Assembly (NCBI GenBank): GCA_041082215.1
Contig: JBDOIF010000093.1
Coordinates: 5,504 to 69,503, forward strand
Reading direction: 5' to 3'
DNA from: Anaerolineae bacterium
GTDB taxonomy: Bacteria > Chloroflexota > Anaerolineae > B4-G1 > DUEL01
Length of the DNA stretch: 64,000 bases
Shown here: positions 1 to 64,000 of the stretch, one piece after another
Layout: each line of letters begins with the position of its first letter
How positions within the stretch are numbered: position 1 is the first letter of the stretch
Program-made: the position numbers and the translations under genes
The notes under the pieces: generated by a model
Told to the model about the DNA's origin: nothing
Database searches by the model: none
What the model saw: only the letters and a program-made list of their open reading frames with translations

Positions 1-485
1 GGGTAGACCTCCCCCAGCCCCAGGGCGTAGAACTCCACCGACGCCTCACGCATGCGGGGGCTTTCCGCCTTGTTGGCTGCGACAAAGACCGGCTTCTGGG
101 AGCGACGGAGGATATCCGCCACCTCCATATCGGCGGGGGTCAGCCCCGCTGTGGCATCGGTGAGGAAGATGACCGCATCCGCCTCGCCGATGGCCAGCTC
201 CGCCTGGGCGCGGATGAGGGGGATAAAGGCCGCGGAGTCCTCCGTCAGCGGCTGCTCCGGCCCCGGACGGATGCCCGCCGCCACTTTCTCCGGCAACACC
301 TCGATGCCGCCGGTGTCCACCACGGTAAAAAGGACTTCGTTCCATTCGCAGGGAGCCTGCAACCGGTCGCGGGTCGTCCCCGGCCGCTCGTCCACCACCG
401 CGATCCGCTGGCCCACCAGCCGGTTGAAGAGCGTGGACTTCCCCACATTGGGACGCCCCACCAGCGCGACGATCGGCCGTTTCAT
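1..485 (-). CDS. der: GTPase Der/EngA, N-terminal part (gene continues beyond window start)
   Basis: Minus-strand translation begins MKRPIVALVGRPNVGKSTLFNRLVGQRIAVVDERPGTTRDR (P-loop G1 of Der). The ATG at 485 overlaps the stop of the upstream gene. Confidence 0.85.
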   Translation of the reverse strand, partial: MKRPIVALVGRPNVGKSTLFNRLVGQRIAVVDERPGTTRDRLQAPCEWNEVLFTVVDTGGIEVLPEKVAAGIRPGPEQPLTEDSAAFIPLIRAQAELAIGEADAVIFLTDATAGLTPADMEVADILRRSQKPVFVAANKAESPRMREASVEFYALGLGEVY

Positions 486-1732
486 GGAGACCTCCTGGGA
501 GTTGGCGTCGGTTCCACCCGGACCTCTACCTGAATGGTGGAGGGGAGAACCGACTGGGCCGTCACCCCTGCCGGCACCGCCACCACCTTCGGCTCGACGG
601 AGTGGCTGCCGGGGTTCAGGCCAAACAGGTCAACGATCACCCGCACGTCCTCATCCTTGAGCTGGTCCAGCACCGGCAGCGGCCCGCTGAGGATGACCTG
701 TACGGTCATCGGCGCGACGGTGGCGGTTATGCCCGGCTGGGCGAGCCCCTGAACCTCCACTGGCCGTTCTACCGTCAGGCTCCCCACCAGCGGCTCGACG
801 AAAACCCGCACAGCGACGACCGGTTCCTCCATCAACAGGGAAACCCCTTCCGGGACCAGGATGGGTAGCCGCATCTCCACATCCCCCTGCGCCCCCTCCA
901 GATTCAGCGGCTTTGTCTCCAGATAGCCCGGAATCTGGGCGATGAGGTCCGGCGGACCGTATGCCGTCACCACCGGCGGGTTCACGGTGATCCCGGAAAT
1001 GCGGTAGCCGGGGGCCACCTGCCCTTCCAGGAGCGCGGTGACGGCCAGGTCGCGGAAGCCGCTGAGCTGCTCGACCGGCACATAGACCGTAGCCTGGCCG
1101 GGGATGAGGGAGACGTAGGGAACAGGCTGTCCCTCCTCATCGAAGGGTTGGAGGACGAACTCCTCCTGGATGTCGGCCCGTGCCCCGTCCACGGAGACAA
1201 CGGCCACCGCCTCGACCACCCGGGTGACCAGCGAGGCCGGCCCGCTGACAACGACGATGGAGGGGATGACTTCGGGCTGTCGGGCTATATACCCCAGCGC
1301 GACGTCCCCCTCCAGACGCACACGGACCGGCACGGAAATGACCTCCGCCAGTTCCAGGTGGATCAGAATCGTCTCCGGGTCCACCTCCCGCACCATCACC
1401 GGGCGTCGGTCCACTTCCACCTGGACGGGAACCTGATGGGAACCCGGTCCGAGATGGCTGATGTCAGCGACGGCGTGGATCTGCTCAGGCTGGAGGTCCT
1501 GCCAGACCGACTCGGGGGCGCGGAGGGTGACCTGAACCTGGGCGTTCGTCTGCCCGTAGGCGACCATCCCCTCCGGCGGAGCCGAAAGGCGGACGGGGAC
1601 AGGGGAGGAGTATCGCCGCTCGATGGTGGGGTTTCCCTGTTCCACAGCCGCCAGCCAGACCAGCAAGGCCAGGATCAGAGAGAGGAGGAGCAATCCCAGA
1701 TTGCCGATCAGCCACCGGAATGCGCGCCTCAT
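482..1732 (-). CDS. cdaR: YbbR-like domain protein (CdaR-type regulator of diadenylate cyclase)
   Basis: An N-terminal TM helix is followed by repeated beta-rich modules. It sits directly downstream of cdaA with a 4-nt start/stop overlap. Confidence 0.65.
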   Translation of the reverse strand: MRRAFRWLIGNLGLLLLSLILALLVWLAAVEQGNPTIERRYSSPVPVRLSAPPEGMVAYGQTNAQVQVTLRAPESVWQDLQPEQIHAVADISHLGPGSHQVPVQVEVDRRPVMVREVDPETILIHLELAEVISVPVRVRLEGDVALGYIARQPEVIPSIVVVSGPASLVTRVVEAVAVVSVDGARADIQEEFVLQPFDEEGQPVPYVSLIPGQATVYVPVEQLSGFRDLAVTALLEGQVAPGYRISGITVNPPVVTAYGPPDLIAQIPGYLETKPLNLEGAQGDVEMRLPILVPEGVSLLMEEPVVAVRVFVEPLVGSLTVERPVEVQGLAQPGITATVAPMTVQVILSGPLPVLDQLKDEDVRVIVDLFGLNPGSHSVEPKVVAVPAGVTAQSVLPSTIQVEVRVEPTPTPRRSP

Positions 1733-2565
1733 CTCATCCCTCCGAAGCGGGCCAGCCAGCGTTGCAACCAGGAGGGCCAGAAGGACTCCAGCACAGGCTG
1801 ATGAAAGGCCAGAAGCACCCGTTCCAGCCGTTCAGGGTTCAGGTCGCGGATGATGCGGCCGTTGTGGGTGACCGATATAGCCCCCCGCTCCTCAGAGACG
1901 ACGACGCCGATGGCATCGGTCTCCTCGGTGATGCCCAGCGCAGCCCGGTGACGCAGCCCCAGCCGTCGGTCATCGAGGAACGCGGTGGAAAGGGGGAGGA
2001 CGCAGGCAGCGGCCAGGATCCGCCCGTTACGCAGGATAACCGCCCCGTCGTGGAGGGCCGTATGGGGGTCGAAGATGGTAACGAGGAGTTCCTGGGAGGT
2101 CTCCGCATCCAGCCTCACCCCTGTCTCGGCGTATTCCTGGAGGCCGGTCTCCCGTTCCAGGACGATGAGCGCCCCGATGCGGCGCTGGGAGAGGAGCCGG
2201 CAGGCCTCCACAACGGTGGATAGGGTCTGCTCCAGGGAGGCACGCTGTCCGGTGGGCCGGCTGAGGAGGGAGCCAGCCCGACCCAGCCGCTCCAGCGCCC
2301 GGCGCAGCTCCGGCTGGAAGATGACCGGTATCGCCACCAGGAAAGCAGGGAGGGCGCGCTCCACCAGCCAGCCGAACGCCCGGAGCTGGAACGCGCTCTC
2401 CAGGATGGCCAGAAAGATAATCAGCAGGATGATCCCCCGCAGCAGAGGGACTGCCCGGGTTCCCCGCACCAGGTAGAGGATAGCGAAGAAGATCGAAGCG
2501 ACCAGCAGGATGTCCAGCAGGTCGGTCCAGGTGATGCGCTCGACGAGCCACAACAGGTCAACCAC
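1729..2565 (-). CDS. cdaA: diadenylate cyclase CdaA (DisA_N/DAC domain, 3 N-terminal TM helices)
   Basis: DAC motifs are visible (TRHRAALGITEETDAIGVVVSEERGAISV). The ORF-track N-terminus (to 2853) runs into a repeat element and is not coding. A GTG at 2565 is preceded by GGGAGG. Confidence 0.8.
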   Translation of the reverse strand: MVDLLWLVERITWTDLLDILLVASIFFAILYLVRGTRAVPLLRGIILLIIFLAILESAFQLRAFGWLVERALPAFLVAIPVIFQPELRRALERLGRAGSLLSRPTGQRASLEQTLSTVVEACRLLSQRRIGALIVLERETGLQEYAETGVRLDAETSQELLVTIFDPHTALHDGAVILRNGRILAAACVLPLSTAFLDDRRLGLRHRAALGITEETDAIGVVVSEERGAISVTHNGRIIRDLNPERLERVLLAFHQPVLESFWPSWLQRWLARFGGMR

Positions 2566-2618
2566 CTTCAGCCTCCCTGGAATAAGTATACCATAGAGTG
2601 GGACAACTCGCACAGGTT

Positions 2619-2810
2619 GGGCGTATTTCAATTTCGGGGCGAGTGGTCCTCTCGCTCGCCGGTGGATCGCGAATCCCACGAATGGCCCGAATACAGCGAA
2701 CAGGAGGGATACCTGCTCCATTCGCGGTATTCGTTTCCACTTGCGCCATTCGTGTTTCCCCAGGTCCGGCCCGGGCCAGGGACATCTTGCCCCCAAACTG
2801 AAATACACCT
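2619..2810. mobile_element. MITE-like element copy A (about 190 bp, imperfect 21-bp TIRs GGGCGTATTTCAATTTCGGGGC / GCCCCCAAACTGAAATACACC, flanked by CACAGGTT duplication)
   Basis: It is about 85% identical to 31433..31624 and shares TIRs with 22760..22929. Eight of nine bases of the flanks are duplicated (gCACAGGTT / tCACAGGTT). Confidence 0.6.
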
Positions 2811-2900
2811 CACAGGTTATCCTACTTGCCCTTTCTACCTTTTTGTAGTACACTTAATATATAGAAACCAGAACCCGCCAAGGAGGTCAACGCAGTATCC

Positions 2901-3932
2901 ATGGCAGCCCAGGAAGGACGTAAGAAGGCATTAGAGGCGGCGCTGGCGGCGCTGACGAAACGGTTTGGGGAAGGGGCGGTGATGCGGTTGGGAGAGGCCA
3001 CCCACCTTACGGTGGAGGCCATCCCCACCGGCTCCCTCTCCCTGGATATCGCTCTCGGCGTCGGTGGCATCCCCCGGGGCCGCGTCACGGAGATTTACGG
3101 CCCCGATGGGGCGGGCAAGACCACCCTTGCCCAGCATATCGTCGCTGAGGCCCAGAAGCGGGGGGGCGTTGCCGCCTATATAGATATGGAGCACGCCCTC
3201 GACCCGACCTATGCCGCCGCCTGCGGCGTAGATGTCGAAAACCTCTACATCGCCCAGCCCGACACCGGGGAACAGGCCCTTGAGATCGCCGAAACCCTCG
3301 TCCGCAGCGGAGCCGTTGACGTCGTCGTCATTGACTCTGTCGCTGCCCTCGTTCCCCGCGCGGAGATCGAGGGGGAGATGGGGGATTCCCACCCCGGCCT
3401 CCAGGCCCGCCTGATGAGCCAGGCGCTCCGTAAACTCTCCGGAGCCATCAAGCAATCCAACACGGCTATGATCTTCACCAACCAGCTCAGGGAAAAGATC
3501 GGGGTGATCTTCGGCAGCCCGGAGACCACCACCGGAGGCCGGGCGCTCAAATTCTACGCCTCCGTCCGCCTCGACGTCCGCCGGGTGACTACCATCAAGG
3601 AGAAGGGCGAGGTGATCGGCAGCCGCACCCGCGTGCGGGTGACGAAGAACAAAGTCGCCCCCCCCTTCCGGGTGGCGGAGTTCGACATCATCTACGGCCA
3701 GGGCATCAGCCGGGAAGGGGACGTCCTCGACCTGGCAGTGGAGTACGGCCTGATCGAAAAACGGGGATCTTATTTCAGCTACAGGGGAGAAAACATAGCC
3801 CAGGGACGGGAGAACGCTAAGGTTTACCTCCGCGACCACCCGGAGGTGATGGCCGACATCGAGGCCCTTATCCGCGAAAAGGCCTTCGAGGTCCCTCCCC
3901 CCCTCCCCACCGAAGATGTCGAACCGGCCTGA
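2901..3932 (+). CDS. recA: recombinase RecA
   Basis: Walker [14 protein letters not shown], the L1/L2 regions and a full-length match to the RecA architecture. An RBS GGAGG lies upstream. Confidence 0.97.
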
Positions 3933-4165
3933 TCCGTCTTTCCGGCCTTCGCGACGCGGGTTCAGGGACGGCCAATCAACTGCCACGACGTTCGTCACAC
4001 CGGTTCGCCACCTGCTGGTCAGTGTAGCGAACAGACGCCCTGAAACAGGGCGGGGCCTTTGAGCCGGCTTAGCCGGATGGTTTGTCCAGAAAGCCTGGCC
4101 GACCTGTGCCGGGAAGCAAAGGGGCCAGTGCCGTTCCCGACCGGGGGCGAGATGTGACTGTACGC

Positions 4166-4196
4166 CGTGGCGGTTCAGCCACGGCGTCTCTTTTTG
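4166..4196 (+). terminator. intrinsic terminator/attenuator between recA and recX
   Basis: GCCGTGGC-ggttca-GCCACGGC hairpin followed by gtctcTTTTTgt. Confidence 0.55.
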
Positions 4197-4214
4197 TACA
4201 ACGTGGAGTTGCAG

Positions 4215-4865
4215 ATGGGTGGGCGGATCACGGCCCTGAAGGTGCAAAAAAGGAACCGACAACGGGTCAACGTCTACCTGGACGGCCGCTTCGCCTTCGG
4301 ATTGGCAGCGATCGAGGCCGCACGACTCAAGGTCGGCCAGCTCCTCTCCGATGAGGAGATCGTCCGCCTGCAGGAGCGAGATGCAGTGGAACGGGCCGCC
4401 GAACGGGCGCTCGGCCTGCTCTCCTACCGTCCTCGTAGCCGTTCGGAAGTGCGTCGCCGGCTATCGGAAAAAGGGTACGAACAGAACACTACCCAGGAAG
4501 CGCTGATCCGGCTGGAACGGGTCGGCCTGCTGGATGACCGGGCGTTTGCCCGCTACTGGGTGGAAAACCGACTCCAGTTCAACCCCCGGGGCGCGGCCGT
4601 CCTGCGGCAGGAGCTTCGACAAAAAGGGGTGGATGACCAGGTCATCGAGGAGGTCCTGGCAGAATACGATGAGGAGGAAGCTGCAGCCCGCGCCGCCGAA
4701 ACGGCGGTCCGCCAGCTCCGCCGTCTCGACCCCCCCACCTTCCGCCGCAGGCTCAGCGACTACCTCCGTCGCCGGGGATTTCCCTACGGCGTGATCGAGT
4801 CCCTGGTCGAACAGGCGCTGACCACCCACGACCCCGGGGAGCCTTGGGAGGAAAATGGAAAATGA
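4215..4865 (+). CDS. recX: recombination regulator RecX
   Basis: MGGRITALKVQKRNRQRVNVYLDGRFAFGL... is a typical RecX N-terminus followed by three-helix repeats. The ORF-track start at 4167 lies inside the terminator hairpin, so the ATG at 4215 is preferred. Confidence 0.8.
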   Translation: MGGRITALKVQKRNRQRVNVYLDGRFAFGLAAIEAARLKVGQLLSDEEIVRLQERDAVERAAERALGLLSYRPRSRSEVRRRLSEKGYEQNTTQEALIRLERVGLLDDRAFARYWVENRLQFNPRGAAVLRQELRQKGVDDQVIEEVLAEYDEEEAAARAAETAVRQLRRLDPPTFRRRLSDYLRRRGFPYGVIESLVEQALTTHDPGEPWEENGK

Positions 4866-6394
4866 TGCCGATCTGGACAGTCATTTTAGGGGCAATTTTA
4901 GCCCTGGCCGCGGGTCTGGCCCTGGGATATTTCTTATTCCACTTCAGCGCACAGAGCCACATCCAGAAGGCCCAGGCGGAAGCCCAGCGTATTCTGGAGG
5001 AGGCGGAGAACGAGGCAAAGAACACCGTCCTGGCGGCAAAGGACGAGGCCCTGCAGCTCCGCAACGAGGCTCAGGCTGAGGTCACGCGCTGGAGGGAGAA
5101 CCTGCGGCGCGAAGAAGAGCAGCTCCAGCGACGGCGGGAGAGGCTCGACCAGCGACAGGAGACGCTGGACAAGCGGGAACAGGCTCTGAACAAGCGACAG
5201 AGCGCCCTCGACCGACAGCGGAACTGGGTGGAGCAACTTCAGGAGGAGCGGGTGAAGGCCCTGGAGCAGGTCGCCCAGATGACCCGCGAGGAGGCCCGAC
5301 AGGAGCTGCTGGCTGCGGTGGAGGACAGCGCCCGGCAGGATATGGCCCGGATCATCCGCGAGATCGAGCAGGAGGCAAAGGAAGAGGGGGAACGACGGGC
5401 ACGGGCGATCCTCACCACTGTGATCCAGCGCATCGCCAGCGAGCAGGTAGCAGAATTAACCGTCTCGTCGGTTGATCTGCCCTCCGATGAGATGAAGGGG
5501 CGCATCATCGGACGGGGCGGACGGAACATCCGCACCTTCGAACAGATAGCAGGAGTAGATGTGGTGGTGGACGATACCCCCGAGGCGATCACCATCTCCT
5601 GCTTCGATCCTGTGCGGCGCGAGGTCGCCCGACGGGCGATGGAACGGCTGATCACCGACGGCCGCATCCACCCCGGCCGCATCGAAAAGGTGGTGGCGGA
5701 TACCCGCAAAGAAGTGGAACAGATGATCCGGGAGGAGGGCGAACGGGCGATCTACGAGGCCGGCGTGCCCAGCCTTCATCCCGAACTGGTCAAACTGCTG
5801 GGCCGGCTCCGCTTCCGCACCAGCTACGGACAGAACCAGCATGCCCACGCTGTAGAGACGGCCAAGCTGGCCGCTCTGATCGCCGCCGAGCTGGGAGCTA
5901 ACGTCGAGGTGGCCCGGCTGGGCGGCCTCCTCCACGACATCGGCAAGGCGGTGGACTTCGAGGTGGAGGGCACCCATTCCCTTATAGGGGCCGACCTCTG
6001 CCGACGGTACGGCGTGCCGGAGGAGGTGGTCCATTGCGTGGAAGCTCACCACCACGAGCTGGAGCCGCAGACCATCGAGGCCATTATCGTGGAGGCAGCG
6101 GATGCCATCTCCGGCGCCCGGCCCGGCGCCCGGCGGGAAAGCCTGGAACACTATATCAAGCGGATCCGGGCACTGGAGGAGCTGGCCGCTTCCTTCCCAG
6201 GCGTCTCCGAATCCTATGCCATCCAGGCCGGACGAGAGATCCGCATCATTGTCAAGCCGGAAGAGATGGACGACCTGGGAGCGATCCAGCTATCCCGCGA
6301 CATCGCCCGCAAGATCGAGGAGGGGATGGAGTACCCGGGGCAGATCAAGGTGACGGTGATCCGCGAGACCCGCGCGGTGGATTACGCCAAATAA
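4862..6394 (+). CDS. rny: ribonuclease Y
   Basis: N-terminal TM helix, long coiled-coil, KH domain (GRIIGRGGRNIR) and HD domain (LLHDIGKAVD, HH motif). GGGAGG lies 10 nt upstream of the ATG at 4862, and ATGATG overlaps the recX stop. Confidence 0.92.
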   Translation: MMPIWTVILGAILALAAGLALGYFLFHFSAQSHIQKAQAEAQRILEEAENEAKNTVLAAKDEALQLRNEAQAEVTRWRENLRREEEQLQRRRERLDQRQETLDKREQALNKRQSALDRQRNWVEQLQEERVKALEQVAQMTREEARQELLAAVEDSARQDMARIIREIEQEAKEEGERRARAILTTVIQRIASEQVAELTVSSVDLPSDEMKGRIIGRGGRNIRTFEQIAGVDVVVDDTPEAITISCFDPVRREVARRAMERLITDGRIHPGRIEKVVADTRKEVEQMIREEGERAIYEAGVPSLHPELVKLLGRLRFRTSYGQNQHAHAVETAKLAALIAAELGANVEVARLGGLLHDIGKAVDFEVEGTHSLIGADLCRRYGVPEEVVHCVEAHHHELEPQTIEAIIVEAADAISGARPGARRESLEHYIKRIRALEELAASFPGVSESYAIQAGREIRIIVKPEEMDDLGAIQLSRDIARKIEEGMEYPGQIKVTVIRETRAVDYAK

Positions 6395-6665
6395 CGTAAC
6401 TGCCTACCCCGTGGGTTAATCGCTCCGCCTGGCCCTCACCCCACCCCCGCCCGCCTACAGCGGGCACCTCCGGGGAGGAGGTAGGGAGAGGAGTGAGGGC
6501 CCAAACTATCACCAGGTAGGTAGTTACCAAATAACGGCAATTACCCGCCCGCGTAACACAGGCCGCCAGGCCTGTGTCTCGCAGGCTGACTGGGGGGCCG
6601 ACGCAGGGGCCGACACAGGGGCCGACGCAGGGGCCGACACAGGGGCCGACGCAGTCGGCCCCTAC
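6395..6665. repeat. hairpin-rich GC-rich intergenic block between convergent genes
   Basis: An imperfect long inverted repeat GGCCCTCACCCC...GAGTGAGGGCC spans 6431-6500, and a 9-bp stem ACACAGGCC/GGCCTGTGT lies at 6556-6578. A tandem array follows. Confidence 0.6.
6594..6662. repeat. 12-bp tandem repeat (GGGGCCGACRCA x5) capped by an inverted copy forming a 9-bp hairpin
   Basis: ggggccgacgca ggggccgacaca ggggccgacgca ggggccgacaca ggggccgacgca gtcggcccc. Confidence 0.8.
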
Positions 6666-7012
6666 ACGTTTTTCCAATGTTCTACCAGCCGCCGGATGCG
6701 GATGCGCTGGGCACGGAGCCAGCGGCGGGGACCCAGGATCGCCCGCCCGAACTCCGGTGGGCGGTCCGGCAATCGCCTCAACTTTCCCTCCGCAACCAGC
6801 CGCTCCCAGAAAGTGAAAAACCGCGCCTCCAGCTCCTGATCGCTGAACTCCTCCCCGCGCTCGTACACCTCTCTGGCCAACTGCTCGATGTAAGCGGCCG
6901 TCTCTTCGATCAACGTCTCCACCGGCTCAAAAACCACCCCCCACCCGTAGACGGGGTCCAGAGGCATCGAGCCGAACTCCATTGGGGAAGGAGGGCGAAG
7001 CTTCTCTTCCAC
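6662..7012 (-). CDS. hypothetical protein (116 aa)
   Basis: Intact ORF in a coding-dense context with no recognisable family. The start may be the internal MEFGSM. Confidence 0.45.
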   Translation of the reverse strand: MEEKLRPPSPMEFGSMPLDPVYGWGVVFEPVETLIEETAAYIEQLAREVYERGEEFSDQELEARFFTFWERLVAEGKLRRLPDRPPEFGRAILGPRRWLRAQRIRIRRLVEHWKNV

Positions 7013-7035
7013 AGGGCCTCCTCTCTAAGCGCTGC

Positions 7036-7644
7036 TCACCTTTCCTGAACCCATCGCCGCAACAGGGGGAGAGCTGCCTGAACCGCCCGCGCGCGGTGGC
7101 TGATCCGATTCTTCATCTCGGCGGACAGCTCGGCCATCGTACAGCCCATCTCCGGCAGGTAGAAGACGGGGTCGTAGCCGAACCCTCCCTCCCCCGCCGG
7201 CGCGGTGGCGATAACCCCCTCGCAGACCCCCTCGGTGGTGTGGAACTCTCCCTCGGGGGTCACAATGGCCAGCACACACCGGAAGCGGGCGGTGCGCTGT
7301 TCCCAGGGGACCCCGTCGAGATGCTTCAGGAGGGTGGCGAACCGCTCGGCGTCGGTGCCGAAGGTGTAGCGAGCAGAGCGGATGCCGGGAGCCCCGTCCA
7401 GCGCATCCACCTCCAGGCCGGAATCGTCGGCCAGCACGACGGCCTGCACCCCCCGTTCCCGGAGCGCCTGAGCGTAAGCCAGGGCCTTGATGCGGGCATT
7501 CTCGGCGTAGCTCGCCCCGTCCTCGGCCACCTCCACCTGTAGCCCCAGGTCCGGTGGAAAGAGGGGTCGGGCCGGGAGGGATGCCAGCAGCGCCCGATAC
7601 TCCCGTATCTTACCCGCATTCCGTGTGGCTACGAAAAGCTCCAC
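7036..7644 (-). CDS. rdgB: dITP/XTP pyrophosphatase (Ham1/RdgB family)
   Basis: The sequence runs from MELFVATRNAGKIREY to FGYDPVFY, with the conserved Ham1 motifs. Confidence 0.9.
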   Translation of the reverse strand: MELFVATRNAGKIREYRALLASLPARPLFPPDLGLQVEVAEDGASYAENARIKALAYAQALRERGVQAVVLADDSGLEVDALDGAPGIRSARYTFGTDAERFATLLKHLDGVPWEQRTARFRCVLAIVTPEGEFHTTEGVCEGVIATAPAGEGGFGYDPVFYLPEMGCTMAELSAEMKNRISHRARAVQAALPLLRRWVQER

Positions 7645-7671
7645 CTCCCGCCGCCTCCTGTCCCTCGCTCC

Positions 7672-10020
7672 CTACCCCCCCGCCTCCATCTCCACCTCCG
7701 GCAGCTCCTCCACCGACACCTCCGCCCCGCAATTGGTGCAGCGGGCCGTCCCCTTCCGTCCTTCGGTGAGCAGGCCGCCGCAGACCGGGCAGGGCTGGGG
7801 CAGTGGCCGCTGCCACACCCAGAAGCCGCACTCCGGGTAGTTGGCGCAGCCGTAGCCGACCCTCCCCTTGCGGGTCCGCTTCTCCACCAGGTCGCCGCCG
7901 CACTGAGGGCATCTGGCCCCCACCTTCTCCAGCCACGGCTCGGTGTAGCGGCATTCGGGGAACCCCTTGCAGCCGATGAACTTGCCGTACCGCCCCCAAC
8001 GGACGATCAGGGGCCTGCCGCACTTGGGGCAGTTCCGGCCGACCTCCTCCGGCCCCAGGTCCGCTTTCTCGATCCCCTGGTCGGCTGCATCCAGCCGCTG
8101 CTTGAATGGGACCCAGAACTCCTGCACCACTGGAACCCATTTCCTCTCCCCCGAGGCGATCTCGTCCAGCCGCGCCTCCATCTCGGCGGTGAACCCGTAA
8201 TCCATCACCTCCGGGAAGTGCTCCACCAGGAGGTCGTTGACCAGGAAGCCGGTCTCCGTGGGCACCAGCCGTCTCCCGTCGCGGCGGACGTACCCCCGCT
8301 GCTGGATGGTGGAGAGGATAGGTGCATAGGTGGAGGGACGGCCGATGCCGTACTCCTCCAGCGCCCGTATCAGCGTCGCCTCCGTATAGCGGGGCGGCGG
8401 TTGGGTGAAGTGCTGTTCGGGAATCAACCGCACCAGGTCCAGCAGCTCATCCACTTTCAACGGCGGGATCTGCTGTGTCTTCTCCTCCTCGGCATCCTCG
8501 TCGGCGGCCTCCTCATAGACCATCAGGAAGCCAGGGAAGCGGAGCGTGGAGCCGGTGGCGCGGAACAGGTAGGGACGGTCTTCCGCCATCCCATCGGGTC
8601 CTGCCGCCACCTCCACAGTGACCGTATCGTAGACCGCCGGTTCCATCTGGCTGGCCAGGAACCGCTGCCAGATGAGCCGGTAGAGCCGGTACTGATCGCG
8701 GCTCAGGTGCTCCCTGATCGCCTCCGGCTCGCGGAAGACAGAGGTGGGGCGGATCGCCTCGTGGGCCTCCTGCGCGCCCTTCGCCCGGGTCCTGTACACG
8801 GGCGGCCTGGGGGGCATGAACTTCTCACCATACCGCTGTGCGATGTACGCCCGGGCCTCCGCCTGCGCCTGTTCGGCCACGTTGGTCGAGTCGGTGCGCA
8901 TATAGGTGATGAGGCCCACCGGCCCGCTCCCCTCCAGATCAACCCCCTCGTAGAGCTGCTGGGCGATGCGCATCGTGCGGCCAGGGGTAAAGCCCAGCCG
9001 ACGGGAGGCCTCCTGCTGCATGGTGCTGGTGATGAAGGGCGGGGAAGGGCTTCGCCGCCGTTGCCCCTTCTTGACCGAAGAGACCACGTAGGTGGACCGC
9101 TCCAGCTCCTCCACCACTGCCCGGGTGGCAGGCTCATCCTTCAGGTTCACCTCCTCACCCCGGATACGGTGAAGCCGGGCCAGAAAGGTGCGGCGCGGGC
9201 CTAGACTAGCGCTACGCTTGGCCAGCTCCGCCTCGATGGACCAGTACTCCTCCGGCACGAAGCCCAGGATCTCCCGCTCCCGCTCCACCACCAGGCGGAC
9301 CGCCACCGACTGGACCCGCCCGGCGCTGAGCCGGCTTCGCACCTTCCGCCAGAGGAGGGGACTCAGACTGTAACCCACCAGCCGGTCCAGAACGCGGCGG
9401 GCCTGCTGGGCGTTCACCAGGTCCATGTTGATCTTGCCCGGGTGGGAGAAGGCCTCCTCGATGGCGTCGCGGGTGATCTCGTGGAAGACCACGCGTCGGA
9501 CCTGAGAGGGTTTGATCCCGACCGCCTCGATCAGATGCCAGGCGATCGCCTCCCCCTCCCGGTCCGGGTCGGTGGCCAGGTAGACCTCGGCCGCCTTGCT
9601 GACCTCTTCCTGGAGCTCTTTCACCACCTCCCGCTTTTCGTTGGGTACCCGGTAGTGGGGCTTGAAGTTGTCCTCCACATCCACCGACATCGAAGAGCGG
9701 AGCAGGTCCCGCACATGACCCACTGAGGCGCGAACAATGTAGCCCTTACCCAGAAAGCGGCCCACGGTGCGGGCCTTGGCCGGGGATTCGACGATCACCA
9801 GACGTCCGTCCTTCCTGGGCGGGGGCGGGGGGTCCACCCCCTCGTGGGCTGGCGTGGCTCCCATCCGGAACAGAGTCGTCCCACAGACCGGGCAGGTTCC
9901 CCGGACAGCCGGCCGCCCCGCAGCAGTGAAGACCGGCTCGGGGTCTTTCAACGGCCGCTTCGCTTTACAGCGCACACAGTAGGCCTCCAGAACAGTATCG
10001 GTTTGGTTGGTCATTCGCAA
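7672..10020 (-). CDS. topA: DNA topoisomerase I with three C-terminal zinc ribbons and an extra N-terminal C4 zinc ribbon
   Basis: Toprim domain (LVIVESPAKARTVGRFLG) and the catalytic region are present. Three CxxC...CxxC modules lie at the C-terminus. An N-terminal CVRC...CPVC ribbon precedes the Toprim domain. Confidence 0.92.
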   Translation of the reverse strand: MRMTNQTDTVLEAYCVRCKAKRPLKDPEPVFTAAGRPAVRGTCPVCGTTLFRMGATPAHEGVDPPPPPRKDGRLVIVESPAKARTVGRFLGKGYIVRASVGHVRDLLRSSMSVDVEDNFKPHYRVPNEKREVVKELQEEVSKAAEVYLATDPDREGEAIAWHLIEAVGIKPSQVRRVVFHEITRDAIEEAFSHPGKINMDLVNAQQARRVLDRLVGYSLSPLLWRKVRSRLSAGRVQSVAVRLVVEREREILGFVPEEYWSIEAELAKRSASLGPRRTFLARLHRIRGEEVNLKDEPATRAVVEELERSTYVVSSVKKGQRRRSPSPPFITSTMQQEASRRLGFTPGRTMRIAQQLYEGVDLEGSGPVGLITYMRTDSTNVAEQAQAEARAYIAQRYGEKFMPPRPPVYRTRAKGAQEAHEAIRPTSVFREPEAIREHLSRDQYRLYRLIWQRFLASQMEPAVYDTVTVEVAAGPDGMAEDRPYLFRATGSTLRFPGFLMVYEEAADEDAEEEKTQQIPPLKVDELLDLVRLIPEQHFTQPPPRYTEATLIRALEEYGIGRPSTYAPILSTIQQRGYVRRDGRRLVPTETGFLVNDLLVEHFPEVMDYGFTAEMEARLDEIASGERKWVPVVQEFWVPFKQRLDAADQGIEKADLGPEEVGRNCPKCGRPLIVRWGRYGKFIGCKGFPECRYTEPWLEKVGARCPQCGGDLVEKRTRKGRVGYGCANYPECGFWVWQRPLPQPCPVCGGLLTEGRKGTARCTNCGAEVSVEELPEVEMEAGG

Positions 10021-10067
10021 AAAGCCTCCTGAGAAAAGGGCCGCAGGGCGCAGGGGGCAGGGAGCGT

Positions 10068-10490
10068 CTACACACCCGCTGCAGTTCTCAAGCGCTTCCA
10101 GAGAGTCGCTACATCGGGGCCCAACCAGGTCGCCCAGCGGTCAATATAGGGAAAGTCAAAAGTTGAAGTCCACTCCGGTTCCTCGTTCAGGCGTACAACA
10201 ACCAGAATGTCCCGAATATCCTGCTCGTGTTTGAACAAGCGGCCCTCGTTCCATGCCATCAATTTGCCGACCACAATATCCTCGGGGCGCGCAAACCATG
10301 CCCCAATCACCCTGTCTCCAACCTGTATTGTACGTCGAATGCGCCGCTTCAGCGCAAAACCGTATCCTGGCTCCATCGTAGTGGGGATCAAGTCCACCTT
10401 GCGCCCCGCAGTAGTATCAATAACGTTGAACATGATGCCCAGGCGGATAGATTCTCGCATCTGGTAAGGGTCGGCATAGAACCGGGGCAA
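10068..10490 (-). CDS. hypothetical protein (140 aa)
   Basis: Intact ORF in tandem with the small upstream ORF at 10539..10739. No family recognised. Confidence 0.4.
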   Translation of the reverse strand: MPRFYADPYQMRESIRLGIMFNVIDTTAGRKVDLIPTTMEPGYGFALKRRIRRTIQVGDRVIGAWFARPEDIVVGKLMAWNEGRLFKHEQDIRDILVVVRLNEEPEWTSTFDFPYIDRWATWLGPDVATLWKRLRTAAGV

Positions 10491-10538
10491 TGGATAAGCG
10501 GCCGCTGAAGGATGTCCAGATATAATTCAAAATGGGCC

Positions 10539-10739
10539 TCATCCGCCATGCTGCAATCTCTCAAACATGAGAATGGTGAGTTCAAAATCGGATAACTGCG
10601 GATAGGCACGGCGCAGGCGGACCCGGACGGTATCGAGCCAGAGCGCCTGCAATTCCATCAGGGTACGGAGCCGCCGAGCAGGTGGTAGACGCATCAGCAG
10701 GCGAATCTGCTCTTCATCGGCAGGTCCCAGTACTCTCAC
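10539..10739 (-). CDS. hypothetical small protein (66 aa)
   Basis: Intact ORF upstream of, and co-oriented with, 10068..10490. Confidence 0.3.
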   Translation of the reverse strand: MRVLGPADEEQIRLLMRLPPARRLRTLMELQALWLDTVRVRLRRAYPQLSDFELTILMFERLQHGG

Positions 10740-10751
10740 GGAATTCCTCCA

Positions 10752-11825
10752 CTACAGCACTCCGTTCCTTCCCATCTCCCGCAGCCGCTGTACGATCTCC
10801 CGGACGTCCTGTTCCCGTTCGATGGGACAGACCAGGAGGGCGTCGTCGGTGTCCACGATGACCATCCCCTCCAGGCCGATGGTAGCGATCAGCCGGCGAC
10901 CACCGAAGACGACCGTGTTACGGGTATCCAGCCCCAGGTGCTCACCGACCACCACGTTCCCCTCCTCATCGGCGGGCAGGATTTCCCGCATGCTCGACCA
11001 GTTCCCCACATCCGACCAGCCGATGTCCACCGGTATCACCACCACATCCTCCGCCCCTTCCATCACCCCATAGTCAATGGTCTGGGGCGTCACTTCGGGC
11101 CAGACCCGCCGGAGGGTGGTCTGGTAGGCGGATGTGCCCAGCGTGGCCTCGATCTGGGCAAGCTGGGCGTAGAAATCGGGCATCTGCCGGGCAAATTCCT
11201 CCATAATCCGGTCCACCCGCCAGATGAACATCCCGCTGTTCCACGAATATTCGCCCGATTGGACCATATGGAAGGCGGTTTCAGCGCTGGGTTTTTCCGT
11301 GAACCGCTCGGCGCGGAAGACGGGGAAGCCCTCCACCACATCCAGTTGCTCCCCCTGCTTGATGTAGCCGAAGCCGGTGGAGGGGAAAGCGGGGGTGATC
11401 CCCAGGGTCACCAGATGGCCTCGTTCGGCGACGATGGCAGCGGCGGGGAGCACCCGTCGGAACTGCTCCACATCCTGGATAAAGTGGTCGGCGGTGAGGA
11501 CAGCCATCACCGCCTCCGGGTCGCGCCGCTTGAGGTGGACCGCCCCCAGGCCAATGGCGGGGGCCGTCCCCCGCCCCACCGGTTCGACGATGAAGTTCTC
11601 CCTGGGTAGCTCCGGCGCCTGAAACATCAGCTCCTCCAGGTGGTCTGCCCCGGTGACGACGTAGACCTCATCTGGCTGAAAGACCGGGGCGATGCGGTCC
11701 ACAGCGTGCTCGAACATCGTCCGCTCGTCCACCAGCTTGAGAGCCTGTTTGGGCCTGGCCTGGCGACTGAGCGGCCACAGGCGGGTTCCCCCACCGCCAG
11801 CCATGATCAGAGCGTAAAAAGCCAT
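10752..11825 (-). CDS. mannose-1-phosphate guanylyltransferase (GDP-mannose pyrophosphorylase)
   Basis: MAFYALIMAGGGGTRLWPLS nucleotidyltransferase signature with the left-handed beta-helix C-terminal region of ManC-type enzymes. Confidence 0.8.
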   Translation of the reverse strand: MAFYALIMAGGGGTRLWPLSRQARPKQALKLVDERTMFEHAVDRIAPVFQPDEVYVVTGADHLEELMFQAPELPRENFIVEPVGRGTAPAIGLGAVHLKRRDPEAVMAVLTADHFIQDVEQFRRVLPAAAIVAERGHLVTLGITPAFPSTGFGYIKQGEQLDVVEGFPVFRAERFTEKPSAETAFHMVQSGEYSWNSGMFIWRVDRIMEEFARQMPDFYAQLAQIEATLGTSAYQTTLRRVWPEVTPQTIDYGVMEGAEDVVVIPVDIGWSDVGNWSSMREILPADEEGNVVVGEHLGLDTRNTVVFGGRRLIATIGLEGMVIVDTDDALLVCPIEREQDVREIVQRLREMGRNGVL

Positions 11826-11863
11826 CTTTCCTGCCCTCCACGGTTGATATTGTAGGACAAGCT

Positions 11864-12985
11864 TCAGCCTGCCCTGCAACTGTATTCCGCCCCCTGTTCC
11901 CGCGCCGCCACGTACTTCATCCCTCCCACCTGACGGACCAGCCCTTTCAGCTCCATCATCGCCAGGGTGCTGGTAACCTGGGCAATGGGAAGGCCGACAG
12001 CCAGCCCCAGCTCATCCACGTGGGTCGGCTCCGCCCCCAGATGGGCAAGGAGCGCGGCCTCCGTCTCGCTGACCGGCAGGGTCTCCCGCGCCCGGGCCTG
12101 CTCCGCCGCCATCGCCAGATTCAGCTCCTCCAGAATGTCGGCAGGCTCCAGGACCATCTTTGCCCCGTCCTGGATGAGGCGGTTGGTGCCAGCGGAACCA
12201 GCGGCCAGGATGGAACCGGGCACGGCGAAGACCTCCCTCCCCTGTTCGGCGGCGTAGTCAGCGGTGATCAACGCGCCGCTGTCCCGGCCCGCCTCGGTGA
12301 TCAGCACCCCCAGGCTGAGGCCGCTGATGATCCGGTTGCGGGGGGGGAAGTTGCCCGGCTCCGGGGGAGTGCCCAGCGGGTACTCGCTGATCAGCGCCCC
12401 GTGGGCGGCGATCTGGCGGGCCAGCGCCCGATGTTCCGGCGGATAGACCCGGTCCACCCCGCAGCCCAGCACGGCGAGGGTCCGTCCTCCAGCCTCCAGG
12501 GCCGCCCGATGGGCCACCCCGTCAACACCCCGTGCCAGCCCGCTGACGATGGTGATCCCGCTCTGGGCCAGGGACGTGACCAGCCGATGGGTCACCTCCC
12601 GCCCATAGACGCTGATCCGGCGGGTGCCCACCACCGCTATCGCCCATTCGTCATCCGGCCTCAGCTCCCCACGGATGTAGAGGACCGGCGGCGGGTCAGG
12701 AACCTCCTGCAGAAGCCGGGGGTAACGGGGGTCTTCCCATGTGAGCACCTGCACCCCGGCGGCGGCGACCCGCTCGACCTCCCGTTCCAGGTCCACCGTG
12801 GCCCGGGCCTCCAGCAAATTCCTCAAGGAACGCCGGTCGAGTCCGGCCTGAAGAAGGGCGTCGGCAGGGGCATGCCAGGCCTGTTCCACATCCCCAAAGG
12901 CATCCAGGAGGGCCCGCAGCCGTGCCGGGCCAATGCCCCGGACCAGGTTGAAGCCGATGTAATAGCGCAGTGCGTCCGTTGCCAT
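11864..12985 (-). CDS. dprA: DNA processing protein DprA (Smf)
   Basis: The Rossmann-like DprA core (GLARGVDGVAHRAALEAGG...TLAVLGCGVD) and a C-terminal winged helix are present. The ATG at 12985 (MATDALRYY) is preferred over the long GC-rich ORF extension. Confidence 0.85.
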   Translation of the reverse strand: MATDALRYYIGFNLVRGIGPARLRALLDAFGDVEQAWHAPADALLQAGLDRRSLRNLLEARATVDLEREVERVAAAGVQVLTWEDPRYPRLLQEVPDPPPVLYIRGELRPDDEWAIAVVGTRRISVYGREVTHRLVTSLAQSGITIVSGLARGVDGVAHRAALEAGGRTLAVLGCGVDRVYPPEHRALARQIAAHGALISEYPLGTPPEPGNFPPRNRIISGLSLGVLITEAGRDSGALITADYAAEQGREVFAVPGSILAAGSAGTNRLIQDGAKMVLEPADILEELNLAMAAEQARARETLPVSETEAALLAHLGAEPTHVDELGLAVGLPIAQVTSTLAMMELKGLVRQVGGMKYVAAREQGAEYSCRAG

Positions 12986-12996
12986 CTTCGACCCCC

Positions 12997-13566
12997 CTAC
13001 TCCCCCAACAGACCCGGCAGGATCACGACCACCATTCGGCGGGCCTCCAGGTCCAGCTCCCGGACCACCTCCTCGATAGCGGGGATCAGCACCTCTCCCC
13101 GTGGGCCATGGATGACGTAGACATCGTTGGCGCCGGTATCCAGGACCTCCACCACCCGTCCCAGCGCCTCCCCTTTGTCGGTGACGACTTCCACGCCCAC
13201 AACCTGGAAGTAATAGTACTCGTCTTCTTCGAGGGGGACCGCTTCTTCGATAGGTATCTGGACCCACTGACCGCGCAACTGTTCGGCCGCGCTTCGGTCG
13301 TCGCAGCCGGCCAGCTTGATCAGGACCGCCCCCTGATGAAAGCGGACCCCTTCCACTGCGTAGGGACGGGCTTCCGAGCCCAGGTAGAGCATCCGTCGGT
13401 CGGGGAGCCGTTCGGGGTAGTCGGTGAGGATTTCGACGCGGAGCTCGCCCCGGACCCCGTGGGGCCGGATCACACGCCCCACAACCACGAAACGGGGCTC
13501 AGCAGGCCGAGGCGGCGGCCCTGAGCCCCCTTGATCTGCGCCACGCGCTCTATCCGGGACCCTCAT
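12997..13566 (-). CDS. rimM: ribosome maturation factor RimM
   Basis: VGRVIRPHGVRGELRV and the PRC barrel match RimM, and the gene sits in the rpsP operon context. The true start may lie downstream of the annotated ATG. Confidence 0.8.
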   Translation of the reverse strand: MRVPDRARGADQGGSGPPPRPAEPRFVVVGRVIRPHGVRGELRVEILTDYPERLPDRRMLYLGSEARPYAVEGVRFHQGAVLIKLAGCDDRSAAEQLRGQWVQIPIEEAVPLEEDEYYYFQVVGVEVVTDKGEALGRVVEVLDTGANDVYVIHGPRGEVLIPAIEEVVRELDLEARRMVVVILPGLLGE

Positions 13567-13573
13567 GCAGCGC

Positions 13574-13810
13574 CTAGACGATCTCGAGGGTCACTCGCTT
13601 CCCCTGCTTGGCGGCGAGCACCCGAACGAGTGCGCGCATTGCGTTGGCGGTTCGCCCCTCCCGGCCGATGATCCGGCCCATATCCTCCGGAGCGACCCGC
13701 AGTTCCAGGATGAGGGAGCTTTCCCCCTCGATCTCGGAAACGTGCACCTGCGATGGGTGATCGGCCAGAGCCTTGGCGATGTACTCGACCAGGTCCTTCA
13801 TAGCGGACAT
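13574..13810 (-). CDS. KH-domain RNA-binding protein (YlqC/UPF0109 family)
   Basis: [20 protein letters not shown] motif, in the conserved position between rpsP and rimM. Confidence 0.85.
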
Positions 13811-13899
13811 CGTTGCCCTCCCTTAACGTGGTAGATGAACCAGTAGTGCGGACGGAGCTACGTAGTGGGAGGCAGGGTCTCGCCGCCGGTTTGGCGGGC

Positions 13900-14346
13900 C
13901 TACGCCTCGGTCTCCTCCTCCCCCTGGCTTTCGGCCAAGTCAGCCTCTATGGCTTGCTCCTCAGCCGCCCTCCCTTCCGCTTCCTTCTTCGCAGTGGCCC
14001 GCACTGGCCGCTTCGTTATGCCCGACGCCGGTTGGGCCTTCACGTCCGCCTCCGCTTCGGCCACCAGCGCTTCCAGTGGTTCTCCGGCCTTCAACCGCGC
14101 GAACCGCGCCAACGTTCCCTGTTTCTCCAGCAGCCGGGCGGCGGTTTCCGTTGGCTGCGCGCCGACGCTCAGCCAGTGAAGCGCCCGGCCCTCCTGAACC
14201 TGCACCGTCTCCGGATCGGTGCGGGGGTTATAAAAACCGATCGCCTCGATGAACCGGCCATCCCGTGGCTCGCGGGAGTCCGCCACCACGATACGATAGC
14301 TGGGTTGCTTCTTTGCCCCTACCCTGCGAAGTCTGATCTTGAGCAT
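13900..14346 (-). CDS. rpsP: 30S ribosomal protein S16 with an acidic C-terminal extension
   Basis: [25 protein letters not shown] is the canonical S16 N-terminus. Confidence 0.95.
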
Positions 14347-14393
14347 GTGCCTCCTGACATCATAGAAGCTGAGTCTTTACAAATTCATCTTTT

Positions 14394-14416
14394 GCAAGAT
14401 AAATCTTGCGCTACAC
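14394..14416. promoter_or_regulatory. palindromic motif GCAAGAT-AA-ATCTTGC followed by GCGCTACAC (candidate operator upstream of rpsP)
   Basis: Perfect 7-bp inverted arms. Near-identical copies occur at 24341, 37278 and 37307. Confidence 0.4.
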
Positions 14417-14439
14417 AGTTACAGGCGGGTGTGCACTGG

Positions 14440-15771
14440 CTACCCGAATATCCGCGCCAGCCCTGGCAGCCCCCTCTTCCCTTTCCCTAACTGCTTCATC
14501 ATCCGCTGCATCTGCCGAAACTGGTTGAGCAGGGCGTTGACCTCCTGGACGGTAGTGCCGCTCCCGCGGGCGATCCGCCGCTTCCGGCTCCCGTTCAGGA
14601 CACGGGGATTCTGCCGCTCCTCGGGGGTCATGGAAAGGATAATCGCCTCCACGCGCCTCAGTTGCCGCTCTGCCTCCTCCGGCGCCACCACTCCGGATCG
14701 CTTCCCCATCCCGGGCAGCATCTCCAGAATCTGGCCCACGGACCCCATCCGCCGGACCTGTCGGAGTTGTTCCAGGAAATCCTCCAGGTCGAACTCCGCA
14801 CGGCGGATCTTCTCCTCCAGCCGGCGGGCCTGCTCCTGGTCGAAGGCCGCCTCCGCCCGCTCGATGAGGGTCAGCACGTCCCCCATCCCCAGAATGCGGG
14901 AAGCCAGCCGGTCGGGATGGAAGGGCTCCAGAGCATCGGCCTTCTCACCGGTGCCCAGAAACTTGATCGGCACGCCGGTCACCGCCCGCATACTGATAGC
15001 GGCCCCGCCCCGGGCATCGCCGTCTATCTTGGTAAGGATCAGGCCGGTAAGGCCGAGCCGCTTGTGGAATCCCTCGGCGATGCGGACCGCCTCCTGGCCG
15101 GTCATCGCGTCGGCCACCAGGAGCACCTCGACGGGGCGGACCCTCCGGACGATGGCCTCCAGCTCCGCCATCATCTCCTCATCCACCTGGAGGCGACCAG
15201 CGGTGTCGAGCACCACCGTGTCGTATCCCCGGCGGCGGGCTTCCTGTACGCCCCGCTCACAGATAGCAGGCGGGTCCGCCCGCACCCCCTCGCTGTAGAC
15301 GGGAAGCTCCAGTTGCCGCCCCAGCACCTCCAGTTGTGTCACCGCCGCCGGACGGTAGGTGTCGGCTGCGACCATCAGCGGCAGATGACCCGTCTCTTTG
15401 AGGTGACGGGCCAGCTTCGCCACCGTCGTGGTCTTTCCGGAACCCTGAAGCCCTACGGCCATCAGGACGTATGGGGCTGGCCCCCTCAGCTCCAGCCGGC
15501 CCGGCTCCCCAAGCGTGGCGATCAGCTCCTCATGGACGATCTTGATCACCTGCTGGGCAGGGCTGAGAGCTTTAGAGACCTCAGCCCCTACCGCCCGTTC
15601 CCGCACGCGGGCGATGAAATCTTTGACGACTTTGTAATGTACGTCCGCCTCCAGCAGGGCCAGCCGGATCTCCCGCAGGACCTCGTCCACGTCGGCCTCG
15701 CGCAGGACCCCCCGCTTTTGCAGCCGCCGGAAAACTTCCTGCAGTCTCTCGGTCAGGTTCTCAAACATCAT
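14440..15771 (-). CDS. ffh: signal recognition particle protein Ffh
   Basis: N domain, G domain (GLQGSGKTTT) and M domain. Full-length SRP54 homolog. Confidence 0.97.
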   Translation of the reverse strand: MMFENLTERLQEVFRRLQKRGVLREADVDEVLREIRLALLEADVHYKVVKDFIARVRERAVGAEVSKALSPAQQVIKIVHEELIATLGEPGRLELRGPAPYVLMAVGLQGSGKTTTVAKLARHLKETGHLPLMVAADTYRPAAVTQLEVLGRQLELPVYSEGVRADPPAICERGVQEARRRGYDTVVLDTAGRLQVDEEMMAELEAIVRRVRPVEVLLVADAMTGQEAVRIAEGFHKRLGLTGLILTKIDGDARGGAAISMRAVTGVPIKFLGTGEKADALEPFHPDRLASRILGMGDVLTLIERAEAAFDQEQARRLEEKIRRAEFDLEDFLEQLRQVRRMGSVGQILEMLPGMGKRSGVVAPEEAERQLRRVEAIILSMTPEERQNPRVLNGSRKRRIARGSGTTVQEVNALLNQFRQMQRMMKQLGKGKRGLPGLARIFG

Positions 15772-15825
15772 CCCCCTGCTGGACCGGGCCTTGTGGCGGC
15801 ATTATAATGTACGAGCTTCGTTTCG

Positions 15826-16971
<1,146 letters not shown>

Positions 16972-17006
16972 TCACCAATGGCACAAATCGGGCGAATGGC
17001 GCAAAT

Positions 17007-17765
17007 TCAGTAGACTTTCAGCAGCAGCAACAGGCCGCTGCACCCGGCCAGAAGGGCAGCCAGCCAGAAGTCGGCGCGGTGGAGCGGCAGCGGCGCGGGC
17101 CGTCCGCCGTTGGGGTCGAAGGCCCGCACTGCCGCCGCGTTCACCACATCATCTCCGTACCGCAGCGTGTTGGCGATGGTCGTCACGAGGAAGTGCTTGA
17201 GGGCCGCTGGGGGGCGCCGGGCACCTCCCCGCAACCAGATCGTCTGCCAGGTCACCCCTGCCATCTCCTCCAGCGCCCCCAGGAGATTCATCGCCAGCGC
17301 GGTGGCGAAGCCCAGCCCGCGCAAACCGAGCCGGTCAAACAGCAGGACGAGATCGGAGAGGGAAAGGGAGCCGATCCCCAACCCGAACGCCAGCGTCAGG
17401 CCGAAGGCCCGTCCGGCCATTTCCCAGCCGGCTGTCAGCCCCTCCCGCGAAAGGGGGAACGGCCCCAGCCAGACATCCGGCTCGCCGATCAGCAGTGGTC
17501 CCACCACCACCGCGGTCAGCACAAAGGCCCAGAACCGGGGGCGAAGGAGCATCCGCAATCCCTGGCGGCTCCAGGCCAGGCCGAAGGCCAGCTCAAAGAG
17601 CGCCAGACCCGGCAGCCATTCCCCTTTGACCAGAATAGCTGTCAGGGCCGCCCAGCCGGTGAACAGGAGATAACCCCACGGGCTCAATGGCCGCCTTCGC
17701 CCACAGCCACCCTGCGCCGCCCCAGCCGCCGCGCCACCGCGCCTCCCAGCGCCCACGCCCCCCAT
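17007..17765 (-). CDS. ecfT: ECF transporter transmembrane (T) component, CbiQ/EcfT family
   Basis: Polytopic membrane protein with the EcfT-type coupling helices region. The start is uncertain; a TTG at about 17687 overlapping the upstream stop is also possible, and the GC-rich N-terminal ORF extension is non-coding. Confidence 0.65.
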   Translation of the reverse strand: MGGVGAGRRGGAAAGAAQGGCGRRRPLSPWGYLLFTGWAALTAILVKGEWLPGLALFELAFGLAWSRQGLRMLLRPRFWAFVLTAVVVGPLLIGEPDVWLGPFPLSREGLTAGWEMAGRAFGLTLAFGLGIGSLSLSDLVLLFDRLGLRGLGFATALAMNLLGALEEMAGVTWQTIWLRGGARRPPAALKHFLVTTIANTLRYGDDVVNAAAVRAFDPNGGRPAPLPLHRADFWLAALLAGCSGLLLLLKVY

Positions 17766-18322
17766 CCGGCAAGCCCTCCGACAGCCAGCCGGATTACCAG
17801 GAGGATTGCCATGATCAGCACCGCTGCTGAAGGGTCCAGCCCCAGCATCCGGCTGCCCTCTTCCACCATCTTGTAGAAGACCTCCACGACATCCGCGCCG
17901 TAGACCAGCCGCATCATGACAAACTTGTGGGGCAGGCTCCACCCCACGGCCAGTGCCCCACCGAGGGCAAAGGTCCACGGCCGCAGCGAGCGGGAGAGCA
18001 GGAGGGCTCCCTCCATCAGCCCGCCCTCCACCAGGATGGCCACGAACGGCCCCAGCCGGGCGCCGCCAGGGCTGAGCAGCTTGATCAGCGCCGTCACGAC
18101 GCCGATCAGCAGGACCGAACCCCGCCTGGGCACAAAGTGGCGGCCCGTCAGGGCCACCGCTGCGCCAATGCCGCCCATCACCACGCCGGTCAGAAAGGTG
18201 TTGGCCTCAGGGGGAAAGAGGAGATGCAGGTAGCTACCCAGCGTCATCTCCACCACCCCCCAGAGCGCGCCGAACAACCCCACCGTGACCCAGTCTCGCA
18301 CCGTATAGGACGACATCTCCAC
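17684..18322 (-). CDS. membrane protein, probable ECF transporter substrate-specific (S) component
   Basis: About 200 aa with 5-6 TM helices, lying between the ecfA fusion and ecfT. Confidence 0.5.
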   Translation of the reverse strand: MEMSSYTVRDWVTVGLFGALWGVVEMTLGSYLHLLFPPEANTFLTGVVMGGIGAAVALTGRHFVPRRGSVLLIGVVTALIKLLSPGGARLGPFVAILVEGGLMEGALLLSRSLRPWTFALGGALAVGWSLPHKFVMMRLVYGADVVEVFYKMVEEGSRMLGLDPSAAVLIMAILLVIRLAVGGLAGWGAWALGGAVARRLGRRRVAVGEGGH

Positions 18323-18326
18323 CTCC

Positions 18327-19763
18327 TTAACTTCCCTGGAATGGCCCTTCGATCTGCCCGTCCTGCAACCTCCAAACTCGACCAGTGTACCGTTCTACCA
18401 GCCCCTGATCGTGGGTGATCAGGAGCACGGTCTGCCCGGCCCGGTTCAGCTCCGCTACAAAGTCCATCAACCGGGCCAGGTGCTCCGGGTCCTGCCCGGT
18501 CGTCGGCTCATCCAGGATCAGAAGCGCAGGGTGGAGGCTCAGAGTGGCCGCCAGGGCCAACCGCTGCTGCTGTCCGACACTGAGGGCATGGGTCGGCCGA
18601 TGGCGTAGCTCCAGAAGGTCGGCCTCCGCCAGTAACCTCTCCGTCTCCGCCTCCCCCTTCATCCCCAAATTGCGCGGGCCAAAGCGGACCTCCTCTTCCA
18701 CCGTATCGCACACCAGTTGGTGGAGCGGGGACTGCTGGAGGAAGCCCACCCGCGGCTGCCTGGCGACATGCCAGACCACCCGGCCCCGTCGGGGGCGAAG
18801 GAGGCCGGCCAGGACGCGGGCCAGGGTGGTCTTGCCCGCCCCGTTCGGCCCGACCAGGGCGGCGAACTCCCCCTGATGCAGCGTGAAGGAGCAATCCCGA
18901 AGGACCACCCCCTGACCGTCGTAGCCCACCGTGACCCCTCGAAGGGCCACCAGGGGCAGGCCAGGCGAAGGAGAAGGGGCAGAAAGTCGGGAAGGCAAGG
19001 GGGGCCGAACCCATGCCAGCACCCTGGCAGGAGGGCCGTCCGCCACCACCTGCCCGTCCGCCAGCCAGACCAGCCGGTCGGCATGGGCGAGGAAGGGGGC
19101 CAGCCGATGTTCGAGGACGACGACCGTGATACCCAGCCGGCGATGGAGCTCAACCAGGGTCCAGACGATCCGGCTCACCCCCTCTGCATCCAGATTCGCC
19201 GTAGGCTCGTCCAGGATCAGGATGGAGGGGCGCATGGCCAGGACAGCGGCGATGACCACCCGCTGCTGCTCCCCCCCTGAGAGGTACCGCACCGGCCGAT
19301 GGCGCAGGTCGGCGCACCCGACGGCGTCCAGGCTGTACTCGATGCGCGCGGCGACCTCCTCCGGGGGGAGGCCCAGGTTCCGCGGGCCAAAGCCCACCTC
19401 CTCCTCCACGGTCCCGCAGAAAAGCTGGGCTGCCGGGTTCTGAAGGACCAGCCCCACACGGGTAGCCATCTGCGCCACGGGATGCTGACGGGGGTCAAGC
19501 CCCCCCACCGAGATATGCCCCCTGACCTCGGCCGGCACCATCTGGGGGATCAACCCGACCAGCGCCTGGGCCAGTGTGCTCTTGCCCCCGCCGGAGGGAC
19601 CGCCGATGAGGAGGAAAGAGCCGGCAGGGACGGAAAGGCTCACTCCTCGCAGGGCATGGGCCTGGGGGTAACGGACGTGCAGGTCGCTGACCCGGATGGC
19701 AGGCTCCGTGGCAAACGTTGAGAGAGCCATCACGTCCACATACTCCGATACGCTTCCAACCAC
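18327..19763 (-). CDS. ecfA: ECF transporter ATPase, fused EcfA-EcfA' (two ABC NBDs)
   Basis: Two Walker A motifs (GGPSGGGKST, GPNGAGKTT), two LSGG-type signatures (LSGGEQQ, LSVGQQQ) and two Walker B motifs (ILDEPT). Confidence 0.88.
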   Translation of the reverse strand: MVGSVSEYVDVMALSTFATEPAIRVSDLHVRYPQAHALRGVSLSVPAGSFLLIGGPSGGGKSTLAQALVGLIPQMVPAEVRGHISVGGLDPRQHPVAQMATRVGLVLQNPAAQLFCGTVEEEVGFGPRNLGLPPEEVAARIEYSLDAVGCADLRHRPVRYLSGGEQQRVVIAAVLAMRPSILILDEPTANLDAEGVSRIVWTLVELHRRLGITVVVLEHRLAPFLAHADRLVWLADGQVVADGPPARVLAWVRPPLPSRLSAPSPSPGLPLVALRGVTVGYDGQGVVLRDCSFTLHQGEFAALVGPNGAGKTTLARVLAGLLRPRRGRVVWHVARQPRVGFLQQSPLHQLVCDTVEEEVRFGPRNLGMKGEAETERLLAEADLLELRHRPTHALSVGQQQRLALAATLSLHPALLILDEPTTGQDPEHLARLMDFVAELNRAGQTVLLITHDQGLVERYTGRVWRLQDGQIEGPFQGS

Positions 19764-20257
19764 TCCAGAGCCGCTTCGATCTGGCGGCGGCGGAAGTCGA
19801 AGACAAGCCGATTGAAGTCGTGCGGATCCCGGCGGGCAATCTGTTGCTCCATTCGCTCCAGTCGCTCCCGACAGGCAGCGGCCTGAGCTGCTACCAGCTC
19901 CTCAACCCCCTCAAGCCCCAATGCCCGGAAGAAGTAAAGCTTGGCAGGGAACTCCACCCGCATCTCCCGCATGGATGGGACGGGCTGGCGCAGCCACTCC
20001 AGAAAGCTGTGCTCTCCGGCCGGCGTGATGTGATAGACCTTGCGGGGCGGGCGACCCTCCTGAGGGAGGGGGGTGGAATAGACCAGGCCGGACCGCTCCA
20101 GTTCTTTGAGCGCCCCGTAGACATGGCTCAGCCCCATATACCAGACCTCTCCCAGCTCCCCCCGGACACGCCGGTAGAGGTCGTAGCCGTGCATCTCCCC
20201 CTGCTTGAGAAATCCCAGCAACACCTGTTCGAGTGGCAACCGCCTCCTGCCTCCCAT
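19730..20257 (-). CDS. PadR family transcriptional regulator
   Basis: LGFLKQGEMHGYDLYRRV...SHVYGALKELERSGLV winged-HTH of the PadR family. It overlaps the ecfA start, so the two are in one operon. Confidence 0.85.
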   Translation of the reverse strand: MGGRRRLPLEQVLLGFLKQGEMHGYDLYRRVRGELGEVWYMGLSHVYGALKELERSGLVYSTPLPQEGRPPRKVYHITPAGEHSFLEWLRQPVPSMREMRVEFPAKLYFFRALGLEGVEELVAAQAAACRERLERMEQQIARRDPHDFNRLVFDFRRRQIEAALEWLEAYRSMWT

Positions 20258-20295
20258 TCCCTCACCCCAGCCGTCGCAGGTTATCCGGCGAACGG

Positions 20296-20314
20296 ATATT
20301 CACAAAGTGAATAT
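20296..20314. promoter_or_regulatory. perfect inverted repeat ATATTCAC-AAA-GTGAATAT (candidate PadR operator)
   Basis: 8-bp arms with a 3-nt spacer, 40 bp upstream of the padR start, overlapping an AT-rich -10-like region. Confidence 0.5.
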
Positions 20315-20562
20315 ATTATACGTTCTCCCCCCCAAAAGTCAAATAACCAGGAGAAAGAAGGAGCGAAGCAAATTTCAACCACTGAGACCCAGAGGACACG
20401 GAGTTCTTTAGAAGGTCCTGAGGTCTCCTGATGTTTCTCTGTGCCCTCTGTGTCTTTGCGGTTTTTCTCCTGAGCGGTAAAGCTCTGGGGTCGAAGGGAC
20501 ACCAGCCATCATCCGCTTTGAACACCCGGACAGGATGTGCCTGCGACGGGAAACGCAGGTGC

Positions 20563-20596
20563 GGCGCATTGAAACCGCGCCGCACCTTGTTTAAAA
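20563..20596 (+). terminator. hairpin GGTGCGGCGC-attgaaacc-GCGCCGCACC followed by TTGTTTAAAAT
   Basis: 10-bp perfect stem followed by a T-rich tract on the plus strand, abutting the tRNA 3' end. Confidence 0.4.
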
Positions 20597-20683
20597 TGGT
20601 GCCGAAGGTGGGAGTCGAACCCACACGGCCGTACGGCCACTGCGCCCTGAACGCAGCGCGTCTGCCAATTCCGCCACTTCGGC
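20597..20683 (-). tRNA. tRNA-Leu (anticodon CAG), type II with long variable arm
   Basis: Reverse complement reads GCCGAAGTGGCGGAATTGGCAGACGCGCTGCGTTCAGGGCGCAG...GGTTCGACTCCCACCTTCGGCACCA. The anticodon loop is CTGCG-TTCAGGG-CGCAG and the CCA end is encoded. Confidence 0.9.
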
Positions 20684-20733
20684 CCGCGCTCCCGTTGGGG
20701 GCAAAGACTATTCTACCCGAAACTGGCAGTTTG

Positions 20734-22407
20734 TCAAGGCCCCCTCAGCTCCGTCTGGCTGACGATCACCCGCCGGGTGGTCACATACCACCTGTCAACC
20801 GCATAGAACCGGTCCGAAGGGGCCATCAGGGGGCCGATCTGGACGCCCTGAACCTTCCGGTCCACGCCGTAGGTATAGATCGGATGGTAGAGCAGGATGG
20901 CAGGCACCTCTTCGGCGAACAGTTCCTGGAACTGACGGTACAGCGCTGCCCGCTGCGCTGGATCCACCGTGATCCGGGCCGTCTCGATGATCTCGCTGAT
21001 CCGCCGGTGATCCAGCCCTGCATAATTCTGCCCCACCGTGATCTGAGTCTGATGCCACAAAGGATAGGGGTCCGGGTCGCCTGGCAGGGCCAGTTCGACC
21101 AGCGCCGCCTCATAATCCCGCCGCTCCAGCGCCTCACGCAGCCCCAGCGGCGAGGTGGTCACCACTGTGACCTGGAGGTTCAGCTCACTCCACTGCCGTG
21201 CCACCTCCTCCGCCAGCGCCGTCTGGAGGGGGTCGGTGGAGACAAGAAGGGAGAAGGCCAGCGGCTGTCCCCCCTCGTTGCGGGCAAACGCCCCTGGAGG
21301 CAGCGTCCACCCGGCCCCATCCAGCAGGGCCCGCGCCTGGTCGGGGTCGTACTCATACCGGCGGATCGCCTCATCATAGGCCCAGGTGCCAGCGACGACA
21401 GGGCTGTGGGCCACAATCCCCTGACCCTGCAGCAACCCCTCCACAATCCCCTGCCGGTCCAACCCGTAGAGGAGCGCCTGTCGGACCTCTCTCTCCTGAA
21501 AGAAAGGCAACTCATCCTTTCGGGCCAGGTTGAGGAAGATCAGCACATAGCGGGCCATCTGGGCCGAATAGAGGTTCAACTCCTCCCCCTGCACCTGAGG
21601 CAACAGTTCCAGCGTCACCCGGCCGATCCCCTCCACTTCCCCGGCCTGGTAGGCACGGAAAACGCTCTGGTAGGACGGGTAGAACCGGAAGCGGAAGCGC
21701 TCCAGAAGAGGCCCCGGACGGTAATAGTAGGCATTCCGTCTCAGCAGGATAGAGGTGATTTCCCCTTCCGAAGTCTCCACCTCTTCCACCTGGAAAGGGC
21801 CTGTCCCCACCGGGCTGAGGTTGAACTCCAGCCCTGGCAGGTCGGCTGCACGGACGCCCTCCAGGATGTGGGCAGGAAGGATGCCGACGGTGGTATAGTC
21901 CAGGAACGGGGCAAAAGGCTCGGAGAGGACGAATCGGATGGTGGCCTCGTCTTCCTTCTTCACCTGCACAGTGCGCCAGAGAGCGCCGACGTCGGGCGGG
22001 CCGGGATAATCGGGGTCCTGTAAGAGGTGGATGGTGAAGAGCACATCGTCGGCCGTGAAGGGGGTCCCATCCTGCCACCGCACACCGGTGCGAAGATGGA
22101 AAATATAGGTGAGGCCATCCAGAGAGACCTCCCAGCTTCGGGCCAGGTCCGGCTCCACCTCTCCCCGGCTGTTGAGGCGGGTCAGCCCGCTGAAGACCAG
22201 GGCACAGAGGTCCTGATCCACTTCATTGTAGGCAGAGAGGAGGGGGTTAATGGCATGGGGGGCTCCCGCCACACCCTCGACGTAGGTGCCTCCCACGGTA
22301 GGGACGGTAGTGGTGGTATAGATGAAGGCCAGATAGGTAAGGAGGATCGCCACCAGCGCCATACCGGCGCCGATGAGCAGAACCTGCCAGCGGACGGTGC
22401 GGGCCAT
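20734..22407 (-). CDS. ABC transporter substrate-binding protein, family 5 (oligopeptide/nickel type)
   Basis: An N-terminal TM/signal anchor is followed by an SBP_bac_5-like fold over 557 aa. Confidence 0.8.
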   Translation of the reverse strand: MARTVRWQVLLIGAGMALVAILLTYLAFIYTTTTVPTVGGTYVEGVAGAPHAINPLLSAYNEVDQDLCALVFSGLTRLNSRGEVEPDLARSWEVSLDGLTYIFHLRTGVRWQDGTPFTADDVLFTIHLLQDPDYPGPPDVGALWRTVQVKKEDEATIRFVLSEPFAPFLDYTTVGILPAHILEGVRAADLPGLEFNLSPVGTGPFQVEEVETSEGEITSILLRRNAYYYRPGPLLERFRFRFYPSYQSVFRAYQAGEVEGIGRVTLELLPQVQGEELNLYSAQMARYVLIFLNLARKDELPFFQEREVRQALLYGLDRQGIVEGLLQGQGIVAHSPVVAGTWAYDEAIRRYEYDPDQARALLDGAGWTLPPGAFARNEGGQPLAFSLLVSTDPLQTALAEEVARQWSELNLQVTVVTTSPLGLREALERRDYEAALVELALPGDPDPYPLWHQTQITVGQNYAGLDHRRISEIIETARITVDPAQRAALYRQFQELFAEEVPAILLYHPIYTYGVDRKVQGVQIGPLMAPSDRFYAVDRWYVTTRRVIVSQTELRGP

Positions 22408-22427
22408 AGTTGGTGAGGGGCGGCGGG

Positions 22428-22661
22428 CTAGCCGGGTATCTCCGTCACCAGCGCATTGATGATGGCGATGATGAAGAAGAGGACGGAGAGGACAATGGTG
22501 ACGATAAAGAGCGTGCGCTCAACGCCACGCCGGGTGCGGTAGATCGAGGTCGCTGCCCCGCCGAAGACCGACCCCACGCCGCTGGACCGGGTCTGCAGCA
22601 GGATAATAACGATGAGAGCCGCACCCAGGATGATCTGCACGATGTTCAGATAGGTACCCAT
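22428..22661 (-). CDS. secG: preprotein translocase subunit SecG
   Basis: 77 aa with two TM helices; MGTYLNIVQIILGAALIVIILLQ is a typical SecG sequence. Confidence 0.85.
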   Translation of the reverse strand: MGTYLNIVQIILGAALIVIILLQTRSSGVGSVFGGAATSIYRTRRGVERTLFIVTIVLSVLFFIIAIINALVTEIPG

Positions 22662-22759
22662 ACGTCAATGTTCCTCCTGCCAGGTTGGAGGTGTTCCCTC
22701 CCGAAACCAGCGGCATTATAACACGCACCGCCACCGGTAGCAAGTGGACACCCCCTGTG

Positions 22760-22929
22760 GGTGCATTTCAGTTTGGTGGCGAGTTATACCTTGATTTTGC
22801 CCACCTGATGGTGGGTTGATCCCTCACCCCTCCCCCTACCCCCTCCCACCAGGGGGTGGGGTGAGGGCCAGGCAGAGCAATTAGCCTCCAGCGCAGGCAG
22901 TTACCACATCCTCCAAAAAACTGAAATGC
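22760..22929. mobile_element. MITE-like element copy C (about 170 bp) sharing GCATTTCAGTTT terminal inverted repeats with copies A and B, flanked by a CCCCCTGT duplication
   Basis: The 5' end is GGTGCATTTCAGTTTGGTGGCGAG and the 3' end is ...AAAAAACTGAAATGC. Flanks ccccctgtg / ccccctgtt are duplicated. The interior carries the CCCTCACCCCTCCCCCTACCCCCTCCC hairpin repeat. Confidence 0.5.
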
Positions 22930-22991
22930 CCCCCTGTTTTGCGCCCGTCTGAAAACCGGTATAATAAGGCATCCTCAGCGGAGGTGCGGCG

Positions 22992-24332
22992 ATGGAGTTC
23001 GACTGGCAGGAAGTCACGGAAGAAGCGGTCCGATACCTGCAGGCGTTACTGCGTATCAACACGACGAACCCTCCCGGCAACGAAAAGGCAGCCGCCGATT
23101 ATCTGGCGGAGATCCTTTCTACCGAGGGGTACGAGCCGATCGTGCTGGAATCGGCGCCGGGCCGGGGGAACGTCGTCGCCCGATACCGGGGCAGCGGGGA
23201 ATCCCCACCCCTGCTGCTCCTTTCCCACCTGGACGTGGTGCCGGTGGAGCCCGCATACTGGGAGCACGATCCCTTCGGCGGTGAGATCGTGGACGGGATG
23301 ATATGGGGCCGCGGGGCGCTGGATATGAAGTCCATCGTCGTGATGCAGTTGATGACGATGCTGCTCCTGGCCCGTGGGAAGGTCCCCCTGGCCCGGGATG
23401 TCATCTTCGCCGCGACCGCCGACGAGGAGATGGGAGGGAAGTACGGGGCCGGGTTCCTGGTCAACCACCACCTCGACCTGATCCGGGCCGAGCACGCCCT
23501 GAGCGAGTTCGGCGGCTTCCCCATCGAGCTGGGAAGACGACGGATCTACCTCTGCCAGGTGGCGGAGAAGGGGATCTGCTGGGTGCGGATGCGGGCGCAG
23601 GGGAAGCCAGGCCACGGCTCGACCCCCCATCGGGATAACGCTGTGGTGAAACTGGCCGAGGGTGTGGCCAGGCTGGGACGGGCCGACCTCCCCTTCCACC
23701 GCACGGAAGCCGTGGCGGAGATGTTCCAGGGGATGGCCCGCGGCCTGGGCGGGGTACGGGGAACCGCCCTCCGGTTGCTGCTCAACCCCTTCCTCAGCTC
23801 CATCGTCCTCGACCTCCTGATCCGCGACCCCCGGCTCAGCGGCTACTTCCGCGCCCTGCTTCACAACACCGTCTCCCCCACCGTCCTGCGGGCAGGCGGC
23901 AAGACCAACGTCATTCCCTCCCAGGCGGAGGCGGAGCTGGACGGACGGCTCCTGCCCGGACAGGACCTGGAGCAGTTCCTGGCCGAGGTGCGGGCAGTGG
24001 TGGGGCCTGGCTTCGAGTTCGAGCCGATCGAAGTAGCGCCGCCGGTGGAAACCACCAGCCGGACCCCCCTCTTCGAGGCGATGGCAAAGGGGCTGCGGCG
24101 ACATGACCCCGGGGCAGCCGTCGTGCCGATGATGATGGTCGGTGGAACCGACGCCAAGCACCTGGCCCGCGCCGGTATCCCTTGCTACGGCTTCTCCCCG
24201 ATGCGCCTGCCACCGGATATGGACTTCCTGCGCATGGCCCACGGACATAACGAGCGCATCCCCGTAGATGCCCTGGCCTTCGGTGTCCAGGTCCTGTACG
24301 AGGTTGTGACGGATTTCTGTTTCAGGAGGTGA
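22992..24332 (+). CDS. M20 family metallopeptidase (ArgE/DapE/ACY1/CPG2 family)
   Basis: HLDVVPV, GRGALDMKS, E-E general-base region and a dimerisation domain. A -10 TATAAT lies at 22970. Confidence 0.85.
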   Translation: MEFDWQEVTEEAVRYLQALLRINTTNPPGNEKAAADYLAEILSTEGYEPIVLESAPGRGNVVARYRGSGESPPLLLLSHLDVVPVEPAYWEHDPFGGEIVDGMIWGRGALDMKSIVVMQLMTMLLLARGKVPLARDVIFAATADEEMGGKYGAGFLVNHHLDLIRAEHALSEFGGFPIELGRRRIYLCQVAEKGICWVRMRAQGKPGHGSTPHRDNAVVKLAEGVARLGRADLPFHRTEAVAEMFQGMARGLGGVRGTALRLLLNPFLSSIVLDLLIRDPRLSGYFRALLHNTVSPTVLRAGGKTNVIPSQAEAELDGRLLPGQDLEQFLAEVRAVVGPGFEFEPIEVAPPVETTSRTPLFEAMAKGLRRHDPGAAVVPMMMVGGTDAKHLARAGIPCYGFSPMRLPPDMDFLRMAHGHNERIPVDALAFGVQVLYEVVTDFCFRR

Positions 24333-24340
24333 ACTGCCGC

Positions 24341-24363
24341 GCAAGATCAATCTTGCGCTACAC
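24341..24363. promoter_or_regulatory. palindromic motif GCAAGAT-CA-ATCTTGC followed by GCGCTACAC
   Basis: Second copy of the motif seen at 14394. It lies between the M20 peptidase stop and the riboswitch promoter. Confidence 0.4.
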
Positions 24364-24365
24364 GT

Positions 24366-24460
24366 GGGGTTCGGACAGGAGTTCGGACAGGGTGGGAGAG
24401 CGACCCTCACCCCTCCCCCTACCCCCTCCCGCCTGTGTCCGAACTAACGTCCGAACTTCA
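24366..24460. repeat. GC-rich repeat block: GTTCGGACAGGAGTTCGGACAG ... CCCTCACCCCTCCCCCTACCCCCTCCC ... TGTCCGAACTAACGTCCGAAC (inverted GTTCGGAC pairs flanking the dispersed 27-mer)
   Basis: The 27-mer is identical to 22819-22845. The inverted repeat arms can be read directly from the sequence. Confidence 0.55.
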
Positions 24461-24470
24461 GCTACGCAAT

Positions 24471-24499
24471 TTGACTTCTCCGTCACTGTGTGTTATACT
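24471..24499 (+). promoter_or_regulatory. sigma70-type promoter TTGACT-17-TATACT with TGn extension
   Basis: ttgacttctccgtcactgtgtgttatact. It sits immediately upstream of the cobalamin riboswitch. Confidence 0.7.
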
Positions 24500-24504
24500 C
24501 TCCC

Positions 24505-24700
24505 CGACAACTGAATACGGCCTCGACAGAGGTGCCCCAAAGCCCGGATGTGAGGGGCACAAAGGGGGAAGACCGGTTCAAGTCCGGCGCTGTCCCGCAA
24601 CTGTAGGGACACGATTTGTCCGTGTCCAAGCCAGGATACCCGCCTCTGTCGGCGCCCACGCAACCTTCGCGGAAAGGGGGTGGCGCATGAAGGGCAAACA
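24505..24700 (+). promoter_or_regulatory. cobalamin (B12) riboswitch aptamer
   Basis: GGTGCCCC...AAGGGGGAAGACCGGTTCAAGTCCGGCGCTGTCCCGCAACTGTAGGGAC matches the conserved B12-element core (AAGGGAA-GGTGnAAnTCC...GCTGcCCCCGCAACTGTAA). Confidence 0.85.
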
Positions 24701-24710
24701 GACCTGCCAG

Positions 24711-24746
24711 GCCCTTCCCCGAGTAACGTGAGGGGAAGGGCTTTTT
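24711..24746 (+). terminator. intrinsic terminator (riboswitch expression platform)
   Basis: GCCCTTCCCC-gagtaacgtga-GGGGAAGGGC followed by TTTTT. Confidence 0.8.
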
Positions 24747-24857
24747 CAATAACCACCACAGAGACGCAGAGGACACGGAGGGAACCCGGTTACAGGAAAC
24801 TCCGTGAGCCTCATCTCCTTCGCATCTCAACGGTGAAGCATCTATGAGGAGGAAACT

Positions 24858-25946
24858 ATGTCCCGCGTATTCGTGGCGAGTGGACTCGCCCTGATCTTGC
24901 TTGCAGGTTCTGTCTTCCCGGCCTTTGCCAGCGACCCGGTGGGAACAGCGCTGGCTTATCTGGCCGCCCAGCAGCAGCCCGACGGTGGCTTCACCAACGG
25001 CTTCAGCGCCGGTTCCGACCTGGGCACTACCTGCGATGTGATCCTGGCCATAGCTGCCGCCGGGCAGGATGTCAGCACCTACCGCTCCTCCAACGACCGC
25101 TCGCCGCTGGACTACCTGGCCGCCCAGATAGCAGCCGGAGCAACGGAAAAAGTGGGCATCAAGGCTAAAGTGGTGCTGGCCCTGCTCGCCGCCGGGCAGG
25201 ACCCCGCCAGCTTCGCCGGCCACGATCTGCTGGCCGAACTGGAGGCCGCTTACGACGCGGAGAGCGGCAGCTACGGCTCCAATATCTTTGACCAGGCGCT
25301 GGTGATGCTGGCCCTCTTCAACGCCGGCCGACCAGTGCCGGAGGGAGCGGCCCAGTACCTGCTGGATAACCAGTGCACCGACGGAGCCTGGGCCCTCTTC
25401 GGCGGCACAACCCCCGGCACGGGCGACACCAACACCACCGCCCTGGCCATCCAGGCCCTCCTGGTCACCGGCCACCGGGACGACATCGGCACGGCCTTCG
25501 CCTACCTGCAGCGAGTCCAGAACACCGACGGCGGCTTTCCCTACCAGAACCCCTCTCCCTACGGCACCGACACCGACGCTAACTCCACCGCCTACGTCCT
25601 CCAGGCGCTGCTGGCAGCCGGCGAACCGCTGGGGAACTGGACCCCGGCCGGCACCGATCCGGCGGGGACGCTGGTCAATCTGTACGACCCCACCAGCGGG
25701 GCCTTCTTCTGGCAGACGGCCTATCCCTTCCCCAACGTCTCGGCCACTGCCCAGGCGATCCCCGCACTGCAGGGGTACACCTTCGTGAACCTGCCCCGGG
25801 TGGGCGCGACCATCGCCCCCCAGGCAGTGTCCACCATCCCCCTGCTGCCGGAGACCGGCGGGGCGGCTGGCTTGCCGGTAGCCCTCGGGGTCGCTGGTGC
25901 AGCGATGATCGGGGTGGGCCTTGCCCTGCGCCGCCGTGGCCGGTAG
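24858..25946 (+). CDS. secreted prenyltransferase/squalene-cyclase-like (alpha/alpha toroid) repeat protein with C-terminal LPXTG sorting signal; candidate cobalamin-binding alpha-domain protein
   Basis: Signal peptide; repeated QxxDGGF/W-type motifs (QQQPDGGF, NQCTDGAWALF, VQNTDGGFPYQ, DPTSGAFFWQ); C-terminal LPETGG followed by a hydrophobic stretch and RRRGR. It is the first gene after the B12 riboswitch, with AGGAGGA 7 nt upstream. Confidence 0.8.
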   Translation: MSRVFVASGLALILLAGSVFPAFASDPVGTALAYLAAQQQPDGGFTNGFSAGSDLGTTCDVILAIAAAGQDVSTYRSSNDRSPLDYLAAQIAAGATEKVGIKAKVVLALLAAGQDPASFAGHDLLAELEAAYDAESGSYGSNIFDQALVMLALFNAGRPVPEGAAQYLLDNQCTDGAWALFGGTTPGTGDTNTTALAIQALLVTGHRDDIGTAFAYLQRVQNTDGGFPYQNPSPYGTDTDANSTAYVLQALLAAGEPLGNWTPAGTDPAGTLVNLYDPTSGAFFWQTAYPFPNVSATAQAIPALQGYTFVNLPRVGATIAPQAVSTIPLLPETGGAAGLPVALGVAGAAMIGVGLALRRRGR

Positions 25947-26772
25947 CAAACGGGCCTGCAGGGGGGCGCGATACGTCGCCCTCCTGGTCGCTGGGGCGCT
26001 GCTCGTCGCCAGCCCGACGGCGGCGCAGGAGCCGCCCCATCGGGCCGGCCTGGTGGTGGTCCACGGGGACGGGCGGGCGGTCACCCGCTGCGTCTCCTTC
26101 GCCGAAGAGGCCATCACCGGAGTTGACCTGCTTCGCCGCTCCGGCCTCTCTGTGACCCTGTCCGCCTTCGGTGGGCTGGGATACGGCGTCTGCGCGATAG
26201 ACGGGGAGGGGTGCCAGGCCGAAAACTGTTTCTGCCAGTGCCAGGGGAGCCCCTGCGCCTACTGGGTCTACTCCCATCGCCAGCCGGATGGCTCGTGGGC
26301 CATCTCCGGCGTGGGGGCCAGCTCCTGGCAACTGCGGGACGGCGATGTGGACGGCTGGGTGTGGGGGGACGGGTCTACCGCTCCCCCACCCCTCCCCTTT
26401 GAGGCCATTTGCCCGGAAGATGCCGCTCCGCCTCCGACAGAACAACAGCCATCCCCGACAGCCGCCGGGTCTCCCACCGCACCGTCCACCCCACCCCCAT
26501 CGCCGACACATGCCATCGCCACCGCCACCCCTGCACCGCCCTCCGTCACAGCTACCCCAACCACCCCGCCAGGCCCCAGCCCGACCGTCCCCCCAACCCC
26601 CAATCCAACCATCCTCCCTACCCCCACGGACCGGCCTCCCGTATCCTCCCCCACCCCAACCTCCCAACCGGCAGCCGCTTCCGGTGTCTCTCCTGCCGGC
26701 TATGCCTTCTTCGGCCTCTTCACCCTGGGGCTGGTGGGCTTGCTCCTCTACGTCCTTTTGCGGCAAAAATGA
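25921..26772 (+). CDS. secreted Cys-rich DUF4430-like domain protein with Pro/Thr-rich stalk and C-terminal TM anchor; candidate cobalamin-binding beta-domain protein
   Basis: A signal peptide is followed by a globular domain of about 100 aa (CVSFAEE...GEGCQAENCFCQCQGSPCAYWVYSHRQPDGSWAISGVG...WQLRDGDVDGWVWGDGS), a long PT-rich linker and a C-terminal TM helix. It may start at TTG 25921 or GTG 25936. Confidence 0.65.
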   Translation: MPCAAVAGSKRACRGARYVALLVAGALLVASPTAAQEPPHRAGLVVVHGDGRAVTRCVSFAEEAITGVDLLRRSGLSVTLSAFGGLGYGVCAIDGEGCQAENCFCQCQGSPCAYWVYSHRQPDGSWAISGVGASSWQLRDGDVDGWVWGDGSTAPPPLPFEAICPEDAAPPPTEQQPSPTAAGSPTAPSTPPPSPTHAIATATPAPPSVTATPTTPPGPSPTVPPTPNPTILPTPTDRPPVSSPTPTSQPAAASGVSPAGYAFFGLFTLGLVGLLLYVLLRQK

Positions 26773-27569
26773 AACTCCGAAGCGCGATCTCCGGTTCCAT
26801 CTACGGGCTGAGTGCCGTCCTCGGCATCCTGGCCTTTCTGTACCCCTTCTTCCTCCACAGCCAGACGGCGGCTGCCGTAGGGCTGGCCCACAGCCAGGAC
26901 GCGCCGCTGGTGACGACGATGCTGGTGGGGCTTTCGCTGCTGGCCCTGCTGGTGGAAATGGAAGGGGAAGCGCTCAGCGCCAAGACGGTTGCCCTGCTGG
27001 GTGTGCTGGTCGCTCTCACCAGCGCCCTGCGCTTCCTGGAGGTCGCTTTCCCGATGCCCGGCGGCTTTTCCCCCATCTTCGCCTTCATCATCCTCGCTGG
27101 CTATGTCTTCGGCGGGCGGTTCGGCTTCCTGATGGGCGTGTTTACCCTGCTCGCCTCCGCCCTGATCACCGGAGGGGTAGGCCCCTGGCTTCCCTACCAG
27201 ATGTTCACTGCCGGCTGGGTCGGCCTCACGGCCGGCTGGCTCCCACGCAAAACCCAGCACACGACGCGCTCCATCCTCCTTCTCTCTATCTTCGCCTTCG
27301 CCTGGGGCTTTCTTTACGGCGCGGTGATGAACCTCTACTTCTGGCCTTTCGCCGTGGGGCCGGCCGGGCAGAGCTGGCAACCAGGCATCGGGCTGAAGGA
27401 GACCCTGGCCCGTTACGCCGCCTTCTACATCGTCACTTCGCTGGGATGGGACCTGATGCGGGCATTGGGGAACTTCGCCCTGATCCTGCTCCTGGGAGCG
27501 CCGGTGGTCCGGGTGTTCACCCGCTTCCGGCACCGCTTTCACTTCGAACTGGAGGCCAGCAATGGTTGA
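26769..27569 (+). CDS. polytopic membrane protein, probable ECF-type substrate-capture (S) component
   Basis: 267 aa with about 7 TM helices. It lies directly upstream of, and overlaps, the EcfT-A-A' fusion, and sits in the B12 riboswitch operon. Confidence 0.55.
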
Positions 27570-30330
27570 TGTGCGGGCCTGGCTTCTCTGGGCGCTGACG
27601 GGGACGGTGATCGCCTCCTCCACCCGCAACCCCCTCTATCTCTTCCTTCTGGTGCTGACGATCGCGGTGGTGGGCGCGGCCCGGCCATCCGGCTCCAGGC
27701 GGAAGCAGGCCCTATCCTCCCTCCGCTTTACAGCGGCAGCCGTCCCTCTGGCCGCCCTGTTCAACGGCCTGACCGCCCACATCGGCGATACGGTCCTTTT
27801 CCACCTGCCTGCCCGACTCCTGCTGATCGGCGGGCCGGTGACGGCGGAAGCCCTCATCTATGGGGCGATCAGCGGCCTCACACTGACCACAATTCTGAGC
27901 GCTTTCGCCGTCTTCAACCAGGTGACGCCGGTTCACGAACTGGTGGGCCTCACCCCACGCGCCCTGCACGAGACCGGCATCATCCTCTCCATCGCCCTCA
28001 CCTTCATCCCCCAGACGGGCCGCAGCCTGACCCGTATCCGGGAGGCCCAGGCTGTGCGCGGCCACCGCCTGCGGGGACTTCGCGGCTGGCTCCCTATCCT
28101 CATTCCCCTCCTGGTGAGCGGGATGGAACAGTCTATGGGGCTGGCCGAGGCGATGGTCGCCCGCGGGTACGGCTCCGTTTCGGACCGGGACCATTCCACC
28201 CGCACACGGGGGCTGCTGGCCCTGGGACTGCTCGGCGTGCTCGGGGGGTGGCTGGGGATGCTTTTCCTCCCTGCCTGGAAGTATGCTGCGCTGGTCGGGT
28301 TGCTGGCCGGCGGCCTTCTCGTCATCAGCGCACTGTGGCTGGCAGGACGGGCCGCTCCACGGACCGCTTACCGCCCCAGGCGGTGGACCCCTCAGAGCAC
28401 GCTGGTCGTTCTGGGCTGTGGGGCGGCGCTGGCTGCGGTCCTGTTGCCCTGGCCCGGAGCCGAAACGGCAGCCTATACACCCTACCCCAGCCTCACCCTC
28501 CCCCCCTTCGACCCGGCTGTCGGGCTGGGCCTGCTGGGGCTGCTGATGCCAGCACTGGCTGCAGAACGGCGACCTGCACGAGAGGAGGCCCGGGGACCGG
28601 TCCGTTCCTGCGCTCCTGTGACCTCATCCCCTTCTCCTGCGAGGAAAGGGGGAGGGAACGGGGATAAGGTCTCCAGACCCCTATCAGATGCCCCCTTCAT
28701 CCAGTTCAGCCGGTTCACCTATACTTACCCCCAGGCCCTCCACCCTGCCCTCTCCGGGGTGAACCTCCGCATTGAGGAAGGGGAATTCGTGCTGGTGACC
28801 GGCGTCTCCGGTGCAGGCAAGTCCACCCTGCTGCGGGCCCTCAACGGCCTGGTTCCCCACTTCAGCGGGGGGAAGGTGCAGGGCCACGTCTCCGTCGCCG
28901 GGCACAGCCCCGCCGTAGAAGGGCCGCAGGTGCTCAGCCGGGTCGTCGGCTTCGTCTTTCAGGACCCCGAGGCCCAGTTCGTCGTGGATCGGGTGGAGGA
29001 CGAGATCGCCTTTGCGCTGGAGAACCTGGCCCTCCCCCCTGCCCAGATGCGCCTGCGGGTGGAGGAGGTGATGGACCTCCTGGGGCTTACCCCACTGCGG
29101 GATCGGCCGCTGGAGAGCCTCTCCGGAGGGGAGAAGCAACGGGTCGCCATCGGCGCAGCCCTGGCCCTCCGCCCCCGCGTCCTCGTCCTGGACGAACCCA
29201 CCTCCCAGCTCGACCCCTGGTCGGCCGACGAGGTGTTGCAGGCCCTGGTGCGCCTGAACCGGGAGCTGGGCCTCACCGTTATCCTGGCCGAACACCGGCT
29301 GGAGCGAGTCCTCCCCTACGCGGACCGGCTGGTCTACCTGCCGGCCCCCTCGGAGGGGAGGCGGCGGAACGGGCGGGTGCTGAGCGGCCCACCCCGCCAG
29401 GTCCTTCCCCGGATGGAGCTGACGCCGCCGCTGGTCACCCTGGGCAAGGCTCTGGGCTGGGACCCGCTCCCCATTACCCTGGAGGAAGCGCCAGCGACCA
29501 GCGGCGAGCTACGGACAACCAGTAACCAGCAACCAGCAACGAGCTACAGGCAACCGGCAACCCTTCTCCGCATACGGGGGCTTTCTTTCAGCTACGGGGC
29601 CACCCCAGCCCTGCGCGGTGTGGACCTGGAGGTGGGGATGGGAGAGCTGGTGGCATTGATGGGGCGCAACGGCTCCGGCAAGACCACGCTGCTGCGATGC
29701 GTCGTGGGGCTGCTGCACCCTTCAGGGGGAGAGATCGAACTGGAAGGTCGCTCTCTTGTGGGGCTGGACCCGACCCGCATTTGTCGGCAGGTGGGGTATC
29801 TGCCCCAGGAGCCGGACGATCTGCTCTTTGCCGAGACGGTGGCAGAGGAACTGGCCGTCACCCTGCGCAACCACGGCCTTCTCGACCGCCCGCCTATCTC
29901 CCCTGCTACCCTGCTGGAGCGCCTGGGGCTGGGGGGTGTGGCGACGGCCTACCCGCGCGACCTGAGCGTTGGCCAGCGGCAGCGGGTAGCGCTGGGGGCG
30001 GTCACCGTCACCCGGCCCCGGCTCCTGCTCCTGGACGAGCCAACGCGGGGGATGGACTACCTCGCCAAGCAGGGACTGGTCCGCCTGCTCCGGGAATGGC
30101 AGGCGGAGGGGGTCGGTGTCCTGCTGGTGACCCACGATGTGGAGCTGGCAGCTCAGGCAGCGGACCGCGTGGTGGTGCTGGACCAGGGGGAGGTGGTCGC
30201 AGCGGGCCCCCCATCGGAAGTGCTTTCCGGCCCCTCCCTTTTCGCCCCCCAGATCGCCCGGCTCTTTCCGGGCACGGGCTGGCTGACCGTCGAGGAGGCG
30301 CTGGCAGGGCTGGCTAGGGGGAGTGGATGA
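27562..30330 (+). CDS. triple fusion EcfT-EcfA-EcfA' (ECF transporter T component fused to two ABC ATPase domains), 922 aa
   Basis: An N-terminal CbiQ/EcfT membrane domain of about 230 aa is followed by a Pro-rich linker. NBD1 carries [17 protein letters not shown] and VLDEPTS. NBD2 carries [17 protein letters not shown] and LLDEPT. Confidence 0.85.
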
Positions 30331-31405
30331 GCTGACGGTAGAAGGCCACCGTCTCCGCCGCCACCCGGGCCTGGGTGTAGTGAGCCAGTACCCGCTCCCG
30401 CCCCTTCCGGGCCAGCTCTGCCCGCAGCTCCGGCTCGGCCATCAGCCGGGCCAGATGGCCCCGCAGCTCCTCCACGTCCCCCTCCGGAAAGAGCAGGCCG
30501 GCGTCGCCGATCACGTGGGGGATCTCACCGCAGTCCGATCCGACCACCGGCACGCCGCAGGCCATCGCCTCCACCAGCACCCGCCCAAACTGCTCGATCC
30601 AGTTGGGCCGGGAGCGGGAGGGGAGGACCAGGACATCCAGCCGGTGGTAAAAGCGGGTCATCTGGGTGGAGGGAAGCGTGCCCAGGAAAGCGACCCGGTC
30701 CCCAATGCCCAGCCCTTTGGCCAGCTTCTCCAGATCGGCCCGCAGGGGGCCGCTGCCCAGCACCTCCACCCGCACCTCCCTCAGCTCTGCCGCCGCCCGC
30801 AGCAGGAGGTCAGCCCCTTTCTCCTCCACCAGCCGCCCGGCAAAACCGACCACAAAATCCTCCCGCCGCTCCCTCCGGGATGGAGGCGCAAGAAGGTGGG
30901 GGTCCACCCCGAACTGGGGGATAACGACCAGAGGGCCGATGTACCCTTTCTCCCGCCACACCCGGGCCGAGGTGTGGCTGCCGGCGATGGCCCCGTCGGC
31001 ATGGTGGAGGCAATATTTTTCAAAAAAGGAGAAGGGAGGGGGATAGCGACGGAGGAGATTCTGCCAGCTAAACCAGAGGGTGCGGCAACCCACCTGGCGG
31101 GCCAGCACCATCCCGTGAAAGGTCGCCAGATTGTACGGCTCCTCGTCCAGGTGGACCAGGTCAGGCCGGAAGGAGCGGATATGGCGGGCCAGGCGGGGGT
31201 AGAAGTGGAGGTGGAAGTTGCCGTTAAGGGCCATCCACTCGACCGCCAGCTCATACCCCTGCGTATGGGCACGCTCCAGGGGGAGCGTTCCGCGCTCGTC
31301 CCGCCAGTAGGGAGGCACGACCACCCGCAGCTCCAGATCGTCGTGGGAGGCGATCTCCTCCAGCTTGCGCTGGTAGATACCAACGATGCAGGCCTTGGAG
31401 ACCAT
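30314..31405 (-). CDS. glycosyltransferase family 4
   Basis: GT-B fold with EX7E-type motif ([21 protein letters not shown]). The ATG at 31405 (MVSKACIVG) is preferred because the upstream ORF extension runs into MITE copy B. Confidence 0.8.
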
Positions 31406-31432
31406 CAGGATGCGCAAGGGGTGTTCTCCACT

Positions 31433-31624
31433 GGGCGTATTTCCATTTCGGGGCGAGTGGTCCTCTCGCCCGCTGATGGATCGCGAATCCCACGAATGGC
31501 CCAAATACAGCGAACAGGAGGGATCCCTGCCCCATTCGCGGTATTCATTTCCATTCGTGCCATTCGTGTTTCCCCAGGTCCGGCCCCGGTCAGGGACATC
31601 CCGCCCCCAGACTGAAATACACCT
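31433..31624. mobile_element. MITE-like element copy B (about 190 bp) flanked by a 9-bp TTCTCCACT target-site duplication
   Basis: The element runs from GGGCGTATTTCCATTTCGGGGCGAGTGG to GCCCCCAGACTGAAATACACC. The flanks ttctccact / ttctccact are identical. It is about 85% identical to copy A. Confidence 0.65.
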
Positions 31625-31749
31625 TCTCCACTTCAGTCAGGTTTTGCGGATTGCGGATCCCGCGAATAGCCTGAATTCCAGGATGGATGGCGCTTTCATC
31701 CCTTTCGCGTCATTCACCCTCATTCGCGCTATCCGCGTTTTCCGGTTTG

Positions 31750-31778
31750 TTGACATCCCTTTGCATTGTGCTATAATT
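31750..31778 (+). promoter_or_regulatory. consensus sigma70 promoter TTGACA-17-TATAAT
   Basis: ttgacatccctttgcattgtgctataat, about 180 bp upstream of the 31961 gene. Confidence 0.7.
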
Positions 31779-31960
31779 TCGACCCGTTGACAAGTCGGCG
31801 AGGTGGCATGGGGCGATCACGCCGCCAGCGCAGCCCCGACAGGAGAGGTCCTCTCACCGCCGCGCTGGCGGCGGCATCATGGCTGCCGTTGCCCTTGTCT
31901 CTCCTCTTTCAACACGCCGAGGTGGAGGCAAGGTAAGAACAGGAGGTCAGGAGGAAGGTT

Positions 31961-33514
31961 ATGGGAAAAAAGAGCGGGCTATGGACCGTTGCGGTTGCGG
32001 CGGTGCTTGTTCTGGGGACCCTGTCGGGATGGGCAAATGCAGCGCCGTCGCTCCAGGGGACGGGAGAGAACCTGCTGAAGAACCCGGGGTTTGAGGGGCT
32101 CACCTGCAACCCGGCCTCTCCGCCGGGGTGGTGCTACGATAACTGGACCCGCGATACCTACAACGGGATTCCCTATGGGGAGATCTTCACTCCACAGGGA
32201 TGGGTCACGTTCTGGAGCGAGGGGACGAACCCGGCAGATGGGCGGAAGTACGGTCGGCCGGAGTGTAAGGTCATCCCCAAGCAAGCCCCCTTCCTGGGCC
32301 CTCCGGCCCGCATCCGCAGCGGGAACTACGCGATCATGCAGTTCGGTTTCTTCCGCGCCATTGACTCCGGCGTGTACCAGGTCGTCACCGGGCTGACGCC
32401 CCACGCCATCGTCCAGGCCTCCGCCTATGCCCACGCCTGGGCCTGCGGCGACGACGAGCACGGGGCCTACTCCTGCGGCGAGCCGTATCAGATGCTCTTC
32501 CGCGTCGGCATAGACCCCAACGGCGGCACCAATCCCTGGAGCCCGACCGTCATCTGGGCCAGCGGCTACTCGTACGACGAGTACCGCCTCATCGGCCCGG
32601 TGCAGGCCGAGGTGGGCGATGCTGGCACGGTTACCGTTTTTCTGCGGGCAACGGCCAAGTGGCCCCTGAAGCACAACGATGTCTACTGGGACGATGCCTC
32701 CCTGATCTACGTCACCCCGCCGGCCACACCGACCAACACCCCGCTGCCCCCGCCCCCCACGGCAACGCCCGGCCCCTCTCCCACTCCGCTGCCCACCCCC
32801 ACCCCCCGGCCCGATGGCGCCATCGTCCACATCGTCCAGCCGGGCGACACGCTCTTCGGCATCGCTCTCCAGTACGGCGTGCCGATGGAGCAGATTCAGC
32901 AGTTGAATGCCGGCTCCATCGGCCCCAACAATCTGATCCAGGTGGGTCAGGAGCTGGTCATCGCCATACCCTCCGCCACCCCCACCCCGGTTCCGCCCCC
33001 CACTCAGGTGGCAGAGGTCACCGCCACTCCTGCGCCCGCCGAGGTAGGGGCGGTCTGTGTGCTGGCCTACCATGACCGAAACGGGGATACCTTCCGGCAG
33101 CCAGACACAGAAGAGCCATTGCCCAACGCCGTCTTCTCCCTGGGCGATGCGAGCGGCCTTCTGGGGCAATACACCACCGACGGCCTGAGCGAGCCCTACT
33201 GCTTCACCGGGCTGGCCCCGGGCACCTACCGGGTGGCCATGCAGCCGCCAGCGGGCTATGTGGCCAGCGGGCCTTCCGACATGGCGCTCGCAATGGGCAC
33301 AGGGGGAGCGCTGGAAATAGCTATGGGGGCCAGGCGAGGCGAAGCACCGGCCACACCCGAAGGGTCGGAAGTGGTCCAGCCGGAACCCACAGAGGAGGCC
33401 ACCTCGGGCCTGCCGCTGGTGCTCCGCCGGGCGGCCGGCGTCAGCGGCATCCTGCTTCTGGGGCTGGCACTGGCAGTGGCCGTCCTCTTCGTCCTCTCCC
33501 GCCTGCGACGGTAG
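31961..33514 (+). CDS. secreted multidomain protein: carbohydrate-binding-like N-terminal domain, Pro/Thr linkers, LysM domain, SdrD-B/Cna-B-like domain, C-terminal TM anchor
   Basis: Signal peptide; NLLKNPGFE... beta-sandwich region; LysM (IVHIVQPGDTLFGIALQYGVPMEQIQQLN); a VCVLAYHDRNGDTFRQPD...GTYRV region; hydrophobic C-terminus followed by RLRR. Confidence 0.75.
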   Translation: MGKKSGLWTVAVAAVLVLGTLSGWANAAPSLQGTGENLLKNPGFEGLTCNPASPPGWCYDNWTRDTYNGIPYGEIFTPQGWVTFWSEGTNPADGRKYGRPECKVIPKQAPFLGPPARIRSGNYAIMQFGFFRAIDSGVYQVVTGLTPHAIVQASAYAHAWACGDDEHGAYSCGEPYQMLFRVGIDPNGGTNPWSPTVIWASGYSYDEYRLIGPVQAEVGDAGTVTVFLRATAKWPLKHNDVYWDDASLIYVTPPATPTNTPLPPPPTATPGPSPTPLPTPTPRPDGAIVHIVQPGDTLFGIALQYGVPMEQIQQLNAGSIGPNNLIQVGQELVIAIPSATPTPVPPPTQVAEVTATPAPAEVGAVCVLAYHDRNGDTFRQPDTEEPLPNAVFSLGDASGLLGQYTTDGLSEPYCFTGLAPGTYRVAMQPPAGYVASGPSDMALAMGTGGALEIAMGARRGEAPATPEGSEVVQPEPTEEATSGLPLVLRRAAGVSGILLLGLALAVAVLFVLSRLRR

Positions 33515-33543
33515 CTCTCGGCAGGGAAGCTCCGACAAACAGA

Positions 33544-33574
33544 CATCGCCTGGGGGATCCCCAGGCGATGTTTT
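33544..33574. terminator. bidirectional intrinsic terminator between convergent genes
   Basis: CATCGCCTGGGG-gatc-CCCCAGGCGATG followed by TTTT. Confidence 0.7.
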
Positions 33575-33596
33575 CATCGTTAGGGTCAGAGAACAC

Positions 33597-33794
33597 CTAC
33601 TCCTCTTCTTCCCACTCCTCTTCCCAGTCTTCCTCCCATTCCTCCTCGTAGTCAACCCAGTCCAGCTCAACGGGGTCCAGTTCGATCACCTCCAGCTCGG
33701 CTTCGCAGTAGGGGCAGACCACCCTCTGGCCGATTCTGGGGCGCCCGGACAACTTGATGTCGTCCCCACAGGACGGGCAAATCGCCACAGGCAT
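33597..33794 (-). CDS. LysW-like zinc-ribbon small protein with extended W/E-rich acidic tail (paralog 1)
   Basis: MPVAICPSCGDDIKLSGRPRIGQRVVCPYCEAELEVIELDPVELDWVDYEEEWEEDWEEEWEEEE shares the CPxCG...VVCxxCxAELEV..LDP architecture of LysW/amino-group carrier proteins. Confidence 0.75.
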   Translation of the reverse strand: MPVAICPSCGDDIKLSGRPRIGQRVVCPYCEAELEVIELDPVELDWVDYEEEWEEDWEEEWEEEE

Positions 33795-33934
33795 ATCCTA
33801 CCTCCTAACGGCTAAGATGGCTCTCTGTTGCAGGCGCGGTAGATTATAGGCAAAAGCTGTGAAAAAGGACGTAGAAGGGGCGTTCTAAAGACATTTCAGG
33901 GGACGGGGGAACGTGAAATTCCTGCCACAGTCGT

Positions 33935-34615
33935 TCAGCTCTGCGTGCTCAGCGTGTACCCCACGCCGGGGACGGTCATGATATAGCGGGGAGCGCGCGG
34001 GTCGGGCTCGATCTTGGCCCGCAGCCGGCTGACCAGCCCACGGACCAGGTCCCGGTCCCCCTCCCCCGTATATCCCCACACATGCTCCACCAGCGTCTCT
34101 GTGGGGAGCACCTGGTCTCGATTGATCATCAGCGTGTACAGCAGTCGGAACTCCAGGTGCGTCAACCGCTGAGGCGGCTGGTCCCCGACCTGCACCGCCC
34201 GTGTGGCGGGGTCCAGAGTCAGTCCTGCCACGCTCAGGGTCGGCAGCGTGAAGAACGGGACCCCCACCGCCCGCCGCAACAAAGCCCGCACCTGGGCGAT
34301 CAGCACCCGGGCGCTGAAAGGGCGCAGGATGACCAGGTCTGCCCCTGCCTCAAGGAGCTCGACATGAACCCCCTCTTCGATCCGGCCGGCGATCACCATC
34401 AGCGGCACCTGGGTTTGCGCCCGGAGGCGCCGAATCTGAGTGGCCGGTGGGCTTTCCCTGGCCGCCAGAACGACAAAATCCGCTGGCTTCTCCGGCCCTG
34501 TCTGCATAATCCGCTCCAGCGTGGCAGCCCGGCTCACGGTGAGGCCAGCCCGCTGCAACACCAGCGTCAGCACCGCCGCCTCGTCGGGGTCATAAGCAAC
34601 CAGCAGGGCGTGCAT
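33935..34615 (-). CDS. response regulator, OmpR/PhoB family (receiver + winged-helix DNA-binding domain)
   Basis: Receiver domain with a phospho-acceptor Asp and a C-terminal trans_reg_C (VGYTL). Confidence 0.85.
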   Translation of the reverse strand: MHALLVAYDPDEAAVLTLVLQRAGLTVSRAATLERIMQTGPEKPADFVVLAARESPPATQIRRLRAQTQVPLMVIAGRIEEGVHVELLEAGADLVILRPFSARVLIAQVRALLRRAVGVPFFTLPTLSVAGLTLDPATRAVQVGDQPPQRLTHLEFRLLYTLMINRDQVLPTETLVEHVWGYTGEGDRDLVRGLVSRLRAKIEPDPRAPRYIMTVPGVGYTLSTQS

Positions 34616-34846
34616 CCGAAAGAGACCTCCGCAGAATGGGATGGATGATGTCCTAATGATACCTTAATAGCGGAAGAAGACAAGTCAAAAAACGCCGAGA
34701 GGCACAGAGGACGCGGAGAAACGTCAGGAGGCCTCAGATTCTCCGCAGAGACTCTATGCTCCATGGTGAGAACAAACGAAAAGCCTCCCCCCCGATATGT
34801 AAGGGAGAGGCTTCTTGAGCTATGCTCAGCTTATTCGGTTTTCGTC

Positions 34847-34939
34847 TTACTTTTTCTTCTTGCCACCCGGCTTCTTCTTGCCGCCGCCCTTATCGGTGGT
34901 GGTGGTGGTGGTAGTAGTCTTCTGAGTCTTTTTTGCCAT
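34847..34939 (-). CDS. candidate 30-aa Lys/Thr-rich peptide MAKKTQKTTTTTTTTDKGGGKKKPGGKKKK
   Basis: Not in the ORF track because it is under 60 aa. GGGAGGGG lies 7 nt upstream of the ATG, 52 nt downstream of LysW-like paralog 2 on the same strand. Confidence 0.4.
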   Translation of the reverse strand: MAKKTQKTTTTTTTTDKGGGKKKPGGKKKK

Positions 34940-34990
34940 TTTAACCCCTCCCGTTAAGATAGAATCCCCTCGGGAAAGCCTTCCCAGGAG

Positions 34991-35227
34991 CTAGGCTTCT
35001 TCCCAGTCTTCCTCGTCCCAGTCTTCTTCGTCTTCCCAGTCCTCCTCCTCCCACTCTTCTTCTTCTTCCCAATCCTCCTCGTAATCCACCCAGTCCAGCT
35101 CCAGCGGCTCCAGATCAATGACCTCAAGATCGGCATCACAGTGCGGACATCTCACGCGCTGTCCGAGTGTGGGACGGCCGGAGAGCTTGATATCCTCCCC
35201 ACACGAAGGGCAGATAGCTATAGCCAT
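34991..35227 (-). CDS. LysW-like zinc-ribbon small protein with extended W/E/D-rich acidic tail (paralog 2)
   Basis: MAIAICPSCGEDIKLSGRPTLGQRVRCPHCDADLEVIDLEPLELDWVDYEEDWEEEEEWEEEDWEDEEDWDEEDWEEA. The true gene is the C-terminal 78 aa of the 264-aa ORF-track entry. Confidence 0.75.
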   Translation of the reverse strand: MAIAICPSCGEDIKLSGRPTLGQRVRCPHCDADLEVIDLEPLELDWVDYEEDWEEEEEWEEEDWEDEEDWDEEDWEEA

Positions 35228-35397
35228 GTCCACCTCCCTGAAATTCTGAAAAACCCTGTATTGCTTGTTGGACTTCCCCTTTGCGACGGCAATTATAGGG
35301 ATGTGCTGTGCAAACTGACGTGGAGAAAATGTGTCAAGGATGTCCCAGAGGTAGCTTCTGTGTGCAATTCCTGCGACTCCAACCACCGGCATCCTGC

Positions 35398-36255
35398 CTA
35401 TCCGTTCCGCTTCAGCTTTCCGGTCCTTTTGGCGTACTGCTCCCCCAGGTGGAAAATCCACAACCCCAGGGGAATAGCAACCACCCCGGCCACCCCCAGC
35501 GGCCACAGGTAGGGCCACAGGGAGCGCGTGGGGGCTCCTTTCAGGATCGCGGCCCGCATTCCCTCCAGCACAAACGTCGCAGGAGAGACCCGCGCCAGCG
35601 GTTGCATCCACGCCGGCAGGACCTCGACCGGATAGTAGACCCCTGAGATGAGCAGGAAGACCGCCTGCACCACGTTGGTCATCTGTGCACCCCGCTCCGG
35701 GAAGAGGAGCGGTAGCACCGAGGCGACGACCCCCAGGCCGATGAAGGAAAGGCTCCCTGCCAGCAACAACAGCATCGCCCCCCACAGGTTCGCCTCACTC
35801 AGGTCGAGCTGGAAGAAAAAGGCCACCACCCCCAGGATGACAGCGGTGAAAAGCAGGCTGTAGAGGACTGCAAAGACGGTCTGCCCCATCATATGGGTAA
35901 AGCGGGTGATGGGGGCCATAAAAGTGTACTCGATCGTGTCCTCCCACCGCTCCCAGGCGATCATCTCGCTGATGTTTTCAAAGATGATCGCCAGGAATCG
36001 CCAGACCATCGTGCCGATCAGCAGGTAGAGGATCAGATAGTCGGCGTCCATCTTTACACCGGAGATGGCCTCCATACCGGCGCCGATGTAGGTGATGGAA
36101 AGCGTGGAGGTGATGGAGTAGGCCAGCCAGACCAGCTCCCATCCCCAGTACCGCCGCACCAGGTTGAAGTTTCGCTCCACAAAAGCGTATGAAGCCCGTA
36201 ACTCCCGCACGATCTGGGCCATATCTCTCCTTTCCTCCTCCGAAATCAATCGCAC
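35398..36255 (-). CDS. ABC-2 family transporter permease
   Basis: Six TM helices with an ABC2_membrane-type pattern, in the same operon as ABC ATPase 38289..39128. Confidence 0.75.
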   Translation of the reverse strand: MRLISEEERRDMAQIVRELRASYAFVERNFNLVRRYWGWELVWLAYSITSTLSITYIGAGMEAISGVKMDADYLILYLLIGTMVWRFLAIIFENISEMIAWERWEDTIEYTFMAPITRFTHMMGQTVFAVLYSLLFTAVILGVVAFFFQLDLSEANLWGAMLLLLAGSLSFIGLGVVASVLPLLFPERGAQMTNVVQAVFLLISGVYYPVEVLPAWMQPLARVSPATFVLEGMRAAILKGAPTRSLWPYLWPLGVAGVVAIPLGLWIFHLGEQYAKRTGKLKRNG

Positions 36256-37280
36256 ACCAGCGGCTTTCGATAGACGGCGCTCCGCTTCACCGGACGGAAG
36301 CCCACACTCTCATACAGCCGCAACGCACTGTTCGGGTTTTCGGTATCCACCCCCAGGCCAACCTCGGTCATACCCCGCTCGCGGAACAGGATCAGGCTGC
36401 GCACGAGCAGAGCCCGGGCCAGGCCGCGCCTCCGCCACGGGCGGCGCACGCTCAGGTCATCCACATAGCCCCGCCTGCGGCCGTACACCCTGTTCTCCTC
36501 CTCGTCTATAAGGTTGATCGCCACCCCGGCCACCTGCTCCCCATCCCATGCCACCTGCCACAGCTCAGGCGCAAAGCAGGGGTCCCCAAGCCACCGCTCG
36601 TAATCCCCCGCCTCCGGCTCCGAATACCCCCAGTGGTCGCGGAACGCCTCCAGGTTGGCGTCCCACACCGCCCGGTAATGCTCGGGCCGGACCGGGCGGA
36701 CCTCCAGGCCAGGAGGGAGCGGCGGCGGCTCGAGGCCGTCCAGCTTGTCGTGGACCATTTCGTAAAAGTAGCGCACCGGCCTGTATCCCCGACTCTGCAG
36801 CAGTTCGATCCATCGCTCCTGGCAGTCGTCGGCGTGGGTGGAGAGGAAGCGGGGGCCATCGGCTCTGTGGCCAGCGGCGATCTGCCGGAGGCGATGTTCG
36901 CAGTACTCCAGCATCGCCTCCCATATCCCCCCGCCCCGCCATTCGGCGACCACCGATACGTAATGGCGGTAAATCCAGGCCCCATCCGCCTCCTGATGCC
37001 ACCTCACGTTTCCATAGCCGACTGGTCTCCCTTCCACCTCGGCCAGGATCGTATCCCGGCAGGGGTCGAAGTCCGTCCGGTGGGCAAACCAGTTGGCCAC
37101 ATGCTCCATTCTGACAAAATAGTCCACCCCATCCGCCCTGTTGCTCCGGTTAAGCACATCGGCGATGGCCGCGTAGTCCTCCTCCCCCCCGACGGGGCGG
37201 AAGGTGAGGCCAGGGACCTCCAGCCGGGCAGCCAGCCCGTCCATCTTCAGCTCCTCGTCCATCTCAACCTCCCGGCGCAA
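36246..37280 (-). CDS. tandem GNAT N-acetyltransferase (MshD-like two-domain architecture)
   Basis: Two GNAT cores (…VVAEWRGGGIWEAML…, …DDLSVRRPWRRRGLARALL…). The start may be TTG 37280 or the internal ATG at about 37262. Confidence 0.75.
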   Translation of the reverse strand: MRREVEMDEELKMDGLAARLEVPGLTFRPVGGEEDYAAIADVLNRSNRADGVDYFVRMEHVANWFAHRTDFDPCRDTILAEVEGRPVGYGNVRWHQEADGAWIYRHYVSVVAEWRGGGIWEAMLEYCEHRLRQIAAGHRADGPRFLSTHADDCQERWIELLQSRGYRPVRYFYEMVHDKLDGLEPPPLPPGLEVRPVRPEHYRAVWDANLEAFRDHWGYSEPEAGDYERWLGDPCFAPELWQVAWDGEQVAGVAINLIDEEENRVYGRRRGYVDDLSVRRPWRRRGLARALLVRSLILFRERGMTEVGLGVDTENPNSALRLYESVGFRPVKRSAVYRKPLVCD

Positions 37281-37322
37281 GATAAACTTTGCATTATGGT
37301 ATGATTCAAGATAAATCTTGCA
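37278..37322. promoter_or_regulatory. two tandem degenerate copies of the GCAAGAT-AA-ATCTTGC palindrome (GCAAGATAAACTTTGCA and TCAAGATAAATCTTGCACTACTGCGCTC)
   Basis: Read directly from the sequence. They lie in the 70-bp intergenic gap between two GNAT genes of one operon. Confidence 0.4.
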
Positions 37323-37351
37323 CTACTGCGCTCTCTTCGCTCCACAGTTTT

Positions 37352-38287
37352 CTACCCATTTCGGCGCCACAGGGTCAGGCTGTTCTGGGCTTCGAAACCC
37401 CGCGCAGCGGCCAGCGCCTGCCCCTCCGGCTCCTCCAGCAGCAGGTCCACATAGGCAAATCCCAGCCTGCCGGCCAGGTGTTGCACCGTCTCCACAAGCA
37501 CCCCCAGATCTGCCTGAGGCGGGGCCCAGATGAAGCCATCCGCCTGAGACGGCTCCAGCGGCTGGGCGGACACGCCCAACCAGGCCCCCCCGCCGTCGGG
37601 GAGCAGGACCCGCCAGCGGCCCCATGGAAGCCGCTGGAGTTCCGGCAGCGCCAGGTGAGGGAGGAGATCGTCCCACGCCTGACGGCCGCACTGGTAACGG
37701 CCCGCCCGCAGCACCACGCCTGTCCCTTCAGGATAGGGGGCATGAAGAGCAGGGTCCACCATCAGAGGGACGTCTCCCTTCAGCGTCTCCGCCTGCCACT
37801 CCCGCAGCCAGAGCCACGGCTCGAACCCCACCCGCGCATAGAACGGCTCCGCCGTCCGCTCCGGCTGGGTGGTCAGCGATAACCGGCCCCGTTCCTTTGC
37901 CAGCCCTGCTCCCGCCTCCACCAGCGCCCGTCCTACCCCCTGACCCTGCCAGCGGGCGTGGACGAAGAGGAGGGAGAGGTGGAGGGCCGGGCCATAGGGA
38001 GGCGGTTCGGGGTTCTCCACGAACTCCGCCTCCCCCACCACCCTTCCTCCCACCTCAGCCACCAGCACCGGGTGGCCTGCCCGCAGCCACCGGTTCAGGT
38101 GCACCGCACAGGTCTCCACACTCATCCACGGGCCGCCGTGGAGCCACCGCTCGTACAGGGAGAGGGCTTCGTAGGAGACAGGCTCCCCCTTCCCTCCCCG
38201 CCGCCAGGTCTCGACGTGGCTGCAGTGGATAGCGGTGACCGCCGCTGCGTCGGCCAGCGTTGCCGGTCGGATTCTCAGCTCTTCCAC
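37352..38287 (-). CDS. GNAT family N-acetyltransferase (two-domain)
   Basis: HARWQGQGVGRALVEAG acetyl-CoA-binding motif. Stop/start nearly abuts the upstream ABC ATPase. Confidence 0.75.
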   Translation of the reverse strand: MEELRIRPATLADAAAVTAIHCSHVETWRRGGKGEPVSYEALSLYERWLHGGPWMSVETCAVHLNRWLRAGHPVLVAEVGGRVVGEAEFVENPEPPPYGPALHLSLLFVHARWQGQGVGRALVEAGAGLAKERGRLSLTTQPERTAEPFYARVGFEPWLWLREWQAETLKGDVPLMVDPALHAPYPEGTGVVLRAGRYQCGRQAWDDLLPHLALPELQRLPWGRWRVLLPDGGGAWLGVSAQPLEPSQADGFIWAPPQADLGVLVETVQHLAGRLGFAYVDLLLEEPEGQALAAARGFEAQNSLTLWRRNG

Positions 38288-38288
38288 C

Positions 38289-39128
38289 TTATGCCTCCTC
38301 CAGCGCCTCTTCCCGCAGGTGCTTTCCTGTCAGCTCCATGAACACGTCCTCCAGCGTCACCTCGTGGCCGTTGGCGCGGGCCACACGGGCCTTGAGGCCC
38401 TCCGGGGTGTCCAGCGCCACGATCCGTCCCTCATCCAGGATCGCCACCCGGTCGCAGAGGGTCTCCGCCTCCTGCATGTCGTGGGTCGTCAGCAGGATGG
38501 TCGCGTCGTGCGTATCCCGCAGCTCCCGGACGAAGGCCTGCACCTCCCGCTTCGAGCGGGGGTCCAGCCCCGTCGTCGGCTCATCCAGGAGGAGAAGGAT
38601 GGGCTGGGTGAGGAAAGCGCGGGCGACGGCGACCTTCTGCTGCATCCCCCGGCTCATCTCCTCCATCGGCCGGAAGGCGTCGTCCCGCTTGAGGCCCAGC
38701 CGCTGCAGGATCTCCAGGATTCGCCGCCGGGCCTCCCCCGCGTCCAGGCCATACAGCCGGGCCCCGTAGAGGAGGTTTTCCATCGGCGTCAGCTTCTTGA
38801 AGAACGAGGCCTCCACCGAAACACGGTTGATCAGCCGTTTGACTGCCATCTCCTCCCGTTGCACGTCGTGGCCGAAGACGGTGATCCGGCCTTCATCGGG
38901 CAGGAGGAGAGTAGCGATGCAGCGGACCAGGGTGGACTTGCCCGAGCCGTTGGGGCCGAGGATGCCGAAGACCTCCCCGCGCCGGACCTGGAAGCTGACA
39001 TGGTCTATCGCCACGACCGGCTTGCGGCCGTCGCTCTCCCCCTTCCAGGGCCAGTGGAGTCCGCCACCTTTCACGAACCGCTTGCTGATGTCTGCGACCT
39101 CCAGGGCAATGGTTGTGCTGTCGTACAT
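38289..39128 (-). CDS. ABC transporter ATP-binding protein (ABC-2/daunorubicin-resistance type)
   Basis: Walker A GPNGSGKST, LSRGMQQKVAVAR and LLLDEPTTGLD. Confidence 0.9.
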   Translation of the reverse strand: MYDSTTIALEVADISKRFVKGGGLHWPWKGESDGRKPVVAIDHVSFQVRRGEVFGILGPNGSGKSTLVRCIATLLLPDEGRITVFGHDVQREEMAVKRLINRVSVEASFFKKLTPMENLLYGARLYGLDAGEARRRILEILQRLGLKRDDAFRPMEEMSRGMQQKVAVARAFLTQPILLLLDEPTTGLDPRSKREVQAFVRELRDTHDATILLTTHDMQEAETLCDRVAILDEGRIVALDTPEGLKARVARANGHEVTLEDVFMELTGKHLREEALEEA

Positions 39129-39499
39129 TGTCTATCCTCCAGGAGCAGGACAGGCTGAAGCTTGTCCTACAAGGGACGAGGCCGTGGACCCAAGCCCACG
39201 GCCTCGAGAAGACGGAGGGATAAACTTAGAGAAACGAAAAGGCCGTGGGTTTTGCAGGCGCCCACGGCCTTGATGACTTTATGTCAACCGCCGCCAGGCG
39301 CACTGCGACAGGGCAAAACCCGAGGACCGCCCTCATTGCGGACCCGGATCGCGCCGCTCAGCTTGGACATCGCAGTGCGCATCTTCGACCTCCTCCAGGA
39401 TTCAACACTTATTGTACTCCAGAATCAGGAATTGTCAAGCAGGGAAGCGGAAGGTATAATCGGAGAGATGGCCACAGACTCTCAGGAAGGATAGGCGGT

Positions 39500-40201
39500 A
39501 TGGCAGAGGAACTGGTCAACGTTACCGATGGGGCGTTCGAACGGGCTGTGCTGCAGGCCGACCGACCTGTGGTGGCGGTCCTCTGGTCCAGAGAAGACCC
39601 TCGTGCAGGGCAGGTGCGGCAGGTGATGGAAGCCGCTGGCCGCCGGTACGCCGGCCTCGTGCGGATCGCAGGGCTGGAGGCGAAAGACGCGCCCCAGGTC
39701 CATAGCCGCTACGCAGAGGGGCCGCTCCCTCAGTTCCTGTTCTTCCGCGACGGCCGTCTCATCGCCCGCGTGCGCGGGCTGCCCCGGGAGGAGATGCTCC
39801 ACCCGTGGGTGGAATACCTGCTGGGGCGAGGGCCAGCGCCCGGGCCACGCCCCCCATCCCCAGAACGGCCTGCCAGCTCCGGCCGGCCTGTCGCCGTCAC
39901 CGACACCGACTTCGACCGGGTGGTGCTGGGAGCGACAAAGCCGGTGCTGGTGGACTTCTGGGCCGCATGGTGCGGCCCCTGCCGGGCACTTGCGCCCGTC
40001 ATCGAGCGGCTGGCTGCGGAGTTTGCCGGACGGGCCGTGGTGGCCAAGCTGGACGTGGACGCCAACCCCCGCACAGCTCAACGGTACGGCGTGATGAGCA
40101 TCCCCACCCTCATCTTCTTCAAGGACGGAGAGGAGATGAGCCGACTGGTCGGCGTGCAGCCAGAGGAGCTCCTGCGCTCCCGGCTGGCCGCCCTGTTATG
40201 A
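39500..40201 (+). CDS. two-domain thioredoxin (degenerate N-terminal Trx-like domain lacking CxxC + canonical C-terminal thioredoxin WCGPC)
   Basis: The C-terminal half carries FWAAWCGPCRALAP...YGVMSIPTLIFF. The N-terminal half has a Trx fold pattern without active-site cysteines. The ATG at 39500 (MAEELVNV) is preferred over the GC-rich upstream extension. Confidence 0.8.
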   Translation: MAEELVNVTDGAFERAVLQADRPVVAVLWSREDPRAGQVRQVMEAAGRRYAGLVRIAGLEAKDAPQVHSRYAEGPLPQFLFFRDGRLIARVRGLPREEMLHPWVEYLLGRGPAPGPRPPSPERPASSGRPVAVTDTDFDRVVLGATKPVLVDFWAAWCGPCRALAPVIERLAAEFAGRAVVAKLDVDANPRTAQRYGVMSIPTLIFFKDGEEMSRLVGVQPEELLRSRLAALL

Positions 40202-40214
40202 AAAAAGGAGACCC

Positions 40215-40535
40215 ATGAGCGATCAACCGCCAGGTGCAAGGGAGTTCAAAATCGAGTTTCCCCCCGACCTCCAGGCGCTGTACGCTAACTTCGCCATCAT
40301 CACCCACTCCCCCTCCGAGTTCATCATAGACTTCGCCCAGGTGCTCCCCAACACGCCGAAGGCGCGGGTGGGCATCCGCATCGTCACCACCCCCACCCAC
40401 GCCAAGCTCCTCCTCCAGGCCCTGCAACGGAACCTGGAACGGTACGAGTCCCGATTTGGGGAGATCCGTATGCCCTCCGCCGGGGACGAGCTGGTCAGGC
40501 AGTTCTTCGGCGGGGTGACGCCGCCAGAGGAGTGA
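40215..40535 (+). CDS. DUF3467-like small protein
   Basis: FKIEFPPDLQALYANFAIITHSPSEFIIDFAQVLP pattern typical of that family. Confidence 0.55.
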   Translation: MSDQPPGAREFKIEFPPDLQALYANFAIITHSPSEFIIDFAQVLPNTPKARVGIRIVTTPTHAKLLLQALQRNLERYESRFGEIRMPSAGDELVRQFFGGVTPPEE

Positions 40536-40542
40536 GGGGAAA

Positions 40543-41187
40543 ATGGACGAGCTGGAAGCGATCGCCGAACGGATCCGGGCGGACCTCACGGCCCGGGACG
40601 AAGCACGGGAGGCCGCCCTCCACCGCTCCCGCGAGCTGATCCGCCTCTGCGCCACCGCCATCCGATCGGCCCACCGGGAGGAGTGGGACTCCGCCCACAA
40701 CCTGCTGGCCCAGGCGGATCGGGTGGCCGCGGAGATGGCGACTCTGCTGGAACCTTATCCGGACCTCTTCTTTTCCGGCTACACGCAGGATGGGTTGAAA
40801 GAACTGGCAGAGGCCCATCTGACTGTGGCGCTGATGACTGAAAAGCCGCTACCGGACCCCGATTCCCTGCGGCTCCCTTCCGCCACCTATCTGGGCGGCC
40901 TGTGCGAGGCGGCGTCCGAGCTCCGCCGCCGCTGTCTGAACCTGTTGCGCAGCGGACGGACGGAGGAGGCGGAGCGGCTGCTGGCAGCGATGGACGAGAT
41001 CTACGATCTTCTGGTCACCTTCGACTTTCCCGACGCGGTCACCGGCGGCCTTCGCCACCGGGTGGATAGTCTGCGGGGTGTGCTGGAGCGGACACAGGGA
41101 GACATGACCCAGGCACTGCGGCAGGAGCGGCTGATGGCGGCGCTGCATCGGTTCGAGGAGCGGTTGGGTGATGCAGGAGAACACTGA
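40543..41187 (+). CDS. hypothetical protein, all-helical (translin-like?)
   Basis: 214-aa helical ORF. The family assignment is tentative. Confidence 0.45.
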   Translation: MDELEAIAERIRADLTARDEAREAALHRSRELIRLCATAIRSAHREEWDSAHNLLAQADRVAAEMATLLEPYPDLFFSGYTQDGLKELAEAHLTVALMTEKPLPDPDSLRLPSATYLGGLCEAASELRRRCLNLLRSGRTEEAERLLAAMDEIYDLLVTFDFPDAVTGGLRHRVDSLRGVLERTQGDMTQALRQERLMAALHRFEERLGDAGEH

Positions 41188-41434
41188 CCGGATCATCCGC
41201 GCCAGCGAGATCGGCCAGTACACCTTCTGCGCCCGCGCCTGGTGGCTGGGCACGGTCGAAGGGCGGCCTTCTACCCACCAGCAGGAGATGGCAGCGGGGG
41301 ATATGGCCCACCGTCAGCACGGCAGACGGGTGCGGGCTTCGGCGATGCTGGCCCGCCTGGCCTATCTGCTCCTGGCCCTGGCGGCCCTGGCGGCGGCCGT
41401 CGCGCTGCTGCGTGCGCTGGGGGCAGGCGGGTGA
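41168..41434 (+). CDS. N-terminal fragment/partner of a Cas4-like PD-(D/E)xK nuclease (N-terminal Cys motif + hydrophobic segment)
   Basis: IRASEIGQYTFCARAWWL resembles the DUF83/Cas4 N-terminal Cys motif. A hydrophobic helix follows, then a stop that overlaps the next ATG (TGATG). Confidence 0.45.
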   Translation: MMQENTDRIIRASEIGQYTFCARAWWLGTVEGRPSTHQQEMAAGDMAHRQHGRRVRASAMLARLAYLLLALAALAAAVALLRALGAGG

Positions 41435-41955
41435 TGAACTGGACCGGCCTCTTCATCACCCTGTTGATCCTGGGGCTGGTCCTTCTCTGGCTGGCCCGCC
41501 GGTCCCGCGCCCGCACCGGGCTGCCCCCGGGCCGGATCGTCGCCGCCGACGTGGGCTCCTGGCAGCGGCTGGACCACCCCCTCTTTTCCCGGCGCCACCG
41601 GCTTGCAGGCCGGCCCGATTACATCGTCGCCGACGGGCCGGACCTGATCCCGGTGGAGGTCAAATCGGCCCGCGCCCCCGTCCACCCCTACAATTCCCAC
41701 GTCCTCCAACTGGCGGCCTACTGCCTGCTCGTCGCCGAAACGTCGGGGCGGCGGCCCCCCTACGGCATCCTCCGCTACGCCGACCAGACCTTCCAGATCC
41801 CCTACACTCGCGAGCTGGAGGAGGAGCTGCTGGCAGTACTGGAGGAGATGCGGGCAGGCCTGGCGGAAGGGGAGGCGCGGAGGAACCACAACGATACCCG
41901 CAGGTGTGCGGCCTGCGGGTATCGAGAGGTATGTGAGGAAGCTCTATCTCCCTGA
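41434..41955 (+). CDS. Cas4-like/DUF83 PD-(D/E)xK nuclease core with C-terminal CxxCxxxxxC cluster, preceded by a TM helix
   Basis: RPDYIVADGPDLIPVEVKSARAP (D...ExK) and QLAAYCLL (QxxxY) are present, and the C-terminus ends in RRCAACGYREVCEE. Confidence 0.6.
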   Translation: MNWTGLFITLLILGLVLLWLARRSRARTGLPPGRIVAADVGSWQRLDHPLFSRRHRLAGRPDYIVADGPDLIPVEVKSARAPVHPYNSHVLQLAAYCLLVAETSGRRPPYGILRYADQTFQIPYTRELEEELLAVLEEMRAGLAEGEARRNHNDTRRCAACGYREVCEEALSP

Positions 41956-41967
41956 ACGGCCTGTCCG

Positions 41968-43197
41968 TCAACCGGGGAGAGGTTCGCCGAAAAGCTCGTC
42001 CGCCCGGGCCAGCAGCTCCGCCCTCCGGTCCGGCTCCGTTCCCTTTGTCTCCAGATACCGCTCCAGAAGCTGCCGTGGGGTCATCTCTTCCGGGGAAAGA
42101 TTCCCCAGCCGCACCCGCGCCTCCCGCTCCACCTCCCGGGTGATGGAGCCGACGAAAGCGGCATCCGTCAGCAACGAACGGATATCCTGATCCCGTACCA
42201 GCGGCTCCTGATCGGCCCGCAGATGGAGGATCACCCGCACAACCGCATCCCTCAGGTCGTGGGCCGCCACTGCCCTCCGGAGCGCCGCCAGCGGGTCTTC
42301 GGCCCTCCGCAGGTCCGCCCTCACGGTGACAAAGGGGCGGGCGTCCACCTCAACGAACTTCCACACGGCTTCCCCCCGGGCCAGCTCCACCCAGCAGAAC
42401 CCCTTAGGCTCTCCCTCCTCGCCGAAGTCAACCCGCTCCAGGCTGCCGGCGTAGACGACAGGGGGGTGCCCTCCGCCGTTGAGGCTCTGATGCTTGTGGA
42501 TGTGGCCCAGAGCGACGTAATCCCAGGCCGGGTCGGCAAGCACAGAGCCCAGGACCACCGCGTCCCGCCCGATCATCACGCTCCGCTCCGAGCCATAGGT
42601 CGCACCGGAGACAGTGAGGTGGGCTGCCAGCACAGCGGGGATCTCTGGCTCAAGCCCGGCTGCCAGCGCCTGGATGTTCCCCGTGACGATGCGCTGGAGC
42701 TCCTGATCCAGTTGTTCGATGGAGAGGCCCCGGAACTGGTCGTGGGCCAGGAGGCGCTGGCGAGCCGGATAAGGGACGGTGGCAACCTGAACCGGGCCGT
42801 GGTGGGTCTCGATCCGGTGCACCTCTTCTTCCCGCCCCACAATGACGTTCGGCACGCCCAGGGTGTGGAAAATGTCTATGCTGGAAGCTCTCTGGACCAC
42901 TGCGGGCAGGTCGTGGTTGCCCACCAGGAGGAGGACAGGGATCCCGGCATCGGCGAGCCGCTTGACGCGGCGGGCGAAGGCCCGCTGATAAGTGGGGTTG
43001 GGGTCACGGGTTTTGTAGGCGTCGCCGGCAAAAAGCACCAGGTCCGCCTCATGCTCCAGCGCATACTCGACCAGCTCGTCAAAGCGACGGAGGAAGTCGA
43101 GCACCCGCTGATTCACCCCCGTGGTCGGGTCCAGGCGGCCGTAGTTTTCCATGCCGATGTGGAGATCGGCGAAGTGGAGGATCCGAATCCGGTTCAT
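41968..43197 (-). CDS. sbcD: Mre11/SbcD-family DNA repair nuclease
   Basis: Calcineurin-like phosphoesterase motifs (HFADLHIG, GDAYK, GNHDLP, GHIHK) are present. Confidence 0.85.
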   Translation of the reverse strand: MNRIRILHFADLHIGMENYGRLDPTTGVNQRVLDFLRRFDELVEYALEHEADLVLFAGDAYKTRDPNPTYQRAFARRVKRLADAGIPVLLLVGNHDLPAVVQRASSIDIFHTLGVPNVIVGREEEVHRIETHHGPVQVATVPYPARQRLLAHDQFRGLSIEQLDQELQRIVTGNIQALAAGLEPEIPAVLAAHLTVSGATYGSERSVMIGRDAVVLGSVLADPAWDYVALGHIHKHQSLNGGGHPPVVYAGSLERVDFGEEGEPKGFCWVELARGEAVWKFVEVDARPFVTVRADLRRAEDPLAALRRAVAAHDLRDAVVRVILHLRADQEPLVRDQDIRSLLTDAAFVGSITREVEREARVRLGNLSPEEMTPRQLLERYLETKGTEPDRRAELLARADELFGEPLPG

Positions 43198-43293
43198 AGG
43201 GACAGCTCCCGCAGTAAACAGACGTGAGGTGTTCCCCTCAGCCTGTGTACCAACCCTTCGTCGGTTGTGATGAAGTCGGCGCCGCGCTCCGTT

Positions 43294-44982
43294 CTAGATG
43301 CCTTCCGACTCGTCCTCCCCCCTCAACACCGCCCGGCCCCGGGCCAGCACCGCCTCCGGTTCCTCCTCCCGCACCCCCATCTCGGCGTAGAACTCGGGGG
43401 TACCATAGGTGCGGGTGCGGACCACCACCGGCATCGGTACGGCGTGGCCCAATACCAGTGCCTGCTGGCGGGTATCCAGCCGGGCCAGCACCTCCCGCAG
43501 CGGCTGGCTTCCGGCGATGCCGGAGAAGACCGCCCGGATGTCCGCCTCGTCGTCCAGGAGGCAGGTGACGCGGGTGCCGATCTGGCTCATCACCTCCGGG
43601 TCAATGCCGCTGGGCCGCTGGTCCACGATGAGCAGGGTGACGTTGTACTTGCGCAGCTCCCGGGCGATGGTGCCGAAGATGGTGTGGCGGGCAACGGCGG
43701 GGTCGAGGAACTTGTGGGCCTCCTCGACGGTGATGATCAGCGGGCGCGGCTCCTCCCCACCCCTGCCCAGCGCCGCCTCCTTACGCTCCACATAATGGGC
43801 GTGGATACGGCGGGTGATGTAGTTGGCCGCCAGGATGTAGGCCTCGAGGCTGTTGCCGAACCGCCCGAACTCCAGCACCACACTGATCCCCCGGTCCAGG
43901 TACTTCAGAATCTGGCTCACGGGGTCCTCCTCCACTTTCGGCTGGAGAAACTCGAAGCGGCGGAACATCCCCAACTTGCGCTGGATCGCCCCCAGGGTCC
44001 CACCGTGGAGTGTGCCCCGCTCCAGCGCCTCGTCCAGGTCCTCCAGCCGGTCCTCCTCATTCAGCAGCCGGGCGATCCATCCCGGCCCCAGCCTGCGGCG
44101 GAGGAAGTAGAGGGCGCCCACCTGCACGTCGGTGAGATCCATCAGCCCGGAGAGGCTGTCCACGTCCTCCGGCTCGATCTGGTCGTACCCGATGCGGACG
44201 ACGCCGTCCACCTTGCTGCCGCGCCGACGGGAGGAGTCCGGGTCGAGGGTGAAGACGGAGACCTCGCCGGTGGGGAAGAGCTGGCGAAGCCCTTTGATCT
44301 CCCGCCGGGCCTCGTCCTGGCTCTTCCAGCCGTACTCGTTGTGCATGTCGAAGATCAGGTTGACCGCCACCCGCTGGTGGATGATGCCAGCCAGCAGGAG
44401 GCGGGTGAGGAAGGTCTTGCCGGTGCCGGTCTTGCCGAAGACCCCCGCCGACCGTTCGACGAAGCGGTTGAGGTCGAGCGCCACGTGGACCCCCTCCATT
44501 TCCAGCGGGTCGCCGATGTAGAAGTAGCCCGGCCGGCTCTCCTGGCCGAAGATGAGGGCCACGTCCTCCTCGCTGGCAGTGTAGACGGGGGCGAAGTGGG
44601 CGGGGATGGTTTTGACCGGCTTCGGCTCGTCGCTCCCTTCCTCCACCATCAGCATCGGCGCGACGTGGATGCGGCCGAAGGTGGAGGTGCCCTCGTGAAC
44701 CCGGGCGATGAAGGGGTCGGATACATCGGGCGGGGTCTTCTCGATGAAGGGGTTGGTGGCATCCAGGGCCACGTCGTTGATGATGGAAAAGAACCGGCGG
44801 CCGGAGCGGCCGTGGATAACCACATACCGTCCCACCGCCAGCCCCTCGATCTGGGTCTGGGGGTCGAGTTTCACTTCCAGCCCCCTGGAAAGGCTCCCCC
44901 CCACGACGATGCCCAGCCGCTGGGCAGGGGCAGGCTCAGGGGCGCGAGGGAACCATCGGTCCAGCTCTTCTGAATGGGCCAT
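43294..44982 (-). CDS. herA: HerA-like ATPase/helicase (DUF87, FtsK-HerA superfamily) with N-terminal HAS-barrel
   Basis: An N-terminal barrel region (LGIVVGGSLSRGLEVKL...VGRYVVIHG) is followed by a Walker A motif (GKTGTGKTFL), the helical insert and a Walker B motif (LLIVDQ). Confidence 0.8.
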   Translation of the reverse strand: MAHSEELDRWFPRAPEPAPAQRLGIVVGGSLSRGLEVKLDPQTQIEGLAVGRYVVIHGRSGRRFFSIINDVALDATNPFIEKTPPDVSDPFIARVHEGTSTFGRIHVAPMLMVEEGSDEPKPVKTIPAHFAPVYTASEEDVALIFGQESRPGYFYIGDPLEMEGVHVALDLNRFVERSAGVFGKTGTGKTFLTRLLLAGIIHQRVAVNLIFDMHNEYGWKSQDEARREIKGLRQLFPTGEVSVFTLDPDSSRRRGSKVDGVVRIGYDQIEPEDVDSLSGLMDLTDVQVGALYFLRRRLGPGWIARLLNEEDRLEDLDEALERGTLHGGTLGAIQRKLGMFRRFEFLQPKVEEDPVSQILKYLDRGISVVLEFGRFGNSLEAYILAANYITRRIHAHYVERKEAALGRGGEEPRPLIITVEEAHKFLDPAVARHTIFGTIARELRKYNVTLLIVDQRPSGIDPEVMSQIGTRVTCLLDDEADIRAVFSGIAGSQPLREVLARLDTRQQALVLGHAVPMPVVVRTRTYGTPEFYAEMGVREEEPEAVLARGRAVLRGEDESEGI

Positions 44983-44985
44983 CGG

Positions 44986-45426
44986 TCACTTCTCCTCCAA
45001 TACGCCCAGGCGCTTCAGGTAGGCAGCGATATACCTGGCGAACTCCCGGAAGTCGGCACTTCCGTGTTGGAGGTGCTCATAGACCTTTTCCGGGTCCACC
45101 CGGAGATATTCATGCACCAGGATGTTTCGGAAGCCAACGATAGGAGCCAACCGGTGGGCAAAGTCCTCAGGAAGCACGCCTGCCTTTCCCAGAGCCTCGA
45201 TCGCCTCCCGGTAGTCCTGAATACGGTATGAGAAATCAGCAGTGATGATGTGTACGGCGATGTCTGCTATAGCCTGCGCCCCAAGCTGAAGGCTGTGCTG
45301 GATCGCGCGGTACTTCACGAAATCAGAAAGGATATCCGCGAAGGAGAAGGCACGGTAATGGTCCAATTCGGCGGCATAAGCCTCCAGGGCCTCCAACCGC
45401 TCCAGCACGGTCTCTTTATCTACCAT
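44986..45426 (-). CDS. hepT: HepT-like (DUF86) nucleotidyltransferase-substrate-binding toxin
   Basis: RNILVHEY (Rx4HxY) motif. It overlaps the upstream MNT gene by 11 nt. Confidence 0.8.
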   Translation of the reverse strand: MVDKETVLERLEALEAYAAELDHYRAFSFADILSDFVKYRAIQHSLQLGAQAIADIAVHIITADFSYRIQDYREAIEALGKAGVLPEDFAHRLAPIVGFRNILVHEYLRVDPEKVYEHLQHGSADFREFARYIAAYLKRLGVLEEK

Positions 45427-45859
45427 CGGCTCCTCCGGCCAGCAGACGCTGAAGAAGATACTTCTCCTTTATCCGGCGCAATGGTTTCGTGTCTATGTAA
45501 TCCCTGATCGCTCTCACCTCAAACCGCTCACGGGTTACCGGGTCCCGGCAGTGTAACAATCGTCCGTCCCGGTACACCCGGTGGCGAAGGAGAGGGGAGG
45601 CGTCGGCCAGATCGGCCACATAGACGTCGTCCCTATTGAACAGGCCGACGAGTTCTCCGATGAGCGCCAGGAGCCGATCGAACCGCTCCCCCTCCGGCAC
45701 GTCCGGGCCGAAGAGCACGGCGATGTCCACATCGGAGAGGGGGCCGGCATCGCCGCGGGCCTGGGAGCCGTAGAGGTAGGCCAGCACGACCCCGTACCGC
45801 TCGAAGATGGACCGCAGCCGCTCCTCATAGGGGCCCAAATCGCCCAGCGGGCCGCTCAT
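45416..45859 (-). CDS. mntA: MNT-type nucleotidyltransferase antitoxin
   Basis: YLYGSQARGDAGPLSDVDIAVLF is the GSx9-13DxD NTase motif. Confidence 0.8.
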   Translation of the reverse strand: MSGPLGDLGPYEERLRSIFERYGVVLAYLYGSQARGDAGPLSDVDIAVLFGPDVPEGERFDRLLALIGELVGLFNRDDVYVADLADASPLLRHRVYRDGRLLHCRDPVTRERFEVRAIRDYIDTKPLRRIKEKYLLQRLLAGGADGR

Positions 45860-46467
45860 CCCAGCCCCTCCCTCAACCTGCGGAGCAGCCCATCCAGCCG
45901 CAAGAGGTCGCCTGCCAGCAGCCGGGCCAGCTCCCGCCCTGCCTCAACCAGGAAATCCGCCCGCTCCTGTGGAGGGCGGGCTGCCGCCGCCACCCGGAGG
46001 CTGGTCGCCAGAAGCTCATCGGCGGGGATGCCGGGGGCGTCCAGCACCAGCCGGAAGTAATCGAACCGCTGGGTGAAGGACACCACCTCGTCGGGGCTGC
46101 ACTGGTAGAGAACATCCATCATCACTGGCGGCTGAGGGGGGATGCGGTGGAAAATGCGGTCCCCCTCCCGATACCCCACCGCCAGCACGCCCACCTCGAT
46201 GGGCACCTGCCGGTTGAACCGCTGGTCGAGGACGGCCTCCTCCTCTGGCGATTCGAGCAGCGCCAGATGGCGCATCATCAGGTCGTCCTCCACCGCCACA
46301 TCGTAGATCAGGCCGTAGACAAAGGTCCCCTGGGCGTGGCCTCTGGCCCGCACGAACGAGCCGAAGGCGGGGATATCGGGCTGCATCACCCGGCAGCCGA
46401 CGACGAACCCCTGGTTGGAGACCCGCATCACACGTCCGACCGGAATGGTAGTGTTGCCCATTACCAT
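45856..46467 (-). CDS. hypothetical protein with HAS-barrel-like N-terminus
   Basis: IPVGRVMRVSNQGFVVGCRV...GSFVRARG...GLIYDV resembles the N-terminal barrel of HerA-family proteins. It is translationally coupled to nurA upstream and MNT downstream. Confidence 0.4.
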   Translation of the reverse strand: MVMGNTTIPVGRVMRVSNQGFVVGCRVMQPDIPAFGSFVRARGHAQGTFVYGLIYDVAVEDDLMMRHLALLESPEEEAVLDQRFNRQVPIEVGVLAVGYREGDRIFHRIPPQPPVMMDVLYQCSPDEVVSFTQRFDYFRLVLDAPGIPADELLATSLRVAAAARPPQERADFLVEAGRELARLLAGDLLRLDGLLRRLREGLG

Positions 46468-47639
46468 CTCCCTCCGGTGAACTCGATCCTCCGCCTCCCC
46501 CCCCGGGTCAGCCGCTTGTAGTGGGCCTTGGGGGAGAGCGCGGCGGGAAGGCCAGCGGAAAGCAGGGCTGCCTCGATCATCTCCTCCAGCCGCTCCCGCT
46601 CCGGCCCGCTGATGTAGGCCAGCTCGTCGGCGCGGGCCAGCACGTAGGGGAAGCCGCCGGCAATACGGCTCTGGGCCACCACCCCGCCGTGCACCAGCGC
46701 CAGCAGGTCGGGCGTCTCCGCCGCCCAGCGGGGCAGCTCCACCCGGGCGATCACCGGCTCCTCCCCCTCCGAAGCAACGTTCAGGTAGAAGAACAGGACC
46801 TCATGCCCGTGCTCCCGATAGGTCTGATTGACGGAGCCGGGGGCGGCGAAGAGGGCTGAACGGGCCCCCGGCGGGAGAAAGGAGAAGATCGCCCGGTCCG
46901 GCACCCGCTCCAGCGGGTTGGGCTCCGCGTCCGCCCGCTCCTTCCTGCCGTCACAGAGGGCAAGGTGGAGAAGCAGGCCGACCTCGGCGGAGCGAGGGCG
47001 ACTGGTAAAGGCGGCCAGCGCCGCTCCCCTGCGCCGGATACGGTCCATTTCATCCAGATAAGACCGGATATGCCTGGCCCTGGATTCGGAGGGAAGGTCC
47101 TCCAGCACCCAGAGCAGGAGCGTGCCGTCTATCAGAGCCAGCACAGGCCCTTCCCCTGCCGCCTCGACCCGGTCGGCCAGATGGGCGATCTCCGCCCGGT
47201 CCCGCCGCACGTCCAGGAGGTTGCCCTGGACCAGCAACCGCCCTTCGTAGAGGTCTTTTTCTTCATAAAAGAGGTGAGGGACAGAACGGGGTTCGGGGGT
47301 TTCGCCGCTTCCGTGCCGGTAGGCCAGGCTGCCGACGTTGATCACGTAGTAGAGGGCAACTCCGTGCCGGTCCGGCCCGATCTGGGAGCCATCGGCGCCG
47401 ATGGCGGTGAACCGCTCCGGCAGAGGGGGGAGGGAGAACACACCGTTGAGCGGCTCGTGGGCAGGGACGGCGGCTCCCACTTCGGCGGCAGCGGCCTGCA
47501 GCCCGGTCCCCCGGTCGGCAAACTGGTCCAGCCAGGCGCGGGCTTTTGCCACCAGCTGGCCGAAGTCTTCCTGCTGGCGGGCCAGCGCCTGGCCCATCTC
47601 CTGCACCCTCTGCACCAGTTGGCTCAGCCCCAGCGTCAC
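46461..47639 (-). CDS. nurA: NurA-like 5'-3' nuclease
   Basis: RNase H-like fold with the FTAIGADGSQIGP motif (NurA IDGS). It is co-oriented with herA and mre11. Confidence 0.65.
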   Translation of the reverse strand: MTLGLSQLVQRVQEMGQALARQQEDFGQLVAKARAWLDQFADRGTGLQAAAAEVGAAVPAHEPLNGVFSLPPLPERFTAIGADGSQIGPDRHGVALYYVINVGSLAYRHGSGETPEPRSVPHLFYEEKDLYEGRLLVQGNLLDVRRDRAEIAHLADRVEAAGEGPVLALIDGTLLLWVLEDLPSESRARHIRSYLDEMDRIRRRGAALAAFTSRPRSAEVGLLLHLALCDGRKERADAEPNPLERVPDRAIFSFLPPGARSALFAAPGSVNQTYREHGHEVLFFYLNVASEGEEPVIARVELPRWAAETPDLLALVHGGVVAQSRIAGGFPYVLARADELAYISGPERERLEEMIEAALLSAGLPAALSPKAHYKRLTRGGRRRIEFTGGRW

Positions 47640-47725
47640 CTCTTCCCCCTTCCAGGTCCATTATACTTTGAGACGGGGGGAGGGGCAAGGGAGAGGGTGA
47701 GTGGGTGACTGGATGACTGGACGGC

Positions 47726-47754
47726 TTGACAAATTGGAGAAGTGGGTGTATACT
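47726..47754 (+). promoter_or_regulatory. consensus sigma70 promoter TTGACA-17-TATACT
   Basis: ttgacaaattggagaagtgggtgtatact, 40 bp upstream of the fmdB start. Confidence 0.7.
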
Positions 47755-47793
47755 ATACCCCAGTAGAGTATATAAAGATCGAGGAGGGAGTGT

Positions 47794-47988
47794 ATGCCGA
47801 TTTACGAATACCGTTGCCGGAAGTGTGGGGAACGGTTCGAGAAGTTCGTCCGTTCCCTGGCGGCCCAGCAGAGCGTGGAGTGCCCCCGCTGCGGGAGCCA
47901 GGAGGTGGAGAAGGCGGTTTCCCTCTTCGGAGTCGGCGGCGGCTCCCGCCCTTCCAGTTCCGGTTCCTGCTCCACGGGGTCGCTCTGA
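47794..47988 (+). CDS. FmdB-family zinc-ribbon protein
   Basis: MPIYEYRCRKCGERFE...CPRCGS. Confidence 0.85.
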   Translation: MPIYEYRCRKCGERFEKFVRSLAAQQSVECPRCGSQEVEKAVSLFGVGGGSRPSSSGSCSTGSL

Positions 47989-48034
47989 GGGGTCTCATAG
48001 GAGGGCCGTGAGTCCTCCAGGGATGGAAAGGACA

Positions 48035-48301
48035 ATGGCGATTCGGGATCCAGAGGTCAAGGCCGATCTGCTCAGACGGCTGCGCCGTATTGAGGGGCAG
48101 ACCCGGGGCGTGGCCCGTATGATCGAGGACGGCCGGGACTGCCAGGAGGTCCTCCAGCAACTGGCAGCGATCCGCTCCGCAGTCTACCAGGCCAGCCTGC
48201 GCCTGATGCGCTCCTTCGCCGTCGAATGCATCGAGGCCTCTAACGAATCACCCCGGGAGGCGGTGGAGGCGCTCATCCAGGCGCTCTCCCGCATCTCCTA
48301 G
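48035..48301 (+). CDS. CsoR/RcnR-family (DUF156) metal-sensing transcriptional repressor
   Basis: [49 protein letters not shown]...VEC. The true gene is the C-terminal 88 aa of the ORF-track entry. Confidence 0.75.
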
Positions 48302-48399
48302 CCCAATGGCGCTTATGTTGTGAAAAAGGACGCGGGGAAACCCCGTGTCCTGCATGTCCCTGTGGTCAAGCGATCAAATTCAATAAGGAGGTTTTTCCG

Positions 48400-49053
48400 A
48401 TGGCTTTGTTAGACGAAAACATACGGCAGCAGGTGGTGGAGTTCCTGAAAGACCTCGCCGGCCCGGTCCGGCTGGTGGTGTTCACCCAGGAGTTTGAATG
48501 TGAGTACTGTGTCGAGACCCGTCAGTTGGCGGAGGAGCTGGGCGAGCTTTCCGACCGGATCTCGGTAGAGGTGTACGACTTCCAGAGCGACGCGGAGAAG
48601 GCGGGGGAGCTGGGGATTGATAAGATCCCGGCCATCGCTGTCATCGGCGCGGAGGACTACGGGGTCCGCTTTTACGGCATCCCCTCCGGCTACGAGTTCA
48701 CCTCCCTGCTCCACGCCATCCGCACGGTAGCGGCGGGGAAGCCGGAGCTGAGCGAAGAGGGCAAGCGGTTCCTCGCCACAGTTGACCGGCCGCTCCACAT
48801 CCAGGTCTTCGTCACCCCCACATGCCCTTACTGCCCGCAGGCGGTAACGCTGGCCCATCAGATGGCCATCGCCAGCCCCCACGTGCGGGCGGACATGGTG
48901 GAGGCGATGGAGTTCCCGCATCTGGCGATCAAGTACCAGGTGATGGGCGTGCCTCGCACAGTGATCAACGAGACGGTGCACATCGAAGGGGCTGCGCCGG
49001 AGCTGATGGTGCTGGATAAGGTGCGGGAAGCGCTGGAGGGCGGAGAGGCGTAA
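48400..49053 (+). CDS. protein disulfide oxidoreductase, two thioredoxin-fold units (glutaredoxin-like, Pyrococcus PDO type)
   Basis: Active sites CEYC and CPYC lie in two tandem Trx-fold halves. Confidence 0.85.
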
Positions 49054-49057
49054 GGCT

Positions 49058-50068
49058 ATGGAGATCAAACCTCTGATCCCGGGTCTGGAACTGGTGAAGG
49101 GGGCGCCGGAGAAGGGGGAGCGTCCGGACGTATATGACCTGCTCATCCTTGGCGCGGGGCCGGCCGGGCTGACAGCCGCCGTCTACGCCGGCCGTGCGCG
49201 CCTCAGCACGCTGGTGATCGCCGGACCCCTGCCGGGCGGAGAGCCGACGAACACCGACATGGTGGAGAACTACCCCGGCTTCCCCGAAGGGATCGCCGGG
49301 ACGGAGCTGGCAGACCGGTTCCAGGCCCAGGCCAGGCGGTTCGGAGCGCAGATCGTCCTCGAGGAAGCGACGGCGGTGGACTTTTCCCACCGTCCCTTCA
49401 CCGTTCAGACCTATGGAGCTACCTACAGGGGAAGGGCGGTTATCGTCGCCACCGGCGTGGAGCCGCGTCGCCTGGGAGTGCCCGGCGAGGACCGGTTCTT
49501 CGGCCGGGGGGTATCCGCCTGCGCCACCTGCGACGGCTTCTTCTACAAGGACAAGCGGGTGGTGGTGGTCGGCGGCGGCGACAGCGCCATCGTCGAAGGG
49601 CTCTACCTGACCCGGTTTGCCCGTGAGGTCGTCGTCGTCCACCGCCGGGACCAACTGCGGGCGGCCAAGGTCCACCAGGAGCGGGCCTTCGCCAACCCCA
49701 GGATGCGCTTCGTGTGGGACAGCGTGGTGGAGGAGATCCTGGGGGAACAGACGGTGGCCGGTGTGCGGGTGCGCAATGTGAAGACCGGCGAGAGTTCGGA
49801 GATCGAGGCCGACGGGGTGTTCGTCTACATCGGCGTGGTGCCGAAAACCGGCCTCTTCGTCGGCCAGCTGGAGATGGACAGGCAGGGGTACATCGTCACC
49901 GACCGGCATCAGCGGACCAGCGTGCCGGGGGTGTTCGCTGCCGGCGATGCGCAGGACCCCGAATACCGTCAGGTGGTGGTCGCTGCCAGCACCGGGGCGA
50001 TCGCTGCGATGGAAGCGGAACGGTTCCTGACCGAATACTGGCAGACGCCTTTTGCGGAAAGCTCCTGA
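49058..50068 (+). CDS. trxB: thioredoxin-disulfide reductase
   Basis: GAGPAG, the CATC redox-active disulfide and GGGDSA NADPH-binding motifs. Confidence 0.92.
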   Translation: MEIKPLIPGLELVKGAPEKGERPDVYDLLILGAGPAGLTAAVYAGRARLSTLVIAGPLPGGEPTNTDMVENYPGFPEGIAGTELADRFQAQARRFGAQIVLEEATAVDFSHRPFTVQTYGATYRGRAVIVATGVEPRRLGVPGEDRFFGRGVSACATCDGFFYKDKRVVVVGGGDSAIVEGLYLTRFAREVVVVHRRDQLRAAKVHQERAFANPRMRFVWDSVVEEILGEQTVAGVRVRNVKTGESSEIEADGVFVYIGVVPKTGLFVGQLEMDRQGYIVTDRHQRTSVPGVFAAGDAQDPEYRQVVVAASTGAIAAMEAERFLTEYWQTPFAESS

Positions 50069-50128
50069 AAACCCCGGTGACTGTTGTGACTTCTGCCAGA
50101 TGGGCAAAGAGAACCTGGAGAGACGCCA

Positions 50129-50335
50129 ATGCCTGAACACCCACCCCCACCGACGATCCCCCGGGTTGACGAGCGCCGCTGCCGGGCCTGTCGGCAGTGC
50201 GCGGCGCGGAAGGTCTGTCGGGTCAAGGCGCTGGTCGCCCTCGACCCCGGCGAGCCGCCGTTTGTGGATGGCAACCGCTGTTATGGATGTCTGATCTGCA
50301 TACCGGCCTGTCCATATGAGGCCATTACGGCTTAA
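50129..50335 (+). CDS. 2x[4Fe-4S] ferredoxin
   Basis: CRACRQCAARKVC and CYGCLICIPACP cluster motifs. Confidence 0.8.
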   Translation: MPEHPPPPTIPRVDERRCRACRQCAARKVCRVKALVALDPGEPPFVDGNRCYGCLICIPACPYEAITA

Positions 50336-50352
50336 CCGAGGAGGAGGCAACC

Positions 50353-50610
50353 GTGAAAGCCTGGCGTTACCGGATCACCCTTCATGCTGCGGCCGACATC
50401 CTGGAGGCGCTGCCCGAGCCTGTGGAGCAGGTGCCTCCTATGATCTTCTGCGACGAAGAGGGCGCCTGTTACTTCGATGCGGGACCGAACCCTCTTACCC
50501 AGGCCATCGAGCGCGTGCTGAACCGGATGGGAGAAGGGGGTTGGGAACTGGTGCAGGTCGCTTTCCGGCCGACGCAGATGATCTGCCTGTGGAAACAACC
50601 CCAATCCTGA
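50353..50610 (+). CDS. hypothetical small protein (DUF4177-like?)
   Basis: GGAGG RBS and a MKAWRYRI... N-terminus. The assignment is tentative. Confidence 0.45.
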   Translation: MKAWRYRITLHAAADILEALPEPVEQVPPMIFCDEEGACYFDAGPNPLTQAIERVLNRMGEGGWELVQVAFRPTQMICLWKQPQS

Positions 50611-50637
50611 CCGGGCAAGCAGGGAGCGTCCTCTGAT

Positions 50638-51780
50638 ATGGACTACGACGCGATCATCGTTGGCGCGGGGCCGGCGGGCGCGTCGGCTGCTTACTGGCTG
50701 GGGGAAGCCGGGAGACGGGTGCTGGTCCTGGAGAAGGAGCGGCTCCCCCGCTACAAGCCATGCGGCGGCGGGGTCCCCCGGTCAGTGTTCGGCCAGTTCC
50801 CGTTCGACTTCTCCCCTGTCATCGAGCGGGAGATCGGACGGGTGCGCTTCCGTTTCCGCGACGGGCGGGAGGTCGCCGCCGATCTGCCGGACCGGCCGGT
50901 GGCGATGGTGATGCGGGATCGGTTCGATTACCACCTCCTGAAGCACGCCCGTGCGGAGGTGCGGGAAGGCACTCCGGTGGTGGCGCTGTGTCAGGACAGG
51001 GACGGAGTGGAGGTGGAGGCGGCCTCCGGGGAGAGCTTCCGTGGCCGTTACCTTATCGGCGCCGACGGGGCCAACTCCCGTGTGGCGCGGCTGGCGAGCC
51101 TGCGGCGGAGCAGGCGGATGGGAGCAGCACTGGAAGCAGAGGTCCCCGCCGACGACGCACTGCTGGAGGAATACCGGGATACGGCTCTTTTCCTTTTCGG
51201 TGTGCCGCCGATGGGATATATGTGGGTCTTCCCCAAAGCGGAGCACCTTTCGGTGGGCATCGGCGCCTTTCTGGGAACGGCCTCCCCGATGCGTTCCCTC
51301 CTGCAGCAGGAAATGGCCCGGCTTGGCATCCATGTGGGTGGGCAGGATGGGCAGGGCCATCCTCTGCCGATCTACCTGCGACACGAGCCGCTCCACAGGG
51401 GCCGGGTGCTCCTGGCGGGGGATGCCGCCAGGCTGATGGACCCGCTGCTGGGGGAGGGGGTCCGTCATGCCATCCGAAGCGGACGGCTGGCGGCGGAGGC
51501 GGTGCTGGCCGGGGATCTGGAAGGGTACACCCGACGGGCACAGCGGGAGATCGGAAGCAACTTTCTCTGGGGGTTGCGCTGGGCGTGCCTGTTTTACAGG
51601 TATCCCCGCATCTGCTTCGAATTGGGCGTGCGGAACCCCCTGTTTCTGACGGAGTTCCTGCGCCTGTTCGCCGAGAACACCACCTATCGCCGTATGGCGG
51701 CCCGTGCCCCTTTCGACCTGCTGCTGGGGCTGTGGCAGCGACGGCGGGCGACGAGTGCGCAAGCAACAAGTAACAAGTAA
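50638..51780 (+). CDS. geranylgeranyl reductase family FAD-dependent oxidoreductase
   Basis: DAIIVGAGPAGASAA...LEKERLPRYKPCGGGV dinucleotide-binding motif and GDAA motif. Confidence 0.85.
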   Translation: MDYDAIIVGAGPAGASAAYWLGEAGRRVLVLEKERLPRYKPCGGGVPRSVFGQFPFDFSPVIEREIGRVRFRFRDGREVAADLPDRPVAMVMRDRFDYHLLKHARAEVREGTPVVALCQDRDGVEVEAASGESFRGRYLIGADGANSRVARLASLRRSRRMGAALEAEVPADDALLEEYRDTALFLFGVPPMGYMWVFPKAEHLSVGIGAFLGTASPMRSLLQQEMARLGIHVGGQDGQGHPLPIYLRHEPLHRGRVLLAGDAARLMDPLLGEGVRHAIRSGRLAAEAVLAGDLEGYTRRAQREIGSNFLWGLRWACLFYRYPRICFELGVRNPLFLTEFLRLFAENTTYRRMAARAPFDLLLGLWQRRRATSAQATSNK

Positions 51781-51793
51781 ACAGGAGGTAGCA

Positions 51794-52129
51794 ATGATCG
51801 GTCGAGATTATCGGGCAGTGCCACGGGAACCGGTTGACGAGGACAAATCCATCCGCTGGGTCATCGGCAAACCGGAGGGGGCGCCCAACTTTGCCATGCG
51901 GGTGATCGAGTTCCAGCCAGGGGCGGTCTTCGCGACCCACCAGCACCCCTATGAGCACGAGATCTTCGTGCTGGAGGGGGAGGGGGTGGCGGAGGGGCCG
52001 GACGGGGAGGTGCAGATGCGGCCCGGCGTGGCCCTCTACATCCCTCCCGACGAACCCCACGGCTACCGGAACACCGGGGAGAGAGTGCTGCGGTTCATCT
52101 GCGTCATCCCGCACACGAAAGGCGGATGA
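51794..52129 (+). CDS. cupin domain protein
   Basis: HQHPYEHEIFVLEGEG...PHGYRN two-His cupin motifs. An AGGAGG RBS lies upstream. Confidence 0.8.
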   Translation: MIGRDYRAVPREPVDEDKSIRWVIGKPEGAPNFAMRVIEFQPGAVFATHQHPYEHEIFVLEGEGVAEGPDGEVQMRPGVALYIPPDEPHGYRNTGERVLRFICVIPHTKGG

Positions 52130-52210
52130 CGAGCGACGGATGACGAGTGGCGTCAAACGTCAAACGTCAGGCGTCAGGCGGATGACGAATGACGAATAAC
52201 GAATGACGGA
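52118..52210. repeat. heptad repeat array: GATGACGA/TGACGAA copies flanking CGTCAAA-CGTCAAA-CGTCAGG-CGTCAGG (partly inverted symmetry)
   Basis: Read directly from the sequence. It is related to the array at 54777..54858. Confidence 0.7.
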
Positions 52211-52218
52211 GGTACCCA

Positions 52219-52644
52219 ATGGCATCTGAGGCAAAGGTAACCTGGGTCGGTCCGGGCCTCCGGCTGGTAGGTGAAGCGTCCAGCGGCCCGGCCATCGTTT
52301 TGGATCACGTTCTATCGGAGGGGGAGCGGGAGACCGGCCCCCGGCCGATGGAGCTGCTGCTTATCGGGCTGGCGGGCTGCACGGCGATGGACGTGGTCTC
52401 CATCCTGCAGAAGAAGCGGCAGCCGTTCACCGGCCTCGAGGTGCGGGTGACGGCGGAGCGGGCCGAGGAACACCCCCGCGTCTACACCCAGATCCACCTG
52501 GAGTATGTGGTGAGGGGAAAAGGGGTGGACCCGCAGGCGGTGGAGCGGTCCATCGAGCTTTCACAGACCAAGTATTGTTCCGCCTCGGCGATGCTGGCGA
52601 AGGCGGCACAGATTACGACGTCGTACCGGATCGTGGAGGAGTGA
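52219..52644 (+). CDS. OsmC/Ohr family peroxiredoxin-like protein
   Basis: ELLLIGLAGCTAMDV and the SQTKYCSAS two-Cys OsmC signature. Confidence 0.85.
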   Translation: MASEAKVTWVGPGLRLVGEASSGPAIVLDHVLSEGERETGPRPMELLLIGLAGCTAMDVVSILQKKRQPFTGLEVRVTAERAEEHPRVYTQIHLEYVVRGKGVDPQAVERSIELSQTKYCSASAMLAKAAQITTSYRIVEE

Positions 52645-52718
52645 CGGGGATAAGGGGACGCGGAGTGGGGATTCGCCGCGTCGCCGTGTCACCGCGTCAC
52701 CTTCGAGGAGCGGAGGGT

Positions 52719-52898
52719 ATGAACAGGAACGAGCAAATCCGGAAGCTGGAACAGCGGATCGCCGACCTGAAGGCCCGGCTGCCCCGGCACTCGGTCCCTC
52801 CGGCGATGGTGATGGAGCTGGAAGAGCTGGAGGAGGAGCTGGCGCGGGCACAGGAAGCCCGATGGGACAAACGGGGATCCGAGGGAGTGGAGCCATGA
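52719..52898 (+). CDS. small coiled-coil protein (YdcH/DUF465-like), 59 aa
   Basis: GGAGGG RBS. MNRNEQIRKLEQRIADLKARL. Its stop overlaps the nfo start (ATGATG). Confidence 0.45.
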   Translation: MNRNEQIRKLEQRIADLKARLPRHSVPPAMVMELEELEEELARAQEARWDKRGSEGVEP

Positions 52899-53752
52899 TG
52901 CGGCTCGGCGCACACGAATCCATATCCGGCGGCCTGCATCTGGCCTTCGACCGGGCTCAGTCGGTGGGCTGCGAGGCGGTGCAGATCTTCGTCAAATCGA
53001 ACCGGTCATGGGCAGTAACCCCGCTGACCGAGGAGGACATCGCCCTCTTCCAGGCAAAGGGCAGGGAGACCGGCATCCAGCCCGTGGTAGGCCACACCTC
53101 CTATCTGCTCAACCTGGGCACGCCGGATGAGGAACTCTGGCAGAAATCGCTGGAAACACTCATCATCGAGCTGGAACGGTGTGAGGCGCTGGAGGTGCCC
53201 TACCTGGTGCTCCACCCCGGCTCCCACGTGGGGGCAGGGGAGGAGGCGGGGCTGGCCCGGGTAGCGGAGGCACTGGGAAGGGTCCACGCTGCCACACCGG
53301 GCTTCCGCACCCAGATCCTCCTGGAGACCACCGCCGGGCAGGGGAGCAACCTGGGATACTGCTTCGAGCACCTGGCCTGGCTCCTGGAAAACACCCCCGG
53401 GGGAGACCGGCTGGGGGTCTGCCTGGACACCTGCCACGTCTTCGTCGCCGGGTACGAGATCCGCACCCCCGAAGGGTACGAGGCCACGATGGAGGCGCTC
53501 GACCAAATCGTGGGCCTTGAGCGGCTCAAGGCAATCCATCTCAACGACAGCAAGGGGGACCTGGGCAGCCAGAAGGACCGGCACGAGCACATCGGCAAGG
53601 GGTACATCGGTCTGGAGGGATTCCGGCTTGTGCTGAACGACCCCCGTCTGTCCGGGCTGCCAGGGCTTCTGGAGACGCCCAAAAGCGACGACCTGCATGA
53701 GGATGTGGAGAACCTGGCAGTGCTGAAGTCGCTACGTCAAACGCCGAGATGA
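52895..53752 (+). CDS. nfo: endonuclease IV (deoxyribonuclease IV)
   Basis: TIM-barrel AP endonuclease 2 motifs (HxSYLxNLG, LVLHPGSH, CLDTCH, IHLNDSK). Confidence 0.9.
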   Translation: MMRLGAHESISGGLHLAFDRAQSVGCEAVQIFVKSNRSWAVTPLTEEDIALFQAKGRETGIQPVVGHTSYLLNLGTPDEELWQKSLETLIIELERCEALEVPYLVLHPGSHVGAGEEAGLARVAEALGRVHAATPGFRTQILLETTAGQGSNLGYCFEHLAWLLENTPGGDRLGVCLDTCHVFVAGYEIRTPEGYEATMEALDQIVGLERLKAIHLNDSKGDLGSQKDRHEHIGKGYIGLEGFRLVLNDPRLSGLPGLLETPKSDDLHEDVENLAVLKSLRQTPR

Positions 53753-54381
53753 GCGTCTTCGACGGGCTGGTGACAGGGTACGACCGGGGGATGTTGCCGC
53801 TGGAGTGGGCGGTGCTCAGGCAGTTGCGGCGCCGGGCCTTTCCCCTGGTGACCGGGCAGGTGCTGGAGGTGGGGGTTGGTACGGGGGTCAACCTCCCCCT
53901 CTACAGCTCCGAAGCCCAGGTGGTGGCGCTGGACGCCAGCGGGCCGATGGTCGCCCAGGCCGCCCGCCGCCCGACCCGCGCCCTGGTCCGGCCGGTCCAG
54001 GCAGACGTGGAGCACCTTCCCTTTGCCAGCGGCTCCTTCGACACCGTGACCGGCTCGCTCCTTTTCTGTTCCGTGCGGGACCCGGTGCGGGGACTGAAGG
54101 AGATACACCGGGTGCTCAGGCCGGGCGGGCGGCTGGTGCTGGTGGAGCACACCCGCGGGAAGGGGATAGGGGCCTGGCTGACCGATCTCCTCCATCCCAT
54201 CTGGTTCGCCCTGAACGGGACCTGTCACCTGAATCGGGAGACGGGCCGGATGGTGAGAGAAGCCGGGTTCCGACAGGTGCGGGAAGAGACAGGAGGGCTG
54301 GGGATTTTCCGGGTAATTGAAGGGCGGAAGCAGGAGACAGAACACAGGAGGCAGGATGCTGACGCAGTTTTTGCGGGATAA
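53749..54381 (+). CDS. class I SAM-dependent methyltransferase
   Basis: VLEVGVGTGVNL is motif I and a Methyltransf_11-like core is present. Confidence 0.8.
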   Translation: MSVFDGLVTGYDRGMLPLEWAVLRQLRRRAFPLVTGQVLEVGVGTGVNLPLYSSEAQVVALDASGPMVAQAARRPTRALVRPVQADVEHLPFASGSFDTVTGSLLFCSVRDPVRGLKEIHRVLRPGGRLVLVEHTRGKGIGAWLTDLLHPIWFALNGTCHLNRETGRMVREAGFRQVREETGGLGIFRVIEGRKQETEHRRQDADAVFAG

Positions 54382-54772
54382 CTGGTTGTTGCTGGTGTTT
54401 GTGGGCGGGCTGGCGGCACTCTGGTTGCTCCTGCACACGCCAGGCACGGAGCTTGCTTCAACGGCAGAGTTCGACCGGCGGGTCTCCGTCGGCCGGCCGG
54501 TGGTGGTCGAGTTCTACTCCAACACCTGAAGCGGATGCCTTCTGGCAAAGCCTGTCGTGGACAGGCTGGAAAGGGAGCTGGAGGGGCGTGCAGAGGTGGT
54601 GCGGGTGGATGCGATGACGCAGGTGGGAGCCGAGCTGGCCCGACGATACGGCGTGCGCGGCGTGCCCACCCTGCTGGTCTTCGACGGGGCTGGACAGGTG
54701 GTCTACAGCGGGGTCGGTCTGCCAGACAGGCAAGCGATTACGACAGCGGTGGATCGGGTTTCCGGGCAGTAA
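54356..54772 (+). CDS. membrane-anchored thioredoxin-fold protein with in-frame TGA at the CxxC position (candidate selenoprotein, UxxC = T-U-S-G-C)
   Basis: AGGAGG RBS. An N-terminal TM helix is followed by VVVEFYSNT-TGA-SGCLLAKPVVD...YGVRGVPTLLVFDGAGQVV. The TGA lies at 54527-54529, and the two ORF-track pieces (54317..54529 and 54557..54772) are in the same frame with no other stop between them. Confidence 0.55.
54549..54567 (+). promoter_or_regulatory. candidate bacterial SECIS hairpin AGCCTGTC-gtg-GACAGGCT, 22 nt downstream of the in-frame UGA
   Basis: Perfect 8-bp stem seen directly in the sequence; the apical region contains GU. Confidence 0.4.
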
Positions 54773-54776
54773 GATC

Positions 54777-54858
54777 GGGCGTCAGGCGTCAAACGTCAGG
54801 CGTCAAACGTCAGGCGTCAAACGTCAGGCGTCAAACGTCAGGCGTCAGGCGTCAGACG
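54777..54858. repeat. heptad tandem array (CGTCAGG/CGTCAAA alternating, about 11 copies)
   Basis: ggcgtcaggcgtcaaacgtcaggcgtcaaacgtcaggcgtcaaacgtcaggcgtcaaacgtcaggcgtcaggcgtcagacg. Confidence 0.85.
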
Positions 54859-54862
54859 TTGC

Positions 54863-55519
54863 CTACCAGGCCTGCCCCCGACCGGTCAGGACCCGCACCA
54901 GCAACCCCACCGCCAGTCCGCTGACAAACCCGCCGATGTGGGCAAACCAGGCCACTCCGCCCGTCGCCACGCTCATTGTGCCCAGACTGAGGAAGCCGTT
55001 GAAGAGCTGAAGGACGAACCAGAAGCCCAGGACGATGAGGGACGGCACACGGGCGATGCGCATCATAAAGTAGCCCGGCACCAGCACCCGCACCGGCGCG
55101 GCCGGGAAGAGGACCATATAGACGGCCAGGACCCCGGCGATGGCCCCGCTGGCACCGACACCCGGCACGGTGGAAGAAGGAGCGATGATCACCTGGGCCA
55201 CCCCTGCCGCGATCCCCGCTGCCAGGTAGAACAGCGTGTATCCCACCCGCCCCAGCGCATCCTCCACGTTGTCGCCGAAGATCCAGAGGTAGAGCATATT
55301 GCCAATCAGGTGAGCCCAACCCCCGTGGAGGAACATCGAGGTGAAAAGCGTGACCGCGGCCAGGGGATGGTCCATCGGGTCGGTGATATAGGCCGGGACC
55401 GCCCCCCAGCGCATAAAAAACCGGTCCACCCGCGAGCCCAGCATCAGCTCATACAGAAAGACCAGGACGTTGACCCCGATCAACCCCCAGGTGACCACCG
55501 GCACCCGACGACTGGGCAT
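54863..55519 (-). CDS. rhomboid family intramembrane serine protease
   Basis: GASGAIAGV catalytic Ser motif and a downstream His in TM6. The ATG at 55519 (MPSRRVPVVTW) is preferred over the GC-rich upstream extension. Confidence 0.85.
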   Translation of the reverse strand: MPSRRVPVVTWGLIGVNVLVFLYELMLGSRVDRFFMRWGAVPAYITDPMDHPLAAVTLFTSMFLHGGWAHLIGNMLYLWIFGDNVEDALGRVGYTLFYLAAGIAAGVAQVIIAPSSTVPGVGASGAIAGVLAVYMVLFPAAPVRVLVPGYFMMRIARVPSLIVLGFWFVLQLFNGFLSLGTMSVATGGVAWFAHIGGFVSGLAVGLLVRVLTGRGQAW

Positions 55520-55554
55520 CTCGTCGGAAATAGGAATCACACCCCTGCTCCTTT

Positions 55555-56076
55555 CTAACGCCGACGGTCCGGCCTCCAGTAGCCACCCTGCACCGTGCGA
55601 GCCTCCGAAACGGCGACGATGGCCCGATCGTCTGCCTCCTCCGCCAGCCGGATCACCGCCGACACGCTCTTGCGGGGCACGATGGCCTCCACGATACCCA
55701 CCGGGCTGGCCTGCCCCCGCCCGTAGAGCTCCGTCGCCCCGAACCCCGCCCTGCGCAGAGAGGCCGCCACAGCGTCCCCCCGCTGAGTGGAGATGATGCG
55801 CACCTCCGCGTACCCCAGCGCGATCCGCTGCTCCAGCACCATCCCCACCCACGTACCGGCGGCATACCCCAGGACGTAGGCGCTGAGGTTCCAGATGTTG
55901 CTCAGGTTCGTCACCACCTTGCCGATGGCCACAACGTAGACCAGGGCGCCCAATGTGCCAGCCAGAATGGCGGGCAGCTTGCGGCCCTGAACGGTGAGAA
56001 TGGTCCCCAGGGTGCTGACCGATATGCCGACCACCCGCAGGGCAAAGATAAGCAGAGCCTGAAGAAAAGTCTCCAT
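55555..56076 (-). CDS. UPF0316/DUF2179 family membrane protein
   Basis: Three N-terminal TM helices and a C-terminal soluble DUF2179-like domain. Confidence 0.6.
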   Translation of the reverse strand: METFLQALLIFALRVVGISVSTLGTILTVQGRKLPAILAGTLGALVYVVAIGKVVTNLSNIWNLSAYVLGYAAGTWVGMVLEQRIALGYAEVRIISTQRGDAVAASLRRAGFGATELYGRGQASPVGIVEAIVPRKSVSAVIRLAEEADDRAIVAVSEARTVQGGYWRPDRRR

Positions 56077-56196
56077 AACTAACTCGCCTCCCGATCCGTC
56101 GGCTGCATTATACCAGCCTGCGGACGGGAGGCAAGCTCCTGTTCAACCCGGCCCCAATTCCTTACCGCTCAGGAGGAGAACTATGGAGACGCAGAG

Positions 56197-56559
56197 TCAG
56201 TCCTCCTTCACCAGCGCCGACAGGATGGTGGTGACGATGCTCACGATGAGAGCGCCCCAGAAAGCCGGCCAGAAACCTTCCACGTAGAAGCCGATGCCGA
56301 ACTGATTGGCAATCCAGGCCGAAAGCCACAGGACAAAGCCGTTGATCACCAGGACGAAAAGTCCCAGCGTGAGCAGGATGAGCGGGCAGGTGAGGAGCTT
56401 GAGCACCGGCCGGACCAGGGCGTTGACCAGCCCCAGGATGATCGCCATCACCGCATAGGCCACCCAGGCGGTCCCGGAGACCCGGATGCCCGGCACCACC
56501 CATGCGGCGACGAAGAGCGCCAGCGCGGAGATCACCCAACGGACCAGGATTTTGACCAT
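56197..56559 (-). CDS. phage-holin-superfamily-IV-like 4-TM membrane protein (DUF360/YvlD-like)
   Basis: 120 aa with four TM helices and a VNALVRPVLKLLT motif. Confidence 0.6.
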   Translation of the reverse strand: MVKILVRWVISALALFVAAWVVPGIRVSGTAWVAYAVMAIILGLVNALVRPVLKLLTCPLILLTLGLFVLVINGFVLWLSAWIANQFGIGFYVEGFWPAFWGALIVSIVTTILSALVKED

Positions 56560-56623
56560 TTTACGCCTCCCTCGAATATATACGCACAGGTAGCCTCATG
56601 GGTTGCACTTTTCAGCCTCCAAT

Positions 56624-57892
56624 CTAGCCACTCCGCTGCAGCCGCTTGAGTGCGGCGTAAGCCGCTGGCCCCACCATCCCCTTCACCGTCCGCGCCCGCA
56701 ACGCCCGATCCAGATCCGCCATCAGGTCCTCCGGGTCCTCCAGCCCCACGCTCACCCGCACGATCCCCTCCCCCATCCACTCCCGGATCCGGGCCTTCTG
56801 AGCATCGGTCAGGTAGGGAACGGCATCCACATAAATATCGGTGGGGTAGTAGAAAAGAAGGCTGCGGGCGTGACCCAGGGAGGTGGCATAGGTGAAGAGG
56901 CGGACCTTTTCGGCCAGGGTGATGGCCGCGCCCAGCCCCCGCTTCAACTGGAAGGTGAGCATGCCACCAAAGGCGGACATCTGCCGACAGGCCAGCTCGT
57001 GCTGGGGGTGGCTTTCCAGGCCAGGATAGACGACGCGGGAGACGGCGGGATGGCTTTCCAGGAACCGGGCAAGTTTCAGCGCGCTCTCCGAGTGGCGGGC
57101 CATCCGCAGGGGCAGGGTCGCCAGCCCGCGGGCGATGAGCCAGGCGTTGAAGGGGCTGATCGCCCCGCCCAGATGGACCAGTGCCTCCTTGCGGATACGG
57201 TGGATCCCCTCCCGCGGCCCCACGATCACCCCGCCCAGCGTGTCCCCGTGGCCGTTCAGATACTTGGTGGCGCTGTGGACCACGTAGTCCGCCCCCAGCA
57301 TCAGCGGCCGCTGGAGGCACGGCCCGGCCCACGTCGAATCCACTACCAGAAGCGCCCCGGCGTCGTGGGCGATCTCCGCCAGGGCGGCGATGTCCGAAAG
57401 GCGGAGGATGGGGTTGGCCGGCGTCTCCACGTAGATCATCTTCGTGCAGGGCCGCAACGCCGCCCGCACCTGGTCGAGGTCGCCTGTATCCACCAGACTG
57501 ACCTCGACCCCGTACCGGCCCAGGTACTGCCCGAAAAGCTCCACCGATCCGGCATAGCAGACCTCGCTGGCGATGACGTGGTCGCCAGCGCTGAGGAAGG
57601 TGAAAAGGACGGCGGAGACGGCAGCCATACCGGAGGCCAGCGCCAGCGCCGCCTCCCCTCCTTCCAGCGCGGCCATCTTCTCCTCCAGCACCCGTGCCGT
57701 AGGATGCCCCCAGCGGGCATAGGCGTAAGGGGCCTGAGGGGAGGCCATCGTCAGTGCCTCGAACAGCTCCGAACCGAAGCCGGGCAGCCGGAAGGCAGCG
57801 GACATGTGGATGGGCGGCGTCAACGCCCCGGTGGAGGGATCCGGCTCCTCCCCCGCATGGACCGCCAGGGTTTCCAGAGAAAGGTCGGACAT
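56624..57892 (-). CDS. PLP-dependent Cys/Met metabolism enzyme (cystathionine gamma-synthase / methionine gamma-lyase family)
   Basis: HSATKYLNGHGD is the lysine-PLP motif, over the full-length fold. Confidence 0.88.
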   Translation of the reverse strand: MSDLSLETLAVHAGEEPDPSTGALTPPIHMSAAFRLPGFGSELFEALTMASPQAPYAYARWGHPTARVLEEKMAALEGGEAALALASGMAAVSAVLFTFLSAGDHVIASEVCYAGSVELFGQYLGRYGVEVSLVDTGDLDQVRAALRPCTKMIYVETPANPILRLSDIAALAEIAHDAGALLVVDSTWAGPCLQRPLMLGADYVVHSATKYLNGHGDTLGGVIVGPREGIHRIRKEALVHLGGAISPFNAWLIARGLATLPLRMARHSESALKLARFLESHPAVSRVVYPGLESHPQHELACRQMSAFGGMLTFQLKRGLGAAITLAEKVRLFTYATSLGHARSLLFYYPTDIYVDAVPYLTDAQKARIREWMGEGIVRVSVGLEDPEDLMADLDRALRARTVKGMVGPAAYAALKRLQRSG

Positions 57893-57920
57893 ACGTACCT
57901 CCTATCCTCCCGATGAGGGT

Positions 57921-59057
57921 CTACCCCTGCAGAGGCAGCCGGTAGACCCGGTACCGCTTGTACAACTGCGCCCCCATTCGCTCGGCCAGGATGGGCGTAT
58001 TGGGATTGTCCTCCGACGTGAGGGAGAGATCGAGCCACCTGTATCCCTTTGCCTTGGCCCGCCGGCCCATCTCGGCGAAGAGGAGCACACTGACCCCCGT
58101 GCCCCAGTATTCCGGCAGGACCAGGACGGACTTGACCGCCAGGCATTCCGGCTGGCGACGCATATGCCACCAGAGCTTCACGTAGTCCCACGGATGGCGG
58201 AGGCCGTCGGCGTGGATGAAGGCTTCGTTCAGGTTGGGGATGCCGGGGAGCCAACCCACCGCCTGGCCGTCCACCTCGGCAAAGAGGACCAGTTCGGGGT
58301 CAACGATCTGGCGGAACGGCTCCAGCATTGCCGCCAGCGCGTCCCGTCGCCAGCCGATGAAGTCGGGCAGGTGGGCCAGAGCGGCGTTCAAGAGGTAGAG
58401 CACCCGGTCAATCTCCTCGTCCCAGTGGTCCAGGTCCGCCTCCCGCACCCTGATCTCCCCCCGCTCCCGGATGCGGTCCGCCAGGCGGAAGAGCCGACGC
58501 GCCGCTGGCGTGGTGTCGTCCAGCTCGATGGCGTAGGCCAGATTATCCCCCCGGGCGGGCTGGAAGCCGAACCGCTCGAAGAAATCCTGATAATAGGGCG
58601 GCGTATGGCCGCAGAACAGAGCGGGGGGGCGGTCCCGCCCCTCGACGAGCACGCCGTAGCTGTCCTCGTAGTCCAGGTCGAAGGGGCCGTAGAGGGTATC
58701 CAGGCCGCGCCGGGCAGCCCATCGGGCGGCGTGCTGAAACATCGCCTCAGCGACGGCGTAGTCGTTCACACACTCGAAGAAGCCGATCATGCAGTCCCGC
58801 CGCCCGCCGCGCTCGTTGGTCGCCCGGTCCTCGGCGGTGCAGATAGTGCCCACCGGCTCGCCGTCTCGCCAGGCGATAAAAAACTCCGCCTCCCCTCGCT
58901 GGAAAAACACACCCCGTCGGGGGTCAATCCGTCGGGCCCGCTCCGGCAGGAGCGGGGGAACCCAGAGCGGGTCATCCCGGTAGATACGCCAGGGGAAGGT
59001 GAGGAAGAGGCGGCGCTGGCGGCGGGTGTGGACCGGTTGGATCTCGATTGTGCTCAT
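57921..59057 (-). CDS. GNAT-like acyl-CoA N-acyltransferase, two-domain
   Basis: 378 aa with acyltransferase-fold signatures. It overlaps the start of the downstream MFS gene. Confidence 0.6.
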   Translation of the reverse strand: MSTIEIQPVHTRRQRRLFLTFPWRIYRDDPLWVPPLLPERARRIDPRRGVFFQRGEAEFFIAWRDGEPVGTICTAEDRATNERGGRRDCMIGFFECVNDYAVAEAMFQHAARWAARRGLDTLYGPFDLDYEDSYGVLVEGRDRPPALFCGHTPPYYQDFFERFGFQPARGDNLAYAIELDDTTPAARRLFRLADRIRERGEIRVREADLDHWDEEIDRVLYLLNAALAHLPDFIGWRRDALAAMLEPFRQIVDPELVLFAEVDGQAVGWLPGIPNLNEAFIHADGLRHPWDYVKLWWHMRRQPECLAVKSVLVLPEYWGTGVSVLLFAEMGRRAKAKGYRWLDLSLTSEDNPNTPILAERMGAQLYKRYRVYRLPLQG

Positions 59058-60418
59058 AAGACCTCCTTGCCAGCACGGAGCCGGCGGCTTTCCAGCTCCC
59101 GGACAAGCCGGGTGTATTCCTCCCGGCCCAGGGGGTACAGGATGGCGAAGAGGATGCCTGCACAGAGGAGGAGGGCCGGAATGGGGCCGATGACGATGCG
59201 GATACCCATCAATGCGCTGGGAGGCTGCTGGGCTGCGTTCGGCATATAGCCGGTAAACTGGAGGATCAGCCCCACAGCAGGGACAGCCAGCGAGACGGAC
59301 ACCTTGTGGATCAACATAACCAGGCTGTAGAACATCCCTTCGTGCCGTTCACCGGTCTGCATTTCTCCCCACTCTATGGCATCGGGGAGGATGGACCAGG
59401 GGAGCACATGGGCGGCGGCGACGCCGATGCCGGCCAGGACGCACATCAGGAGCAGCAGGCTGAGCGGTGTGGCCGGGCCGAGGGTGATCAGCACGATCTG
59501 AACGACCGCCCAGAAGGAGATGCCGGCAACGTAGGCCCACCGCTTGTTCCACCGCGCCGACGCCCAGTTCCAGATCGGCAGAGCCAGAATCGCGGTGACG
59601 AAAATAGTGGCCATAATCAGGTCATTCTGAGCTTCTCGTTGAACAACGTACTTGATAAAGAACAGGAGCGATGTCTGGAGGATATCCACTGTGATCCAGG
59701 TGAGGAGGTAGATGACCAGGCCGAAGACAAAGGGACGGTTCCGAAAAGCAGCCCGGAGGGACTCGCGGAGGCCGGGCCGTTCCTGCACCATGAACTCCCG
59801 TCGCTCCCGCGTGCCGAAAAAGACCAGGAACATCGGAAGCGCGCTGGCAATCCCGAAGATGACCGCCATCAGCAACACCCGCGGTCCGCTCTCGGGCGTG
59901 AAAGAGCCGACGATCAGGAGGGGGACAGTGAACGCCAGGAGGCTCCCAAATATAGAGAAGAACATCCGATAGGCCGTGAGGCTGGTCCGTTCGTCATAGT
60001 CCTCCGTCAGTTCGGGTGTGAGGGCGAAGTAGGGCATGTAGATGGCAGTTGCGGCGGTGTCGTAAAGGACGTAGGCCAGCGCGTAATAGGCGGCAAGAAG
60101 GAACGGGCTTTCGAAAGGGGGACGGAACCAGAGCATCGTGAAGGCCAGCGCATACGGCAACGCGCCAAAGAGCAGGTAAGGCCGCCTCCTCCCCCACCGG
60201 CTCCGGGTCCGGTCGGAAAGGTGGCCGAAGAGGGGATCGTTGATGTAATCCCAGCTCCTGCCGATAAAGATGGCAATAGCGGCGATACCCGGCGCCACTC
60301 CGACGACATCGGTCATAAAGATCAGGAAATAAGCCCCGATGATGGTCGAGGTGAGGCTGAAGCCGGTATCCCCGGCCCCGTACATCAGCTTCGTGCGGCG
60401 CGATAGCTTCTCCGACAT
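59054..60418 (-). CDS. MFS transporter (GPH sugar:cation symporter-like)
   Basis: Twelve TM helices and the MFS D-R/K-x-G-R-R motif (SDRTRSRWGRRRP). Confidence 0.8.
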   Translation of the reverse strand: MSEKLSRRTKLMYGAGDTGFSLTSTIIGAYFLIFMTDVVGVAPGIAAIAIFIGRSWDYINDPLFGHLSDRTRSRWGRRRPYLLFGALPYALAFTMLWFRPPFESPFLLAAYYALAYVLYDTAATAIYMPYFALTPELTEDYDERTSLTAYRMFFSIFGSLLAFTVPLLIVGSFTPESGPRVLLMAVIFGIASALPMFLVFFGTRERREFMVQERPGLRESLRAAFRNRPFVFGLVIYLLTWITVDILQTSLLFFIKYVVQREAQNDLIMATIFVTAILALPIWNWASARWNKRWAYVAGISFWAVVQIVLITLGPATPLSLLLLMCVLAGIGVAAAHVLPWSILPDAIEWGEMQTGERHEGMFYSLVMLIHKVSVSLAVPAVGLILQFTGYMPNAAQQPPSALMGIRIVIGPIPALLLCAGILFAILYPLGREEYTRLVRELESRRLRAGKEVL

Positions 60419-60491
60419 AGCCTTCTCCTTATCTTGCCTCTCCGTGTCCCCGCGTCCGCGCATCCCCGCGTCCCTGTATCCCCCATCCCCC

Positions 60492-61664
60492 TCACTCTCC
60501 CCGATCCAGCCCTTCCAGGAACCGGCTCAGCACCTCCACGGCCTCCTCCATCCTCCCCGGATCGAGACGATCGGGGCTGTCCATCGCCGAGTGGAGGCCC
60601 CGCCCGCCCAGCTCCAGATCGAAGCTCCCCAGTGTTGCAGCGGGGATGCCCTGGCGCAGGAAGGCAAACCCGTCGCTGTTGATGAGGGGGACGCGGAAGG
60701 GCCGCTCCCCCGTCACCGCCTCCACTGCCCGTTCCAGCGCTCCGTTCAGCGCCGGGTCGGCGGGCAGCCGGACCATCGCCGTGCCGTCCTGATCCCAGAG
60801 CAGGTAGCCCCCGTTCTGGCCCATCACCTCCAGATTGACCACACAGGCAGGCAGGGGCCATTCCTTCCGATCCCGCACGTAGGCCAGCGCCCCCTGCATC
60901 TGGGCCTCCTCTCCCACGGTGAAGAGGAGCGTGAGGTGGGTGTGTTCCAGCCGCAGTTCGCCCCGTGCGGAGCGACGGGCCAGCTCCAGCAGGACTGCCA
61001 CCGCCGCCCCGTCGTCCACCGCGCCAGTGCTGGGGTGGCGGCTGAACCGTCCGCCGACCAGATTGGCGGCCATCGCCAGCCCGTAGAGAGCTGTCGGCAG
61101 GGCTGCTGCGAAGGCCGCCCAGCGGAGAAGCTGAGCGGCAGGGGCCGGAACCAGGCTGGCGACAAAGGTAAGCCCGCCCGCCGTCAGCGCCAGCCCCATC
61201 GCCAGACGCCCCAGCCTCAACAGCCGCTCCCGCTGTACATGGTCCAGAAGCTCGGTCTTGGAATCCAGGTGGGCGCAGAGGATCGCCTCCCGCTTCGGGC
61301 GGGGAGCAGGAAAGGAAACGACCAGGTTCTCGGCGGGCCGGCGGATGAGGGCGGTAACCGTCGGGAAGAGGAAGCGGGTCTCCGCCAGGGGGACCCCCAG
61401 GGCCAGGAGCGCCACGATCAGCCCCCACCACCCCCACCGGCCCAGCGCGGCAGCGGGGAGCAGAAGGCCGGTGAAGGCCATCCAGACCCCCAACCATTCC
61501 ATAAAATAGGGGCGCAGGATGAACCGGTGGCCCTCAACCGGCGTCCCCTCCCTCTGGAGCCAGGCCCGCACCTCCCCGACCGTCTCCTCCAGCGCCCGGC
61601 TGCCATTGGGGCGGGGACGGGCGAGGGAAGGGAGGAAGGCAGGGAACGAGGACCGCTCGCCCAT
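60492..61664 (-). CDS. membrane-anchored M28 family zinc aminopeptidase
   Basis: A TM region is followed by CAHLDS, the GAVDDGAAVAVLLELAR and FTVGEE metal-site motifs. The ATG at 61664 is preferred. Confidence 0.75.
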   Translation of the reverse strand: MGERSSFPAFLPSLARPRPNGSRALEETVGEVRAWLQREGTPVEGHRFILRPYFMEWLGVWMAFTGLLLPAAALGRWGWWGLIVALLALGVPLAETRFLFPTVTALIRRPAENLVVSFPAPRPKREAILCAHLDSKTELLDHVQRERLLRLGRLAMGLALTAGGLTFVASLVPAPAAQLLRWAAFAAALPTALYGLAMAANLVGGRFSRHPSTGAVDDGAAVAVLLELARRSARGELRLEHTHLTLLFTVGEEAQMQGALAYVRDRKEWPLPACVVNLEVMGQNGGYLLWDQDGTAMVRLPADPALNGALERAVEAVTGERPFRVPLINSDGFAFLRQGIPAATLGSFDLELGGRGLHSAMDSPDRLDPGRMEEAVEVLSRFLEGLDRGE

Positions 61665-61672
61665 CGCCTCCC

Positions 61673-63157
61673 TCACAGCGCGCTGAAATCCTGCCGGGAT
61701 TCGTCCTCGTAGGCCAGGTAATCTTCGTAGCTGCGCTCCCGCGTCATCTGCAGGTAGGCCTCCAGCTCCCTCTCCACCGCCGGGTCCAGCTCCCGGGGCC
61801 GGTGGGCCGCCAGGATCTCCTCCATCCGCCCGCGGGCCCGGTCCAGCACCGTCTTCCGCCCCTCCTTCTCCCAGGTATCGTACCCTTCCCGGACCATCAG
61901 CCGGGGCACAAAGTGCTCCCGGCGGAAGTAACGGGCGGTGTGAGGCTGGTTGAGGTAGTGGCCGGAGAAGCCGACCTGGCGGATCACATCCAGGGCCAGG
62001 GTCTCCTCGCTGACCTCGATGCCGCGGGCCAGTCGCAGGGCCATGCCGCACAGTTCATCGTCGAGCACCAGGAGCAGGTGGCTTTCCAGCATCGTCGAAT
62101 CGAGCGTGCCGCCGCAGGTGATGAAATGGATGCCGGAAAGGACCGCCGGAAGGAGGGTGGCGGTCCGCTCCACGCCGGCCTGGAGGTCCTCCAGCTTCGA
62201 CTCGGTGGTTGCGCCGACGCCCCGGGAGGGGAGGCCGTAGTAGCGGGCCAGTTGGGCGGACGCGGCGGTGATCAGCCCGGTCTCCACTCCGCCCAGCGCC
62301 ACCGTCCCCAGCCGCATGTTGGTGATGGTGGAGACGGTGCCGTAGAGGACGGGCGTGCCAGGGCGGGCGATCTGGGCCAGGACAATGTGGGCCAGGATGT
62401 TGGCGTTCTGCTGGGCCAGGAGGCCCGCCAGCGTGGCCGGGGCAGTGCTGCCGGCAAGCGCTTCAGGGGACATCGCCAGGGGCTGGCCGTACTCGGCGCA
62501 GATCAGCAGCCCTTCCGCCTGCATCTGGATCATCTGGAGGGGGCTGGCGACGGAGCAGATGGCGAAGAAGCGGGGGCGGGCCCGCAGCTCCTCCTTACCG
62601 CCGACAGCGATGGCCATCATCCGCATCATATCCAGCGTGGGCAGGAAGCCGTAGCAGCCCATCCCGAAGGGCTTGCGGCTGAGCCGCGCCCAGGCCATGA
62701 TCGCCTCGGTGTGGATGGTGGTCATCGGGATGTCGGCGGGCCAGATGTCCATCTGACTGTTGTGGATGTGATCAAGGCCGTCAATGATCCGGAGATGGCG
62801 GTGGAGGTCGGCCAGCGTCACCTCCCGCCGCTGGCCCGTACAGGGGTCAAGGATGTGGGTGGGGGTGCCCAGAGCGGCAAAGACCGTGCCCTCCCCTCCG
62901 ATCTCCACCTGGAAGTTGGGGTCATTGCCGTAAAGGGAGAAGGTGGAGGGGGCCTGTTCGATGGCCCACCAGACCAGCCGTTCGGGGATACGGACCGCCT
63001 GGGTCTCTTCATCCACCTCCGCCCCGGCCTCCTGGAAAAGCCTCCGTGCCCGGCCGTGGTCCACCCTGATCCCGACCTCGGCCAGGACCTTCATTGAAGC
63101 TGCGTGGATGCGTTCGATCTCCTGCTGGCTGAGAACCTCGAACGATGCCTTTCCCAT
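61673..63157 (-). CDS. trimethylamine methyltransferase MttB superfamily protein, non-pyrrolysine member (quaternary-amine/glycine-betaine methyltransferase-like)
   Basis: Full-length MttB TIM-barrel homolog of about 495 aa with no internal amber codon. The start ATG is at about 63157 (MGKASFEVLSQQEIERI). Confidence 0.8.
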   Translation of the reverse strand: MGKASFEVLSQQEIERIHAASMKVLAEVGIRVDHGRARRLFQEAGAEVDEETQAVRIPERLVWWAIEQAPSTFSLYGNDPNFQVEIGGEGTVFAALGTPTHILDPCTGQRREVTLADLHRHLRIIDGLDHIHNSQMDIWPADIPMTTIHTEAIMAWARLSRKPFGMGCYGFLPTLDMMRMMAIAVGGKEELRARPRFFAICSVASPLQMIQMQAEGLLICAEYGQPLAMSPEALAGSTAPATLAGLLAQQNANILAHIVLAQIARPGTPVLYGTVSTITNMRLGTVALGGVETGLITAASAQLARYYGLPSRGVGATTESKLEDLQAGVERTATLLPAVLSGIHFITCGGTLDSTMLESHLLLVLDDELCGMALRLARGIEVSEETLALDVIRQVGFSGHYLNQPHTARYFRREHFVPRLMVREGYDTWEKEGRKTVLDRARGRMEEILAAHRPRELDPAVERELEAYLQMTRERSYEDYLAYEDESRQDFSAL

Positions 63158-63386
63158 CCTGCTTCTCCTTCCCTGGGGTAGAATCCGCTCATCCTGCGGG
63201 CTATTCAGCAATTATACGTATATGCCGTAAAAGGACAAAAAACAAACAAACACGACATCGAGCGCCGAAGCGTCCGAAAAGCTGAATCCGCAGCCAGCGG
63301 AGACAAAAAAACGGCGCTCCCGGCCACCATGGCCAGGACGCCGCCTTTCTCAGCCTGCCCGCCGCGCCTCCCGCGGCTCCTTCCAG

Positions 63387-63653
63387 TTACTCTTCCTCTT
63401 CCTCGAACAGGAACTCCCGCTCGCCGACGGCCCGCTTATGCCGGTACACGATCCGACCGCGGCTCAGGTCGTAGGGGGAAAGCTCCACCCGGACCCGATC
63501 TCCCAGCAGGATACGGATGTAGTACTTACGCATACGTCCGGAAAGGTAAGCCAGCACTGCGTGACCGGTGTCCAGTTGCACCCGGAACTGGGTCCCGGGC
63601 AGCGTCTCGACGACCGTACCCTCGACCTCGATCTTACCTTCCTTTTTGCCCAT
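63387..63653 (-). CDS. infA: translation initiation factor IF-1 with short acidic C-terminal tail
   Basis: [66 protein letters not shown]. Confidence 0.93.
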
Positions 63654-63720
63654 CCGCCTGCCCCTCTCCTCGTCGCTGTTTCGCTCCCGCGGGACCGCTC
63701 ATCCGGTGCCTGGCCCGATC

Positions 63721-64000
63721 CTACCCGGAGACCTCCCCCTCCTCGAGCAGTTCGGTTTCCGAAGGACCTTCGACCGGCTCTTCCGCACCTTCGGGTTCGA
63801 CCTTGCCTGCCTCTGCCTGCCGGGCAGCCTTCTTCGCCATCCACTGCTCCCATTCCTCTTCCCGCACACGCCGGGCGCTCAGGCCAATACGACGCCGTTC
63901 CCGCTCGACCCGGAGGACCTTCAGCAGCACCTCGTCTCCAGGTTTGAGCACGTCCTCAAGGGCAACGCCAGGCCCGCCGACCATCTCGCTTGTGTGCAGC
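63721..64000 (-). CDS. C-terminal end of an S1 RNA-binding-domain protein (gene continues beyond window end)
   Basis: VLKPGDEVLLKVLRVERERRRIGLSARRV is the end of an S1 domain, followed by an acidic tail. Confidence 0.6.
   Translation of the reverse strand, partial: LHTSEMVGGPGVALEDVLKPGDEVLLKVLRVERERRRIGLSARRVREEEWEQWMAKKAARQAEAGKVEPEGAEEPVEGPSETELLEEGEVSG

Follow-up and report, generated by a model that had tools for sequence, protein, structure and literature searches.

A putative DNA-end-processing operon of an Anaerolineae bacterium with a predicted stand-alone HAS-barrel protein and a predicted type VII toxin–antitoxin pair

Genes and features of the locus

The window, i.e. the whole stretch of 64,000 nucleotides that was analyzed, comes from an Anaerolineae (Chloroflexota) bacterium. 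On its minus strand six genes run in one direction in the order nurA, P203, mntA, hepT, herA and sbcD, and all six gene calls hold. The original prediction had described them as co-directional and start/stop-overlapping; the former is correct for all six, and the latter for four of the five junctions if the 3-nt gap between hepT and herA is included, the exception being herA and sbcD, which are separated by a spacer of 96 nt (43198–43293, minus strand) containing a weak hairpin at 43225–43240. Overlaps of 1–11 nt are found at nurA/P203, P203/mntA (4 nt) and mntA/hepT (11 nt). A promoter-like site (TTGCCC-17-TATAAT; 47660–47688, minus strand) lies ~20 nt upstream of the nurA start, and a second, divergent site (47726–47754, plus strand) faces the neighbouring Zn-ribbon/CsoR genes; both derive from a consensus scan only, which found two sites where 0.5 were expected. 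GC content is even across the locus at ~65%. An assembly artefact was considered and rejected, as the order nurA-P203-mntA-hepT-herA recurs in three independent Logan assemblies from different sequencing runs.

Pfam and NCBIfam profile scores bear out every predicted gene identity, including that of the small 'HAS-barrel-like' open reading frame. The NurA-family nuclease (46461–47639, minus strand; 392 aa) passes its profile check (PF09376, 77.5 bits against a curated cut-off of 21, with 250 of 254 model positions covered), carries the predicted motif as AIGADGSQ, and begins with a helical extension of ~75 aa. In an alignment of 13 orthologues residues D83 (of ADGSQ), E150, D171, H317 and E339 are invariant; because sequence alignment to solved NurA gave no result (neither the protein nor the NurA profile found a sequence match to any solved NurA in the PDB), their equivalence to the catalytic residues of the RNase H-like core is one that we infer. 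HerA (43294–44982, minus strand; 562 aa), a HerA/FtsK-family hexameric DNA translocase, scores 105.9 bits with PF01935 (DUF87) and has the expected Walker A motif (GVFGKTGTGKT, G183–K189) and Walker B motif (E420–E421), with GKTGTGKT and EEAH invariant in the alignment; its N-terminal HAS barrel, also predicted, is matched at 22.5 bits, just below the cut-off of 25.2 (E 1.2e-4). SbcD (41968–43197, minus strand; 409 aa) is a bacterial Mre11-type nuclease (TIGR00619, 149.4 bits against a cut-off of 77.65; Metallophos, 57 bits) with invariant D11, H13, D59, N94, H95, H193, H232 and H234 in the motifs DxH, GD, GNHD, H and GHxH, and a conserved C-terminal helix pair.

HerA cannot be placed in a clade from sequence alone, which scores repair and anti-phage HerAs about equally. 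It fails the equivalogs of archaeal double-strand-break repair (NF040937 and NF040819; 65–74 bits against 800–970) and those of anti-phage systems (NF042943 and NF042944; at best 84 bits where the cut-off is 800), and these matches (60–84 bits overall) align only the C-terminal ~120 residues. Against the PDB the HerA profile reaches Sir2-associated HerA (96 bits), Sulfolobus HerA (92 bits), Thermococcus HerA (77 bits) and DUF4297-associated HerA (73, 69 and 65 bits); at E ≤ 0.01 Deinococcus HerA is not among its matches. SbcD likewise scores 62–83 bits against archaeal Mre11 equivalogs with cut-offs of 500–600. The cluster had been called archaeal-style; with a bacterial SbcD and a HerA that fails the archaeal equivalogs, that description does not hold.

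Two further genes lie between P203 and herA. MntA (45416–45859, minus strand) is assigned as a type VII adenylyltransferase antitoxin (PF18765/PF01909; NF047752, 94.9 bits against 60; motif GSQARG...DVDIAV), and HepT (44986–45426, minus strand) as its HEPN RNase toxin (NF047751, 108 bits against 60; PF01934, 95 bits; Rx4HxY present as RNILVHEY). By motifs and profile scores the two are taken to form an intact type VII toxin–antitoxin pair, with the antitoxin gene first. No repeats flank the cassette in the window.

Outside the cluster, the downstream neighbour is, as predicted, a convergent gene for a Cas4-like nuclease (TIGR00372, 69.1 bits against 65); it was rejected as a cluster member, being linked in none of the first 83 comparison loci (L001–L083), and no CRISPR-like tandem-repeat array was found within the window. 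The other flanking genes encode thioredoxin, thioredoxin reductase, a CsoR-family repressor, an ABC ATPase and a GNAT protein, i.e. redox and transport functions and not defence.

P203 (45856–46467, minus strand; 203 aa, or 201 aa if begun at 46461, where gene callers place the start) gives nothing above threshold in Pfam, the HAS-barrel family PF09378 scoring just 13.5 bits; its profile has no sequence match in the PDB, and hhalign of P203 with the HerA of the same operon is not significant (probability 4.7%). The AF2 model (pLDDT 81, pTM 0.78) matches HerA chains in all of its top 50 Foldseek hits in the PDB (E down to 1e-5), the closest being the N-termini of the HerA proteins of Sir2-HerA and DUF4297-HerA. 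Below threshold, PF09378 is matched by 24 of 33 family members and is the one Pfam family that recurs among them; one relative (P0382) exceeds the cut-off, at 27.1 bits against 25.2. From model and profiles together, P203 is predicted to be a stand-alone, divergent HAS barrel followed by a four-helix C-terminal tail.

Conservation and gene order among relatives

HerA relatives occur in at least 574 genome stretches of a species-representative genome collection, the best 80 of these at 60–85% identity; identity is 78–100% in the top 120 database matches and 60–88% across the Anaerolineae. The expectation that HerA/NurA pairs are uncommon in bacteria is thus not borne out in the Anaerolineae lineage, where the cluster is widespread. 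Divergence of the partners follows that of HerA, with Spearman rho of 0.86 for SbcD, 0.74 for P203 and 0.47 for NurA. The cluster has the appearance of a chromosomal, vertically inherited housekeeping module that is widespread in Anaerolineae: HerA is 60–88% identical class-wide, its partners diverge in step with it, and the surrounding genes serve redox and transport functions. An origin by horizontal transfer from archaea was rejected in view of the uniform GC content and the class-wide conservation. The linkage of nurA, P203, herA and sbcD is loose among relatives: the closest relatives have herA-sbcD or herA only, and in 19 loci herA is found by itself, in another gene neighbourhood that is likewise conserved.

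P203 belongs to a real and conserved family, unannotated and undescribed, of ~760 clusters (50% identity) whose proteins are almost all ~200 aa long. It follows nurA in all 42 HerA-centred loci that have nurA; in 44 of 81 loci it is the gene immediately 5' of herA, and nurA precedes it in 42; in P203-centred loci nurA is upstream in 39 of 51, and in a Thermoflexales-like subset P203 stands alone. From this anatomy P203 is probably a third subunit or adaptor of NurA–HerA. Two NurA–P203 fusion proteins (P0382 and P0369) were set aside as Rosetta-stone evidence: they are probably frameshift artefacts, because one comes from a long-read contig of 2x coverage and the other from a locus with a fragmented nurA. 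No paper was found in the literature on a stand-alone HAS-barrel partner, nor on NurA or HerA in Chloroflexota.

As had been predicted, the Mre11-type nuclease is not accompanied by SbcC/Rad50: an ORF survey and tblastn with Anaerolineae SbcC proteins found none within the 64-kb window, whose sole ORFs above 600 aa encode topoisomerase I and a fusion of CbiQ with two ABC domains. Seven loci of relatives (L018, L021, L069, L070, L076, L080 and L084) have sbcC immediately after the orthologous sbcD, and in L018, L021, L070 and L076 herA precedes sbcD-sbcC. All four enzyme genes, nurA, herA, sbcD and sbcC, are present together with P203 in L021 and L084, and in the latter, a single MAG, the five form a tight operon in the order nurA-P203-herA-sbcD-sbcC; the window has three of the four enzymes. 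HerA–SbcD adjacency without SbcC is found in the window and in L005, L053 and L086. Since the orthologous sbcD precedes sbcC in relatives, the sbcD of the window would be the canonical one with sbcC unlinked, and from these sequence comparisons the missing Rad50 is best read as a lineage-specific unlinking of sbcC.

The interval between P203 and herA is ≤105 nt in 24 loci and ≥500 nt in 14 loci, where it holds varied MNT/HEPN, DUF4258/MqsA-like or PD-(D/E)XK genes; toxin–antitoxin-like pairs are also found at the herA/sbcD and sbcD/sbcC junctions of relatives. Orthologues of MntA-HepT lie immediately 5' of herA in nine other loci (ten with the window), at identities (56–71% and 45–64%) close to what P203 and NurA show in the same loci. 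The MntA motif GSQARG..DVD is invariant in nine orthologues, MntA being truncated in L001, and the HepT motif Rx4HxY is intact in eight of ten and decayed in L058 and L121. The P203-herA junction thus appears to collect toxin–antitoxin-like cassettes, with MntA-HepT inherited along with the operon in the subclade of the window; the pair is an inserted, long-term resident of the operon. The claim that all six genes form one system therefore does not stand, as mntA-hepT is a cassette at a junction that in relatives holds varied cassettes of this kind or none. Long vertical retention of an intact toxin–antitoxin pair is compatible with a co-opted function as well.

Interpretation and alternative explanations

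The reading of nurA, herA and sbcD as a DNA-end-processing cluster is upheld by the gene identities and by the synteny with sbcDC in relatives. We consider it to be a housekeeping operon for double-strand-break end resection (probability roughly two in three), with P203 likely its third subunit and mntA-hepT an inserted passenger. By analogy with the archaeal and Deinococcus complexes, a HerA ring ATPase would thread duplex DNA while a NurA nuclease dimer on the HAS-barrel face of HerA digests the strands, and SbcD, together with an SbcC whose gene lies elsewhere in the genome, would open or clean blocked ends. P203 would be a free copy of the HAS-barrel docking domain, translationally coupled to nurA. 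As a third subunit, its most likely role, it could sit where NurA meets HerA and adapt or regulate their contact, or it could form a bridge to SbcCD. The mntA-hepT pair would have entered the P203/herA junction in an ancestor of the subclade, would be co-transcribed with the operon, and would be kept mainly through addiction and not as a part of the repair machine. A stronger version is more tentative: a three-component resection machine in which P203 is an obligatory subunit, with MntA-HepT possibly co-opted in addition as a stress switch for herA-sbcD. In such a machine P203 may form a barrel ring of its own or a NurA cap, so that NurA may dock via P203 or stay inactive until docked, and P203 might link the HerA motor to SbcCD.

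A defence function is the least probable of the alternatives and indeed very improbable. It would have the locus act against phages or plasmids, with the HerA ring feeding NurA, HepT-MntA aborting infection and the Cas4-like protein contributing, and several observations lean that way: anti-phage HerA models give the best, albeit partial, HerA matches (PADLOC 117 bits, NCBIfam 84 bits), the best PDB sequence match of HerA is the Sir2-associated one, MntA matches the candidate system PDC-S09, toxin–antitoxin cassettes cluster at junctions of the HerA locus in many genomes, and NACHT and AAA_16 genes lie near the L001 locus. However, the 84 bits fall far short of the equivalog cut-off of 800, and PADLOC-DB 2.0 returned just the generic HerA models and the MntA match, with no match for NurA, P203, HepT or SbcD, no Sir2/DUF4297 partner effector and no complete anti-phage system. 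The Cas4-like gene is missing from the first 83 comparison loci and no CRISPR-like repeat array was found in the window, the flanks are housekeeping genes, the synteny is with canonical sbcDC, and HerA conservation is class-wide and apparently vertical with co-diverging partners, a pattern that, to our knowledge, defence genes do not show.

Co-option of MntA-HepT, with the HepT RNase or adenylylation by MntA gating herA-sbcD under stress and all six genes acting as one unit, is unlikely, if somewhat less so. The pair is seamlessly embedded by its overlaps and the 3-nt gap to herA, keeps its position 5' of herA in 10 of 10 loci and mostly intact catalytic motifs, and is retained where NurA identity is down to 54–63%; nucleotidyltransferase genes of several families also recur at this junction. 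Against this, the junction is free of inserts in most of the family, the inserts are of unrelated cassette types (DUF4258/MqsA-like and PD-(D/E)XK included), the HepT motif is degraded in two loci and the antitoxin is truncated in a third, and the occurrence of similar pairs at two further junctions fits tolerated insertion sites. Between these two in probability, and thus still improbable, is a role in which HerA, with NurA and P203, mainly pumps DNA in these filamentous bacteria, be it in septal chromosome clearance or segregation or in DNA export or import, with resection secondary. FtsK and HerA reportedly form one superfamily, for which such tasks have been proposed (Iyer et al., 2004). 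This relationship, together with the HerA-like TdtA of Thermus, for which a task of this kind has been shown (PMC5365140), provides a precedent, the far greater conservation of HerA (60–88%) than of NurA (33–63%) points the same way, and the loci in which HerA is alone suggest a NurA-independent role; but herA is repeatedly linked to sbcD and sbcC, NurA keeps its catalytic residues throughout, and the cluster contains no genes for membrane or secretion partners.

Archaea have HerA–NurA as their main machine for end resection, and little is understood of its bacterial form. On the end-resection reading, the class-wide presence of a very strongly conserved HerA with NurA, SbcD/SbcC and a HAS-barrel partner points to a large unstudied branch of this pathway in bacteria. 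Most of the interest attaches to P203 as a probable third subunit: the family merits definition in annotation, and an obligatory P203 subunit would, if true, be a new architecture in the HerA–NurA family. The locus also offers a clean natural case of a toxin–antitoxin pair turned long-term resident of a housekeeping operon, which bears on how such cassettes persist, and it indicates for annotation that a HerA match alone is insufficient to call such loci defence systems.

Comparison with known systems

The Sir2-HerA and DUF4297-HerA systems (PDB 8wiv, 8j4u, 8ziq and 9c1m) resemble the present one in that the partner sits on the N-terminal barrel face of a HerA ring; the window differs from them in its housekeeping context, its vertical-looking inheritance, the absence of such an effector, and P203, which has no ATPase domain. 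The likeness of MntA-HepT to type VII HepT-MntA is close, as both equivalogs pass, the antitoxin gene is first and overlapping, and GSx..DxD and Rx4HxY are intact; unlike a typical pair, it is embedded in a DNA-repair operon and appears to be inherited vertically across a subclade.

In Deinococcus radiodurans (nurA-herA, DR_0836/DR_0837; PDB 7WRW, 7WRX and 7F6D) NurA binds as a dimer to the HAS-barrel face of HerA, which consists of HAS barrel, RecA-like core and helix bundle, and the complex resects DNA ends (PMC9960219). Both species have a bacterial operon in which herA comes after nurA, but that of Deinococcus has no embedded toxin–antitoxin pair and no sbcD linkage, and the window cluster has both. 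As the HerA profile misses Deinococcus HerA (E ≤ 0.01) and the NurA profile misses the solved NurAs, the Anaerolineae proteins represent a separate sequence lineage. We know of no P203-like gene described for Deinococcus NurA–HerA.

Oceanithermus profundus has a previously noted nurA-hepA-sbcD-sbcC cluster (PMC5448004), which shares with L084, L021 and L018 a bacterial HerA/NurA pair followed by SbcD and SbcC; the window belongs to a different phylum, is without sbcC, and has P203 between nurA and herA in addition to the toxin–antitoxin pair. The archaeal herA-mre11-rad50-nurA operon (Constantinesco et al., 2004; PMC2288612; PMC3326311) links the same four enzymatic functions in one locus, rad50/sbcC being included only in relatives of the window, whereas the window has another gene order, a bacterial SbcD and an extra HAS-barrel gene. 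The adjacency of HerA and SbcD without SbcC, seen in the window and three further loci, echoes the reported interaction of archaeal HerA with Mre11.

Gene content and conservation of the cluster

The six ORFs at 41968-47639 (minus strand) all point in one direction, and the gene calls of the original prediction were upheld by profile searches: nurA (PF09376, 77.5 bits against a cut-off of 21), mntA (NF047752, 94.9 bits against 60), hepT (NF047751, 108 bits against 60), herA (PF01935, 105.9 bits, plus an N-terminal HAS-barrel at E 1.2e-4) and the Mre11/SbcD nuclease gene (TIGR00619, 149.4 bits against 77.65). P203, the 203-aa product of the small ORF between nurA and mntA (45856-46467, minus strand), matched no family above threshold in profile searches. 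The genes had been described as start/stop-overlapping; four junctions do overlap or are 3 nt apart, but herA and sbcD are separated by a 96-nt spacer. A promoter-like site lies ~20 nt 5' of nurA. The order nurA-P203-mntA-hepT-herA recurs in three independent assemblies from other sequencing runs, thus ruling out an assembly artefact. The predicted archaeal-style HerA-NurA-Mre11 cluster without Rad50 is therefore confirmed as an observation and supported in part as an interpretation. Our verdict is that a bacterial NurA-HerA(-SbcDC) end-processing module shared by the whole class is present here in derived form, with sbcC unlinked and a toxin-antitoxin (TA) pair resident.

Context, conservation and sbcDC synteny are the grounds for the housekeeping reading. 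The closest database relatives of HerA are annotated as Anaerolineae/Chloroflexota, with 78-100% identity across the best 120 matches; in a scan of species-representative genomes relatives are encoded in at least 574 genome stretches, the best 80 of which are 60-85% identical and almost all from Anaerolineae MAGs. Such conservation of HerA is of housekeeping grade. Across the surveyed loci the divergence of the partners follows that of HerA (Spearman rho 0.74 for P203, 0.86 for SbcD and 0.47 for NurA), which fits co-inheritance. GC content is uniform, and the products of the flanking genes are thioredoxin, thioredoxin reductase, a glutaredoxin-like protein, a CsoR-type repressor, an ABC ATPase and GNAT enzymes. 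A PADLOC run returned only generic HerA matches and one MNT candidate.

In a HerA-centred survey of 81 distinct loci, P203 lies directly 5' of herA in 44, preceded by nurA in all 42 of these with sequence available; nurA without a following P203 was not seen in the 81 loci, and herA is alone in 19 with sufficient upstream sequence. A P203-centred survey drawing on metagenomes places nurA immediately 5' of P203 in 39 of 51 loci and herA 3' of it in 19 of 35. Gene order varies even among the nearest relatives, those with 88% HerA identity: L086 and L087 carry just herA-sbcD, and L088 just herA. A distinct Anaerolineae clade with HerA 64-67% identical to the window's (L032, L036, L040, L041, L044, L045, L047, L048, L050 and L051; HerA at ~10001-11600 in most) carries herA alone in another conserved synteny, with an anti-sigma-like gene and lipoprotein genes on its 5' side, a conserved ~200-aa 'MEQ..FE.Q.RL..FPP' gene on its 3' side, and neither nurA nor P203 within 10 kb.

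sbcD, resident cassettes and neighbouring genes

The predicted lack of SbcC/Rad50 in the window is borne out, the only ORFs above 600 aa being topoisomerase I and a CbiQ fusion with two ABC domains, and tblastn with Anaerolineae SbcC queries likewise finds none there. In the HerA-centred survey sbcD lies within 10 kb 3' of herA in 14 loci, and it adjoins herA in L005 and L053. Since sbcC (~700-880 aa) directly follows orthologous sbcD in L018, L021, L069, L070, L076 and L080, we read the window's gene as a canonical bacterial sbcD, one half of an sbcDC pair, and the subclade comprising the window, L001, L005, L006, L009, L012 and L086 appears simply to have lost sbcD-sbcC adjacency. The C-terminal helices of SbcD, in the part of the protein where established Mre11/SbcD structures locate Rad50/SbcC binding, show the same degree of conservation whether or not sbcC is a neighbour, which suggests that SbcC is still encoded elsewhere in the genome. 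All five genes stand in one tight operon, nurA-P203-herA-sbcD-sbcC, in L084 (GCA_030445865.1, 4797-12097, 60% GC), a MAG labelled Clostridia; the operon could have been transferred horizontally from Chloroflexota, or the MAG could be misbinned or mislabelled. At L026 (4799-6880) sbcC starts ~680 nt past herA and tblastn finds no full sbcD in the interval; sbcD may have been lost or truncated in one lineage.

The gap between P203 and herA is at most 105 nt in 24 loci and at least 500 nt in 14, the long gaps carrying differing cassettes: a ~263-aa nucleotidyltransferase in 6 loci, and elsewhere MNT + HEPN pairs, an MNT-HEPN fusion, DUF4258 + MqsA-like pairs or a PD-(D/E)XK protein. MntA-HepT orthologues lie immediately 5' of herA in L009, L058, L092, L095, L106, L111, L114 and L140; L121 retains HepT and has no MntA, and MntA is truncated in L001. 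MntA and HepT identities (56-71% and 45-64%) are in line with those of P203 and NurA from these loci. The pair probably arrived in an ancestor of the subclade and has passed down together with the operon. The GSx..DxD motif of MntA is invariant in the orthologues, and the Rx4HxY motif of HepT is intact in 8 of 10 and decayed in two, a pattern typical of selfish residents; the alternative, co-option for a regulatory role, is less likely. By eye, small TA-like genes are seen at the herA-sbcD and sbcD-sbcC junctions of some relatives (L055 11693-12350; L063 5013-5324; L018 8694-8957 and 5888-6448; L001 17027-17823; L009 12472-12873), including DUF433-like + PIN-like pairs and a RelB/DinJ-like gene, the L001 pair being MNT/HEPN by precomputed Pfam. 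TA-like cassettes seem to be tolerated at every junction of the cluster.

The convergent Cas4-like gene noticed 3' of the cluster was recovered by profile search and looks split into two translationally coupled ORFs (41168-41434 and 41434-41955, plus strand, ATGA overlap). The first (88 aa) has no HMM match and shows, by eye, a Cas4-like N-terminal Cys segment, ASEIGQYTFCARAWWL, then a hydrophobic helix; the second (173 aa; TIGR00372, 69.1 bits against 65) begins with a hydrophobic helix of its own and continues into the Cas4/PD-(D/E)XK core, which has the C-terminal Cys cluster. No CRISPR-like tandem-repeat array lies within the window, and the Cas4-like gene is unlinked to nurA-herA in the first 83 comparison loci (L001-L083). 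Between it and the thioredoxin gene sit a bacterial Translin-family gene (40543-41187, plus strand; PF01997, 29 bits against 25.9) and an adjoining DUF3467 gene (40215-40535, plus strand). Farther away, topoisomerase I (7672-10020, minus strand) carries an N-terminal DUF5679 zinc-ribbon and additional C-terminal zinc ribbons, and a cobalamin riboswitch (24513-24661, plus strand; RF00174, 75.8 bits) lies ~3 kb 5' of a single 922-aa ORF (27562-30330, plus strand) in which a CbiQ-type ECF transmembrane component is fused to two ABC ATPase domains.

P203, a probable stand-alone partner

Among 1.84 billion representatives the P203 family forms ~760 clusters at 50% identity, mostly from Chloroflexota; nearly all members are stand-alone proteins of ~190-210 aa, and those with names are labelled 'hypothetical'. 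A confident AlphaFold2 model (pLDDT 81, pTM 0.78; 33-sequence alignment) has an N-terminal beta-barrel, into which two helices are inserted, and a C-terminal tail of four helices. In Foldseek searches of the PDB its best 50 matches are all HerA chains, from archaeal repair and anti-phage complexes (E-values down to 1e-5 over 125-161 columns). Pfam HAS-barrel is the sole recurrent family in the set (24 of 33 members, best E 4e-4) and its threshold is exceeded by one family member; hhalign against the operon's HerA gives a single segment, within the HAS-barrel, that is not significant. The sequence-level link is thus faint but consistent, and together the Foldseek and Pfam matches support the earlier description of this ORF as HAS-barrel-like.

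NurA docks on the HAS-barrel ring in Sulfolobus and Deinococcus (PMC9960219; PMC3326311). P203 is a free copy of this docking domain, translationally coupled to nurA. These two properties lead us to infer that it belongs to the NurA/HerA machine as a subunit, which would most likely serve as adaptor or regulator where NurA meets HerA. Two apparent NurA-P203 fusions, on a 2x-coverage long-read contig (L169, 3450-5167) and in a locus with fragmented nurA (L170, 3-1308), are probably frameshift artefacts and not evidence of domain fusion. A Thermoflexales-like subset (L090, L108, L110, L119, L120 and L122; P203 at ~7001-7550 in some) has P203 alone, ~65% identical to the window's, beside glmS-like, rtcA-like, RNase Z-like or MFS genes and with no nurA or herA within 7 kb; P203 is thus kept even if unlinked.

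Relation to known systems

With the HerA profile, archaeal repair HerAs and anti-phage HerAs score about equally and Deinococcus HerA is missed at E <= 0.01, the NurA profile matches no solved NurA, and the HerA equivalog models all fail; from these results the Anaerolineae proteins appear to form a separate sequence lineage. The HerA sequence favours neither a repair nor a defence clade. The literature search turned up no description of this lineage or of a HAS-barrel partner that stands alone. Among bacteria, Deinococcus and Thermus are known to have NurA-HerA. In Oceanithermus a nurA-herA-sbcD-sbcC cluster has already been noted (PMC5448004). The new element of the locus is P203, a conserved, unannotated HAS-barrel protein and probable partner.

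What the first reader, a model, noticed from the sequence alone, without database searches (positions are those of the whole stretch)
54356..54772. Thioredoxin-fold membrane protein with TGA exactly at the first CxxC cysteine: candidate UxxC selenoprotein with SECIS-like hairpin
The ORF track splits this into two pieces, but they are in the same frame and separated only by one TGA (54527-54529). Translated through, it reads ...RPVVVEFYSNT-U-SGC-LLAKPVVDRLERELEG...YGVRGVPTLLVFDGAGQVV. That is a canonical thioredoxin fold in which the TGA occupies the N-terminal redox Cys position (U-S-G-C), the classic signature of thioredoxin-like selenoproteins. A perfect 8-bp hairpin (AGCCTGTC-gtg-GACAGGCT) starts 22 nt downstream of the UGA, the usual position of a bacterial SECIS. 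An N-terminal TM helix suggests a TlpA/ResA-like extracytoplasmic reductase.
Basis: partly seen in the sequence, partly recalled or inferred. Interest (0 to 1): 0.75.

Follow-up and report, generated by a model that had tools for sequence, protein, structure and literature searches.

The report
Membrane-anchored selenocysteine thioredoxin gene, misannotated
This is very probably a real gene for a small membrane-anchored thioredoxin whose first active-site cysteine is replaced by selenocysteine (encoded by UGA plus a downstream RNA hairpin); the same arrangement is conserved in about fifty Anaerolineae genomes, where gene callers cut the gene in two, but it is a further example of a well-known kind of protein.

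Summary
One ORF runs from 54356 to 54772 (+), with a Shine-Dalgarno site upstream. It is interrupted only by TGA 54527-54529, which sits at the first Cys of the thioredoxin CxxC motif (U-S-G-C). An 8-bp hairpin follows at 54549-54567.

Comparative evidence makes the selenoprotein reading strong:
- Of 71 orthologous loci (window included), almost all from Anaerolineae/Chloroflexota MAGs, 50 have TGA in this column and 21 have TGC/TGT.
- The coding sequence is conserved on both sides of the TGA, in one frame.
- Every TGA form carries the hairpin RCCUGUC-GUN-GACAGGYU. It fits the published bacterial SECIS geometry: 27 nt from the UGA to the loop, loop GUG, -11.7 kcal/mol.
- The hairpin codons are frozen at synonymous sites (CCT/GTC/GAC/AGG in 48-50 of 50), and there are a few compensatory changes.
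- Most Cys forms have free synonymous sites and no hairpin.
- TGA is the commonest ordinary stop codon in the window, so the code is not reassigned.

The fold is a classical thioredoxin behind one N-terminal membrane helix, probably facing outward. It is not TlpA/ResA-type.

Two things remain untested: Sec machinery in the same genome, which is documented only for the order in the literature, and the protein's function.

Verdict: a real, unannotated selenoprotein gene and a new member of a known kind, of moderate interest.

The parts
54345..54350 (+). Shine-Dalgarno-like AGGAGG, 5 nt upstream of the ATG
   Evidence: Read directly from the sequence. No such site precedes the GTG at 54557 that begins the second ORF piece.
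54356..54772 (+). Complete gene: 138-codon membrane-anchored thioredoxin with Sec at codon 58 (stop TAA 54770-54772)
   Evidence: Translation. Pfam PF00085 at 51.4 bits. 71 orthologous loci are conserved in one frame across the TGA.
54383..54433 (+). N-terminal transmembrane helix (residues 10-26, WLLLVFVGGLAALWLLL)
   Evidence: Mean Kyte-Doolittle hydropathy is 2.5. The N flank is more positive than the C flank in 59 of 70 family members. The orthologue model shows a helix at residues 2-29.
54527..54529 (+). In-frame UGA, proposed selenocysteine codon (residue 58)
   Evidence: TGA in 50 of 71 orthologues and TGC/TGT in 21. It aligns with the first Cys of WCGPC in solved thioredoxins. TGA is otherwise the commonest stop in the window, at 27 of 44 long ORFs.
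54527..54538 (+). Redox motif U-S-G-C (residues 58-61)
   Evidence: The second Cys is invariant in 71 of 71 loci. The motif lies at the start of helix alpha2 in the orthologue model.
54549..54567 (+). Bacterial SECIS-type hairpin: stem 54549-54556 / 54560-54567, loop GUG 54557-54559
   Evidence: -11.7 kcal/mol. RNAalifold finds it as the only consensus structure. 98.5% of cells are paired in 50 TGA forms, against 45.8% in Cys forms. There are G-C to A-U (9 times) and U-A to G-C compensatory changes. Synonymous sites are frozen. It fits the bSECIS criteria quoted from PMC13188914.
54659..54670 (+). G-V-P-T loop (residues 102-105) with the thioredoxin cis-proline
   Evidence: P104 and T105 are invariant in alignment A1. 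The loop aligns with IPT of thioredoxins.
53749..54381 (+). Upstream SAM-dependent methyltransferase whose end overlaps the thioredoxin gene start by 26 nt (context, probably co-transcribed)
   Evidence: NCBIfam gives only sub-threshold methyltransferase hits. A homologue lies within 2.3 kb of 24 of 50 Sec-form loci and of none of 21 Cys-form loci. In L001 it overlaps the thioredoxin gene by 4 nt.

Best explanation
The segment 54356-54772 is one gene for a 138-residue selenoprotein.

Proposed decoding: when the ribosome reaches UGA 54527-54529, the hairpin 54549-54567 (8 bp, loop GUG, 27 nt after the UGA) recruits SelB-GTP-Sec-tRNASec. Selenocysteine is then inserted at residue 58 instead of terminating translation.

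Proposed product: one N-terminal membrane helix followed by a classical thioredoxin domain with the active site U58-S-G-C61. By the positive-inside rule the domain most likely faces the outside of the cytoplasmic membrane.

Proposed chemistry: it would act as a selenol/thiol-disulfide oxidoreductase. Sec58 attacks a substrate disulfide or sulfenate, Cys61 resolves the selenenylsulfide, and the protein is re-reduced by a partner that was not identified.

Shown here:
- the in-frame TGA at the catalytic Cys column, with Sec/Cys alternation among orthologues;
- coding constraint on both sides of the TGA;
- an RNA-level constraint on the hairpin that is present only in TGA forms;
- the thioredoxin fold.

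Inferred, not shown:
- that the inserted residue is Sec;
- SelB binding to the hairpin;
- the topology;
- the substrate.
For: 1. Sec/Cys pairs. Fifty of 71 orthologous loci have TGA and 21 have TGC/TGT in the same column. The JGI proteins with 'W' at this position are TGA codons read under code 4.

2. Coding constraint across the TGA. Residues just upstream are invariant while their third codon positions vary. At codon -12, Gly is 50/50 with a third-position entropy of 1.77 bits. At codon -6, Glu is 50/50 with both GAG and GAA used. Public gene calls nevertheless begin just after the CxxC, giving about 50 truncated 75-78-aa proteins.

3. Hairpin. It is present in all 50 TGA forms, with 98.5% of cells paired against 18-40% in the slid controls. 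RNAalifold recovers it independently. The third-position entropy of the hairpin codons is 0-0.28 bits in Sec forms, against 1.0-1.9 bits in Cys forms. The frozen codons are otherwise rare ones (CCT, AGG). Most Cys forms read KPKVD[QR]LE and pair only 45.8% of the same cells.

4. Geometry. The hairpin fits the published bSECIS model: loop of 3-9 nt, stem of 4-16 bp, G in the first two loop positions, 16-37 nt spacing from the UGA, and MFE of -7.5 kcal/mol or lower (PMC13188914).

5. The code is not reassigned. TGA ends 27 of 44 long ORFs in the window.

6. Orthology. The synteny cupin-OsmC-EndoIV-(methyltransferase)-thioredoxin is shared by Sec and Cys forms.

7. Fold. PF00085 is matched. The AlphaFold model of the Cys orthologue P0004 has pLDDT 89.6, and its top PDB matches are TrxA-type thioredoxins.

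8. Sec decoding in the order. SelB genes and Sec-containing formate dehydrogenases are reported in Anaerolineales single-cell genomes, and a SelB gene in A. thermophila (PMC4959059).
Against: - No selA, selB, selD or tRNA-Sec was seen in the window or in about 0.94 Mb of fetched flanks. These genes are not expected next to selenoprotein genes, so this is uninformative rather than negative.
- Covariation in the hairpin is modest: 2 of 8 pairs show double changes. The stem is almost invariant and overlaps the conserved peptide KPVVDRL.
- The genome scan used the peptide pattern P[VK]VD[RQ]LEx[ED]L. Members without this motif were not sampled, so the 50:21 ratio is biased.
- The structure model is of a Cys orthologue, not of the window protein.
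- The topology rests only on charge bias.
- No CcdA/DsbD-type electron donor was seen nearby.
Confidence: 0.88

Rival explanations
1. The gene is a pseudogene, or the TGA is a sequencing error for TGC/TGT, and the hairpin is a coincidence.
For: A single window on its own cannot exclude an error. TGA differs from TGC/TGT by one base, and 21 orthologues do carry TGC/TGT.
Against: Fifty independent assemblies from different studies have TGA at exactly this codon and no other disruption. Both halves are under purifying selection in one frame. The hairpin co-occurs with TGA and is lost in most Cys forms.
Confidence: 0.01
2. The UGA is read through without selenium. The hairpin would stimulate near-cognate decoding (Trp or Cys), or a SelB-like factor would deliver another amino acid, so the product is a full-length thioredoxin that is not a selenoprotein.
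For: Sequence analysis cannot identify the inserted residue. The Sec machinery of this genome was not seen. Downstream structures can stimulate read-through in other systems (general knowledge).
Against: The recoded position is the nucleophilic Cys of the CxxC motif and alternates only with Cys. Trp there would inactivate the enzyme. The hairpin matches the SelB-type bSECIS geometry and its G-U loop start. SelB is documented in Anaerolineales.
Confidence: 0.06
3. Two separate small proteins are made: a 57-residue membrane peptide, and a 71-76-residue C-terminal fragment as annotated in the databases. The conserved hairpin would then act as a regulatory or translational-coupling element.
For: Public annotations call the C-terminal piece as its own gene in about 50 clusters.
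Against: The called starts differ among orthologues (M, V or L at different codons), and none has a Shine-Dalgarno site in the window. The fragment would lack the CxxC motif and half of the thioredoxin fold. The Cys orthologues are single 139-144-aa proteins.
Confidence: 0.03

Closest known systems
Sec-containing thioredoxin (Trx, PF00085, UxxC), e.g. Treponema denticola Trx, listed as experimentally verified in PMC13188914 Table 1
   Same: It has the same Pfam family and the same UxxC motif, with Sec at the N-terminal nucleophilic position. It has the same type of in-ORF bacterial SECIS, and Cys-containing homologues exist.
   Different: The window protein has an N-terminal membrane anchor and a probably extracytoplasmic orientation. 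Its motif is T-U-S-G-C rather than W-U-G-P-C. It scores below the TIGR01068 thioredoxin equivalog cut-off (56 bits against 96.8). It occurs in Anaerolineae MAGs.
[quoted passage not shown]
   Same: These are exported or membrane-associated thioredoxin-fold oxidoreductases with Sec at the first redox position. The window protein also hits PF13098 (35.3 bits against a cut-off of 27).
   Different: No direct comparison with the representatives of these families was possible here. The window protein's best match and its predicted fold are the classical thioredoxin. It has no Redoxin/AhpC-TSA signal, and the top structural matches are TrxA-type.
ResA / CcmG (DsbE) / TlpA membrane-anchored extracytoplasmic thiol-disulfide reductases
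   Same: They share the architecture of one N-terminal membrane helix plus a thioredoxin-fold domain with a CxxC motif. They probably share the outside orientation and a reducing role.
   Different: They belong to a different subfamily. DsbE TIGR00385 scores only 15.6 bits against a cut-off of 123. The roughly 105-residue domain has no TlpA-type insertions. No cytochrome c maturation genes or CcdA were noted in the neighbourhoods inspected, though these were not searched for specifically.
E. coli fdhF-type bacterial SECIS / consensus bSECIS model (Zhang and Gladyshev model, as summarised in PMC13188914)
   Same: It is a stem-loop inside the ORF directly after the UGA, with a small apical loop starting G-U and the loop 27 nt from the UGA, within the 16-37 nt range.
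   Different: This is a short, perfect 8-bp stem with a 3-nt loop and no bulged U. It is almost invariant in sequence across the family. SelB binding was not tested.

Membership tests
Bacterial selenoprotein gene (UGA recoded through an in-ORF SECIS) | An in-frame UGA at a position where homologues carry Cys | tested here: met
   50 TGA against 21 TGC/TGT in the same column of 71 orthologous loci.
Bacterial selenoprotein gene (UGA recoded through an in-ORF SECIS) | Protein-level conservation on both sides of the UGA in the same frame | tested here: met
   Invariant residues with variable third codon positions occur upstream (G, P, E, F, S, N) and downstream (C, K, P, D, L, E, P, T) of the UGA.
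Bacterial selenoprotein gene (UGA recoded through an in-ORF SECIS) | A hairpin that satisfies the bSECIS model: 3-9 nt loop, 4-16 bp stem, G in the first two loop positions, 16-37 nt from UGA to loop, MFE of -7.5 kcal/mol or lower | tested here: met
   The loop is GUG (3 nt), the stem is 8 bp, the spacing is 27 nt and the energy is -11.7 kcal/mol. The criteria are from PMC13188914. The hairpin is conserved in 50 of 50 TGA forms.
Bacterial selenoprotein gene (UGA recoded through an in-ORF SECIS) | selA, selB, selC (tRNA-Sec) and selD in the same genome | not testable with these tools
The literature reports SelB in Anaerolineales SAGs and in A. thermophila (PMC4959059).
Bacterial selenoprotein gene (UGA recoded through an in-ORF SECIS) | Selenium demonstrably incorporated at the UGA position | not testable with these tools
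   This needs 75Se labelling or mass spectrometry.
Thioredoxin family (Pfam PF00085) | Score above the Pfam gathering threshold over most of the model | tested here: met
   51.4 bits against 23.5, model positions 5-101 of 103 (with U replaced by C).
Thioredoxin family (Pfam PF00085) | Thioredoxin fold with CxxC at the N-terminus of helix alpha2 and a cis-Pro loop | tested here: met
   U58xxC61 aligns with CGPC and VPT aligns with IPT of solved thioredoxins. The model of Cys orthologue P0004 has pLDDT 89.6 with alpha-beta-alpha-beta-alpha-beta-beta-alpha order. Its top Foldseek hits are TrxA-type, with target-normalised TM-scores of 0.77-0.85.
Canonical thioredoxin TrxA (NCBIfam TIGR01068 equivalog) | Score at or above the curated cut-off | tested here: not met
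   56 bits against a cut-off of 96.8. The protein also carries a membrane anchor that TrxA lacks.
TlpA / ResA / DsbE (CcmG) subfamily | Redoxin/AhpC-TSA-type domain signature and DsbE-family score | tested here: not met
   No PF08534 or PF00578 hit. TIGR00385 scores 15.6 bits against 123.15. The structural neighbours are classical thioredoxins.
TlpA / ResA / DsbE (CcmG) subfamily | N-terminal membrane anchor with the redox domain outside the cytoplasm | tested here: inconclusive
   A hydrophobic helix is present. The N flank has a net charge of +1.2 against -1.5 for the C flank, and the N flank is more positive in 59 of 70 members. This uses the positive-inside rule only, with no experimental topology.
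Curated NCBIfam thioredoxin-like selenoprotein families (e.g. SaoT NF040730, HUIPC-motif NF047660, VPGUxxT NF041383, TsoB NF045694) | Score at or above the family's curated cut-off | tested here: not met
   Only TsoB appears, at 22.8 bits against a cut-off of 805 and as a domain-level resemblance. None of the others is listed at E <= 0.01.

The most novel reading that the evidence does not exclude
These genes could form a distinct, so far uncatalogued selenoprotein subfamily: a membrane-anchored, outward-facing thioredoxin in which Sec, not Cys, is the predominant and possibly ancestral state across Anaerolineae.

Its SECIS is almost sequence-invariant. In the Sec-form lineages only, it is genomically coupled to a SAM-dependent methyltransferase (24 of 50 Sec loci against 0 of 21 Cys loci), and in one clade also to a canonical TrxA, a CsoR-like repressor and a MerR regulator. 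This hints at a dedicated envelope redox or chalcogen/metal-stress pathway, rather than a generic thioredoxin.
Probability: 0.2. Interest if true: 0.55.

Novelty: new member of a known kind. Interest (0 to 1): 0.35.

Why it matters
Thioredoxin-fold UxxC selenoproteins are a long-established class, so nothing conceptually new follows from this finding. It has three practical values.

First, it corrects an annotation. About fifty species-level Anaerolineae/Chloroflexota genomes, and dozens of metagenomic protein clusters, carry this gene split into a 57-62-aa 'hypothetical' piece and a 75-78-aa 'thioredoxin family protein' piece. Some are instead read with Trp under the wrong genetic code.

Second, it implies active Sec decoding across many uncultured Anaerolineae lineages.

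Third, the family is a clean natural series for study. It contains Sec forms, one large Cys clade that has lost the hairpin, and isolated Cys forms that still carry a relic hairpin. This makes it suitable for studying Sec-to-Cys replacement and how a SECIS constrains the peptide it encodes (KPVVDRL).

Tried and rejected
1. Sec machinery. ARAGORN on the window and on 60 loci, Rfam on the window and phmmer against all ORFs of about 0.94 Mb of held DNA found nothing.

2. Source contig. Exact look-ups of two window ORFs failed. A third (DUF2179) found only 10-kb Logan contigs from runs SRR27730043 and SRR28530377, with no taxonomy. The closest named relative is Anaerolineales bacterium SZUA-1492 (L002, 75% identity).

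3. Structure of the window protein. The Cys orthologue P0004 was modelled instead.

4. Other selenoprotein genes in the window. A screen for in-frame TGA with high GC3 on both sides gave 28 sites. Only this one has a redox motif. The rest look like off-frame or adjacent-gene artefacts and were not checked by homology.

5. Extended lower stem. The window's MFE fold suggests one, but it is not conserved. RNAalifold keeps only the 8-bp hairpin.

6. Genetic-code reassignment (code 4 or 25). Rejected, because TGA terminates most long ORFs in the window.

Full report
**Observation**

- One frame runs from ATG 54356 to TAA 54770-54772.
- It holds a single internal stop, TGA 54527-54529, at codon 58, and reads ...GRPVVVEFYSNT-*-SGC-LLAKPVVDRLE...RYGVRGVPTLLVFDG....
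- AGGAGG lies 5 nt before the ATG. Nothing comparable precedes the GTG at 54557 that starts the second mechanical ORF.
- With the stop replaced by Cys, the protein matches Pfam Thioredoxin PF00085 over 97 of 103 positions (51.4 bits, cut-off 23.5).
- In phmmer alignments to solved thioredoxins, the TGA codon falls on the first Cys of WCGPC, and VPT falls on the cis-proline loop.
- The hairpin AGCCUGUC-GUG-GACAGGCU occupies 54549-54567 and folds at -11.7 kcal/mol on its own.
- Only 3 of 1424 TGA trinucleotides in the window (0.2%) have an 8-bp perfect hairpin in the same position range.

**Homologues in protein databases**

A search of 5.8 billion protein clusters returned 56 hits.
- Two full-length proteins carry Cys at the position (NTCSTC, NSCSIC).
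- Three full-length JGI proteins carry 'W' there.
- About fifty are 75-78-residue fragments, all beginning at (M/V/L)AKPVVDRLE, immediately after the CxxC.
- The DNA of one 'W' protein shows that the W is TGA, read under genetic code 4 on a short contig.
- In a 432-kb NCBI contig (L001), the gene is split exactly as in the window, with TGA in frame: EFFSNT*SACLMAKPVVDRLE.

**Orthologues in genomes**

One scan of species-representative genomes gave 69 further loci. Almost all are Anaerolineae/Chloroflexota MAGs. A few are Dehalococcoidia and one is labelled Verrucomicrobiia.

With L001 and the window this makes 71 loci. In the catalytic column, 50 have TGA and 21 have TGC or TGT.

Residues around the site are conserved on both sides, while their third codon positions vary freely. 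Two examples are Gly at -12 (50/50, four codons in use) and Glu at -6 (50/50, GAG and GAA both used). This shows purifying selection on one continuous reading frame across the TGA.

Sec and Cys forms share the synteny cupin-OsmC-endonuclease IV-thioredoxin, so they are orthologues.

TGA is the commonest ordinary stop in the window, ending 27 of 44 long ORFs (GC 65.5%). The genetic code is therefore not reassigned.

**The RNA element**

- All 50 TGA forms carry R-CCUGUC-GUN-GACAGG-Y at the same distance from the UGA.
- On the gap-free alignment A2, 98.5% of cells form standard pairs, against 18-40% when the partner column is slid.
- RNAalifold independently predicts this 8-bp helix as the only consensus structure.
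- Covariation is limited because the stem is nearly invariant. Pair 2 alternates G-C (33), A-U (9) and G-U (4-5). One genome has U-A changed to G-C in the middle of the stem.
- The stronger evidence comes from synonymous sites:

| Codons compared | Third-position entropy or usage |
|---|---|
| Hairpin codons, Sec forms (Pro-Val-(Val)-Asp-Arg = CCT 48/50, GTC 49/50, GAC 50/50, AGG 48/50) | 0-0.28 bits |
| Neighbouring codons, Sec forms | roughly 0.8-1.9 bits |
| The same hairpin codons, Cys forms | 1.0-1.9 bits |

- CCT and AGG are otherwise the rarest choices in these genes. At the conserved Pro at -10, only 2 of 49 Pro codons are CCT.
- Eighteen Cys forms read KPKVD[QR]LE instead. Taken together, the 21 Cys forms pair only 45.8% of the same cells.
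- The element fits the published bacterial SECIS model. That model requires a 3-9 nt loop, a 4-16 bp stem, G in the first two loop positions (usually G followed by G or U), 16-37 nt between UGA and loop, and an MFE of -7.5 kcal/mol or lower (PMC13188914). Here the loop is GUG, the stem is 8 bp and the spacing is 27 nt.
- The first two loop bases are invariant and the third is free (G 41, C 4, T 3, A 2).

**Evolution**

In a rough neighbour-joining tree, the 18 KPKVD Cys forms make one clade nested among Sec forms. Three more Cys forms (L061, L063, L068) sit individually inside a deep, mostly-Sec clade. L061 keeps 7 of 8 hairpin pairs and L068 keeps 8 of 8, which looks like recent Sec-to-Cys replacement with a relic hairpin. 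This matches the dynamic Sec/Cys exchange described for bacterial selenoproteins (PMC1794560). The rooting, and therefore the direction of change, is not secure.

**Protein**

- The AlphaFold model of the Cys orthologue P0004 (52% identical to the window protein) has mean pLDDT 89.6. It shows a long N-terminal helix followed by alpha-beta-alpha-beta-alpha-beta-beta-alpha.
- Its best PDB matches are TrxA-type thioredoxins, with target-normalised TM-scores of 0.77-0.85. They are not TlpA, ResA or DsbE.
- No NCBIfam model reaches its cut-off. TIGR01068 thioredoxin scores 56 bits against 96.8, DsbE scores 15.6 against 123, and the selenoprotein TsoB scores 22.8 against 805. The protein is therefore a thioredoxin-family member outside the curated equivalogs and outside the curated thioredoxin-like selenoprotein families.
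- Across the family, the 15 residues before the hydrophobic segment have a mean net charge of +1.2 and the 15 after it -1.5. The N flank is the more positive in 59 of 70 members. By the positive-inside rule, the thioredoxin domain faces outward. This is an inference only.

**Context**

In the window, a SAM-dependent methyltransferase (53749-54381) overlaps the gene start by 26 nt. A homologue lies within 2.3 kb of 24 of 50 Sec-form loci, on the same strand and adjacent in one clade and divergent in another. It lies near none of the 21 Cys-form loci.

In the second clade (L018), a canonical TrxA gene lies immediately upstream, and a CsoR-like repressor and a MerR regulator lie downstream. OsmC lies upstream of 16 of 21 Cys forms. 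These neighbours point loosely to thiol, oxidative or metal stress, but they identify no substrate.

**Sec machinery**

Neither the window nor the fetched flanks contain tRNA-Sec, selA, selB or selD. The rest of the genome could not be reached. The literature reports Sec-specific elongation factors and Sec-type formate dehydrogenases in Anaerolineales single-cell genomes, and a SelB gene in Anaerolinea thermophila (PMC4959059). Chloroflexi already had three selenoprotein families in the 2006 survey (PMC1794560). This is the main untested link in the argument.

**Comparison with what is known, and verdict**

UxxC thioredoxins (PF00085), thiol:disulfide interchange proteins (PF13098) and TlpA-family UGC proteins are all listed among the 119 known or predicted prokaryotic selenoprotein families (PMC13188914, Table 1). 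The window gene works like these and belongs to the thioredoxin family.

It differs in three ways: its membrane anchor, its T-U-x-x-C context, and its taxonomic home. No database entry retrieved here annotates it as a selenoprotein.

I rate it a real feature and a new member of a known kind. My confidence that it encodes a Sec-containing protein is about 0.88. My confidence in the outward-facing reductase role is roughly 0.5.

Noticed in passing
window 54778-54859: A tandem repeat of a 14-nt unit CGTCAGGCGTCAAA, 5.7 copies and 95% matches. It fills the gap between the convergent thioredoxin gene and the rhomboid gene. Logan contigs from the same organism (L072, L073) end inside or next to it, so short-read assemblies seem to break here.
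   Followed up: partly
window 53749-54381 (+); L001 9225-9803; L018 8489-9124 (-): A class I SAM methyltransferase (Methyltransf_11/25) that is below every NCBIfam cut-off. It lies near 24 of 50 Sec-form loci but near none of the 21 Cys-form loci. It is translationally overlapping in the window (26 nt) and in L001 (4 nt). Whether the link is functional or merely reflects lineage is unknown.
   Followed up: partly
L018 9467-9964 (+), 10640-11002 (+), 11324-11812 (+): In a second Sec-form clade, a canonical TrxA (PF00085, 108.6 bits) directly precedes the gene. A CsoR-type metal-sensitive repressor and a MerR regulator follow it.
   Followed up: partly
window 52219-52644 (+) and 51704-52129 (+): An OsmC-like protein and a cupin lie upstream. 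OsmC is next to the thioredoxin gene in 16 of 21 Cys-form loci and in 6 of 50 Sec-form loci.
   Followed up: partly
L071 105-539 (JGI 3300057034 contig Ga0568873_0367512): JGI gene calls P0001-P0003 show Trp at the Sec position. On L071, the only one checked at DNA level, the call also runs past the true TGA stop. The short contig was evidently translated with genetic code 4.
   Followed up: yes
L061 2204-2263; L068 10082-10141: Two Cys-form orthologues (TGC, TGT) still carry a 7/8- or 8/8-paired hairpin at the SECIS position. L068 comes from a contig labelled Verrucomicrobiia. These may be recent Sec-to-Cys conversions, or a transfer or binning artefact.
   Followed up: no
window 24513-24661 (+): A cobalamin riboswitch (RF00174, 75.8 bits).
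   Followed up: no
window about 60492-62051 (-); L072 2135-3619: An MttB-family (PF06253) methyltransferase homologue of about 494 aa, apparently without an internal stop. It was not checked for pyrrolysine-type features.
   Followed up: no
window 54863-55852 (-), 55555-56076 (-), 56197-56559 (-): On the opposite strand, downstream of the thioredoxin gene, lie a rhomboid-family protease, a DUF5698/DUF2179 protein and a Phage_holin_4_2-family membrane protein. The first two are also next to L002, the closest relative.
   Followed up: no
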